DNA of 64,000 nt from Tubulanus polymorphus (lineage: Eukaryota > Animalia > Nemertea): the NCBI RefSeq assembly GCF_964204645.1, contig NC_134033.1:4674231-4738230 (forward strand), in the 5' to 3' direction. The translations under genes were made by a program, and so were the position numbers. Shown here piece by piece: positions 1-64,000 of the stretch; position 1 is the stretch's first letter, and each line of letters begins with the position of its first letter. Under the pieces are notes generated by a model. That model saw only the letters and a program-made list of their open reading frames with translations. It had not been told where the DNA came from and searched no databases.

Positions 1-1668
1 AATCGATGTATTCCGCAATCTGAAGTTTGCGACGGTGTCGTTAATTGTAAATATAACTCGGATGACGAGTCATACTGTAAGGTCACGTGTCCTGAACGTT
101 GTAATTGCCGGGGTCATTTCATCGATTGTGAAAATGCTCTTTTATCGGATATTACTGGTCGTTTTATAGAATCAACTCGGGTTTTGATTTTATCGAATAA
201 CCGAGTCGTATTTAACGAGTCGACATTCAACTCTTTCATTTATCTTCGTTTTCTCGATATTTCGGGCAATAATTTGTCTTACATCGTTCCCTACGCGTTT
301 TCTAATCTAAACAATCTTTACAGATTAGACCTTACACACAACCGCATAACATCATTATCTGCTAATACATTCGCAGGTTTGATCGGTTTGAAAGAACTAT
401 TTCTTATCGGAAATCCGCTGCAACACTTAGAAGACGGTAGTTTCCGAGGTCTGACGTCACTTACTGTCCTCGATCTTCACGGACTTTCTATATCGGTTCT
501 CGGTGAAAATGTATTTAAAGGTTTATCCGCATTACAGTCGTTAAATATCAGCAGTAACAGAATACATTATTAACAGAATACATTATATTTCCAGTTCCGC
601 TTTTTCTGCACTGGCTAAACTAGAAACGCTAGACCATGTCAACAATTCCGAAGTGATATTCGTAAAAAGAAACGTTCTAAGCGATCTTACATCATTGAAA
701 TACCTCGCTTCGGATGCTTACAAATTTTGCTGCATGGCACCGAATGTTGACCGATGTCTTCCCGAAGCTGACGAATTTTCGACCTGCTCTGACCTGATGG
801 GTAACGCTGTACTGAGAGCCATCATCTGGATGATCGCATCTTTCAGTTTTCTCGCTAACAGTATCGTTATTTTAATTCGCGTTCAAGCTTTGCGGGTCGA
901 ATCCTCCGGAACACGTAACACATCTTCTGATATCCTCATCATAAATATTGCCGGTTGTGATTTTCTGATGTCGGTCTATTTGTTTTTGATCGCAGGAGCT
1001 GACCACGCGTTCAAGGGTATTTATTATCTGAATTCTGAAACCTGGACGAATAGCTCATTATGCCGTCTCGCCGGGGTTATTGTCACCGTTTCGTGCGAAG
1101 GTTCCTTAACTTTTCTCTTAATTCTAACGCGTTATAGATATTCAAATATCGTCAACCCGTTTTCTGGAAGTCCAATTATAACTCCAAAATACGTTATCGG
1201 TATTTGCTGCATTTGTTGGCTCGTTATTGGCACAGTTTCTATTATACCGCTGTCATCGTCGTCTTACTTCGGAGACAATTTCTACGGTACAACCGGAGTT
1301 TGTTTGCCTATGAATTTACTGACGATCGACGTCAATGGCTGGCACTATTCATTCGCTATTTTTGCCTTGCTTAATGCGGCAATATTGGCTACGATTATGA
1401 CGACGTACGTTCAGATGTATAGACTCGTAGAAGGAGTTTAGTAATCAATCTTTGTAATTTATTTTGCTGGCTACCGATAATAATCGTTCAGTTTTGCGCC
1501 GTATTTTCGGTCGAGATACCGAACCAGGTGGCCGCTTGGCTGGCCGTTCTATTTTTACCGATCAACTCGTCTCTGAATCCGCTTCTTTATACAATACTAA
1601 CTATCGATATGAAATCTATTCGTGAACGCAACAAAAGACGACTAGGATTGATGACATCCAGTAAATAA
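1..1668 (+). pseudogene. GRL101-like LDLa-LRR-7TM receptor, disrupted; 5' part lies outside the window
   Basis: Frame 1 from base 1 reads an LDLa module (CIPQSEVCDGVVNCKYNSDDESYC), an LRRNT cap (CPERCNC) and LRRs. It continues into the hinge (YKFCC...DEFSTCSDLM) and a 7TM ending LPINSSLNPLLYT, stop at 1666-1668. Two frameshifts: a 16-bp tandem duplication (taacagaatacattat, 555-570 and 571-586) and a 55-bp deletion at ~1429 relative to the paralogous piece at 33059-33113. Confidence 0.9.
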
Positions 1669-2428
1669 TCAATGTAAAGCTATATCTATGTTCAATATTT
1701 GATATCTCACGAACGAATCCGATTCAATGAAACGTTTTCTTATTCCAAAACGTTACGATTCAAATTTCCCGAATCGAATTTTTTTAATGATATTTTGAAA
1801 TAGAATTGATTTCGAGCAATGAGTATTCAAAGTAAACTTGTAAAGTTGACTTTCATCTGGTGTAGTTACTGTTTTTTCCACTCAAGAAAAATACCACCTG
1901 ATATCTCTACTTTTAATCGTTCACATAATGGGAGTTATTTGACATCGTAAATAGAAGTTTAATTGAAAATAAATTATAAATTATTCCGATTTCGAGAGTT
2001 AATTTGGTATATTTTTGGTGTAGCCCTTTAAAATTGCAGATTTAGCGGAAAATTGTCGAGAAAATATTTTTTCCCGCCCTGAACGACACTTCAAGGCCGA
2101 AATGTGCTTAACTACGCTTTTGGGCCGATATGTGCTTTCAAGGCGATTTGAGCATTAAGTGCAAACTATTCCAACAAGATGTTTCACTAAAAGATATTTC
2201 ATCTATTCCACTTTATTCTCGTACAACGATGTATATTTATATATTTAATATTGACCAATGACGTTCATTATCTACAATTTTTGCAACATCACGGTCTATT
2301 GTGACCTTATTCCTGATAATTGTTTTTCCTTTTCAGTGTGAACAATAAATTTAGAGCTTCAAAAATGATTTATGGCTTTAAGTTGTATAAAGTCAGTCCA
2401 CAATGCCAAGGGCTAATTATCTTGAATC

Positions 2429-3375
2429 ATGAATGCAACTCAAATTCTGATTGGCCGAACGTACAGCAGTAACATCGTTCTGATGTATGTGGTGAACAGG
2501 TCTGGAAGCTACCGTGCCGTAGCGCTAGCCATTCTGCCTGTCTTGTTCTCTTCGGAGCTTTCGGAAATTCGGCTACTTTCTTGATCATGATAAGTCGCAG
2601 ATTCCGCAGTTTATCTTGCGCTAACTATCTTATCGTTTTATCTCTCAGCGATTTCCTCTACTATTCAGATTACACACTTATGCCTGTTTTACAGTTTGTT
2701 CTCTTTCATATGAACACTGGTCCTATATTCATGTTGAATTCACTGATCAGTTGTAATATCTATGAGTTCATAATGGTACTAGCATCCTGCAATAGTTCGT
2801 GGTTGATAGTAGCTATTTCTCTAGAACGGACAGCAGTTGTGCTCTTCCCGTTCACATCTCGTTTCTTATGTACACCGAGATTCGCTAGGATTGTTATGTT
2901 GATAATTACTGCAGCAAATGTACTGCTTCTATTTATCACACTAACTTTAACGATTCATTTTTCCGACCAGTTTCTCGAATGTTACTATAAATTATCTGAC
3001 CAAATAATATTTTTTACCATAATCGTCGTCTATGCTAACCTTATACCGTTAATTTTGATCATTACATCGAATTCTATTATCCTAATTCAGTTATTCTCAA
3101 GTTCAAAAATACTGTCGTCTGATCAGAAAACTACAAAATCAATACGTACAACATTAATGCTTGTAACAGTTTCACTCGCATTTGCGATGTTTACACTTCC
3201 AACAACTATTGCGATATTGTTACCGATTTCATCGGGACAACAAGTTTTTCTTTTGGACATTTTTACACAATTCCATGTTTGCAACTTTGTGGTAAATTTC
3301 TACATATATCTTTTACTGGGACGAGAAATTCGCGAATATTTCTGTATGAAAATCTGCTGCAGAAATAATTCATAA
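2429..3375 (+). pseudogene. Intronless class A GPCR, paralog of 30339-31295, with a 1-bp frameshift in TM1
   Basis: ATG at 2429 gives MNATQILIGRTYSS, matching the paralog start MNSTRVQIGRTYSS. One base is missing near 2548 (cctgtcttgttctcttcgga vs PVLFLFGA). Downstream motifs are ISLER, VLFPF and NFVVNFYIYLLLGREIR. A TATA-like tataaa lies at ~2386. Confidence 0.85.
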
Positions 3376-3507
3376 TAACAACTACGTAATGATGTCAAGT
3401 TTAGTTCACGTGGTACATGCCGGAAGAATATATAATCCGAGGAGGGGGTGGCGTAGCCAGAATTCCGGAAGATTCTGGCCGAACATGTAATCCCCAGCCA
3501 TCTAAAC

Positions 3508-4042
3508 TGTAACCTTGTTACCACGAACAAACAAATACAACGAACAGCCTTATATAAATTTATACAAGTTATTTAATAACAGGTATACTTAACTCATGTA
3601 CAATTTATATGCGGTTGATATGATTCGAGGTGGCGTTCATCGCAGGAGGTTTTCTGGGATCCTTTCCGACAGCAGCGAACAGTTCGTTACTCGAGATTCT
3701 TTTCCATCCAACAGTTTACCGTTCGTCGCACGGGGTTCCTTTCAGCAGCAGTGTGCAGCAGTTCGTCGCACGTGTGCAGTATTGCAGTTCGCTGTGGTTC
3801 AACCAGTCTTTTTTCTTTAACAGCTCAGAAGGCTACTTATACACATTTGGTGCTCACACCATGAAAATGATAAGAAGACCGCGAAGAGCATTGTTCCACG
3901 ACCAAGGAAATAAACTTATATTCATTAAACTAAAAGGTTCACAGTCTGTTGATAAGCTTTTATAAAACTTAATACAACTATGAAAATTGCGTTCCGTTGA
4001 CTACACTATTATCTATATACACTAATACATTAATACGTTACA
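3508..4042 (-). repeat. 3' LTR of a Gypsy element (535 bp)
   Basis: Bounded by tgtaac...gttaca. A polypurine tract (minus strand gagcggggggtta, 4043-4055) lies immediately upstream of it on the minus strand. Confidence 0.8.
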
Positions 4043-5360
4043 TAACCCCCCGCTCTTAAACTTTGTTTCTTGAACTAAGTTAAACTATACTAAATACACT
4101 TTGGATTTAATTGTATCCTCCACATCGGCTTCAGTAATCGGCTGTAACGTCCTCGGTTCCCTTTACTACTTTTATCCTGAATTGTAACTGTTGTAATTCA
4201 AGTGCCCACTGTAATACACGATCATTATCAATTCTCGCTCTATATAAGAATCAGAGAGGTTGGTGATCCACTTCAAGAATGAATTCACACCCAATTAGGT
4301 ATCTCCGTAATCATCTGATTGCCCAAATAAGAGCTAGACCCTCTTTCTCAATCGTAGAGTATCGCGTCTCAGGAGGTTGTAATTTCCTACTCACGTAAAC
4401 TATTGGCAACTTTTCCCCTTCAAAGATTTGCATTATCGCCCCTCCCCCCCCCTAATGCCAGTACTGGAAGCATCCGTACACAGTACAACATCTTTTGAGA
4501 AATCGGGTAACATTAGAATAGGATATCTCCCCAACCTGATCTTTATACCATCAAATGCCTTGATTGCTTCATCTGACCAATTCGAAGTTAAGCGGGTGAC
4601 CTTTGACGGGCATATCGGTGAGCGGCTTTATGACAGTCGCACAGTTTTCGCTGAATGTCGATTGAAACCCTGCTGCCCCTAAGATTGAACGTATTTTCGT
4701 CTTATTTCGAGGTTTTTCTGCCGATAATACACTCTCGACTTAATCTTTTTGGCATCTAATTATACCGTTTCCGATATCACTACCTACAAAATCCATTTTG
4801 TCGTATCCGAATTTACACTTTGATGGACGCGCTTTGATATTGTGTTCTTGTTTTCGGATAGAAATTTGCTGAAGAGTTCCAAGATGTCCATCCCAATTCA
4901 GATTACCGATTATCATCCAATCATCTATGAAGTTTTCGACATCTTCAATATCCTTTAGCAATTTTTGCGTCATTCTACAAAACACAGTTTCATTGTACAA
5001 AATAATATTTTTGTTTGAGATCTTGGAATGACTGCCAAATCCACATCCATTAATCCCTTCACTTGGTGCCCAATTTGGATTTGGTTCAGCTAACCTACAA
5101 GCCCCAATTATGTTGCCGATAACTATATCGTATACTGGATTATTCATACATAACGCTAGGGTTTCACCCGTAAATTATGGACTATCTGTGTGAATTTTGG
5201 CAACTGATGCTTCTACTACACTATCATCCGGTAGTGTAGTAGAACATACACGGTTTCTTGTCTCCCGCATATTGATCCCGAGTGCTGAACAACCCGTGTC
5301 TCGTAAAGCATCGACCTCTTCTGACCCAACATATGCGGTGACTACTGGCATGTCTATTGC
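3508..5360 (-). mobile_element. Degenerate, internally deleted Ty3/Gypsy LTR retrotransposon (Gmr1-like)
   Basis: Minus-strand translation gives protease EVDALRDTGCS and NPVYDIVIGNI, RT ENFIDDW and ARPSKCKFG, and RNase H LCTDASSTG, YVSRKL, RYSTIEKEGLA and EVDHQPL. The PPT and LTR follow. Several stops and frameshifts. Confidence 0.85.
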
Positions 5361-5960
5361 TACACTTGAAAAAGTGAAAACAAAGAATTTAAAACCATTG
5401 AGGATAGCTCAAACAAATATCCATTGTGGGATTCTCTCTTCATCGCTTCAACACGGATATCATGTTTTATCAATCGTGAGCCAGTGTCAATACAGACATC
5501 TAAACCTGTAATCGACGTGTGTCCGCCATAATACGGCGGAATATACAAATCGGGAGAGCGGACGCAAACGACTTCCTGCTATGTTCATTTTGCAGACATG
5601 TCGTATACTGGGAGCGGATGTTTGCTGAGTGGATCCGAAAAGAAGATAACCGAATGCGACGAAATCGGCGTCGGAGGCGACAGCAACGACACACAAGATA
5701 TAATAACGCCGATCCAACCTCGACGATAACGACAAGCACAACCGCCACCCCACACACAAAAAAGTCCTTGTCAGGACTACTTTGATTTCCAAGAAAGAGA
5801 CAGTGTTACCACATCTCGCCTCACCTCGCTTTTTGCTTCAGTTTTTCCTCAAGTTTTTAAACAAAAATTTTTACCTCAGTGAGTTTGTAGAGCTTTAATT
5901 TAAAGACCGACCAGATTCATATACACAATAGTTTTATTTCATATTAATATAGAGAAATAA

Positions 5961-6409
5961 GGGGAGCAAACCCTATGCACGGATACAGACTCCATTATTT
6001 GTAGCGTGAAACCTGGTGAATGGGATCCGCCTAACCGGGAATTTTTGGGTCATATGAGCGATGAATTGTTAGATAAATACGGTGATGGGGCGTATATTTC
6101 AGAATATGTTTCGGCTGGACCCAAAAAGTATGCTCATTTTGTCCTAGAGATAATACATTTTCGACTGAATGTAAAGTTAAGGGGGATAAATTTGAATTTT
6201 CGAAATAAACAAATTGTTAACTTGGTAGATATCATTTTCGGTGAAAATTACGACCATCTTTATATAATAAATCCCGACAAAATTAATAGAAAAATCAAGG
6301 AATGCTAAATTTACAATGAAGACGAACGCAAAAAAAATATCGCGCCGTTTAAACTAAACGAGCTTTTGACCCCGCAGATCGGTATAACACGCTTCCGTAT
6401 GGCTATTAA
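5961..6409 (+). pseudogene. Polinton/Maverick protein-primed DNA polymerase B, C-terminal fragment
   Basis: LCTDTDSII (DTDS at 5982-5993), LGHMSDEL, YISEYVSAGPKKY and VKLRGINLN. It ends TKR...NTLPYGY*, typical of Polinton pPolB C-termini. Contains an internal stop and a frameshift. Confidence 0.85.
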
Positions 6410-6589
6410 TATAGCAGATAACGTCGTGTATATGATGATTTATTTGTACCATTTATTCTACTTATTGCGTATTGATTATGTATTTTATCTTATTTATTCA
6501 ATGTATTCTAAATAAAAACGAAAGAATAACCAAAACGTTAGTTTTTTTTATCTCTTAATCTGTGGTTTCCTTGTCACGATATCTTTTGC

Positions 6590-7000
6590 CCGTACTCGTG
6601 ATTTACGGAAAAGAAAGCGCCACCTAGGATTCAACTTCACCCCAACTCCCCTCTACACACACACGCACAGGATCTCGTAATAGTGGCGCCATCTTGGAAT
6701 TAATTGTACCGATAGATAAATTTGGATTTAACACCGCCAATAATTGAATGTGGATTTGATTTAGTTTGATTTGTATTCAACGGAAAAATTGAATATTTCC
6801 CGCCAAAAAATTGAATTTGAATTTTCCTACTAGAAGATTTTTAAATTTGAATTTCTCGCCAAAAATTTAACTTTTTTTTCCCACCATTTTAACGGTACCT
6901 TCCGGTCACCATTTTGGATGTCGTTACTTCCGGTATGACGTCACTTCTAGTCGGTTGTGCCAAGGAAATGTCATAACAAGGTACGTACTGTACTATAACT
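6590..7000. repeat. Probable Polinton terminal inverted repeat remnant
   Basis: Directly downstream of pPolB. Repeated tttgaatttcccgccaaaa-type units, ggcgccatcttgg, caccattttgg and tacttccggtatgacgtcacttc motifs, ending in tactgtactataact. No partner TIR is visible in the window. Confidence 0.5.
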
Positions 7001-7805
7001 GCCAGATATTTCGATTTAGAAATCAAACTCGACTGCATTATGTTGTTCGATATTTTCTGGAGTTAATCCATAGCCTGGACTCAAAAGCCCTAACGCAAAT
7101 TCTTTTTCGGGCCATCGTTCCAATTTACCATTCCCGGCACATGAAATAATTCGCCACAAAAGGAAACGGCTCTCCAACATTGCAGAAACATGGGGCCATT
7201 AAACGAGGCCATGAAAAGATGCATTTCGGTCAAAATACTTAATTGTGCAAGTTCACTGCTTTGACCGTTAGAAAACTGCGAAACCGTTTATCATTTGGTT
7301 TACAGTTAAAACCTATCAGTATAGAACCCTACAACCAAGAAATAAGCGGTTTCTTTAGGAGATATGGTGATATTCCCTTGTAATTATGAGATTTCGATTT
7401 TCTACAGGGGAGGATAAATTATGACCGACCCTCACTATATTCTCACATCTCGAATTTGTAAGTTTTTTCAAAGCTTTTGTGATCTGTACAGAGCGCATAC
7501 GGATAAAGGAATTTCACACATCAGTATTTTATATGAATGCGCGCTGTTTTTGAAGTACGCTGTTTTGCTGAGCATAGCGTATTGGTATAGAAAATTATAC
7601 CTCTAGGTGTGAGGATGATAACAAACTAGGAATGGGTGCCAATAGACGTCGAGCGAAGAGAATTGGTAGAGGATTATACGCTCAATGTAAACGCACGAAG
7701 GCAAAGCAACTGTAGACCATAAGATGTAGGCCTACAACATAACTCATGCGCGGCATCGTTCTGAATTTATCTTTCTTGTTGCGAAGAAAACTACGATACA
7801 CCGCG

Positions 7806-8840
7806 ATGGTAAATGAAACGGTCATATGTTGCGGAAAATCATGTGACGGTGCTGAAGGTACGTACACGTACGCTACCATAATGACAATGATTTGTGCGAT
7901 TCTTTACATCATTGGTGGAATCGCCAACAGTCTCGCCTTCGTAGTTCTCCGCTTGATGAAAATTCGAGGAAGCAGTATTCTGTATTTGGAGGTGCTTGCT
8001 ATTGCCGATATGATAAATTGTCTAACTGCGGGAATGTTTGGGCGTGGTTTGCTGATTCTTTCTGAGGATTATCCGTTCGAATATGTTCGGTATAATCGCA
8101 TTTATCAACTGTATTTTCGTCGCCTTTATCTTTACGTTGATTTCATATTCCAGATGACTATGACTACAAGTCCGTGGCTACTTTTCGCATTAAGTATTGA
8201 CCGCTATATAGCGATTAGGTTTCCTCTTTCTGCCATACAGATATGTACAACTCAAAATGCGTTACGTGTTTCGATATCCATTTGGATTCTCACTTTTATC
8301 TTCGAGATACCGACGTTATGGGACAAGGAGACTTATGCAGTGGCGCCCAACCATCCATGCGCATACGTTTATCTTAGAAATTTACTCCTTCTAAACAAAC
8401 AATATGCCATGTATTACGACTTTTTATTTGCTAAAGTTCTGCTTTTATTTGTTCCAGGTATCATCGTTTTAGCGTGTAACGCTCATATGTATTTATTGGT
8501 GCAGGATGCCGCTCGTATGCGACGGAAACTTCAACAAATCGACGATGATGATAAATCGAATTCTACCGATAGTAAACAAGGCCGACAAATAACAATGACA
8601 ATACTAGTTTTAAACATAATATTTACGGTTGAATACATGATGAGTGTTATAAACACGTTTTTGCCAGCGCTTCTGCCGGAAGACGGTAGCAAGACTTGGT
8701 ATCGGCCGTATCATTCCAAACAGTTATTACACGCTATCAATTCGATGATAAATCTATTCGTATATTTGGGTATCCGAAAAGGTTTTGGAAAAACGCTTGT
8801 CTGGTTTATGAGCTGTCATCGACTAGGAAAAGTAATGTAG
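7806..8840 (+). CDS. Intronless class A GPCR, FMRFamide/peptide-receptor-like (candidate chemoreceptor)
   Basis: Seven hydrophobic segments with GIANSL, LAIAD, SIDRYIAIRFP and AINSMINLFVY. ATG 7806 (MVNET, an N-glycosylation sequon) is preferred over 7746. Confidence 0.9.
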   Translation: MVNETVICCGKSCDGAEGTYTYATIMTMICAILYIIGGIANSLAFVVLRLMKIRGSSILYLEVLAIADMINCLTAGMFGRGLLILSEDYPFEYVRYNRIYQLYFRRLYLYVDFIFQMTMTTSPWLLFALSIDRYIAIRFPLSAIQICTTQNALRVSISIWILTFIFEIPTLWDKETYAVAPNHPCAYVYLRNLLLLNKQYAMYYDFLFAKVLLLFVPGIIVLACNAHMYLLVQDAARMRRKLQQIDDDDKSNSTDSKQGRQITMTILVLNIIFTVEYMMSVINTFLPALLPEDGSKTWYRPYHSKQLLHAINSMINLFVYLGIRKGFGKTLVWFMSCHRLGKVM

Positions 8841-9787
8841 AACAATAACGCAAATATCGAAGAGAATGAATATTTAAACTAGAGACCCAGGGGTCTTGTA
8901 AAGTCCGAGATCTTCATGTGGTTTACCCGTTGCCAACTAGAATCTTTATTCAATCAGCATTTTACGTTCATCTCGTCTTATTATTTACGCTGTAGCCACT
9001 GAAAACTATCAATTAAGTTCACGATTATTCTGTATTCAGCGCTAATGCTGAGAGACTCGGGAGTGCTCCGGACACAACTACACAGTGAACTATAGAACTT
9101 TTGGAATTCGGATAAGGCCGGAGCATTCTTTGTAGTTCAGACAGTCGCTATTCTTTACCGTAAAAAAACAGCGTAAATTAATTGGCCAGCTGAGATTTCC
9201 GCCCCGATTATACCACTCGAATTTACTGAGCACGGGAGCTTCAATCACAGTCGCAAGAAATATTGATGACAAAGTTGAAGTTTAATGATATATTCCACAA
9301 AACAAACGAGGCATTTTGATGAATAGATTTTATGTTCTTTGGAAAAAACATCATTTAAACACAGGAATATCGGCGCACCAGGTAGCGTGCATCCACTATT
9401 TTCCGCAGTGATAACATCACACGCAGTATACGCCCGAGATCCGTATTTTGAGCAACGATGAGAAGTGATCTTAAGTAATTAAAGATGGCATTAAGTGTCA
9501 TCAATATTGAACCCGTCATTTTTATGCCCCCATGTTAGGAATCGTTGGAGCCCGGCTATCTTGTATTTAGTTTGCAACACTGATGATTTTGATATTTTTA
9601 ATACTTGGTGCACGGCGAGAGTTGATTGCATTGTCAGCAAAAACGTGTTAACCGTTAACCATTATGTATCAATTACGTCTAGTAATAGACAACGCTTCCC
9701 ACGGAGCAGACTAGTGTTTTACCGCGTGCACACAGATGTGCATCAACAGACCCACGACTTTAAAAGTTCGTAACCACTATAATCTAT

Positions 9788-9922
9788 GGGATAATATATA
9801 CCCATGGGAATAATATAGAATCCAGGAACATCGGACTCGGGGAATAAATAGAACCCCTTTATCTAGGTTTCCCCTGGGGGAACATAGAACCCGTGGGAAA
9901 TATAGAACCCGGGGAACATAGG
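9788..9922. repeat. Short degenerate ~20-bp repeat array (ggggaa(t/c)atagaaccc), probable MITE remnant
   Basis: About six imperfect copies are visible. Confidence 0.5.
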
Positions 9923-10022
9923 TATGGATCGTATTATTTTCAAGTTTCGTCATCTTGCAAGTAAATCCAGTCACAATCTGTCCCTGGATTAATCCGTAAA
10001 GAATAAACAATCTCTTAATCAA

Positions 10023-11120
10023 TTATTTTGAATAACACAGATAACTGATGAGTAATACTTGTTTTGCTTTTTTCCTGAAGCTGTCGTTCGTTGCGCAATA
10101 AACGAAGAAATTTACTGATGAATCAAAAGCACTGAGCAGAATTCCAACTTTGCTCAGGACCATTAGTTCATCTCCGGATAAACTGTGGCGTATTCCTAAC
10201 TCGATTCTGAAGAAATGTAACAATCGCTCTACAGATGCCGGAATTTCGAACACAAAGTACAATAACACAATCAAGAGAACCATTTTTAATATTTTCAATT
10301 CAGCGGATGTGTTTTTACTTTTCTCACTGATCGCCGCTAAGTTAAATTGTTTCTTCTCATCTATTTTTCTAAATATCATGACTCCGAACAAAGTTAGATT
10401 TAACATTATTAGAATAATGAACGGTAAGAGTACCGTCATGAAGATGTAGGTAATGAATGTGAAGTAATACCCATAATCATACCGATAATGAAAAGGTGTT
10501 CGAGTTGTTTGGCCACCAAAGGCTCCCAATGTAAATACACCTGGAACACAAGGATCGGTCGTCCTTCCGGGTAAACGTAGTGGAAAATAATGCGGCCAAT
10601 GACAAACTGCTGAGAAAAACGCGTTGAAAAATGATAAGAATATTATTTGTTTTTTGTTCCAGAATCTTCTAAAATACAGCGGACTCGCGACGACCAAAAG
10701 TCTCTCAAAACTTACTATCACAACCGCCCAGTTTCTAGCAGTTTGAAATGTAAAGAACAGCGGCATCGCCCATGTAATGATTTCGTGTCCAAAATACCAA
10801 TCATCATAGTGCATAAGCAGGTTAGTTTTAGTGGTTCTGCTGAAATCGATGATAATAAGACGAAATGGGTAAAGTACGAATACTGACAACAGAAATAGTA
10901 TTTCAAACCAGGCAAGAATTATAATAGTTTGATAAGTGGTACGACCGATCTTTCTGAATACTACAATAGAAACAGAGTTCAGTATCACTCCCAGAACTGA
11001 AACCGACGAATATCCGAAACGGTACAGATTGACACTGAACACATGGTTCCATCGTGTAGGTGGATGTACACAGTGAGGAGACTCAGCCGTCGTCGATGTG
11101 AATTGTGATGTAAAATTCAT
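10023..11120 (-). CDS. Intronless class A GPCR, FMRFamide-receptor-like
   Basis: Intact 365-aa ORF with MNFT start, GVILN, QTARNW...SFERL, FEIPA and DSSVNFFVYCATNDSFR. Confidence 0.9.
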   Translation of the reverse strand: MNFTSQFTSTTAESPHCVHPPTRWNHVFSVNLYRFGYSSVSVLGVILNSVSIVVFRKIGRTTYQTIIILAWFEILFLLSVFVLYPFRLIIIDFSRTTKTNLLMHYDDWYFGHEIITWAMPLFFTFQTARNWAVVIVSFERLLVVASPLYFRRFWNKKQIIFLSFFNAFFSAVCHWPHYFPLRLPGRTTDPCVPGVFTLGAFGGQTTRTPFHYRYDYGYYFTFITYIFMTVLLPFIILIMLNLTLFGVMIFRKIDEKKQFNLAAISEKSKNTSAELKILKMVLLIVLLYFVFEIPASVERLLHFFRIELGIRHSLSGDELMVLSKVGILLSAFDSSVNFFVYCATNDSFRKKAKQVLLISYLCYSK

Positions 11121-13195
11121 ATTTCAATAGCAGTAATCAGCTGGCTGTTTAATAGCGAGAGACACGCAGCCTCCCGTTATCTATACTCGTGTCATACATA
11201 ACCTGCAATCATCTGCACGACTGTATCGTATCGCTCATCTCCATCATGCAGTGCCAGAAATTACTTGCTGAAATACGTTTTATTCGATATCTCCGATGGA
11301 ATATGTTTTTTGCGAAAATAGCGGAACTCTATAAAACTACCAGAACAAGTCGTGGCTTTCCTCGACTGTTTGATAGGACAGTAATATTACTAGAGTTTGG
11401 AAAAGAAGGCGTAACTAGGTCATAACTAGGTGTCTAATGAAGACGGGACATGCATTTAGAAAAAGGGGACAATATATTCTGTTTTTATTTCATTTTTCAA
11501 ATCGAGAAGCCATGTGGTGACCCGACGTCCGGCGTCATTTGGCACACTGTGAACAATATACTTCGGTCAAAATATGTGCAAGAGTTGAACGCGGATATTT
11601 CCGACATATCTTCCGACGAATATTTTTCCGAGATAATTCGGTCTTCAACGAAAGTGACACAGGTTAATGGGATCGGCAGATCCCGACACAAGTAGGATAT
11701 TTCCTGCGCTCGATTGCTGTTGTAAAGCGATTTACATCGGATATAATCGAATATGAGCGGTTGTGTCCGACCAGTAACGATCGGGATTATTCAAATCCGA
11801 ATTTTGCCATTCCATGGCGTAGGCGTTTTCCGATTATCGCAGGGAAATTCCGATAAAAACCATTGGATATCTCAGAATGTTTGTCTCAAATAACCTGTTA
11901 AGTCAACATTTTCCAAAACAATGTCAATGTTGACCTGTAACAGGCTATCTGATTGCAACAGACATCCCGAGACTAAAAAGGAAAATATCTGCAACATATG
12001 TTATCAATGGGAAATCCGCGTGCAATAGATAAGCAAACGGATGAAGAGAAAGGTGAAAATGGTTAGATCAAAAATATCATCGGACCTTCCTGACCTGACC
12101 TTATCAGCCCTATGGGCGACAATTCCTTTCAAGGAGTCAAGAACGATATTGCCGCTAGATTTCCGGGCCTGTAGTCAGCCATGTCTTCGGAGGGTGGATT
12201 GTCACTGAATTGATCGACCTTTTATTTCTATGAAAGTTGAACCATTTGTAAGGTTAATTCCCACGTAAATTCCGGGTCCTGTGAGAACTTACGTAAACAA
12301 TTTTCTTTTCCAAATTGATAGAAGCAAATTGATAGGTAGTTTCACAACTTCTAGAATATTTGGGCTGAAGTTTTTCTTCTTTAACCAACAATTTTGCCAC
12401 CGATCAATTAAGTTTGTAAGCGTGCGCATATTATATAAACGAAAAAAAAACAACGAAAGAAAAGTTTTAGTAAATGAGTAAATTCAGTTGATGCCCGATA
12501 CTCCGTTACTTGTCTGAAGCAATTCATGTAAATCAAAACTTATCAAACTGTCTCGTCGTCGCTCTCTTGAACTGACCCGTTCCAACAACTGTTGTTAGCC
12601 AAGGCGAAGATAGAACCGTTTGTCCAGTTTCTCGACTAATTTGTGTCACTAATTTTCTGTCGCAGTCTCCTGCCTGACTAACTTGTGACTGACCTTGAAC
12701 TCGTGGATATAGGTGCTGCAGGTGACCTGATCAGAAAGCTGAGTTTTAGAGTGACCTGAAATATGTGTTTAAAGACGTAAGTTTTAGTATAGTATGTTCA
12801 TAAGTACAACATAAAACATTATAAGATTCGTAGAAGAAATAATAAGGCCGCGCAAAAAGATGACGACGGTCGAAGGATTTTATTTTTAACTCCCTTTTAA
12901 CCCTTTCAGTTCTGACTAATTAATACCCTATAGTGCTGGAGATAATTTGAAATTTTTTAGAAATTCCACCCTATTCTGTAGAATAACGGGAATACCACTA
13001 TTGTGCGTCTACACCGCGGTGCGGTGTATCGTTAGTTACTAGTATTTTACTATGTTTGACAGGTGTTGTCATTTTTCAAGATAGATAATTATTAATTATA
13101 TCAATACACCGCAGTGTGGTGTACTAGCAAAATCTATCACTGATTTATACACCATAGGGTTATCCCTTCTCTATGATAAGATAATTCGAATTTTC

Positions 13196-13510
13196 TTGCA
13201 AAGTTTATGGATTCAATGTTGTAACTTTGTTGGCGAATTCTTTGTAGATTTTGTAATTGATACCGTGTCAAAGAATCTGCCTTCGTCCGATATCAACCCA
13301 CTCGAACCAGTTACAACCACAGCGTCTGAAACTCACTGCGGTTTGAAATGTGTTTTGAATCGTGAATGTGATTTGTTCGTCATCAAACGACAAAATAACA
13401 TCGTCAAATGTCGTTTATATAATACAGATCTGATTGCCGTTGGTCAATGGCAACAAGCCACTGATGAAGTTATCTATAAAGATGAGTCTAGATTCAGACA
13501 CATCACATAA
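13196..13510 (+). CDS. PAN/apple-domain coding segment (exon or decayed small gene)
   Basis: PAN cysteine pattern HCGLKCVLNRECDLF...KCRLY. No in-frame ATG was found. Confidence 0.55.
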   Translation: MQSLWIQCCNFVGEFFVDFVIDTVSKNLPSSDINPLEPVTTTASETHCGLKCVLNRECDLFVIKRQNNIVKCRLYNTDLIAVGQWQQATDEVIYKDESRFRHIT

Positions 13511-16151
13511 GTCTAATAACGCATTTTGCTGATTGATTAACCGTGAAAGCTTCGATGTTAGCAAATCACGATAATTCAATATATGTCAATAATATAATGG
13601 AAATTATAGCGTTATCAAACGTAACATTTATTCAAATAGACAAAGCCAGGTTGCGACCAACTCGAGAGAGAAATACGTAACGCAATGTATTTTGATATTC
13701 TTATTCGATTCTTAATGAAGGATTCATTTTGTTGTCAATCTTTTTAATCTAGTGGCTTTTAATCTTTACTCTTTAAAACGATACTTTAATTCTTCAATAA
13801 ACTCCATAACATGTTTGAATCGAGTCTGTCGCGTGGGACGAAGCTATATCGGATATATACGCCTGTGAATTCGTGAAAAATCCAAAGCCAGAATGCGTAA
13901 TGTCTATTAATCTACGTCTGGGATCGTTTTTGGATATCGTTCGAACACATACCTCAGTTCGGTCTTTAATACGACCAGTGAAACAGTGCAGGGTAAATAA
14001 ACCATGGTTTTTTATATCCATTCTACAATACAGCATTGTTTAGATTAATTAAAGGCTTATCAGATGTAACATACAGAGAACACGTAGATGCGGTCTCACC
14101 TGACGCGGCACTGGCATGAGTACAGGCCCGATATACAAGTCACTGCGGAGGGTTCATCAGACAATGATGATCGTAGATTAATTGCCTACGTTTTATGATT
14201 TTCTGCAGAAGTAAATGAACAGGACCAAACAAAAAAACAAATTACTGATTTTGTACTTAAATATTCAAAAAGAGTAAATTATATTTCTATATAATTGAAA
14301 GATATTGTCTTGCTATATTCAAATTAAAGGAGAGAGTAGTTCACTATACACATAGAGAACCATTTGACAATGTTATTTACCATTTTCCGAGATATGGGTT
14401 CATGAAATAAATCTTGCGGGGCAGTATGATATACAGCTTCCGTGGTACATTGAACTTACCTATGTCTCAACATGCGTCGCACGTGTATTATATAAAAAGT
14501 CACAAAATTCTTTCTCCAGGCTACAGTGCGTAATTGGAGTCTGATCGTTGTAAAGCAGATGGTGGACTCGTGAAAAAAGTCATATTATTATAATATAACT
14601 TATAACTAATATTATTTAGTTTGTTTACGCAGCGATTGTATTCATTCTCAATTCTCGCATTAAGTTTCAAATGTACTGATTTAAAAAACCGTTTCAATAA
14701 ATGGTTATTAAAATCTGATGATTTCTGTGATATTTTGGCCATGCATCATTTTCCCTCGTTGGGTTGTCTCAAGTTACCCCGGTTACTTTGCCACAATTCT
14801 ACAAATTTCACCATACTGCTTCTGGACGGTATTTAAAGGTAAATGGTGTTGTTTCTCATAGACATATTAAATTGTAATTTTACTATCCTGCTTTAGTTTA
14901 TGCAAATTATCTAATATGGCGTATGGCGTATGTCTTAACCCTACTACCTTTCCGACTTCTGTAATTTCTATTTATGATTCATAGATTTATGCTCGATCGT
15001 TATCGTTGTACCGCAAGACATAGCACAAGGGGATTTTTTAGCATATTGAAAATATCTATTTCATTCAATTCATTTCATTTCAATTTAAGACATCGACAAA
15101 ATGGGGTTCCGGTATAAACACATTATTCGAAAATGGAATCTTAATGTTAACACTGATCGATACCCTGTTCATTCATTTCTTGCGCTTCTGCCATTCTGTC
15201 TCCCTTCATGGTCGTTGTGTGGCACGTAGGGGTTGAGGTCCGGAGGGAAAAAACCTGTCCCAGGCATATCAGCAAGAAGACTTGTAGAATAAGCACGGAT
15301 TAACAGTTTATTTAACATCAGTTTACATGTAGTAAATTTATATGAAACGCCGGAACTATCGAAAATGTGACTGGCAACTAGCAACTAGTAATAACTATAG
15401 TTGAAGAAAGGGAACCCACATTTATCAAACAGTGATTCACGATCAAGATTGACATAGGAGGAGAAAATATCCTTTCATCACGATACAGAATTATAGCTCA
15501 TTTGCTGTTTATTATCATGCATTACAACTTCGTGTTATTTTGAAGTAAATAGTCAAGCCATTCGTATCTTGTTTATCAATCCCACAATAACCGCTTTTCT
15601 GTTTGCAAAAAAAGCGTCATGGCGCATTCGGGTGGCTTGAGGAGTAATAGGTAAGGCGGATACGGGCGGCGTGCGTGCTTAAGTTGTAAGATTGGCTGTA
15701 GAACTAAGTTGGTCTTAGACTGGTCTTAAGTATAAGCCATGACTTTGCAACCGGCCCCTGATATACCACCATACCCGCTATACCGCCAAAATCGCTCTGC
15801 ACCGATGTTGGCGGTATATCGGGATTAACTATTAGATATCTATATCTATTTGAATACGTTATATATATCAATAGGAATATATATTTGATTATAACACTGA
15901 AAACCGGGAAAGACTACGTCTATTATGATATATCTATATTTGACCACGATGAATAAACGACTACACTGTATCAATTTGTTTCGAAGCTCTTTATCGGAGC
16001 GATATACTGCTCAACTTCTGCCGACGACAGAGACCCGTAAACCCACTAACCAGTGACGTCAGTCGTTTGTGTCTTGTTGCAAGACATTACTGACGTCACG
16101 TCGCAGTCGACCTGAACCCACCTACTGTATCTGATTCTCGATTATTTTCGC

Positions 16152-19100
16152 TTATTCGCTCGCTATTTTGGAGGCTTTAGAGGTTTGACCCAGTTTGAAT
16201 TCCGCTCGACACATATCGAACACTCGTTTGTTGACGATAAAAGCCAAGAAAACCAGACAACCTTGAGACGAGTTCAACAAATTGAAGAAATACCAAAGAT
16301 ATTCGTTATTTACGAACGACGCTACGAACCCGACCACCCACGTGACCCCGGTCACTAGAGCCATCCGGTAGAAAATGAATGTGGTCGTCCTCTTCTGTTC
16401 GGCGTTAGATGAAGAAGTGGACACCGCGGAAAATGAACGTTGAATGCGGCAAACTGTAGCTACGAATAGAATTATACTGACCAGATCGATAATACCGATC
16501 GGTAGAACGAACGCCATCAATAGGGCGAAACTGGAACTAAACCAACAAGTCACGGGGCTTCCGTAAACCGCACCGGAGTACTGAGTGGTATCGGTGTTGT
16601 GTAGGACGACACAGGGTCCGACAATGAGGAATGGAGAAAGCCAAACTGATAGTAGATAGTACAGTAACGTCTTAGGAGAATCGACCAGTTTACGAATCGT
16701 GGAAAATGTAAGGAACATGTGAATAGAAACAGCGGCCATAGAAGCGAAAACAACTATCCAAATATAGTGTTTAACAGCGGCCATCGACACGCATAGTAAT
16801 CGATTATCAACGCCGACCAGGCTGGAAATATGAAGAGTTTGAGCCACGGCGAGAGTTATACAGAGATTGATGATGAGTTTACCGGGTAGAGTTCGCAGAT
16901 CGGGAATATTCAAATAGATTACGACCGTTATCACGAGACTGACGAAGGACAGACAGCTACAGGTGAAGGTTATCAGAAAATCGTGATCGGAAAATAACGA
17001 ACTGACCGTTATTTTGAATTTCGAATCGTTTTCTCGTCTGCAAACCATGACTCCTGTACTAGAATACACTCGCACGCAGTCGGTGATTTTAGTGGAACAT
17101 TTACTAGATTTTACTGTTTTCATTTTCCCGTCGACGCTGGTAATTTGAAAAATTTTGTAATATTTGAAAGACGTGTTGGACTGGGCTAGAAATAAGCTAC
17201 TTCCGGTTTGGGTCATATCATTTGATACGTCTGTCTCTGCATCGATGACGTCACAGTGAGTATTCTTAGTCAAACTCGTAGTCGACAACTCGTAACCGGA
17301 AATGGTCACCAGACTGCCATCTTTACCAAATTGACACGTGATCATCGCCTCGTATTCGCCCAAGATTGATTCCATAGTGACGTCACCGATAATCCCTTCG
17401 TGATTGGTCAGCGTGAACTGACGTCTGTAGGAAGATGAATCGTTGAGTAAAGATGATAAACTTCCTATTTCTGTAATCTTTGATTTATCGACATCACCGC
17501 AGCCGTTCACTTTGAAATACAACACGTCATACTTGAATGTGTCCATACCTAATCGCTGAGTTTCGTTAAACCTGATAGAAAAAGAGAAATAAACGCCTAC
17601 AGATATGCTAGGCCATTCGTTCTCAACAAGCCGGCAGACGGCGTTGTCTTCGCCGGTATCAAGAAGTCGGTAACCCCGTAAACAGCCGTATCCGCGACAT
17701 CTACGCGTCTCCTGGTCGAATATTTCGTTCGTTTCCGAGCAGAGAAAGTCTTTCGGCGCCCACGAGATGACGGGCATTCCCGCAGTTCGAAATTCTACGC
17801 CGTTCGCGAGACTGAAATCGAGTAAGATGTTCAAACCGAATGTTTTTTGGCCGGTTTGACCATAGTTACAAACTAAGGTCGTTTCGTTTAAAACGCTGTC
17901 ACTCAGTTCACATTTCATACAGTAATAATTACGGTATGTTTTCACCCGTCCACCGATTACAGCTGATATCGGGTTAAAAACCCGTCCGCATTTAGACCTT
18001 AGGTCTTGATCTACTGACTCGTCGCAGTGTGACCTCAGGGGTAGGTTACTGCGCACGCACGGCTGTAATACCATTCGAACTCTCCTTTGATGCTCGTAGG
18101 ATAAACGACAATCTTCGGGCAGCCGAACTTTCGCGGCATCGTCGCTTAAAGACTTGTTGCGCACGCTCGTGATGACGTCATCTATTTGTGTGGTGTTAGT
18201 GCACTGCAGTACGAGACTAGCCGGTTTGTATTGAGTGTCGTTGAACCCATGACACATTGCGCAATACATATTCTTAAACGGAATCCAGTCAGCGATGTAG
18301 ACGGGAATCGTCGTAGCTAAATTACTGGACGGCGATTCGCAATAGCGACGCACGTCTGAATTCAAGTCGAAATCACTCGGGCACCGACTGATCGCTATAA
18401 AACCCTTTGACTGATACGTCTCGATTCCGATTCCGTATATACAGTCGGTCCATTGAACTTGTCGCGTCATTTTGTTTCGTCTCAATTCGTCCGCGTCGCT
18501 TCTTATGACGCACTTTCCAATCAGGTCACAACAGTTGTTAAACATTCCGCAAGTACATAAATCAGACAAACAACCCGTGACTGGACAAACTCGAACTAAG
18601 TCTCCATGTTCATCTATTTTCCTTGATGCCACTTTGTAATCTCCGATCAATTGGTTGTTTTTGATGTCGCCGCTTCCGGGAATTTTACGGCCAGGCATCC
18701 CACGTGAGTTAACCGTTATTCCAGATTCAGGGAACCGTCTACTCGGCATTCCAGATTCGGGAAATCGTTGGGAGGCGATGAAATGATCTGAAATGATTAG
18801 GCAGCATTTAGTTTTCTTTCGATAAACTACTTAAACGGACCCTCTTTTTCTCCCTGCCCCTTGCCACTTCAGCCGCGATGACACAAGCGTTTTTCGTTCG
18901 GAAAAAAAAACTTGAGCGAATTTGCCAAATCTTACTTAAAATTCAAAGAAATTACAATTCCTCAAACCCGTGATAAAGGACTTGAGCCGCGAATATCAGG
19001 CTTCTTAGTAAATGTAAGGGTTCCCGTGTGGATGTTTCTATTAATCGCAAGAAGCTGCAAGCCTCAGAATCCACACCAAAAATGACCTTTTTTTGGGCAC

Positions 19101-20806
19101 GAGAAACGTTGCAAGACGACAATCTTGTGCCATGTGGATACAATTTTTCTGATGGCAAATAATACGTAACATAGGCCTACATGTGAAACATGAAGGTTAG
19201 ATAGTACAAGTCAAAGTTCAACTTCAGATTTATTTTAACGGAAAGCACACGACAGGCTAAACACAGATATTAAGAGAAAAAAAAAGAAACAAACTATTTT
19301 AAATTTACATTTTCCAACAAGCACAACTATAAAAAGAGAGAAAAAGAGTCTATGAGGGCCAAGCAAAAATATTTCGAGGTTAGTTCCGAGTTTGCAACTG
19401 GGAATAAACTAGTTTTCTCAGTTAAAAGCGATTTTTGGAGGTTAATTCCGAGTTTGTAAGTCGGAATAAACTAAATCACACATTTAATTGAGAAAACTAG
19501 TTTATTCCGAGTTACAAAGTCAGAACTAACCTCGAAAATTGCATTTAACCGAGAGAAACCAGAGAAGAGTAAAAAAGACAATGAAGATCATCAGGAGGTT
19601 GAGAATGTAAGTGATTTGGGAACAGTTGTTAAAGTAAAAGGTTATCGCAGAGGATGGGAATTTGATTAACTGGAATTGAGAATTTAATTTCATTTTGCGC
19701 GATTGCAAGGGTGTTATGTTATTTCACTTAACTGGGGATGAACGTAAATACATCTTCCACAATTGAATAACGACAAATTATGACAAGTCAAAGTTGTCAC
19801 ATGAGGTGTGGCCTATTGCACTGTGATATACACCAATGTGTTAGACATACACCTATGTGTTAGATGATTTATGAAATAATAATGCATGAAATTGAAAGGT
19901 TCAATTAAAACCTAGGTTCAATTAAAACCTAGACCCTTCGGAACGCCCTGATCTCCGTGAGAAAATGCACAGATTCCCTGATTTTCCGGCAGGGAATTTG
20001 AAATCCTGAATTCCCCGATTTCCCTAGATCCGCAGGAATCCCTGTTACCAATCACGCGATCCTTCAATACCTCGTAAAGTGGTTTTTCAGAACGATTTGC
20101 ATTCAAAAGATTACAACAAGATTACAAGCGAAATATCGATCTCAGGAACGATCAAACAAACAAATATAAAACTTTGAGCCTTCAAAAAGAACTAGGTTTT
20201 CTCTGTTTTAAAGATAATTTTTCAGAAAAAAAATTTTTCTTGATATTTCGTTCGTAATTTTAGATCAAGCGACTTGCAAAAAAGTTATAGTTTTAGTTTC
20301 TCCCGCGTTGGTTCAATTCATCACAATAATTTACCCCTTTTAGATTTTTCTTAACATTTTCTTATCATTCGTTTCTCCCATTTGTATAATGAAACGCCTC
20401 AAATACAAAATCCTTTATTTTTCAATCCTTTCCCTGAATTCCTTCGGTGTTTTAAAAATCGGGAATTTAATCAATCAAGAAATCAAAAGAACGCAACGTT
20501 TCGATCTCGCCCTAGAGATCATCACCAGGCGTTCTGACACCTGGCGATGATCTCTAGCTAGGGCGAGATCGAAACGTTGTCTTCTTCTAATTATTTGTTT
20601 AGATAAATTCCCGATTTTTAAAACACTTTCCACCTGTACATAGAGGGTTTTTATCGCACTATTTTGTAACACAGTGTGAAAAAGGCTGATATATGCGAAT
20701 CTCTAAATCGTAAACTTTCCCCGCAAGAAACTAACGAAATAGTGTTTGACCTACCGGTGCAGACGATCAGTAGAAGAAATCGATTTACGAAGGATTGGCG
20801 CGACAT
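16152..20806 (-). CDS. Secretin-family (adhesion/methuselah-like) GPCR; two exons, 20806-20755 and 18787-16152
   Basis: 7tm_2-type motifs LRTLPGK, KHYIW, CW, GVTWVVGF and NSSQG. The Cys-rich ectodomain has two (F/Y)xNxYCxxC repeats. Exon 1 encodes the signal-like MSRQSFVNRFLLLIVCT with a phase-1 donor G|gtaggt; a matching phase-1 acceptor tttcag|at restores the frame. Confidence 0.85.
19330..20600. repeat. Dispersed repeat, copy 1 (intronic); homologous to 45897-46730
   Basis: Colinear shared blocks such as gtcacatgaggtgtggcctattgcactgtgatatacacc and gaacgccctgatctccgtga. Confidence 0.8.
20494..20579. repeat. Inverted pair of minimal hammerhead-like motifs (Penelope-type relic)
   Basis: Arms 20494-20529 and 20540-20579 are reverse complements apart from a 4-nt insertion and one mismatch. 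Each reads CTGG(T/C)GA-tgatctc...gagatc-GAAACGTT. Confidence 0.5.
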
Positions 20807-20977
20807 CTCAAAACCGATGCAGAAATAACACAACTCGATTGGCAACTCGTTAATGAGATCGAGTAGTACGACTTTTGCCCTTTTATACGGTTAGATATCG
20901 TAACCTGTAATTATCTTTACAGATATGACAGGCTGTTCGCGAGGCATAATAACAGCAATATCCAGTATGATGATGAG

Positions 20978-21270
20978 AATAATAATAATATGTGTCTTTT
21001 ATAGCGCTAAATCTAGCTCGGAGCGCTTTACATTTTTTCGTATTAATACTTCAACCATGATTTTAATACCCTCACATATATCAGTAATCTCTCCCTGGGG
21101 AGCAATAGCCGGAGTCATCTATCAGGCCAGATACCCATTTTCTCCTGGGTGGACAGTGGCAATGAGAATAAGTGTCTTGCCCGAAGACACTGCGGTAATG
21201 TACGGGGTTCGAAACCACGACCTGGCTTCCCTGATCAGCCGAACGCTCTAACCGCTCCGCGCTCCACACC
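20978..21270 (-). mobile_element. tRNA-derived SINE with conserved central domain and L2-type tail
   Basis: A-box-like gcggagcggttagagc and B-box gtttcgaacc. Central gtgtcttcgggcaagacactt and tccacccagg...aatgggta. Tail tgtaaagcgct...tagcgctataaa followed by (att)n. Confidence 0.8.
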
Positions 21271-22154
21271 GAGGCGTGGATATAGAAGTCCATCATATCG
21301 AGTGCCCATACTTTAATTTTCGAATACCATCGAGCTAGGGCTCTGGACGTATCGGCCCCACTCCGCGCGGTGGCGCCACCCCATGGGATTTACGTGAAGC
21401 AGCAGAACACAAACACGGCCATTCTCTCAATTTTCAATGATAGAAATCGTGTGTGTATTTCAATTATTTCGGCTGTTAGGGTTTTAAGGCACAATATAAA
21501 ATGATGATGTGATATGGCGATGTTAATTAATGATAATTCCGCAGTGAAGCTAGTCACGAACGGTTCCGATTGAGTGTACAGCTGCCAAAAACACTGAAAT
21601 GTGCGTAGTTGCGTAACTATTTGCAGTGAATTGCAGACGAAACATGAAGCCTTAACGGCCGTTTAAAAAAAAATTATACCAATCGCAATTGTAAAATAAA
21701 AATGAGATAGAACAAGGCCTTCCCAAATAAAAAGGGAATTTCTTTTTAGTTCCCTTTTTAGTCCTAATTCCTGCAATATGAATATAAACACAGAATACAC
21801 TTCTGCAGCCAAAAACAACTGAATCGCGAAGACTATAGAGTGAAAATGTCATTTATCAGTTCACATATGAAGTGGATATATCAGATATTCAACCAGTCCC
21901 CAGTAAATGATATCATCACAAGACGAATTCTGGGAACAGTTTGCAATAGATTCAATTAAACTTTTATCACTGAAATCAAAAATAATTCAAACTATTTGCA
22001 ATAGACTATCAACTAATGACTAATCACGTGTCCAAATTGATTCAAGTTGAGAGCAGTTTCACTGTGGTAGAATGCGGAACATTTTTAACAGAATTTCTGG
22101 GCAGATCAATTTCACGATCTAGCATTAAAACGTCAAACAATATTGACTTGAAGC

Positions 22155-22480
22155 TAATTGAGTCTCAGGACGCATTTTCAAAAATTAGTTCGAGGTATTA
22201 TTTGTATCGGGTCTTAAAACATGCATTTTAGGAATTGCGATATTGATATGAGAAAATATAAGAAATTAGAATCGAGTCTAGAGACTCATTTTTGTATCTA
22301 CTTTTCTAAATTGCGTCCTAGGACTCATTCATCGTTAGATTCGAGTCTTGAGACTCATTTTTAGTATCTGATTTACAAAATTGCGTCCTAGGACTTCAGG
22401 ATTTCTTTTAGATTTAAGACGCATTCTAAAACGTTCATTGAAGATTGATAATCTGTATATTTGAGTCCTCAGCTCATTTG
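22155..22480. repeat. Degenerate repeat with direct and inverted gagtc...gactc units (MITE-like)
   Basis: Near-duplicate blocks at 22270-22328 and 22340-22397, with inverted tgagtctcaggacgca at ~22160. Confidence 0.45.
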
Positions 22481-22616
22481 AGCCGCGGATGAAAAACCAG
22501 TTTAAAAAGCCACCATGGTTTAGGAAATACATGTATGATAAATAATCAAGCTTAATAGATACTTTTAAAACTAAGAATTGGGTATCCAAAAACAGCAGAT
22601 CTTCTGGTGAAAGTAG

Positions 22617-22838
22617 TTTACAAACGTTCTGACCGCGCACTAACGACGGATAGTTCGGTGAAACGATGTAACCAGATGTAGAATCGACGGAGTATTGAGT
22701 ACTGTTACAAGACGAACTGACTGTAACAGACGCGGCTTCCTCGACAGAGTTTGCGCGATCAGCCCGCGTAAATATACAGTCTCCGCAAGCGATCAGTAAA
22801 ACTACGAACATCGCTTTTATTCGCTGCATACTGAACAC
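22617..22838 (-). CDS. Signal peptide plus the start of a CUB domain (orphan exon or truncated gene)
   Basis: Hydrophobic MFVVLLIACG leader followed by C...SGYIVSPNYPS...NVC. The ORF beyond ~22617 runs into repeat sequence. Confidence 0.55.
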
Positions 22839-23234
22839 AATACACGCTTCAAAACAATCACATTTCTAACTAACCTAAGTTAAAATTCTGGCCATTTCTA
22901 AAATGTTATTGATTATTATTACTAATTTTTAGTCAGTGCGAAACGTTTAGTTTTCCAACAATAATGAGGGGTGGTAGGTAGTCATGCAATTCAAGTCATC
23001 ATTTATTACACGTTACTTCCGTGTTGTTGAAAATCTCGCGAGTCCTGGACTAAACCCCAATGAACAATGTGATCTGTGTGCTGGCCACCAAAATGCACAC
23101 AGATCACACTACACTACCCATTACACACTCCAGTACCCACAGCTTTCATATATCCATCCAAATATTTAGTGGCTTTCTTCCTGGATCTGCCGTTGATAGT
23201 AACTATAGGAGTTATGCTCCGTTGCGGGAGATCT

Positions 23235-24027
23235 CTATTTCGCAGCGCAACAAGCTGAAGCGCAAACACCGCCACACATAACAAGAATTTCGCGTCCGAA
23301 ATAAATATACAGATACAAATTCATGGAGTAATTCATTGACTGTATTAGCGCACTTAACTGATAGGGGAAATCTTGAGTCTGATTTACACCGGTTATTAGA
23401 TAAATCAGGACCAGTATGATGCATAGTGGGATTGAAGTCACGATAAAGAAGACTCAGACCGAAGCCACCATTATCGTGGTAACAACCGTGTATATCGTCA
23501 TAACTGTTAACGGTCAATAGAAACAGACTTATGCCGGCGCAGATGACGAACGTTAAAAACGCCGTTAATGAAGTCTTAGTCGGTGTCCAAAAACTGGGAC
23601 CCGAAAACGGAAATCGGATGATACAAAGACGCTCGACCCCGATCATAATCAGGAGACTGGGTCCGTAGCAAGAGGTGGTGTTGTTGTAGAACTGTTGACC
23701 CGCGCAGAGGAACCAGGAGTTCACGGGTATACAAATCGAGCCGTTGATATGGAAACACAACGTGTTCACTAACGTCCACATGTGAGTCGTCAGAAATATA
23801 AAATCGGAAATCGCGAGCGCGATGAAAAAACGACTGTACGATAGACGGCGTAGTTTACGCGTGGACATTACGAAAACGATCAACACATTGCCGACCGAAC
23901 CAAGAGAAAGAACCGTGAACTGATTGGCGTAATAGAACCATCTGTAGATCGGATATTTGGAGACGATAACCGGGTGCAGAATCGTCTTCGTGTAGCAGAT
24001 AGGATGCGGGTAAACAGTAGCATTCAT
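23235..24027 (-). pseudogene. Class A GPCR with TM5/ICL3 deleted and a frameshift
   Basis: GSVGN, LAISD and GVERLCIIRFP are present. Near 23450 the start of TM5 is joined out of frame to TM6-TM7 (FIVTSIP...NYSMNLYLYIYFGREI). Confidence 0.8.
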
Positions 24028-25214
24028 TCGCGTGATCGATGTTTTTAGAGAGACCTGCTGATGACGGCTTAGGTGAAACGGCTTTTGTCGATTTTTCGCG
24101 TCTCATTCTTGTCAATATCTTGTCAATATTTAGGGTTTTCTGTTTCTTCACAGAAAACCCTATTGAGATTCGCGTGATTATTGTTTTTTCCCTTTTCCAC
24201 ACAGTTTTTGTTAAAAGTGTAAAGGCTTCCTTACCTTACCGCTGTCGCCGATACAATCCGTATGATATCCTTCAGCTCACTTCAATCTCCAGATACTGCA
24301 TGGGAATTTTGATAAATCCACGTTATAAAGGCACTGTCGATCCGTAAACATCGGAAACCCCGTTCAATTAGTAGCCATGTTGTGTTTTCTTCCGACATTT
24401 CTCTCTTCTTTTTGAGGAAGAGCTATCGAAGCCGATCAGCGCCGACCAGCGCCTACCAGATATGAGAAGCTTACTAAAACGGATAACAAATTCTTAAATT
24501 TTAAGTACTTTTATTTTTCATCTATTTAAACACGGTTGATTGTTTTGATCGTTAGAACCTTAGTGTCATCAAAAACGAGTACGGTAGAGCTTCACATTTG
24601 CAAAGAAAATATTTATTTAACGTTTTTTATTGAATTATTAATTACAAATATATACTAATATACAAATCTACAAGTAAGTCATCATCTTCTTTATATTTTA
24701 AACTGAACGCAGGAGAAACTGAAACTAATATCGCACTTTTTAATTATCGGCTATTGTTTTTTGTTGATAATTATCAAATTATTTTGTATGTCGAACGGAA
24801 GAACGCCGCACGCATGCGCAACGCTTACGAACAAAGTTCCCGCGACAGATCACGTGTTTATGAGGAGAGAATGAGCGCTCAGAGTCACTCGACCTCACAA
24901 CCTGCGGATCATCAACCCCCTAGTACCGTGTCTTACCTACAGCGCCTCCTAGGGGAATATCCATCATATAACCTATCATCCGCCATCTTAGCACGTGAAC
25001 TCATCAAACTTGAAAGAAGTGAATTAAATCATAGTTCAAACTCGTGTTAGGTCATTTCATTGGATAAGTCGTTACATTTACATTGAAGGAGTCATCTCTA
25101 TTTGTGAGTCCCAATTTGTAGACCTATTTCTAATTCAATTAATTTGAAGTCGTGATTTAGTTGAGTTGATCGATTAAACGACATTGAATTTTAAAACCTC
25201 TTACTTTAATCTTA

Positions 25215-25522
25215 TTGACAACGAGAGGGTTGTGAAATTGGAGGAACTGACTCAGCGAAATTACAATAGACAGAGACCTACCTACCTAGCGTCGCCGTGA
25301 CAAAAATATAACAGCGCGAAATGACTTCAAAATGATGACTTTAAAAGTTCGTAGCCACTATAATCTACATGTAGAATAATTGTAATAAATCGTTGAATCT
25401 AATTCTGTCTTCTGTAATGAATTTCTATGTTCGCAATAAAACACTGATGTTCACTGGTACGAAAAACAACCGCTCCTATTACGAGATTATATAAAATTGG
25501 GAGGAGACCTCAAAATAACAAT
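25215..25522 (+). repeat. Partial copy of the left end of the ~1.9-kb dispersed element at 54602-56510
   Basis: ttgacaacgagagggttgtgaaat...aaagttcgtagccactataatctac...gagacctcaaaataaca is shared with 54602-54907 and, in part, with 38770-39003. Confidence 0.85.
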
Positions 25523-26914
25523 AAACTCTAGCTCCAACTCGTTTTTCTATTCGTATTGTTGAATTTTAAGGTACAAATGTATACAAATCTCATGTCTGTA
25601 TGGTGTAAAAAGTATAACTAAGTTTGATGTTTACGACAATCAATTCAATATCTTAAAAACGTTGAGCGATGTGATATTCCAAACTGTGGCATGCTTATGT
25701 ATATTTCAATAATATCTAAAAATATAAACATACTTCGATGAAAAAAGGTAAAACTTAAGCTTTTATGCAAAGTTTTATTTATGACACTCTACTGTTGATA
25801 TTATATAAACAACAAGTTTTACCAATATCCGTTGTTTAATCCCGTTACATTCATACGTCAATCGATTCAGGTAAATTTCTCAAAAATCTCGATTAATTCG
25901 CATTCTTGTTTCAGTTAGGTATGTCAGCATCGGTGCATGAATTCGTCATCGGAGCCTTTTAGGTTTATCTTATCTATTGAGATATTTCAGAATGTTTACA
26001 CAAACTCTTTTTGTGGCTTTGGCCATTGCTGCTGAGTCAATCGTATGAGAATCCCTTCGTCTGAGCGATGTGGAAAGCTTGTAACCATTAATAGTAGTGG
26101 CATTTCCACATGAATCTGGGTGCCCAAGCATTTAGTCTTTACAAGTATTGTCGCAAGTCTTCAAATATATGATCTACCTAATTTGCATCTGCCCTACATG
26201 AAAGTTGATATATTTCTAAATTTTATGTAGAAGTAGAGATCAAAAAGAGAGGAATTCCCCGCACTTGTAAAATCAATGGCAAACGAGGAACCTGGTGGAC
26301 CAGATACAAACTGTTGCAGTGGCAGCGGATTGGCTTTTGGTAAATGTTGTTGGTAATCTGTTGTATACATACATTGTTCAACAAGAGATATTTGTCAGAA
26401 AGAAAGCAAGTAAATCAAATGAATAATGTATATGAAAGTAACATACGATGTGTCTATTTATGTTAATTCAGATATTTTCCCTAATAAATTTCCCTAACGC
26501 TAATTTAAACATATCTGATTTTTTTCCCAATTCCGAGGCCCACGACTGAATACTGACGTACATGATTTCTGCAATATTCACTGAGGCGCCATCTACGTAT
26601 TCCCCTAGTCCCCGTGGCTAAGCACAGTGGTCGATTGCTCGAGATTGAAGTTAGATTGGGAAATCTGTCAATATAAAAGATTAAATGTACTCTAAGACAC
26701 TCTCTATAACAATCTACACAGACAGGTGACATGATCTCCAGCTCCAACAATGACGTCATTTGTAATTGACAGATCGCCATCTTTGCCGAGATACTCGTAA
26801 AATTAGGGTGCAATTGTTTATTATATAAAGTAATTGCAGAAATGTTAAGTTGAAATTTTTTTCTTGGTTTGCTGAATATCTGGCTAAGATTGATGGGTTA
26901 GTGGGTTATTTGTT

Positions 26915-27867
26915 TTACTGCTTATTTGAATATCTGCGGCGGATTTTCATACAGAAAAATTCACAAATTTCTCGTCCCAGTAAAAGATATATGTAGAAAT
27001 TTACCACAAAGTTACAAACATGGAACTGAGTGCAAATGTCAAATATAAAAGCTCTATGTTCCGGGGAGATCGGTAACAACGCCGTTGTAGTAGTTGGGAG
27101 TGTAAATATTGCAAATGCGAGCGAAACGGTAACAAGCATTTTCGTAGTACGTTTTGATTTTGTTGTTTTCTGATCCGACGAAATAATGTTTGAACTTTTG
27201 AATAACTGGACTATAATAACAGAATTCGATATGATGATCAAAACTAACGGTAAAAGGTTGGCGTGGATGACAATTATGGTAAAAAATGTTACTTGGTCAA
27301 GTAATGCGTAGTAACATCCGAAAAATCGGTCGAAAAAATGTATCGACAAAGCGGGTGTGAGATACAGAACCAGTACATTCACTGCAGTAATTACCAGAAT
27401 AGCGAAACTAGCGAATTTCGGTGTACATACCAAACGAGACGTGAACGGGAAGAGCACAACTGCAACACGTTCTAGAGTTATAGCCACAATTAACCACGAA
27501 CTATTACAGGATGCAGTAACCATAACAAATTCATAGATCTGACAACTGATTGAAGAAATCATGATGAATATAGGACCAACGTTTGATTTCAATAGTACAA
27601 ACTGTAAAACAGGCATCAGCGTATAGTTTACACAGTACAGCAAATCACAGACTGACAAAACGATGAGATAGTTAGCGTAAGATAAACTGCGAAATCTGCG
27701 ACTTATCATTATCAGGAACGTAGCTGAATTTCCAAAGGCTCCAAACAGAAACAAGACAGGCGGAATGACCAGTGACACCGTGCGGTAGATTCCAGACCTG
27801 TTCACGACAGACAATATGATGATGTAACTGCTGTAAGTTCGACCGATTTCAAACTGAGTAGTATCAT
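26915..27867 (-). pseudogene. Intronless class A GPCR, close paralog of 30339-31295; the homologous ATG is out of frame
   Basis: The full 7TM frame is open, but the start reads atg-at-act-act-cag against the paralog's atg-aat-tcg-act-cgc (one base missing). The ORF-track start is a TTG. Confidence 0.75.
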
Positions 27868-28291
27868 GATTCACGATGATGCAGACTGAGTAATTCAACG
27901 TAAATTAAATGATGTCGTATTTATTGAAGTAGCTTACAATGTGTTCGCATCTAACAGAAATCCAATTCTGACACATCTACGTATAACACAATTTAAATAT
28001 TCACGTATGTAGTTCGCAAATTTTCATTATTTGTAAACATAATGTAACTAAATTGAATATGAATATTTGTCGCACAATAATAAGATTATATCAGTTTGTT
28101 TCATTCTCGGTGGAGTTAGAACGATTCCACAACGCTGGCTCTGTAAGGTTGGACGACAACCATTTCATTACAAAAATTCATTTCTAGATACTTCTTACCT
28201 GTAGTTTTCAATGACGTACACAATTTGTTAACGGTTAATGTGCAGAATTTGGTAGGGTAGGCAAGCAGGCTATATTCAAAATTTCACAATA

Positions 28292-28935
28292 CAGTAAACT
28301 CTGCCTAAGTCGGATCTGGCCGAGTCGTATATAACCGCTCAACTCGGTGCAATATTAAAAAGATTCAGTTTCCTATATAAAGTAATGCTTTTGTATTCTC
28401 GTAGCAATGTCTCAATCGTTTTCGTTACTTAGTGCGCCTAAGTCGTATATTCTGAACGACCATTGGTCGAACCAGTATTATTTCAGCCCCAGTGAATTCT
28501 AACAATTTATGACAGGACCAATAATGCTCGTAGGGCTGGCACTGACAGTTCCAAACAGTAAATGAATTCTGCGGGTGGGTTCGAATCCCGGATATATGAC
28601 GCTGACAGCAGAGCGACTGCTGGTATGCGAGGTCGCACCCGACATGTAAATGCTGACGAAGGGATTCCCCGGCTACAGATTTAGATAGGGCTAATCGATC
28701 GTACATCAGACAGATGATACAAGCCACGAGCAACCAAACACTGAGGTTACTTATTCAAATAGTACACATTTGATTATATAACAGTTTTTACAGTGAATAA
28801 ACCTTATATATGCAACCATAGTCCTTAATAAATGAGTTCCGAAATATTTAAAAAAATGGTCTTCCATGTCGGATTCCGGCTATGTCGGACGAAATTATTG
28901 GGTACTAATTGATCCGACTTAGGCGGAGTTTACTG
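28292..28935. mobile_element. Non-autonomous Tc1/mariner-pogo-type MITE (644 bp)
   Basis: 25-bp TIRs cagtaaactctgcctaagtcggatc / gatccgacttaggcggagtttactg, flanked by TA on both sides. A second copy is at 51230-51876. Confidence 0.9.
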
Positions 28936-30338
28936 TAATGCAATGTTTTTCACTTCTTTCTGTCATACGGTCATGCCACGACATACTTCATACGGTCGTG
29001 CCACGAAAGCTTTCCCCCTGCTTTAAGACACTTATTACATTGCGGCAGCATTGTCTTAACAGTTCCGCGGCTTAACAGCACAAACAACAGTCTGCCCGTC
29101 TGTTTAGTAGTCTAGATAAATGTACGGAAGCTGGAGGTCATGGCTATTGTTGCTATTATCAGACAACCTGCGTTGATGCGTACGTCTCAAATAAACAATA
29201 AATACCGATAATGTAAATAAATAAGTCTGGAAGTGACGTATGTGTCTGCGTTCGAAAACCTAATATGAGCTGATGAGCGCAAATGATATTTTTAGTTTAT
29301 TGTGACGTGTGTAGGTACGTCAACACTCCATTCATGGGTTGGAGGAATGTTGTGGCGTATGAATACGTCTAAGTCCATGAATTCCAAGCCATGTGTGGAA
29401 GAGGGCCTGCACACGTTACTAAACAGTAAAACAATATACAAAAGGGACCGTTGGTAGTTTAAGGAGGTTGAAGAAAGAATAGAGCTTTGAGAAGGCTTGA
29501 GAGAAGAAATGGAGGTATTAGAAAGAAGGGAGCTGAAGGAAGAAGATTGTATACATCTAGTAAAGAGAAAATAAACGAATGAATAACTTAAGAAGTCGTT
29601 AGGCTATATACAGGAGCATTGTACAGGAATGAAGATCCGGCCTAGAACGCGGTAACCCACACAACATCACGGAGAGAGATTCGCGACCTCAATAGTAGTG
29701 ATGAACCACAACACTAGTGGATAACCCAAACCCGACACCGCAACAGAGTGATGAGCCCTTGCACAGAGTTTCATCGTCACTATTCCACCCAGATGCTGAA
29801 TACTCGAAATGTGACGATTTTAGATCACCTCGTAAACGAAATATATTTCGTCCCAGAATTATGTTGCAGATACACGTTCAGTGCTGAATATATAAAAAGA
29901 GACGATTCCGGATTAACTCACAAAACAAACACAATTTTTTTAACTAGATGTGTTATCAAGAAGTTTGAAAGCCACATAATTCTACCCCCTGCAAAAAATT
30001 TATGTTATATGAAATAGCGAAAATATGAAATGACGATAATTATTCCACATGGCAGTATTGGAAATAGGTAATCTTGTTTGTGTGCTAATGTTTATGTTTG
30101 TCCAACGATACCGAGCCACCGGTATTCTGACTCCTGGAAAATATAAATGTAACTATGTAACTACATCGACTATATATACTTTAATAGTAGCTACATATTC
30201 ATGATTAATGTAAGGTATCAGAGAATTGATTTTTCAATAAACAAATAAATGTGCGCTTCGATAAATCTACATTATTTCATTTACGCTGGATCTCTTCCTG
30301 TCAGTCCAGACCTGCAAGACTAATAATCACCGTGAATC

Positions 30339-31295
30339 ATGAATTCGACTCGCGTTCAAATCGGTCGAACTTACAGCAGTTACATCATCCTCATGTCTGT
30401 AGTGAACAGGTCTGGAATCTACCGCACTGTGTCATTGATCATTTCGCCTGCGTTGGTTCTGTTTGGTGTCTTCGGAAATTCAGCTACTTTCCTAATAATG
30501 ATAAGTCGCAGATTCCGCAGTTTATCTTACGCTAACTATCTCATCGTATTGTCAGTCTGTGATTTTCTGTACTGTATAAATACGCTGATGCCCGTTTTAC
30601 AGTTCGTTCTCTTACATCCAAACGTCGGTCCTATATTCATCATGAAATCTTCGATCAGTTGTCAAGTCTTTGAATTTGTAATGATACTTGCAGGAAGCAA
30701 TAGTTCGTGGTTAATAGTAGCTATAACTCTAGAACGCGTAGCAGTTGTGCTCTTCCCGTTCACATCTCGTTTGGTATGTACACCGAGATTCGCTAGATTA
30801 GCCATATTCATAATTACTGCAGTGAATGTAATGGTTCTGTATCTCACACCCGCTTTGTCGATACATTTCTTTGACCAGTTTTTCGGATGTTTCTACGCAT
30901 TACTTGACCAAGTAACGTTTTTTACCACAATTGTCATCCATGTCAACCTTTTACCGTTAGTTTTGATCGTTATATCGAACTATGTTATAATAGTTCAGTT
31001 GTTCAAAGGTTCAAAAATGGTTTCGTCTGATCAGAAAACTACAAAATCAAAACGTACTACAATAATGCTCGTTACAGTTTCGCTCGTATTTGCAATATTT
31101 ACACTTCCAACTACTATAACGTCGTTATTACCAGTCTCACCGGAACAGAGAGATTTCCTATTGGACATTTGCACTCAGTTCCATGTTTGTAACTATGTAG
31201 TAAATTTTTACATATATCTTTTACTGGGACGAGAAATTCGTGAGTATTTCTGTCTGAAAATCCACTGTAGAAATTCAGTCAAAAATAACTATTGA
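30339..31295 (+). CDS. Intronless class A GPCR (318 aa); the intact member of the local paralog family
   Basis: MNST start, GVFGN, LSVCD, ITLERVAVVLFPF, FTLP and NYVVNFYIYLLLGREIR. Confidence 0.92.
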   Translation: MNSTRVQIGRTYSSYIILMSVVNRSGIYRTVSLIISPALVLFGVFGNSATFLIMISRRFRSLSYANYLIVLSVCDFLYCINTLMPVLQFVLLHPNVGPIFIMKSSISCQVFEFVMILAGSNSSWLIVAITLERVAVVLFPFTSRLVCTPRFARLAIFIITAVNVMVLYLTPALSIHFFDQFFGCFYALLDQVTFFTTIVIHVNLLPLVLIVISNYVIIVQLFKGSKMVSSDQKTTKSKRTTIMLVTVSLVFAIFTLPTTITSLLPVSPEQRDFLLDICTQFHVCNYVVNFYIYLLLGREIREYFCLKIHCRNSVKNNY

Positions 31296-31629
31296 TTTCA
31301 AGGATTAATCCTCTTTAAACCCATAGAACCGGTATTCAATGTGCACTGTGCATTGTGATATTCTGTAGATTCCATTCCTACAACTCCATAAAAATTACTA
31401 CGCACACTCAAAAATCATCTTCAACAAATCGATGGTTTTCTATTTGTTTATTGCTCATTTTCCCCTCACAACACACACACACAGAAATACGAATTAATTT
31501 TCCTTTCCTTCGAATTCACGTTTCAACTAACTATAGTGCAAAACTGTCTATATGAAAAACATTCAGTAAACAAAACACAACGAACTTGATCGAGTTTACC
31601 AAAAAAATACCGGAAACCTGTTCTTTAAC

Positions 31630-31918
31630 GGTGTTATGTTTCGCTATTTTGGAAACGTCGCACAAATCGGCTTGAAATTGAGAGTTAAGTCTGTACGTCA
31701 CGGTTTTGTTTCTCGGAAATCGTTTCCGGGCCGTCGCGTGTAGTGTGTATACGTCTTGACGCAACGACCAATCTTTGATTTGTCTTCGAGAAATCTTCTG
31801 ACCGTTTGCTTTTGCTAGTCTGTCTAGAGTTTGAACGCTTCCATAAGAACCGGGATGTTTTGGTGCGAAAATAAACTTTCGTCAACCATTCGTTCTGCAG
31901 TCCCGTCAACTTTGCCAT
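31630..31918 (-). pseudogene. Polinton/Maverick retroviral-like integrase, N-terminal fragment
   Basis: With one frameshift it reads MAKL...TKVYF..KHPGSYGSVQTL...ISRRQIKDWSLRQDVYTLHATARKRFPRNKT...SQFQADLCDVSKIAKHN, the characteristic Polinton integrase N-terminus through the first catalytic Asp. Confidence 0.85.
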
Positions 31919-32618
31919 TATTATCAATTACCACTGTGTTACCACGACAACAAGAGGAGATGCAATTCACTTTACTAACCTTGCAATTCAACTCTAGATT
32001 TGTATCGGTTAAACAGCAACACAATTTCAATACTGGTACGTGCTCTTTTAATGGATCTCATATCAAACCACGTTCGTGATAAAATCACATATAATTCTAT
32101 TTCGGTTGGAATACATTTTGATGACGTCAATTTCCTGTTTTACAAATTAAAACCGGAAAATACTAAACGGTTCGATGAAATTTCCGATTGAAAAAACTTA
32201 GGTTCGATAGAAATTTGTTTACACAAGAAAAGGTTTGAAAATTTTTCTATAATAAAAAAATCATATAAAGTTGCTTTAAAACCTACTTCTGCGCGGGTAA
32301 TGTTTTAGACAGTTTTATACAAAATATCGCGGCTACAATTCTACGATATAAATTACTCGACATATCGAGTTGCTGTAAAATCATTTTAAGCTATTCGCGT
32401 CAAAACGTTGTTCGACGAAAGTTTTCACCATAGGATTGATATCGTCTAGATAATTTCTAGGTATTAATATCACGTATACGGGAGTCATATCGAATAATCC
32501 GTATGATATAAATCTCACAATTTTTTCCGTCATCATTATCACCACGCGTTTATAAAGTTCGAGGGCACCGTTTTTATGAGTTAGTCGCGACTGAGAAGGG
32601 CATTTAAAAGAATGTTAG

Positions 32619-32947
32619 TCAGTACACATCTTGTATCGCTCGTTCATTTCTAGCCCCCGTCAAGATGATCGTTCCACCGTTATGCACGATGCATTTTATT
32701 CGATTATCCGCTGTATACACGAGTCCCGGAAATATTTCCGGTTCGTAACTCGAACTGCTACCAAAGAAATTGTCTAAAGTTTCCAAAGAAATCCGTTTTC
32801 CAGTCTTTTTCACGGCCGAAATTTGAACGCCGTGCTTTGAAATCGGAAATTTTTACTTTACATCCCAATTTTTGCACTTTTCGACCGAATTGTCTCGCCG
32901 CATGTTTGTTCTGAAATATACTTTTCGAACCCGTGATCACCATTTTT
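32619..32947 (-). pseudogene. Divergent TATA-binding-protein-like gene fragment
   Basis: KMVITGSKS...AARQFGRKVQKLG...SDFK, a frameshift near 32835, then SSYEPEIFPGLVY...GTIILTGAR. These match the TBP core motifs KMVCTGAKS, AARKYARVVQKLG, YEPELFPGLIY and GKVVLTGAK. No introns. Confidence 0.85.
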
Positions 32948-33222
32948 CTGACGATCGACGTCAATGGCTGGCACTATTCATTCGCTTTTTTTGCCTTGTT
33001 TAATACGGCCATATTGGCTACGATAATGACGACGTACGCTCAGATATATAGACTCGTATCTGGAAGTAGGTCGGGCTCGGGTAGAGCCGTTCCTACCGAA
33101 CTGGTTTTAGCTCGAAGGAGTTTAGTAATCAATCTTTGTAATTTATTTTGCTGGCTACCGAAAATAATCGTTCAGTTTTGCCCCGTATTTTCGGTCGAGA
33201 TACTGAACCAGGTTGCCGCTTG
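32948..33222 (+). pseudogene. GRL101-like receptor fragment (TM5-TM6)
   Basis: Nearly identical to 1319-1538 (ctgacgatcgacgtcaatggctggcactattc...), and it retains the 55 bp deleted there. Confidence 0.9.
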
Positions 33223-33460
33223 TTATAGAATATAAATTAGAATATTTCGCCATGAATGTTGTCTACGCTTACATTCTACCGTTATCTTTCATCATTCTAT
33301 TGAATTCTGTTATAATAGTTCAGTTATTCAAGAAATCAAAAATTATTTCTTCTGAAAAGAAAACTACAAAATCACAGCGTACAAAAAAAGCTGTTTAACT
33401 CGCGTTTGCAGTATTTGCGCTACCATCCACGTCACTGTATTCCTACCAATCTCGACAGAA
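33223..33460 (+). pseudogene. Fragment (TM5-TM6) of the 30339-type GPCR family
   Basis: ILPLSFIILLNSVIIVQLFKKSKIISSEKKTTKSQRT matches the paralogs' NSVIIVQLFKSSNIISSDQKTTKSKRT. Confidence 0.8.
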
Positions 33461-34512
33461 CTAAAAGACGAACGGTGCAACGAACATAATTAAGTAATTT
33501 CTAGAATCAGCCATAGTAAGAACAGGATTAATAGTATATTAAATTAAATATTTTCACTAGCGGTTGAACCGGCACTTGGACTTTTGTCCAGGCGCAACCT
33601 TGATTGAAAATATCCGAAATTTCTTTGTCATCTTTCTCGCATTTTAGTTTTTCGTACTTTCGTTTTCAAAGTGTAGTTAATTTGATAATCATTAACTACA
33701 GAAGGTAATAACGATCAGTTACCGGTATTAAGGATACGGATTGATTGGACAGTTCATTTTAGGAAAATACCATGTGTGGTATTTTTGTGGTCTGCTAAGT
33801 AATTAGTTATACGTCCTCGCTGTTACTGTTGATGGCCTGTCGTCTGCTCAAGTTGTTCGCTCATTGTTCGTCCTCTGGATTCTCATGCCGTGGGAATTAT
33901 AAAGGCTTTACATAGTCTTAAGACGGACACATGGAAATAGAATTTGCAACACCGAAATACATTTATAGTTAGTAGTTTGTACTGAGGACGTGTAGTACGA
34001 TGTTATACCGTGTAAAAACCTCTTTTTCGGATAAACTTGTTACAACCAGCCGGGAACCGAATGGCATCACGAATTGGAGGTTAGTGAATTTTGGCTGAGT
34101 TTTCTCTGATGACAGTTTTAGATTTTTGGCAGTTGCTGTACCTAGTGTATCAGCAGTAAACGATGAAAGAAATTTGATGTTCCGAAGTAATATCGAAATC
34201 CATTTTAATGAATGTATATATTACCTACTGTTACTATCTGGTGGTTTTATTATTCTTGTACAAATAGGACAAATTAGTGAAGCGTCATAAACCGCCATAA
34301 ACATATTAATAATTCACTCCTGATCTATATAGTAATTGTCACGACACGATATTTAACGCATCACCGGTTTTAATGTCGTTTTCGCACAATGATTTCAACT
34401 GTAAATTTAATGATGAAATCGGAAGTGTTACAGTTATGAAACGTGTACCGGGTTTCCGTGTTTCTCACGGGTTGTACTGACATAAAAAGTCGTTGTGATT
34501 GTTGCAAGGAAT

Positions 34513-34913
34513 TTTAACAAAACTAATTGTTCTAACTCGTCTTTCGGGGAAGCTCCAGCTACGATTAAATCCTGAGTTATGCAACAATGAGAAAGCTAGT
34601 AGTTTTCAGCACTAAACGTAGACGATTTTATTCTTTAGATTCTCAATCGAGTAGCTTGGGAATTTGCCTGCAAGATGTATCAGGCTCCAAGACTCGTCTC
34701 AAACTCAACTGCTGTTCATGGATTTACATTCTATTTATATAATACTATAAAAGTTGACAGACATGTTTGAGCACACAATTAATTACAAAACAAACTGTTA
34801 TCACAGGTGTCGAATTGACAGATGTCTAACTGATTGTGTGAGTAATAATTAATTAATGGTGAATTAAAACAACAGCGCGATTAAAAGTGTACATGTATAT
34901 TATTTTTGCTAAA
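34513..34913 (-). repeat. 3' LTR
   Basis: No difference from 36743-37143 on base-by-base reading. Minus-strand TATA-like tatataaata and an AATAAA are present. Confidence 0.95.
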
Positions 34914-35277
34914 TCCTTCCTTACTATCCTTCAAACTTTTGTCCGCAAAAGCTGAATAGAATATCAACATGTTTCGTAATCACAGTAAAAAGAGTTTTAC
35001 TAAATTCATTCCTGCCATACACACGTATTTTCGTCGTCGTTAAAGTTCACGATATACGGGTTTTCACTGCCCGCTAACTTCAATGGCGTAACTCTGTTCG
35101 TTGATGGCGGCAATGTTCTGAGAATGAATTATATTGCGATTCAGAAAGAGACCGAAATTTACAGTTCCGTTCTCAAATTCTATCGGTGTGGACAACCAGG
35201 ACAGACATCACACAAGTAAACATGCATTGATGAGAATTCTATTAATCTAAAGTCTAGGGAATCGTAATATATTTGTA

Positions 35278-36630
35278 TCAGTCAAATTTAGATTTTATGT
35301 CTAAGAGCAGTGGTAACGTAAGACCATAGTCTTTGGCTATATTAGTTAATTTCAAATCATCATTTAACCTAAATCGTTGACCTTTTTTAATTTCACAAAC
35401 TAAAAACATACTTTCAATTTCCAATGCATAAAATTCCTTAAGCCATGTATCTCGCATTTCGCATTTAAGATCCCTCACTGATGTGTCACCAGGGACGAAT
35501 ATATTCTTTTGCATCTGTATTTGGAAAGGCTCAGAAAATGCTTTAATCATACGTGGACGATTAATCACTGTAACGGGGACGTGGATACCTAGATCCAATC
35601 CACTGCCAGTGTCAACCTTGCGAAAAGGTTTTCTAAATCTACGTTGTGGCCTATAGCTAGCCAGGTCCCACGACGCAATTTGTTCCGGTTCTACCTGCTG
35701 AGATTTTGGATTTAAGCTGGCCGAGTTATTTTTAGTATTATCCAAATGCTCAGCTAAGGCAGTACATTCTGATATTTTGACCGGATTAACAAACATGCGC
35801 TCTCTCTCCAAGATTGTTAACTTGTTTTTAAGATTTTCGTTATCTTCTGACAATTGGTCACTAATCTTTTTGATGCTCTGTTTATGTTGTTCGTTTTTAC
35901 TGATTTGCCTTTTTAACTGTTCTATTTTACATATTTGTTCTGTATTTTGCGATCGCCACTTCTCTAGTTCAAAATTCAATTCGGTTATTTCTTGACTCAG
36001 AGTGGTTTTGTTAGCTTTCTGTTCCACTATTACTTTGGTGTCAGATAATTGATTTGCTAATTTGTCAGTATCAATTTTGGCTTTGGCTACAATACCTTCC
36101 TTATGTTTCTGTTCGAGTCTAAATGCCAAATTTTCAGATTCTAATTCCTCGTTAATAATTTGCAAAATTTTCATATCTCGTTTAAATTTAAAAATTTCAT
36201 TTCTGTAATTTTGGTGACTAGAGTTAACCTCTACGAACATTGCAGTTCCTAATGAATTAAAGGGCATTTGGCGAGCTATGAATTTTCTAAGATTGTATTC
36301 TTGAAATCTTATTTTATCTCTTGATTTCTGCTTTTCACATTTAATTTTAATTTTAGGTTCGTTTGTTATATTATTTTGAATTGAGCATTTATTATCTATT
36401 CGCGTATTCCTGAATCTACAACATCGAACGAAATGTCCTATTCGCTTACAAAGATTACACCTAGATATCAATGCATGACACTTGTGTGAATAGACCATAT
36501 CCCACTTACCACACCGTTCACATTTATCATGGAAGTTCTTTGGCACTTGAAGATAAATTCTTTGATGCTGGGTTTTTCCATCATGGTAGTTTCTCCACTC
36601 CAATGGCTGGTCGTTGATGAAGAACGTCAT
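35278..36630 (-). CDS. LTR-element ORF: N-terminal Gypsy-type zinc knuckles, coiled coil, putative ubiquitin/Atg8-like C-terminal domain
   Basis: CERCGK...HKC and CNLCKRIGHFVRCC, a heptad-rich region at about aa 140-280, and a C-terminal VPVTV...FVPGDTSVRDL...MFLV. Intact 450-aa ORF in the element's sense orientation. Confidence 0.8.
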   Translation of the reverse strand: MTFFINDQPLEWRNYHDGKTQHQRIYLQVPKNFHDKCERCGKWDMVYSHKCHALISRCNLCKRIGHFVRCCRFRNTRIDNKCSIQNNITNEPKIKIKCEKQKSRDKIRFQEYNLRKFIARQMPFNSLGTAMFVEVNSSHQNYRNEIFKFKRDMKILQIINEELESENLAFRLEQKHKEGIVAKAKIDTDKLANQLSDTKVIVEQKANKTTLSQEITELNFELEKWRSQNTEQICKIEQLKRQISKNEQHKQSIKKISDQLSEDNENLKNKLTILERERMFVNPVKISECTALAEHLDNTKNNSASLNPKSQQVEPEQIASWDLASYRPQRRFRKPFRKVDTGSGLDLGIHVPVTVINRPRMIKAFSEPFQIQMQKNIFVPGDTSVRDLKCEMRDTWLKEFYALEIESMFLVCEIKKGQRFRLNDDLKLTNIAKDYGLTLPLLLDIKSKFD

Positions 36631-36742
36631 GATTTTCTTATCTCGCTCAGGTGCTGATGACTGTTTATATGCTTCAGATGATTATTGTAGCTGCGTTGTT
36701 GACAAATAGGTACCAGTTCTCTGCTCACGGGTTCTCCACCAA

Positions 36743-37143
36743 TTTAACAAAACTAATTGTTCTAACTCGTCTTTCGGGGAAGCTCCAGCTACGATTAAAT
36801 CCTGAGTTATGCAACAATGAGAAAGCTAGTAGTTTTCAGCACTAAACGTAGACGATTTTATTCTTTAGATTCTCAATCGAGTAGCTTGGGAATTTGCCTG
36901 CAAGATGTATCAGGCTCCAAGACTCGTCTCAAACTCAACTGCTGTTCATGGATTTACATTCTATTTATATAATACTATAAAAGTTGACAGACATGTTTGA
37001 GCACACAATTAATTACAAAACAAACTGTTATCACAGGTGTCGAATTGACAGATGTCTAACTGATTGTGTGAGTAATAATTAATTAATGGTGAATTAAAAC
37101 AACAGCGCGATTAAAAGTGTACATGTATATTATTTTTGCTAAA
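36743..37143 (-). repeat. 5' LTR
   Basis: On the minus strand it begins tttagcaaaa, ends ttttgttaaa and is followed by the PBS. Confidence 0.95.
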
Positions 37144-38242
37144 GAATATCATTATATCTATCTGTATCGATGTACCACTGACTACAGCGTTCGTGCCGAT
37201 AGTTCGGTTCCCCGCTGTCCCAGGGTAGGATTGCGATAGTGGTATTATCTGATCTCAAAAACCCACGGGCCGCGCATTGACCCGGAATTCGTCTGCAAAT
37301 CATATCCACCTAACATAGGTTTATAAACGACTTCTGAAAAAGAAATATAAATGTTAGAAATAATTGTGCACTCCATTTCAACCATTTTAAGGGTGGCGCC
37401 TTTTGACCCGGTAACTCAAAAGGATAACTGATATATGGTGTGAAAACTGAAGATACGGTATGGCAGTAACTAACCAGAGAAAATGGCCTAAGAGCTTCAG
37501 ATAATAGGTGATGGTTTAGACTCCACGATATTTCGCAATCCCACGTCTAAATCAACAACCTGGTATTATTACCAGAAAGTTCATTCAAACTCGTTTAATG
37601 ATAGGACTTCGGCTACAAAAATGTTCAAACTTTGTTTCTTATTTCTGTAGGGTTTAAAAGTTGAGCCGGCCGGCCACCCAATCTACCGTGCATCGCTTTT
37701 TTAATCATGATCAAACTAACAATAACAGACCCGACAGTTATAGAAATGACATCATTACAAATTTTATGGCAGTTTACAAAATTTACCCGGTCGATTAGAA
37801 GAAACAAGGTATGAATTTATTCTAGCTTTAAAATCTATCAATATGAAGTTAGACGTACCATTTTTGTCGATGAGATATTTCCTCAAGGCAGCCCTCGATT
37901 GTGAAGTGCGGGGTTCAGCAAGTATCCAACCGTGATAGGTACAGAAACTTGCCGCGTCTGTGACGGTCGCACTTTTATAAGCGTTACTGTTCCATCGGAA
38001 AACGTGATAGCAAATTCCATTCGCAACGAAAAATCCAAATCTACAAGATCCGTGTTCTACAAACAGAGGAATATATAATATATATATATATATATATATA
38101 CATATCCGATATTCTCAAAAAGACGATTTCAAATAGCCCGATTAACATGATTTATGCGAATATTCTAGAGCTTCTCTAGAGCTGGAATCATTTATTCACT
38201 TATGAATTAAAAATACGTTGTAAGATCTCGAGAAAAATACCT

Positions 38243-38530
38243 TTATCGTGTTTGTACTATGACAATTTTCGTTTTTCCTGATGCTCTGTATTTCACCAGC
38301 TCGTTGTCGAACAGGTAACATTCGTCGACGCCGTCAGATTTCGTCAAATCGACGTCGAAACCGCGACAATTCGACCCTTCGCTCAAACAGCGCAGCGCGC
38401 ATTCACCGCGCGACCCGACTGTCGACTTGTACGATTTTGCAGACGCGTCGACCGTCATCGTATAGAACTCTCGAAACTCGGACGCGACGCGGACTGTCAG
38501 ACAAATAAACGGGATGAATTTAGCGAACAT
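38243..38530 (-). CDS. Small secreted single PAN/apple-domain protein (95 aa)
   Basis: Signal-like MFAKFIPFICLTVRVAS followed by ECALRCLSEGSNCRGF...ECYLF. The ORF is intronless. Confidence 0.7.
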   Translation of the reverse strand: MFAKFIPFICLTVRVASEFREFYTMTVDASAKSYKSTVGSRGECALRCLSEGSNCRGFDVDLTKSDGVDECYLFDNELVKYRASGKTKIVIVQTR

Positions 38531-38769
38531 GTCGTGGAGAAAATGTGCTACACGTAACATAAGAACTGTTCTATGCATGGAACTAATCACCAGTTACAGA
38601 TTCCAGCTAAACCGCGTGCGGCATCCTGTGTGTGTCCAGATAATACGTAGTCAACCTCGCATAAATCGCTTCGATACAAGTAGCGAAATCGTTCGGTCGC
38701 ACGAATTAAGTCCCATTAGTTTCAAAACCTCTTTCAAATAGTGCTTTATGTATAAACCGCTATTTTATC

Positions 38770-40580
38770 TAGAGTCGCCATGTCAAAAATAAGACAGCAC
38801 GAAATGGCTTCGAAATGATGACTTAAAAAGTTCGTAGCCACTATAATCTACATGTAGCATAATTGTAATAAATCGTTGAATCTAATTCTGTTTCATGTAA
38901 TGAATTTCTATGTTCGTAATAAAACACTGATGTTCACTGGTACGAAAAACAAGCGCTTCTATTACGAGATTATATAAAATTGAGAGGAGACCTCAAAATA
39001 ACATGAAACGAGTGATTTGAATCATCAATTAAAAAACCGCGTCTTCTAAAAATATACCCAAGAAATATCGAAATCAAAACAAACAGCGCACTCCCGAAAT
39101 CAGCTCAAATATCAATAAAATAATTCAACCATATAAAACCAGAAATCTAGGTTCCACAGGAATAGGACCCGACCGAAACCGGCTGTCTGAACCTGAAACC
39201 AGTTGTACGTAAGTAAATGTCATTTGTATTTTATAAGAAGTAGAGTTTAACTCTCCAACTCTTCATCTTACTCAAATCACACTTAACTCACGAACTGTCA
39301 AACATTTCCAATCAAGTTCAATTGAAAATAAATGCAACTTTTCCTGTTAAAAAGTTCCACTTGAAATTACAACTGTGTTTTATATCAACAGCTGAAATTA
39401 TGTTCTAATTAAAGATCTATCAACTAACTATTCTAACCTAACCTATATATTCGGCCTACCCATTCAGGCTAGGGTTTGGGGGTAGGGAGGAGGATACTGA
39501 AATAGAGAGACATGTTATACAGGTCACACCGGAATTCTTCAGTCACTCTGTCATCATCATTCAACTTCATGTTCAATCTTCTGTGACTAGGGGGTCTTGT
39601 TCTTCTCACTGAAGAAGAACATACAGGCCGTACCTGAATCGGGCCATTCTGTTGTGTGCTGGGGGTGAAGACACGTACTCTGTGGCATAGTCTTCTGGGG
39701 TCTTGTCTCAGCGATGACCCTAAAATTGTCACGTTTATTTCAAGTAAAATATTTACATAAAAGGTGTTGTCTTATAAAACAATAAATTTGAAAAATCGGA
39801 AATTCTAAAAAAATAAAGTTAAAAACCTGAAAATAAAGAGGGACCCTGGAAAAAAAGAAGCATGAAATACAGGATCCTGAAATAAAGATATAAGTAATAA
39901 ACAAACTGCTATTTTTATCTGTAGATCCCGAGACCCACAGGACCCTGACGTTAATAGGACCCTCTTTATTGATTAACGCATTTGATTTAAGATTGTATTA
40001 ATATTCATGCACTCCTATAACTTAATCCCTCACCGAGTAAGTTCCTAAACAAACTTAACCTATAAAACATAATTTCAGCTGTTAATGTTTTTCGAACTTA
40101 CAGTTTATCCAATCCTGTGTGTTTAATGTATATCCAATATAATGATAATCCTTGAGTCAATTTGAATCCTTGTGTTTTGGATAACAGTTATAAATCCGGT
40201 AATCAGTTTGAGCGCGATTCCATTCCAACTAAATCCTGCGCAAGAAGACAATTCAAATTCCATTTAATTTCCAGTAACAGCTAAGTTTTTGAGAACAGTT
40301 TATCTTAAATTCGTTTCAGCGCGATTCCATACATGTTCACAAGAGGTGTATACTTTTTTACGGGAGACAGTCTGAGCACCTCTGTCCAGACTGGTAAACC
40401 ATATACCATCGCGACAACCCCTAGGTGTGAACAAATACAAGACACCCAGGTGTAATAATCTGTGCGAACGACAAGAATTTTCGAACACAATGAAGTTTCA
40501 TATTTCATATTATCTAACTATCGGGGTCACTGGTCATAATCCATCTCCGCTCTATAAACTGCGCGGCTCTACAGATATCA
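38770..40580 (+). mobile_element. Unclassified dispersed element of ~1.8 kb, copy A
   Basis: Colinear, with high visible similarity, to 54677-56510 along its whole length. Confidence 0.85.
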
Positions 40581-41070
40581 ATCAATTCTGAACTGCATGA
40601 AATATGTATCAATATAGTATGAATCAGATACTACAAATATCTAATAGCAGTTGATTTGATTTGAAAATCTAATAATCAAATTTGATGATGCCGCTCACAC
40701 CAGGTCGTGCTGACAAAACATTTTCATCTGTGATCGGACGCATAATTAGTTATACTCGTCGATGAGTTGCTAATTGGTACGAGATATGCATAATCTAAAC
40801 TGAATGAAACCGGTTTCGATGCGACCCGCGCGGCACGATAATTTTTATATACATTGATACCTAGTTTGAAGGGTTCTGTGCGAGTCGATGTGCACCACGT
40901 CATCGAAGTAAGTGTTTGAGCATGTGCATTTGTAGTTAGATATTAAGAGTTCTGCTTTCTCTGGAGCCACGCACTAACATAATTATAATAAATAATTATA
41001 TAAACTATAATAAGGTTTGTAGAGGAGCCTATGTTAACCTTCTGTCCAATCAACAAAACCTATAACACGA

Positions 41071-41175
41071 GACCCAGTTCAACAGTTCTGGTTAGGATTT
41101 GACTCAGAGTTACTCATTGAAAATTGATTATTTTTACTCTGAGTTAACAGTAACTCACATGTGGAAAACTGGATC
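41071..41175. repeat. Short palindromic MITE-like element
   Basis: Ends gacccagtt / aactggatc, with internal inverted actcagagt / actctgagt. Confidence 0.5.
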
Positions 41176-41339
41176 TAGAAGTCGCATTATGGGTTATTCA
41201 TACAGGGACTTCTTTATCTGATGAAGCTGCTTGAAGCTGCTATTGTTGCAAAAGCTCGTATCTAGATAAGACTAAAATACTGTCTGTCTTTTACATGTTA
41301 CTAAACGAACAAAAATGTTGTATGAAACTTGAAATCAAT

Positions 41340-41545
41340 AGTTATCTGACCAAATTTCTGCAGCGGATTTTCATACAGAAATATTCCACGAATTTCTCGT
41401 CCCGGTAAAAGATATATGTAGAAATTTACCACGAAGTTACACATTTGTAACTTTGCAAATTAGCCATAAAGAAATTCACTCATGTTCTTGTGAGATTTGG
41501 AAAAAAAGTGACAGTAGTGGATGGAACTGTAAATATTGCAAAGTA
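41340..41545 (-). pseudogene. TM6-TM7 and C-terminal fragment of the 30339-type GPCR family
   Basis: gcggattttcatacagaaa...tttctcgtccc...aaaagatatatgtagaaatttaccac matches 26938-27020. Confidence 0.8.
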
Positions 41546-42349
41546 AGCCGTACGGTTATTTCTAATTTAAACAGTTATTGCTAAAGACACTCAGCGTTTT
41601 GAGGCGTGACGCATCTGCTGATCATGCAGTATATCAATGACATTATTTGATGTTATTGCTCTGCTGGGTTTTACATGTTACATAATCAAAACGATACAAA
41701 TCAGTACAAATGATATTTGTGAACGCGGCCGAGCTTACAGATATATCCTGTTAAAATGCTGGTTTCGTGCATGATTTTGATTTTAAACTTCAGTTTTCTC
41801 ACTGGAACCAAACTACCGATAGGTAAGAGACGTATTGATTATTTGTGATCACGTTTACAGTATATTTCAATTCTTATATACAGTACAGTTTATGTATCCA
41901 ATCTCATCACATTTGAAATACAAATAAAACTGTTCTGATGAGAAACACGATTCTACAACTTACTAAAGAGACCTTATTTACAACTCTTATTCCGCCGTCT
42001 ACAGTAGACTGCCATCTGAATCTTACCAGATGGCAATAGTGAAGATGTCGAAACAAGAGTATGGAAATAACATAAGTCATATTGTGAGATTCAGGGTTCA
42101 ATGGCAGTATTTCAATGAAAAAGCATTCCTACAGAAATTTCGTTATTTGGGTCTCATTTATTCTCATGTATTGATGTGACTTTTTTCGAATTCGAAAAAT
42201 ATTTTCAAATAACTTTTCTAGACACGTGTGGACCTCGCCAGGCTCCGATGGAACATTATCGTGGAAAAGAGACAAGTTCCAGCTAGCACACAACGTCCAT
42301 ACAACATTCGGAAACGTTCGTGAAACTTTATAATGTAACGTTCAGGCAT

Positions 42350-42720
42350 CAGTCATCACCTAACTGTTGTATTGGGTGTCTACCAGTTAACCGTTCTGTG
42401 CAGTCATTACCTAGCTGTTGTATTGGGTGTCTACCAGTTAACCGTTCTGTGCAGTCATCACCTAACTGTTATGTAGGGTGTCTACCTGTCAACCGTCCTA
42501 TGCAGTCATCACCTAACTGTTGTATTGGGTGTCTGCCGGTTAACCGTTCTGTGCAGTAATTACCTAACTGTCGTATAGGGTGTCTACCTGTCGTCCGTCC
42601 TGTGCAGTCATCACCTAACTGTTATGTAGGGTGTCAGCTGTCAACCGTCCTGTGGAGTCGTCACCTAACTTGCGTGTAGGGTGTCATCTGTCAACCGTCA
42701 TTTAGAGTCATCACCCTAGT
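42350..42720. repeat. Minisatellite, 51-bp unit, about 7 copies
   Basis: Unit cagtcatcacctaactgttgtattgggtgtctaccagttaaccgttctgtg, with variants decaying toward the right. Confidence 0.92.
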
Positions 42721-43814
42721 ATGTAAGGCGTATTACTACGCTTTTACATTTCAGCTTGCGCATTAATTCCCCGATTTACTCCAAAAGTATATCTACACGT
42801 TGCACTACAATGTCGTATATCGGACTTGGGCCTGTACCCCTCACCCTGTTTAATCGAATATTCGGTTTAATCGCAGGGACTGTATGTAGTGAGTCTGACG
42901 AATTCTGAAAAGTGGCCACTTTCGGAAAAATTTATATCAGGCTCTGATTAGTGCTTAATTTTCAGGTAATACCTGGTAATGTTTGAAAAATTCCCATCGG
43001 ATTAAAGAATAAAACGCATTTAAAAGTTAGAAATTCCGTTGTTTTAATTTTTGCCGCAAAAACCTACTACGATTTTTCTAGCAAGGTCTATGGTTTGTAT
43101 GTTCATACTTCAATTATTACGTCAAATATGAGAAGATAAATTTATAATACAAATATTTAAATCTTAGTGGACCCATTATTTGTTATAAATTTTCAATAAT
43201 TGTTCGTATGAAATTATGATTAAATGTATTACCAAGTTTGTTCCCGGCGTTATTATGAAATTAACTTACATTACCGAGTTAGTAATGATAGACTAGGATA
43301 TTTTGAGGGGACATATTTTCCAGGACATTTTTTCTGGGGACATTTTTCCCATTGACATATTTTCCAGGACATTTCTTTTCGGAAGATTTTACCGTATACC
43401 AAATCCAACATTTGGCTTCCGTCGGATTTCTCGGTAAATGAACCAATCAGCGAACACAACAACAAATGCCTACTCGTCTGGAAGAAAATTGTCAGAATCA
43501 TCATCATCGATATCGATTTGTTTAAACTTATAAAACAGATTATTATCATATAAATGTATCAACTTCGAAATATCGATGATGCTTTGTTAAACGTACAAAT
43601 GTTTCGAGCGTTGAGGAACAGGTAACTATTTCTCCATTGAATCCATACGATGATTTACACACTTATAACGTAAAAGTATATAGAATTCAAGGTCATTCGA
43701 ATTGACGCACGAAAGAAGTCTGCGAGGACGTTTGGGAAATCTATATAACTTTCGAGATAGTTTCATAGTAATCAGCGAGCCGTAATTGAGAGTGAAGTCT
43801 GATTGGTCGACGCG

Positions 43815-44759
43815 ATGGCTGCAACTTCAGTTCATCGGAACCGCACGAATCCCACTAATATCTACACAAGCGTCGTACTCGCAGCGAGTACGATAAACGG
43901 AACCTATCTGTGGTGTTACCTCGTATTCGCCAGTCTTTGTTTCGTGCTCGGATTTGGCGGCAATCTCCTCATCTTAATAGTTATGCTGCGACGTAATCTA
44001 TGGCGACGTTCATTCAGTCGCATGTTCGTTCAGCTGGCCGTCTGCGACACATTGGTTCTCATCGGTTACTTCGCCAAATATATCAACGTTATATCATATG
44101 CATTTTATGGAAAATTACTGGTCAAACCGTCGACGCGAATTCAATGTATACTTTTTGAGTATTTTATATCGGTTGGACTTTCGAGCAGTCCGTGGACGCT
44201 GGTCCTCGTATCCGCCGAGCGAATGTGCGTCGTTTGTTTTCCGTTTAGAGGTCCTCGTTTCTGGAGCCCGAATACAGCGTCGAAACTCTGTTTCTCCGTA
44301 ATCTGCTTCATAGCGCTGATCTACAGTTTTCTATTTGTAACTATTGACGTTAGTGATAACGGTTGTACCTTTAAAGATGTGCTCACATTTACCAAGCCTT
44401 TGCTGTCGTCGATTCTCATCTCTATCGGCCCGTGTATTTTGTTAGCGATCACGTCCGCCATAACTTCCATCACGTTATTCAACAAAAGGGGAGACTCAGG
44501 AACAACCCGAGCATCTAAATACTCAAACCAGGTAACCGTGTTGGTTCTGGTACTGTGCGTTTTCTTCATGGTTACGACATTCCCCGCCACTTTAGTGAGC
44601 CCTTTCGTCGGGACTAATGCGGGATTAAAAAAAATTTTCACCGCCCTCACCGATATTCTAATGATAAACTTTTCGTTCAATCTCTACTTGTATCTGATGA
44701 CGGGAAAAGAGATCAGAAACGAATTGCGGAGTTTGTGCTTCGCAAAGAAACCGTCGTGA
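43815..44759 (+). CDS. Intronless class A GPCR, peptide-receptor-like
   Basis: GFGGN, LAVCD, SAERMCVVCFP, TTFP and INFSFNLYLYLMTGKEIR. First ATG at 43815; tatataa at ~43742. Confidence 0.9.
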   Translation: MAATSVHRNRTNPTNIYTSVVLAASTINGTYLWCYLVFASLCFVLGFGGNLLILIVMLRRNLWRRSFSRMFVQLAVCDTLVLIGYFAKYINVISYAFYGKLLVKPSTRIQCILFEYFISVGLSSSPWTLVLVSAERMCVVCFPFRGPRFWSPNTASKLCFSVICFIALIYSFLFVTIDVSDNGCTFKDVLTFTKPLLSSILISIGPCILLAITSAITSITLFNKRGDSGTTRASKYSNQVTVLVLVLCVFFMVTTFPATLVSPFVGTNAGLKKIFTALTDILMINFSFNLYLYLMTGKEIRNELRSLCFAKKPS

Positions 44760-45188
44760 ACGCGGCCACGAAATATAGCTGTAGACATATCCAAAATCGT
44801 ATAATACTCTTCACCCGGTGGCAAGACGGTCGTTATAAAAAATCGATTACCTCGCTGCAGTCTATATCAGCACCCACCCTGTCTTCCATTTAACTAATCT
44901 AATCATTTAGAAAATCTGCATCCGCTAAATTAGACTATTTTAACTCTCGGTCTTTCTTTCCTCGTTTCAAATTTATCTAATTAGTAAAAATGAATCCGTT
45001 CCAACTTTTTAATCATATGGAGATTTCAGAATTCGCCGACGACTACGAAAAAATTCCACTAGTTCATCGCCGTTGAACTCACCATTAAACTTAGTATCTA
45101 TCAATGAATTAGGAATGATATCTTGAATATTAGTTTAATCAGTATACCCCGAGGCACGTCTTATGTATAAGGATCACGTCTATATACA

Positions 45189-45275
45189 TTGTTGCTGCTG
45201 CTGTTGCTGCTGCCGCTGCTGTTGCTGCTGCTGGCTGCTGCTGCTGTTGTTGTTGTTGTTGTTGTTATTATCATT
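45189..45275. repeat. Compound (GCT)n/(GTT)n/(ATT)n microsatellite
   Basis: Directly visible in the sequence. Confidence 0.9.
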
Positions 45276-45537
45276 ATAACATGAACAGCTGCATCTTTCC
45301 TCTATTTCGTCAAGAAAATCACATCACAGAAGACATTGTTCCGTTCAAATTTCCGGGTAGTTGCGGTAGTTACCGGGTATTTAGGTAACACAAAACGTCT
45401 AACAGAAAAACGATTTTCACGAAACAAGCACTGCGTGATTTGTGAAAACATTAGAATAGAATCACCGGATATTATTTTTTTTAAATACCACAGGTTAAAG
45501 GTTTAGAAGCCGAACTTTCACCTCCTTCGATTACTGT

Positions 45538-45640
45538 TTAAGTACGGTTTATAATATAGGAACTCACAAGAGCTGTGAGTGTGTTTCCAAAACCATACAC
45601 AGATTTAAGTCGATGTAGAAGAATGTCGTCGAGAACAGTC
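45538..45640 (-). mobile_element. Tiny L2/CR1-type reverse transcriptase relic
   Basis: TVLDDILLHRLKSVYGFG...SSYIINRT resembles the segment following AFDTVDH in L2/CR1 reverse transcriptases. Confidence 0.45.
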
Positions 45641-45896
45641 GTAGTCACCAACGTTAATCCGTGTCGAAAACCGATCAACCGAATCGTATTTTCAGTGCTT
45701 ACTATAAATATCTCGTAATGTATACTATTTTGGGGAATTAAAGTCAAATCTATCGTACTCTACGTTGTCTGTTCTGTGGTGGTCGGTCGTCACCGTCGCC
45801 GCACAATTTGGAGTCGTTCCTATAGACAAATGTTATGATCAATCGTATCGTTAAGCGCACTGAAAGGGTTCATATATTACTTTGAAGATGATCAAG

Positions 45897-46730
45897 TAAA
45901 AAAGAGAGAAAGAGGGCTTATGGTGGTCAAGCAAAAAACATTTTGAGGTTTATTGCGAGTCAGTAACTCATAAACTAGTTTCCTTAGTTAAAAGCGATTT
46001 TTCGGAGATTAATTCCGATTTTGTAACCCGGAATAGACAAAATCACATTTATTTGAGAAAACTAGTTTATTCGTTATTCCCAGTTACTTACTCTGAATTA
46101 AACCTCTAAAATTGCATTTAGAAACAAGACAAGAGTAGAAAAGTCAATGAAGATGATCAGGAGGTTGAGAATATAAGTGATTTAGGAACAGTTGTAAAAG
46201 TTAAAGGTTATCGCAGAGGATGGGATTTGATTAGCTGAATTGCAAGGGTGTTGTTTTTCCACATAACTGAGGATGAACGTAATTACATCTCACACAATTT
46301 CACAACGACAAATTATGACAATTCAAAGTTATCACATGAGGTGTGGCCTATTGCACTGTGATATACACCTATGTGTTAGATAATTGATGAAATAATAATG
46401 CATGAATTTGAAAGGTTCAATTAAAACCAAGACCCTTTGGAACGCCCTGATCTCCGTGAAAAAATGCACAGATTCCCAGATCATTCTTTTCTCCAATTAG
46501 TATTTAGAAACGCCTTTGATACAAAATCCTTTACTCCTTCAGTAGAATAAACGCACTCAAACGCGCTGAACGAATAATAAGAACCCACTATCTACACGTT
46601 ACAATTTTTTTTTTTAATCGAGAATTTATCTAATCAAAAATTAAAAGAACACGACCTAGAATTCACCCTAGAGATCATCATGATCTCAAAGGCGAGATCG
46701 AAATGTGGCGTACTTTTGATTATTTTTCTA
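45897..46730. repeat. Dispersed repeat, copy 2; homologous to 19330-20600 with an internal deletion
   Basis: Same blocks in the same order, including a collapsed version of the gagatcatc...gagatcgaaa palindrome. Confidence 0.8.
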
Positions 46731-47925
46731 GAGGATTTTGTATTTAAAAGGACAGTGTACTTTTGCCTGTGAACGATTTTGATGCCAAACCGCATTGCAA
46801 GTATATATAATATTATCTCTAGAGCAATGGAGCATGAGCAATAAAATAACGAATTAACAACGGTTAGTTTAAAAAATCGAAAATCGAACAGTGTGAGTGC
46901 AGTGTATGTACCTGTCATTGACACTTCACCGGGAGGAGAAGAGTACCTTCAGTGTGGATGATTGGATTGAATGGTTAGGTCTATGTGACTTATTTGTTTT
47001 ACAATACAGTAAACCCCCAATATACCACCCTCAAATATCCTGTATTTCAAGTAATCATCTAATACATATTCCTATGCCTCACGTTGCACATCCAGGAAAA
47101 GTCGAATCTTTCTTTTTTATCTAACCGTGAAACCTTACAAATTTGTCAATGACCGTCGAATGTCTAATTTATGAAATATATTAAAATGCAGAATACCTGG
47201 ACATGGGCTGCCGGGATATTTTGTGCCCACATGAAGTGGGGGCAGTCAAAGTTGTTTGGGTAATCGGAGATCCACTAGATGACACTATTCAGAACTCGGG
47301 CTTATACAGAGCAAGTCGTCCAAAACACTTGTTCAATGCATCGAAATAAAATGCTGCCTTGCAAACAATGCTACCAGACCATAGGTCACTGACGTACTGG
47401 TCGGAGTGGTGACTAGGCAATTACTCTGTTTTATCGTTATTTTAATACAAAGAAACATTTCTGTGGATATGCTTATAAAAGCGGCACTTTCGGTGGAGAG
47501 AGGCGTGGCTACGGAAGAGGCGTGACACTACTATCAATCAGATTGATGTGTGACACGCAGCTGGCGTATCTCCCATCGTAAATAAAATCACCAGAAGATT
47601 CTTACCGCCGCAATTTGGTCCATGACAAACACTTTTACTGACGATATCGGATTATTTATAACGGATCGAGAACCAAAAACTTGCATTTTCGAAAGCTGAC
47701 TATTTCTATAAGAACGGGAATTTACATTGTGTGCTCTTTGCAGCGCCGTCATCGTAGAGTTTCTAATTGATTTCAAAACGGTGTATAAAAACTTTTTACC
47801 CAAGATCCGTCGTGAAGGAGCCGTGTGTGGATCGTGAATCACGCGAACAAGAAGAAAACACCAATCAATTAGTTGAACTTTGATGAGATATATTCACGAG
47901 TTAAAACAAATACGTCGATAAAGAA

Positions 47926-49001
47926 ATGAACTCGACTTCAAATTACGCGAATGAAACTTATCCCCAAGAACGACACCTCTATGGCGCGTCCTGCTACTTC
48001 TATTTTGTCTATCCAGTGGATTTGGTGAACACTATGAACCGGTCGATAAAGTGGGTACACATTGTTTGCACCTCGTTCTTTATTGTCTTCGGTCTGATGA
48101 CGAATGTCGTATCATTAATCGTTATGATGATGCCGAAAATGCGCAAGAGCTCGTTCGCGGTCTACCTGGCAGCTCTAGCCATAAGCGACGGCGGTAATTT
48201 GATACTGCACAGTATTTTCTGGATTAATTACATCAGCGCCCTTTCGGGTAGACCGTTGGTCATCGTGGTCTTTGGAGGGTTCGCAAAGAGCTTTATTTTG
48301 CCGCTTTGAGCAGTTGGTTAGTAACATTGATAAGTATTGAACGTTTTATCGTTGTCTGTTTTCCGATGTCAGCGTCGCGTTTGTGTCGCCGTGGATCGGC
48401 ACGTGGCGCCACCTGTTGCACGGTTCTAAGCGTCCTTTGCGTAGTGTTAATCGACGGTTCCCTGCGTCCATGGATGAACTACCACACCAGTTGTAGGATA
48501 CCCAATCGACGCCACGACTCACGCGCTTTAGGGACTCTAATGATGGGCTACCTGCCTTTTATCATTATAACGTTTTGTTGCGTGAGTATAGTCGCAGTTT
48601 TGAGACTCCGCAGTGCTAGAATGCCGATCGCCGCCGTCAAATTAACCAATAACAGAGTTACTCGTCTTATGCTTCTCGTAATGCTCGTTTTTCTCGTTCT
48701 GTTATTTCCTACTATAGTTTCTCTTACTCTAGTAACCGTGCTCCCACACTTACGAGAAGTTCTGCAATTGGTATCGAGTTCAATGTCCGTCATTCTTTCA
48801 GAAATAAGCTATTCAGTCAATTTCCTCATTTACGCATTGGCCAGTCGAAAGGTGAGGGAAGCGTTTGCTGAAAAGTTTCTTATTTGGTCGACAGATGGCA
48901 CTCGTAGCAACATCCGATTAAGGGATCGAATGAATAACAAAATTAAGTCCAAAGAGACAACGGACTCTCCTACACCCGCTATTAATGCTAGTGAACCTTA
49001 A
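47926..49001 (+). pseudogene. Class A GPCR with a frameshifting deletion at ECL1/TM3
   Basis: MNSTSNYANET...GLMTN...LAISD in one frame and LYFAALSSWLVTLISIERF...SYSVNFLIY in another. The break is at ~48265-48290 and the TM3 cysteine is missing. Confidence 0.82.
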
Positions 49002-50289
49002 AGGCCATCGATCTTGTGTTTGACGTGGAAGCAGATGAATGAACAACGTTTTAGCAAGAATCAGTCTCAATGAATATACACGAAATGTATATTTACTGGA
49101 TGTAGAAGAAAATCAGAATCGTTGGATATAAATAAATGTTTGCAACGTTAATGTCACGAAAGCGGTTGCTCTTTTATTGTCATATTTTAACATTAGGCAT
49201 TCAGAAGTTTTGGCTGAAATAGGCAGAAATACAGGTATCCATCTCCAGCACCCCTGGAAACATTTACCATTGTAACGTTAGGTCATATCGACCAGGTTTT
49301 GAAAATGTGTTGATTAAAGATCTAATCTGGTACGTAATTGATTTTAGTTATGTACACGTTACCGTAAAACGGGGTGAATAGGAACAGGCAGTGGGAAAAG
49401 TTTTTTCTCTCCTCATATAAACTTTAACGTTTGACAAATTAATTCTAAATTCTTTTCAAACTTTAGCCACAACGCTAGCTAAGAAAAAACAAAGTAAATT
49501 ATGGAAGTCAATAGGAAGAGGCACATCTCTATGAAAAAAATATATGTTCCTTTTCAAATTTTGATAAGTTGAATTTACTACCTTGTACCACTTGGTCATA
49601 TGGACATGATATTTTCTGTAATCCAATCAATATTGGGTTCTACGTTAGGTACACGTATAACATGTAAATGACTGCACCAGTGAATGTAATGTTTTAATGT
49701 TAATGTTGATTGCTGATCACGAAACAATTAAACCGGTAGTGCCAGCAGGTACACAACCAATTTTCGACGTCGATCCTGCGTTGAAGACTGTGATGTCGAA
49801 ATACTAACGTGGATTTACGTCGATGGTTTTGTTTGTTGTAAGCTGGCGTCGCTTTACTACTTAATTTCAACGTTTTATCGACGTGGGCTTAAAACAAAGT
49901 TCTTTCAAAAACTAAATGAATCATTGTTGACAATATTTGTTTCTTCATTTGAAAACCGATGTGCTCAAATGGTCCTTAATAATCAATCACCGTCATACTC
50001 CACGGCAAATGTGGAAGACTTTCCGTTCAGACATCAATGTGACCTTTCCTCTTTATCAACGATTTAACCATCTGAGATTATTGGAAAACGACGATGGTAA
50101 TGTTATAAAATTGCATTGTGTTATGAACTGAGCTTAATCGGACTTCGAATTGCGGGACTCGAACACCATCGACTAAAATTAATCGATCGACGTAATAACG
50201 TCGCGGCCATTGCATACCGAAACAAAAACATGGAAAATGGTCACGATCATACATAAAGAGAAATTAATCATAAATATTGGTTCTAGATT

Positions 50290-50515
50290 TGGTTGCCCTC
50301 ACAACGCGTTGTTGGGGCATGCTGTATTTACTTCGTCGTCCGTCCATCTGTCCGCAGTGTTTTCCGTGCCCTAGCACCTAAACCCTTTGACAGACTTTCT
50401 TTACATTCAAGAGTTGTGTTGTCCTTGGTTAGTATCTGATTAGATTTTGGGTCCTGTAGGTCCAAGGTCAAGGTCGCAGAAATCCATTTTGTGAAATTCA
50501 TTCCCGGGCTCTAAC
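50290..50515. repeat. Possible Helentron-associated (HINE/DINE-like) non-autonomous element fragment
   Basis: Short terminal hairpin, a gtccgtccatctgtccg microsatellite and a caaggtcaaggtc motif. Confidence 0.4.
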
Positions 50516-50721
50516 TCACAAATAGTTTAAAATAACTAAATGAAATTCTATACGGATAGGATATTCTATTCTTAGCGTGGGTAAGGCCACAACAAAAGAA
50601 AACCCTGTTTCTCGGGCACGAACGACCCGACTCGATATTTCGCCATTACAAATAATCATTTCCAGAAAAAAATATAATTGCCTATGGACCTCGCCACCGG
50701 GTATACCCAACCAAAGACCGG

Positions 50722-52070
50722 TTAGCCTAACTTGTTGTTTACAGTAACCGGGTCAGATTCAGACCGTATAACATTAGATTTATCTACTAACTGGTAGTAA
50801 AAATCTGAACCGACTAATAACGCTACATTGAAAGAATTTGAACCACTGTTCACGCTATGTGCTAATGTTATACCCTTGAACTCAGGAATTCTAGAATAGG
50901 ATGTAACTTGAACTGACATAGGTTTAGTAATAACAGGGACAACTAACGCATCAAGCTCAAAACGTTCCTCTTCGACAAAAATAACATTCAAAGTAATAAT
51001 TATCAACTTCTTTGAATCCTGATGATCAAGCACCAAAACCAGAAAAATTCTCGTCTCTTCGTCTTGAAAGTGATCAACTTATAATGATTGGGTTATGAAT
51101 GACCTCTGAGATCCGTCATCAAATAACATTCCTGTATTTTCTATAATTATCTGACAGGAGGCAGTTGTCACAGCAGCAACAGCAGTTTTTAATAAAACCG
51201 AACCGCACGACTGCCATTGAATAGTAGTACAGTAAACTCTGCCTAAGTCGGATCTGGCCGAGTCGTATATAACCGCTCAACTCGGTGCAATATAAGAAAA
51301 AAATTCAGTTTCCTATATGAAATAATGCTTTCGTATTCTCGTAGCAATGTCTCAATCGTTATCGTTACTTACTGCGGCTAAGTCGTATATTCTGAACGAC
51401 CATTGGTCTAACCAGTATTATTTAACGCCGAGTAAATTCAATGACAATTTGTGACCGGACCAATAATGCTCGTAGGGCCGGCGCTGACCGTTCGAAACAG
51501 TAAATGAATTCTGCGGGTGGGTTCGAATCCCGGATAAATGACACTGACAGCAGAACGATTGCTGGCATGCGAGGTGGCACCCGACATGTGAATGCTGACC
51601 AGGGGATTTCCCGGCTACAGAATTAGATAGGGTTAATCGATCGCACATCAGACAGATGATACAAGCCACCAGCAACCAAAAAACTGATGTTACTTATTTA
51701 AATAGTACACATTCGATTATTTATTTACGTTTATTTCTGCATATAACAGTTTTTACAGTGAGTAAACCCTATATTAGCAACCATAGTCCTTAATGAATGA
51801 GTTCCAAAATATTAAAAAAAAATGGTCCTTCAGAGTCGGATTCGAACCATGTCGGACGAAACTTAGGCGAAGACTGTAGTACTGGTTATAGCCTGATCTG
51901 AAAAATCGACGCTTAAAGATGCAAGATTCTGGTTTCTTTAATTCCGACCCAACTGTTGACTGTTGTAACTTAGACTCATTCGAATCGATTTTAACATGTA
52001 AGCCAACCGGGTTTTTGGACGGGTTTGCTCCACGTAAACTAGTATGTTGGGAAACTGGACATGATTTATA
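50722..52070 (-). mobile_element. BEL/Pao LTR retrotransposon relic (gag end and protease region), split by a MITE
   Basis: VLLKTAVA, LFDDGSQRSFIT, DALVVPVITKP and ALLVGSDFYYQLV...VNNKLG are typical of the BEL/Pao aspartic protease region. Confidence 0.75.
51230..51876. mobile_element. Tc1/mariner-pogo-type MITE, second copy
   Basis: Same left TIR and body as 28292-28935. The right TIR is partly deleted; TA flanks on both sides. Confidence 0.88.
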
Positions 52071-53011
52071 TTTTATTTTGGAAACGAAATCTTATACAAA
52101 TATATACAAACGTAATACACGTAAATATAATACACGTGTAGATGTGACAATATAAGGTTATATTTGGGTTCATTATTTAAATGTTCACCTACGAATAAGA
52201 TTCAATGAAACGTTTCGATATTCCGAAAAATTTGATAATGTTATTTTAGGACAAAACGATTCACGTGAGCAATGAAATCATCAAAATCATCATCTCGAAT
52301 AATCTCAATCGATTTTTCAAAAACTACAAATTACTCTGATTTTGAGGGTATCTTGATATTGTTCTGTGAGCTTTCTAGAAAGTAGAAACTAGTTTGGATA
52401 AACATTCTGTCTCATGAAAATATGTTGAACCAAAAGAATCCAGGAGTATTTCAAGAATTCGGCAGCAGGCCGATCTCGAAGAGTTCGTTAACCTAAAGAA
52501 TCGAGAATTCCAAACACTTACAACTATATCAACATGATACATATCGTTATGAAACCACCACTGCTGCTACACTAACATATGGTTTTTTTTCGTAAAACTA
52601 GGTTTATAAAATCAAAGGCTTTTATACCGTTGAAGATATCAATGTAATAAATCATTTCACGTTTATACATTTCGACTCTAAAACGCTTGAATTCATCCAT
52701 TGTGTAAAACTAAACTTGAGTCGTCTACACGTGTTACAGTTGTTCGATGACTTTTACGCGCGTTGCGATGAAGAAACTACTCGGTACCACCGAATCAATA
52801 ACGAATAGCGAATAGCGTATGACGATTAACGGATAGCGAATAACGTTTAGCGATTGACGATCAGCGTGGCGGTCCAGGAATTCCGAACGGTTGAGGTTTT
52901 CAAAAGAGAGAGATCGTGAAAATATATACATACAAGCATTCATAGAATGTGCATATTACGTGACGCATTGGTATGTGTTCCATTTCATAGATTACAGGTT
53001 TCTCTCTCACG

Positions 53012-54083
53012 ATGAATTTCAGTTCGCAGACAACTTCACTACTCTCTACAACTACTAGAAATCCCTGCACACCTTACGTATTCCAAAACGTATTGTCAAT
53101 CAGCGTAAAACTAGCTGGAGGTTTTCCTATCCGTATCGTCGGAATAATTTTGAATTATTTCAGCATTGTGATTTTACGTCGCCAAACTTCAAATCACATA
53201 TCGCTCTACATTCTGCGATGTCTGGCAGTGGCTGACATAATCTTTCTTACATTTCACATAATTCAAGAGCCTTTTCGTTTCATTGTCTCCGGTTTGACCC
53301 AGGGTAGTCATATGTTCCTGATTCCTACGAGTATGAGTTGGGGTGTTCGGCCATGGATCTATCTGGTAGCTTGGTTACCGAGAAACTCAGCGCAAGTGAC
53401 AAGGAACTGGATAACTGTACTGCTAGTTTTAGAAACTAAGGTCCTTTTCTATCGCTAGGCCATTCTTCGCTAGAACTCATTCCACAATACCAAGGGTAAG
53501 AATTGTAGTTTGTTGTCTCTATATTATTTTTGGTATCTTAGGCTCTCCATTGATTATCGGTACTACAGTAGGTATCTGGTTTTATGACGAATGTAATAAA
53601 GTCGTCATAAAATCAATCCGCGGAGCAAGCGATCCCATACGAAGATACTTTCTCACTGAAATATTTACGTGGATTGATCACTTTGCTAGTCCTTTGTACA
53701 AAGAAATCCTGCCTGCCATAATGCTAATAATTTTCAACAGCCATCTGATATGGACTCTTAGAAAGATAAGTTCAAGGAGAAAACAAATTACACACGAAGG
53801 CGAACAAAGGCTAGACGTGAAAGCTATCAGGATAGCTGTAGCTATTGTTATTCTGTTTATCGTCTGTGAAATCCCTGCTTCGTTCCGATCTTATAACGAT
53901 TTCATCGGTCGCTTCGTCAAAATGCCACCTATTAAATACTCTACCACGATTTATATGCTTCAAGTACTGTTTACCGATCTTTTACCGACCTTGAACTCGT
54001 CTGTAAATTTCTTTATCTATTACTTAGCAAACGTTAATTTTAGAGAAACTGCAATAAAACTGTTGAGAAGGCGGCCAATTTAA
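53012..54083 (+). pseudogene. Class A GPCR related to 10023-11120, frameshifted at the ER motif
   Basis: MNFS...GIILN...LAVAD...QVTRNW...VLE, then an indel at ~53434-53445. It resumes SIARPFF...CEIPA...NSSVNFFIYYLANVNFR. Confidence 0.85.
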
Positions 54084-54601
54084 ACTCCGTCGAGCGAAAC
54101 AGATATATTTTGGATCCGTCCGGGTTTTTTTAGATTTCAGAGCCCCATCCCCGAAGCCACATTTGACGAGAATTTAAAATGTTTGATCACTAAACCAGTT
54201 AATTACAAAGATGGAACAGAATTTGCAAAAATCACTCCGGATACTTAAAGTTGCTGGGAACATAAAGATAATGATTAATGCAACATGAGCCAGGTACTTT
54301 GAATTGGATGTTGTCATTGCGAATTTATTACAAGAACTGTTGAAGGTATCTTTAAAACTGCGTACATTAATTACTTTTTTAAATTAATTTTTAATCAATT
54401 TTTATCAGAACATCAAATCTCTATATAGATTCAATTAACCCGATTGCCTTCGTTCTTACACTTTATGTCACAGTATCACTATCTCCGACGATCTTAGTTA
54501 TTACATAATAAGCAAATTGCGATACTTTGTGATATTTGCTAACAGTATGAATTCAAGCGTATATGCGGCTTTCTGTGATATGTAATACGTATCATAGCGA
54601 A

Positions 54602-56510
54602 TTGACAACGAGAGGGTTGTGAAATCGGAGGAACTGACTCCGTGGAATGACAATAGACCGAGACCTACCTAGTACCTAGAGTCCCCGTGACAAAAATAAA
54701 ACAGCACGATATGGCTTCAAAATGATGAATTAAAAAAAGTTCGTAGCCACAATAATCTACAAATAGAATAATTGTAATAAATCGTTGAATCTAATTCTGT
54801 CTTCTGTAATGAATTTCAATGTTCGCAATAAAACACTGATGTTCACTGGTACGAAAACAACTGCTCCTATTACGAGAATATAAAATTGAGAGGAGACTAA
54901 ATAACAAGAAGCGAGTGATTTGAATCATCAATTATAAAACCGCGTCTTCTAAAAATATACCCGAGAAATATCGACATCAAAACAAACAGCGCGCGCCCAA
55001 AATCAACTCAAATATCAATGAAATAATTCAACCAACCAGAAATCTAGGTTCCACAGGAATAGGGCCCGACCGGGTGGGTTGAGGTGGGCGCTGTCTGAAC
55101 CTGAAACCAGTTGTACGTAAGTTAATGTCATTTGTATTTCATAAGAAGTAGAGTTCAACACTTCAACTCTTCATACTCAAATCACACTTAACTCACAAAC
55201 TGTCAAACATTTACAATCGAGTTCAATTGTAAATAAATGCAACTTTTCCTGTTAAAAAGTTCCACTTGAAATTACAACTGTATTTTATATCAACAGCTGA
55301 AATTATGTTCTAATTCAAAGGTCTATCAACTAACTATTCTAACCTAACCTATTTATTCGGCCTACCTATTCAGGCTAGGGTTGGGGGTAGGGAGGGTTAT
55401 ATTGAAATAGAGATACATGTTATACAGGTCACACCGGAATTCTTCAGTCACTCTGTCATCATCATTCAACTTCAGGTTCAATCTTCTGTGACTAGGGGGT
55501 CTTGTTCTTCTCACTGAAGTAAAACATACAAGCCGTACCTGAATCGGGCCACTCTGTTGTGTGCTGGGGGTGAAGACACGTACTCTGTGGCCTAGTCTTC
55601 TGGGGTCTTTTCTCAGCGACGACCCTGAAATTGTCACGTTTATTTCAAGTTAAATATTTACATAATAGGGGTTGTCTTATAAATTTGAAAGAAACGGAAA
55701 TACTGAAAAAAGTAAAAAACCTGAAAATAGAGAGAAACCCTGGAATAAAAGAAGCGTGAAATACAGGATCCTGAAATAAAGATATCAGACATAAGTAATA
55801 AACAACCTGCTATTTCTATCTGTAGACCCAGAGACCCGCAGGACCCTGACGTAAATAACACCCTATTTACTAACTAACGCATTTCATTTAAAACTGCATG
55901 AATATTCATGCATTTCTATAACTTACTAACTCACCGAGTCAGTTCCTAGACTAACTAAACCTATGAAACATAATTTCAGCTGTTAATGTCCTCTAACTTA
56001 CAGTTTATCCAATCCTGTGCGTGTAATGTCTGAATTCCAATGATAATCATTGAGTCAATTTGAATCCTTGTGTTTTTGATAACAGTTCAGTGTTTTTTCA
56101 CAGTTTATATCAATCCGGAATTACATTCCATTCCAAATATATCCTGAACAAGAAGCCAATTCAAATTCCATTTAATTTCCAGTAACAGCTCAGCTTTTGA
56201 GAACAGTTAATCTTGGATTTCGTTTCAGCGCCATTCCGTTCATTCAGAATAAATCCTAGTATGTTCACAAGAGGTGTCTACTTTTTACGGGACACAGTTT
56301 GAGCACCTCTGTCCAGACTGGTAAACCATATACCATCGCGATAACCTCTATGTGTGAACATACACGGACACCCAAATGTAATAATCTGTGCGATCGACAA
56401 GAATTGTCGAACACAATGAAGCTTCATATTTGATATTATCTAACTATCGGGGTCACTGGTCATAATCCATCTTCGCTCTATAAACTACGCGGCTCTACAG
56501 AAATCAATAA
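54602..56510 (+). mobile_element. Unclassified dispersed element of ~1.9 kb, copy B (longest)
   Basis: Homologous to 38770-40580 and 25215-25522. Confidence 0.85.
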
Positions 56511-57236
56511 ATACATAATAGTTTCCATTTCCATTTTCTGTTTCCATTTTCTGTGGAAAAGACTCTCAGACCTAAATTTGAACCATACAAATCATGAGAA
56601 TTATAGTGCAGACTCGACACAATTTCAACCGAAGTCTTCGATGCAAGCTGGTGATGTTTTGTTTACCTTGGATTTTATATTTCCCTCAGCCTAATTTCAA
56701 AGTGAAATTAGGGTGATTTAGTGATTTAAAAGCAACTGTCAGCTGGTCATTTTACAATAAACGGGCAATATGTAACAATCCGTAGTTTTCGGTTCGACAC
56801 CATTAACTTAGCCATTCAAAAATACGCTGTGCTCGGTCATGCACGACCGTTGCATTTCAACATTACATACCAAATAAACATGGTATACATGTACTAACCT
56901 TCTCTACTAAAAAATTAATTACGATTATGGCATATGAATTAGCAGTCTTAAAGAATGGTTAACACATTTTCTCAGACACCTTGTATTTGAAATGTATATG
57001 TTAATATATCGAAGTTGGGTCAGTCGTGGTATCATTAAGACAGTGGTGCTGGTACCCCAGTGCCTTTAAACTGTTCATTGACCCGTATTACGACAAAACA
57101 TATATATCAAAATGGCGGCGTAGACACAAACACATTTCCGAAGCTCCGCTTAAAAGTTGGTTTAAGGTGGTCCGGTGTAAGTTTTTTTGTGGATTTTTTT
57201 CGTTATATCGCATCATTGGTACTGTGGACGTTCACT

Positions 57237-58193
57237 ATGGTTGGTGGAAATGGTAAAAAGAAACGCAATAAGTCTGGATCTGATGTTACCGCGGCAAAAC
57301 GTCGTGATCAGAAAAAGACCCCTAACAAGAATCCAGAATGTACTGGTGACATAGGTGACTGTTCATCCGAATCGAGTGATCACGGTGATAAGCCTAATAT
57401 AGACAGCGGAAATGATAGCAATGCGAGTCTCGGTGATATTGTTGCTATGTTGAGCGACATGTCAACGAAATTAAATCGGTTGGAGCCAATCGAAAAGGCA
57501 ATGGAAAATCTGTGCACAAAATATGACCAACTGTCGACTGATAACAAAATCACGAATGAAAAAATCGGTACATTGACCGCCGAAGTTGGCCGTTTACGCA
57601 TGAAAAACGTGAAGTTGAGCAATACCGTGCTCGACTTACAATCACGATCTATGAGGGGTAACCTCCTCTTTTTCGGCGTGCAGGAGGAAAAAGATGAAAT
57701 CGTGGCAGATGGAATCTACAACATTTTAACGTCGGAGGCTGGAATAAATGATGCGCGTGACAGAATAAAGTTTGTACGTGCACACCGTGTCGGAAAATAT
57801 AGTGCTGGAACTGTGCGACCGATTGTCGTTAAGTTCCACTTTTACCCTGATAGGGAAGAAATTCGTGGAAAATCCGCACTTCTGAAATCTCGTGGTCTTA
57901 GAATCGCCCAACAAGTCCCTAAAGAAATCCGAGAACGTAGAAAAGCGTACAACAACGTTGTGGAGGAGGCAATTACCAGAGGTGATAAATTTCATTTCAT
58001 TGGAGACAAACTTTACCTGAACAACCGCTTGTTCCAATTCAATGAGAAAGATTCAACGACACCCCCATCCAGACTTAATAAGAACGGGCTGGACAGCCAG
58101 ATTGTTATCGATCGCGAACAGAGGCACAATAGCGATGTCGGTGACGCGAGTGATGCCTTGCGCGAGGCACGTGCCACCCTCGATATGGAATAG
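57237..58193 (+). CDS. LINE ORF1p (coiled coil plus RRM-type, L1 ORF1-like)
   Basis: LQSRSMRGNLLFFGVQE, RAHRVG, RPIVVKF, PKEIRERRK and GDKLYLNN. First ATG at 57237. Confidence 0.88.
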   Translation: MVGGNGKKKRNKSGSDVTAAKRRDQKKTPNKNPECTGDIGDCSSESSDHGDKPNIDSGNDSNASLGDIVAMLSDMSTKLNRLEPIEKAMENLCTKYDQLSTDNKITNEKIGTLTAEVGRLRMKNVKLSNTVLDLQSRSMRGNLLFFGVQEEKDEIVADGIYNILTSEAGINDARDRIKFVRAHRVGKYSAGTVRPIVVKFHFYPDREEIRGKSALLKSRGLRIAQQVPKEIRERRKAYNNVVEEAITRGDKFHFIGDKLYLNNRLFQFNEKDSTTPPSRLNKNGLDSQIVIDREQRHNSDVGDASDALREARATLDME

Positions 58194-58226
58194 GAAAGCG
58201 TCGGAAATAATAATAACGCGGAACGA

Positions 58227-60393
58227 TTGAAACTCTGTTTCTTAAATATTAAAGGATTATTCAGTCGGAAAGCTGGTACACGGACATGTAAACTGGAAAC
58301 CTGGAACTCTAAAGACACCGTATTTTCAGTACCCAGTGGATATACGTTTTTTCAAAGTACGAGAATGAAAAACCCTCGCGCGCGTCGAAATTCTGGCGGA
58401 TTGTTGCTACTTTTTAAATCCGAATTACGGCAGGGTATTGAATTATTAGAAAATAACCATCCTGATATTTTATGGGTGAAATTATCAAAAGAATTCTTTA
58501 ATTTTGAAAGAGATATGTTTATTTGTTTAGTGTATGTAGCTTGTGATAATCGTGGCACGGATGACTTCTTTCATGATCTGAGTTGTCAGATACTTGCTCA
58601 TCAACTTGATGGCAATGTATTGGTGGCTGGTGACATAAATGCACGGACCAATGTATACTCGGGTCTCCCTCCCGATCCGGATGCTATTAATATGCAATTC
58701 CTTGAGTTCGAACATGGGGTACGAAAATTACTTGAAGACCATGATATTGACACAACTAGATCATCTCAAGATGATACTGTTAGACCAGATATTAGAGGCA
58801 TGAATATGATAAACATGTGCATAGGTTGTAATTTGTTAATATTAAACGGTAGGGCATTTCAGGATAAATCGGTTGGAAAGTTTACGTGTCATCAACCAGG
58901 TGGCAAAAGTGTGGTCAATTATGTATTAGCCGATTTTAACATGATTGATATACTGTCTGACTTCCACGTGTCTGACGAATTACCTTTCTCTGACCACGCG
59001 ATAATTTCTTTTAGTTTGCAGGCTAGGATTGATAAACACGATAATACCTCAAATACAAATTTTACGTCCCATAACAAAACTACTTGTCACAAATTCAAAT
59101 GGCGTAAAGAAAGGGAAGTTGAATTTGCTCAGTATATGCATTCAGATGATACCCAATCTTACCTCAACGATATTATAAACAATGCAATTAATAGAGAACA
59201 TAATGAGTTTTCAATTAACGAATTGGTTAACAATTTTTCAAAATTCTTCCAGACAGCGGTCGAAAAAGTTCATGGTTCATTTCAAAATTCGAGGAACATG
59301 AATAACAATAGGCCTATATCATGGTATGACGGCTCGTGCAGAAAAGCACGAAACGTGTTCAGCCGGGCAGTGCACCGACACAGATTGTGCCCGAATGATT
59401 TAAACCGATTTCTGGTCAAAGAAGCACGGGATAAATACAAGTCCACTATAAATAGTGCTAAAGCATTGTATGATGAACGTATGCTGGATGACCTGCTGAA
59501 AGCGCTAGATTCAAATAACCACAGAGATCTATGGTCCAAATTTAAAGGGCCCAATGAATACGTTGATACTCAACTAAGCATTGATGACTTATACGAGCAT
59601 TTTAAAAGTATCTAGTATGAAGATCGCCCTCCACTGGATGTTGATATCGACGTATCTGATCACATACTTGATCAGCAAATCACATTGGAGGAGGTTAATA
59701 GAGCATTTAAAATGCTAAAAAGAAATAAATCTGCAGGAATAGATGGTATAAAAGGCGAGGTATTTATCGCTGGTGGCAACCCAATTGTTACTCAACTTAC
59801 TATTCTTTTTAATATTATATTAGATAGTGGACGCTATCCCGAATCATGGAGCACTGGCTATATTGTTCCACTACACAAGGGTGGTTCAAACAATTCAGCA
59901 AATAATTACAGGGGCATAACCATCTTGTCGGTATTTGGCAAACTCTTCTCAATAATTTTGAATACTAGATTAACTTCATGGTGTGAGGCATACTCTGTTC
60001 TATCGGAGGCGCAAGCTGGCTTTAGGCCAACTTATAGTACAACGGACCAAATATTTGTATTGAATTCGGTTATAAATCACCTGTTAAACAAGAATTGCAA
60101 ATTATACGCGGCCTTCATTGATTTTCGAAGGCGTTTGATTTGGTTGACCGCTCGTTATTACTACAACAACTCTCTGTGAGTGGGATCTCGGGTAAAATAT
60201 TATGTATTATCAAATCTATGTATATGTCCACAAAATCATGTGTAAGATATCAAAACCATTACTCTGATTATTTCATTTGTGACACAGGGGTCAGACAGGG
60301 TGAATGTCTATCACCTTTACTTTTTAGTCTCTTTATCAATAACAAGGAAAGCTGTGTGAAATCCGGAAATTATGAGGGAATTGATATGGGAAC
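58227..60393 (+). pseudogene. LINE ORF2 (AP endonuclease and reverse transcriptase), disrupted
   Basis: APE motifs LNIKGL, ETW, SGG, GDINAR, LNGR, SVVNY and SDH. In-frame stop at 59613. RT motifs NYRGITILS, QAGFR, FIDF (frameshift at ~60128), AFD and GVRQGECLSPLLF. Confidence 0.9.
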
Positions 60394-61254
60394 CAGGGGC
60401 GGATCCAGGGGATGGGTAGACAGTATTGGAAGGAAATTTAAGGGCACCTTTCTGATCTTAGGGCACACCCAGTATCCAGGTCAATGCGAGCGCCGAAGGT
60501 GCGAAGTCCTTAGAGGGGGGTCTGGGGGCCGACCCCCATAAAATTTTGAAAATATGGTACCATTTAAAGGCTTTTAGAGGGCTACTAGAGGCTAGCAGAG
60601 CAATCCAGAATAAACGAATTCGAGACAAGATTTCAACACATGCGGATAAAAAATGAAGCCGGCGAACCCATGAAAGAATGGTTGTCGCCAACTTCGCCTA
60701 GTGCCCCTATAATCTTTATAAGTGCCCCTTAACAATTATACAGAATACGGCTAAGTGCCCCTTCATTGTTAACAATCGGCAAAAATTGCCTCGTCTTCAC
60801 ATTTATCCTTATGTCGTGTGCCATCTTCCAAGCCAAAAGTGCCCCTAAAATTTTAAAAATTAGGCAAAAAGTGCCCTTTTCTTCAACATTTTCCGCGTAT
60901 CGTGCCCTCTTCTAAAGTTCGAGTGCCCCTTTAGCCCTCCCTGAAAAGGCAAGGAAGGACAAGGTGCCCTCATCTAAAGCAGGAGTGCCCCTTGCAAAAG
61001 GAAAGTGCCCTTTTTAATTTATCATGATTAAAGGCTTTACAAATATGATTATCTCTCCTCACTTTCTCGGCAGCGGTATATACCGATTAATTTTATAATT
61101 ATGCCCGGATTACGGACACTGAAATAGCGGTTGCTGAAATAATGCCGTCAAAAATATTGCCGGTAAAATTTCGAAGGGCACTTAAAAATTCGAGACCTCG
61201 GGATTTTTTGACTGTCTTCCGGAAGGCATGGAAGGCACCCTGGATCCGCCCCTG
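60394..61254. mobile_element. Non-autonomous DNA transposon (hAT-like MITE, 861 bp)
   Basis: TIRs caggggcggatccaggg / ccctggatccgcccctg and many internal gtgccc(t/c) motifs. No clean TSD. Confidence 0.8.
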
Positions 61255-63758
61255 GGAAGGTAATTTCTATTCACTCGATTTCTTATTAAAACCATCGGAA
61301 CAGTGGAAATCGGATATGTCGTAGTAGATGTGACGATAATTATGTTTATAACTAGTCGACATGACGTTGTTTGATTTTCATTTCATTTATTGTTCATGAA
61401 GCTAATTTTGACCGTTATAAAGCGACCAGTTAATGCGCGCAGTCGAACTCATTCAAGTTTCATTCAACTGGATTCCATTGGTTCACTTTGAAAGGCACAG
61501 ATTGAGGACGGGTCAATTTGTACCAAATTACCCGTAACGTTCTTAGCGTTCAAAAACGACGATCGTAAAGTTTCTGAGTCTTTGAGCTGTGAACAAAAAA
61601 TCAGAAAAACTCGAGTTCAATTACGTCACGTACGTGAATAATTCATTGAGAGTCCACGTATAAACAACCCACCTTTTGCTATGATTTCTAAGAACTAAAT
61701 CATTTATAATTTTCAACAACTCTTTCTCCACGATTTCGGGAACGTGGGTGCGCCCTCAGACTTGGTAAAGTAAATTAAGCGCTCATGGCGTTCGATTCGA
61801 TCGACAACCAAAATTCTCTAAAAAGACTTCATAAAACGAGATGATTACGTGCCATTTGTCTATTGAACAACGTAAACGCCTTGACTTCATAAACAGCCTG
61901 TAAATCAACTATCCACCAATACATTCCGGGTTTGGCCGCGGTGTGGGTACAGCTACCAGCTCCGTGCTTAGTGTTAGTACTACCGTTGACAGCTTTTCAC
62001 GCATTTTCTCCTATGAAGCTTCGGTATACCGGTTTGTTCAAAGCGACGTTCCACAAGACTTCGAATATATAATATACAATATACGAGTACGAAAATATCA
62101 GGATCTAGTTTTAGGAAAATCGGAAAGCGGGGTCTGAGCGGGCTTTCGTCGTCTGATAAAAGGAGCCTCGGCGTGGGCTACAATATCGGGGCGCTAGGTA
62201 TTTTTGAAGTAATCCGCCAGAAAAGATACGATTTCAAATGATGAGCGTAAAATTGTTAATTTTTAGCAATCTGCAACAGTCCTGGCAAAAAGGGCAAACT
62301 CGACTGGAAGGCAGGGGTCCCATGAGATTAACCCCTAAATCTAGCCCTGCATACCGACGATGATCATTGTATCGTCACGAACCGATATGCGTGTATTTCA
62401 TCGATAGAAAAACACTGAAAATGTGTTTAGTTTGAAACGATTACAAGATTTTACAGAAGAATAATTTGAAGTAGAAAAATCGAGTTTTGAAAAACGTGTT
62501 TATTGATCATTTTGCGACCGTCGAATATCTTCCAGCAAAATATGAATAATGAATGTGTTGTGTTGAAAGTAATAATAATATTATGCTGAACTTACTGATA
62601 CCGCGAGCGATCACGATAACGATCACTAATACGATGGATGAGAGCGACTTGTTCCTCATTTTCCGACTTATAAACCCCACCTCACAACTTTAACAGAACT
62701 GAATGATGATTCACCACAATTTCTGGCTTGTTGTCGTCGAATATTTCACAAAACCGATAGAAGAAGAACCGATATCGCTACTGGAAACTGTTTTATTATT
62801 TATACAGTATTTGGTTACACATTCTCTACCCATTTCGACGAGAGTTTAACGTTCAACGCCGAAACCATGGCTGGTTCTGCAGTATCGATATTAGAAAATA
62901 TTTCAGCGACTTGCTGGCGACATTTTGTTGATTTTCTATTTTCATGTTTCATGTGTCTGCGCGTTTTGAGAGGCTTTAACGGTGATCGAGCATTAAATAA
63001 ATTCTCTGCTCTCGCGCAGCAAAACGATCCCGCAAAGGTTAGTAATGTTTTATTTTTGACGTTTCGCCTCGTATCCTAATAGACATCTTCAGGAATATTG
63101 AACGTCGGAATTAAATCATTAGCCGTGATAGTGCTCAACAATATTGAGGTGATATCAATTATTTTGAAGTAAAAATGTTTACAGAATTAATGAATTAGCA
63201 AGTAAATTAAAATTAGTAATGATATTAAATCAAGGACGGCTTTGAAACGATAGTTAGAAGCTTATAAAAGAAAGCAGCGATAGAAAAGATGACTTTGATG
63301 AAACCAGGATTTATCATTACAGATAAGGGAAGATTAACAGAGCAATTCTAAGTTCTAAAATAAATTCAGTATAATCTCACCAGTGTCTAATTATTGATAA
63401 TTGAAAAAAGATTCAAAATGGGAAAAGAATAAATTTTCTCAGAGGTAGAGCGAAGTCGGGTGGACGATAGTTTACAATCACGGGGTAGGAGATAATCAGA
63501 AGCCTCGAGAAATCTCGAAGGACCGCCACAAAATGGCGCTTAGAAACTGGAAACTTCTTTATTGGTTCCGCGGTCGGCGCAGTCTTTACTGTGGGTCGAC
63601 AAAATGTATTCATATTTTCAAATATCGTTTTATGTGTAATGTCTTATCCTAATGTTTGTAAAGTATAGTGATTATCCTTAACGCTGTGCTATAGAGGAAA
63701 TAAATGATAATTAATTATCATTATAATCATCACAGCATAGAGATTATCAGTATTATCA

Positions 63759-64000
63759 TCATTTTATTGGTTGTCGTTTTCTGCGTTTATTTCGAGCTCG
63801 TATTGATTTCATATCGATAGTTAGAATAGTGTACAGAAGCGGGTTCAGAGTTGAGTTTATCGGCAAGAAAAGAACGGCCAGCCAAGCGGCCACCTGGTTC
63901 GGTATCTCGACCGAAAATACGGCGCAAAGCTGAACGATTATTAACGGTAACCAGCAAAATAAATTACACAAATTGATGACTAAACTGCGTCGAGCTAGAA
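63759..64000 (-). CDS. GRL101-like receptor paralog, TM6-TM7 and C-terminus (the gene extends beyond the window)
   Basis: LARRSLVINLCNLFCWLPLII...LPINSTLNPLLYTILT, closely similar to 1435-1668. Confidence 0.85.
   Translation of the reverse strand, partial: LARRSLVINLCNLFCWLPLIIVQLCAVFSVEIPNQVAAWLAVLFLPINSTLNPLLYTILTIDMKSIRARNKRRKRQPIK

Follow-up and report, generated by a model that had tools for sequence, protein, structure and literature searches.

A young LTR retrotransposon without pol, 2631 bp in length, occupies positions 34513-37143 of the window (the whole 64-kb stretch of DNA analysed here) on the minus strand, and one copy of it was examined (Table 1). The repeat search returned 300 nt of direct repeat, which extended base by base to a pair of LTRs identical at 401/401 positions, indicating that the element is very young. 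The LTRs carry TTTAGC...GTTAAA ends in place of the canonical TG...CA, and their termini form an imperfect inverted repeat. The 4-bp sequence GAAT lies directly outside both LTRs, where an exact match between two 4-mers is expected by chance at a rate of ~1/256. Within each LTR, a TATA box (TATATAAATAG) is followed by an AATAAA signal, which is the order expected for a U3-R-U5 arrangement. Of the features by which an LTR retrotransposon is recognised, paired direct repeats, a target-site duplication and a polypurine tract (GAAGGATAGTAAGGAAGGA) next to the 3' LTR were found. A TGG-initiated, PBS-like sequence (TGGTGGAGAACCCG) is located next to the 5' LTR, and TGGTGGAGA may resemble the complement of the 3' end of a tRNA-Ala. 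As for its tRNA partner, the window holds no tRNA gene, and none of the 5 tRNAs in the retrieved loci matched TGGTGGAGAACCCG. The PBS region also matches the 3' flank over 10 nt, which is no more than chance would give. Neither a second copy nor a solo LTR was detected within the window, and an Rfam search of positions 33500-38000 gave no match. Rhodopsin-type GPCR genes without introns also lie in tandem in the window, a gene content that has an invertebrate look.

Table 1 Features of the LTR element and of its ORF, in coordinates of the window
Feature	Position	Strand	Basis or remark
5' LTR (sense orientation), 401 bp	36743-37143	-	read from sequence
3' LTR, 401 bp	34513-34913	-	repeat search and extension
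Target-site duplication GAAT (+ strand), upstream copy in element orientation	37144-37147	.	flank ...GCTAAA/GAATATC
Target-site duplication GAAT, downstream copy in element orientation	34509-34512	.	flank ...AAGGAAT/TTTAAC
TATA box TATATAAATAG, putative promoter in U3 of the 5' LTR	36964-36971	-	LTR position 173
AATAAA polyadenylation signal, 3' LTR copy given	34627-34632	-	LTR position 282
PBS-like sequence TGGTGGAGAACCCG, TGG-initiated	36728-36741	-	1 nt past the 5' LTR
Polypurine tract GAAGGATAGTAAGGAAGGA, 19 nt, adjoining the 3' LTR	34914-34932	-	read from sequence
Sole ORF, 450 aa, ATG to TGA (stop codon included)	35278-36630	-	orphan protein
Deviant Cys/His motif, aa 37-52, CX2CX8HXC[H]	36475-36522	-	sequence; LIN-28 alignment
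Canonical CCHC zinc knuckle, aa 58-71, CX2CX4HX4C	36418-36459	-	exact spacing
Predicted long helix or coiled coil, aa 139-280	35791-36216	-	composition, AF2, heptad analysis
Linker, aa 281-350, Pro/Ser/Gly-containing, with basic patch RPQRRFRKPFRK	35581-35790	-	sequence, AF2, composition
C-terminal ~100-aa domain, aa 351-450, claimed to be Atg8-like	35281-35580	-	no database match; AF2 pLDDT 40.9

An arrangement of this kind could in principle also arise without any retroelement, if a 2230-bp unit were partially duplicated in tandem and an ordinary host gene thereby came to lie between direct repeats of 401 bp. The identity of the repeats, their ends other than TG...CA and the single copy seen would all agree with such an event. 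However, a duplication of this type does not account for the 4-bp repeat lying exactly outside both LTRs, for the TGG that begins 1 nt past the upstream repeat, for the 19-nt purine tract adjoining the downstream repeat, for the TATA box and AATAAA in correct order, or for the symmetry of the repeat, both ends of which read TAAA-3'. We therefore regard a tandem duplication as extremely improbable.

The internal region between the LTRs is 1829 bp long and holds a single ORF, which lies on the minus strand and encodes 450 aa, in agreement with the position given for it in an earlier note on this DNA. This frame is open for 467 codons from stop to stop. When the internal region was simulated 2000 times under a first-order Markov model (Markov-1), the longest ORF averaged 94 +/- 20 codons and never exceeded 190, showing that the ORF is not a product of chance. 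The length of the internal region and a 3' UTR of 364 nt, in which stops close all three frames, leave no room for pol. Correspondingly, no Pfam match to a protease, a reverse transcriptase or an integrase was obtained at E<=10 in the sole ORF, and the protease, reverse transcriptase/RNase H and integrase that make up the pol of an autonomous element are absent. These data substantiate the view of the earlier note that the locus is a young, pol-less LTR element. Since the LTRs are identical, the intactness of the ORF is uninformative about selection in the present copy.

We then considered the ORF product part by part. Only 36 residues precede its Cys/His region, which means that no capsid-like region lies ahead of the knuckles, as had been stated before. 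The description of the knuckles themselves as two of Gypsy type applied to one of them. The second motif (C58-x2-C61-x4-H66-x4-C71) has the exact spacing of zf-CCHC and is canonical, but the first (C37-x2-C40-x8-H49-x1-C51) is deviant and, in an alignment with LIN-28, has Met at the canonical His position; in Pfam, zf-CCHC scored 7.6 bits (E=5.9), which is below threshold. A search against PDB sequences gave a weak colinear alignment with the LIN-28 knuckle pair that was not significant (E=3.3). The canonical knuckle lies inside a basic stretch, aa 37-138, with a net charge of +14.

Behind the basic N-terminal third, the segment aa 139-280 lacks Pro, has 1% Gly and is rich in E, K, Q, L and I. 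AlphaFold2 (AF2), run on the single sequence, predicted one unbroken helix over aa 139-277, where pLDDT reaches 86; no other stretch of the model is of any confidence. In addition, heptad a/d positions are enriched in aa 139-280, most strongly at ~aa 197-294, and the Pfam search with the whole ORF gave weak matches solely to coiled-coil families. The Pro-free composition, the unbroken helix and the heptads point to a coiled coil rather than a globular capsid domain, and the long coiled coil that had been proposed to follow the knuckles is accordingly upheld by these predictions.

This region bears directly on whether the ORF could be a true but fast-evolving Gag, left behind when an autonomous parent lost pol by internal deletion. 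In that case, the helical middle would correspond to a diverged capsid region, and the protein itself would either assemble virus-like particles directly or enter them. CCHC knuckles are a hallmark of Gag and its nucleocapsid (NC), structural proteins of transposable elements (TEs) in this genome do escape Pfam, and gag-only non-autonomous LTR elements, termed TR-GAG, are a recognised class (PMC13570524). In contrast to the order in a Gag, the knuckles stand ahead of the helical region and not behind it. Moreover, a capsid is a bundle of short helices, whereas aa 139-280 are predicted to form one unbroken helix, without Pro and with 1% Gly. Neither Retrotrans_gag nor any other Gag family was matched at E<=10, and no similar protein was found in the searches described below. 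A diverged Gag is therefore a rather unlikely identity for the ORF product.

No relative of the ORF was retrieved when the full length, aa 1-135 and aa 136-320 were compared with a word-indexed protein database, and an exhaustive phmmer search of aa 320-450 against 1.84 billion representative proteins returned nothing at E<=0.001. Scans of metagenome and viral contigs identified no related locus, and a PDB sequence search with the whole ORF gave nothing significant. The exact ORF is itself absent from a collection of 15 billion proteins and from its gene index, although the source chromosome OZ123234.1 (GCA_964204645.2, 16.5 Mb) is included there. Evidently, the collection lacks gene calls for the TE ORFs of this genome, so that the lack of homologues partly reflects a gap in coverage, and other copies would be invisible to these searches. 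A neighbouring adhesion-type GPCR of 865 aa is on record for OZ123234.1. The window also contains a LINE-like ORF1, which is unrelated to the 450-aa ORF and likewise gave no Pfam match; orphan structural proteins of TEs are thus normal in this genome.

Some plant LTR elements carry fragments of host genes. By analogy, the ORF, or its coiled-coil and C-terminal parts, might be a captured host sequence that travels as a passenger without a role in transposition. The architecture of the protein, which is unlike that of Gag, would fit such an origin, as would the coiled-coil and C-terminal parts, which bear no signature of a TE family. Against it, the searches turned up no host-like relative for any of the three parts, with the C-terminus compared with the 1.84 billion representatives and the rest with the word-indexed database, and nothing related occurs elsewhere in the window. 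Host capture is, in our opinion, quite unlikely.

The C-terminal region required closer examination. The earlier note had aligned the last ~100 aa by eye with Atg8/GABARAP as a colinear match, and had proposed that the element may carry an RNA-binding, oligomeric protein with a ubiquitin fold, possibly an autophagy decoy or an adaptor to particles; the reading weighed here takes in both an Atg8-like and a generic ubiquitin-like beta-grasp. Its observation that the Gly needed for lipidation is lacking was correct. The protein ends in ...DIKSKFD (GLTLPLLLDIKSKFD), with the last Gly ~14 residues from the end and none in the last 14 residues, and the exposed C-terminal Gly of Atg8-type proteins is thus absent. 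In Pfam, aa 320-450 matched no family at E<=10, ATG8 and ubiquitin included. The PDB is rich in LC3 and GABARAP chains. A phmmer comparison of aa 320-450 with PDB chain sequences also returned nothing at E<=10.

For direct comparisons, an Atg8 reference set was collected by scanning metagenome contigs with the back-translated motif KYLVPxDLTVGQF, which yielded 39 distinct, uninterrupted natural ORFs of 111-131 aa with pairwise identities of 39-100%. None of these (0/39) carries all five fragments of the Atg8 sequence used in the earlier note. An HMM built from the 39 sequences and run without filters (--max) scored the C-terminus at -1.1 bits, compared with -0.75 +/- 1.25 for shuffled sequences, and 1367 of 3000 shuffles scored as high as the real C-terminus or higher. 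Smith-Waterman and semi-global scores of the C-terminus against the 39 Atg8s fell inside the range of shuffled queries. A comparison by hhalign assigned Atg8 a probability of 0.65% (P=0.088 for one comparison). It aligned 20 columns, and the sole stretch concerned was KNIFVPGDTSV against K(K)YLVPxDLTV, a short local likeness that is one of the few points in favour of an Atg8 or beta-grasp relationship.

The five fragment pairs of the by-eye alignment sum to 57 in BLOSUM62, with identities of 4/10, 5/14, 1/7, 0/12 and 2/7. When the same five fragments were placed colinearly, they scored 59 against 26 +/- 8.3 for shuffles of the query, of which 2/2000 reached 59; this apparent support is biased, because the fragments had been picked after the match was seen. 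We therefore set beside it a free-block control, in which five colinear blocks, ungapped and equal in length to the fragments, were given their best-scoring placement in both sequences. Shuffled Atg8 sequences then scored 70.5 +/- 7.3 and real Atg8 sequences 69.9 on average. Since 70.5 exceeds 57, the by-eye alignment lies below what chance yields for sequences of such composition.

Structural considerations lead in the same direction or weigh little. The stretch that matches the position of the N-terminal helices of Atg8 is rich in Pro, Gly and Arg, which speaks against an Atg8. The single-sequence AF2 models are of low confidence (mean pLDDT 42.8 over the full length and 40.9 over aa 340-450), and although they are helical at that position, this counts for little; they are equally too low in confidence to speak for or against a generic beta-grasp. 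A hydrophobic-moment scan of aa 340-450 was too crude to tell a beta-grasp from other folds. With profile, pairwise, hhalign and free-block scores all at chance level, the claimed colinearity with Atg8/GABARAP did not hold, and membership of the Atg8/GABARAP/LC3 family was found neither by sequence nor by profile. As judged by sequence, the Atg8 resemblance is a chance by-eye alignment. The effector proposed on its basis likewise lost its support, and we consider an Atg8-like or other beta-grasp C-terminus very improbable.

Overall, our best reading is that the element is probably a non-autonomous LTR retrotransposon of gag-only-like type, mobilised in trans by a helper, and that its orphan protein forms oligomers and binds nucleic acid; RNA binding, oligomerisation and dependence on a helper are all suggested by the motifs. 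According to this proposal, the 5' LTR would drive transcription of the element, with polyadenylation in the 3' LTR, and the resulting RNA of ~2.1 kb would serve both as mRNA for the ORF and as template for reverse transcription. A host tRNA would prime at the PBS, and the polypurine tract (PPT) would prime the plus strand. All enzymes would be supplied in trans by an autonomous LTR element, so that both reverse transcription and integration would be carried out by the helper, the integrase of which would accept the TTTA...TAAA termini and make 4-bp duplications. The ORF product might, by analogy, take the place of Gag. The N-terminal third, basic and bearing the CCHC knuckle, would bind RNA in a nucleocapsid-like manner, the coiled coil of ~140 residues would render the protein oligomeric, and the C-terminal domain of ~100 residues would dock the RNP onto the particle or machinery of the helper. 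Because the knuckle comes first and a capsid domain is lacking, unlike in a normal Gag, the term Gag substitute is to be taken as an analogy only.

As it stands, the locus represents a single young copy of a non-autonomous LTR element that is unclassified and carries an orphan ORF, something often met in invertebrate genomes. Should the family prove real and the ORF conserved within it, this would be a parasitic LTR element of gag-only type from an animal, with a protein built like LINE ORF1p and not like Gag. Such an element would bear on the question of how non-autonomous retroelements bring their RNA into the machinery of a helper.

Among known systems, Atg8/GABARAP/LC3 proteins share with the C-terminal region a similar length and one short VPxD(L/T)(T/S)V-like motif. 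In contrast, no similarity above chance is seen by profile, by pairwise alignment or against PDB sequences, and the ORF has neither the C-terminal Gly nor evident N-terminal helices. The likeness to nucleocapsid proteins lies in the canonical CX2CX4HX4C motif in a basic context, and that to LIN-28 in a knuckle spacing colinear with its double knuckle, at the non-significant level reported above. The ORF differs from both in its first knuckle, which lacks the canonical His position, and in its sub-threshold Pfam zf-CCHC match.

In TR-GAG elements, the ORF is a recognisable Gag. The present element resembles them in its layout of LTR, PBS, one ORF, PPT and LTR without pol, and is presumably mobilised in trans as well. 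It differs in its animal-like host, in the N-terminal position of the knuckle and in an ORF without detectable homology to Gag or capsid, for which Pfam offered no Gag family at E<=10 and the protein searches no related protein. The TR-GAG literature that we found consists of plant studies throughout (PMC13570524). In terms of size, the terms TRIM (<1 kb) and LARD (>4 kb) leave the range of 1.5-4 kb unnamed, and the element, with 2.6 kb, falls within this part of the continuum (PMC13570524).

Among the ORF1 proteins of LINEs, type II combines a coiled coil with an RRM and a CTD, and type I an RRM with a CCHC knuckle (PMC4120745). The present protein shares these building blocks with LINE ORF1p, and probably their logic, in that a coiled coil would serve oligomerisation while a CCHC knuckle or a small globular domain would bind nucleic acid. 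Compared with type II, the coiled coil is present and no match to Transposase_22 or an RRM was obtained; nor is there any similarity to the LINE-like ORF1 of the window. Moreover, the ORF sits in an LTR element, and its parts follow the order knuckle, coiled coil and C-terminal domain. Going by these sequence comparisons, the element is a non-autonomous LTR retrotransposon whose only ORF is non-canonical and conforms to neither TR-GAG nor LINE ORF1p. By analogy, the logic of its protein would nevertheless be nearer to LINE ORF1p than to a capsid-forming Gag. A bolder proposal, which we consider unlikely, is that an LTR lineage has replaced its capsid-forming Gag with a LINE-ORF1p-like protein, made up of an N-terminal CCHC knuckle, a long oligomerising coiled coil and a new globular domain at the C-terminus, whether a beta-grasp or not, which would tether the element's own RNA to helper particles. 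Such a replacement, if true, would represent a convergence of the strategies of LTR and non-LTR retroelements.

The window is an array of rhodopsin-type GPCR genes, which lack introns and lie in tandem on both strands. Pfam analysis confirmed the 7tm_1 domain in two of these genes. Several members of the array, such as those at 2581-3375, 26915-27898 and 30339-31295, are close paralogues, and some look truncated. In addition, the 865-aa ORF has a database record with PF00002 (7tm_2) and DUF8401, which is placed on OZ123234.1 (GCA_964204645.2) at ~4.69 Mb. By these domains, this ORF is an adhesion/secretin-type GPCR.

Features in the window surrounding the pol-less LTR retrotransposon
Feature	Position	Strand	Remarks
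Rhodopsin-type GPCR array members	653-1441, 2581-3375, 7746-8840, 10023-11120, 23212-24027, 26915-27898, 30339-31295, 43803-44759, 48306-49001, 53012-54083	both
Isolated ORF, 135 aa	4740-5147	-	RVT_1, E=1.3e-4
Single-exon ORF, 865 aa	16152-18749	-	on record in NCBI/UniRef
Inverted repeat, 66 nt	31177-31242 and 41387-41452		86% complementary; arms 10 kb apart
Two short overlapping ORFs	32933-33398		~1.1 kb from the LTR element
Cys-rich ORF, 115 aa	38243-38590	-	~1.1 kb from the 5' LTR of the element
LINE-like element	57060-60541	+	ORF1 and ORF2 pieces

Pieces resembling GPCR genes also lie near the LTR element. By eye, the two short overlapping ORFs are similar to parts of two different GPCR paralogues, in which a C-terminal part of the 653-1441 type is followed by a repeat (33245-33387) sharing 75% identity with positions 30920-31062 of the gene at 30339-31295. 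This ORF pair is probably a mosaic pseudogene. Because one arm of the 66-nt inverted repeat is within the same gene at 30339-31295, the other arm may be a paralogue fragment on the opposite strand. The Cys-rich ORF on the 5' LTR side had no Pfam match at E<=0.001.

Sequences of other retroelements were also present. The LINE-like element contains a 377-aa ORF1, which has a coiled-coil-like stretch and no Pfam match, and a downstream ORF2 broken across several frames, in whose pieces Pfam detected RVT_1 at 59685-60179; the element is probably a decayed copy. The 135-aa ORF covers the C-terminal part of the reverse transcriptase domain and is a piece of another retroelement, unrelated to the LTR element at 34513-37143.
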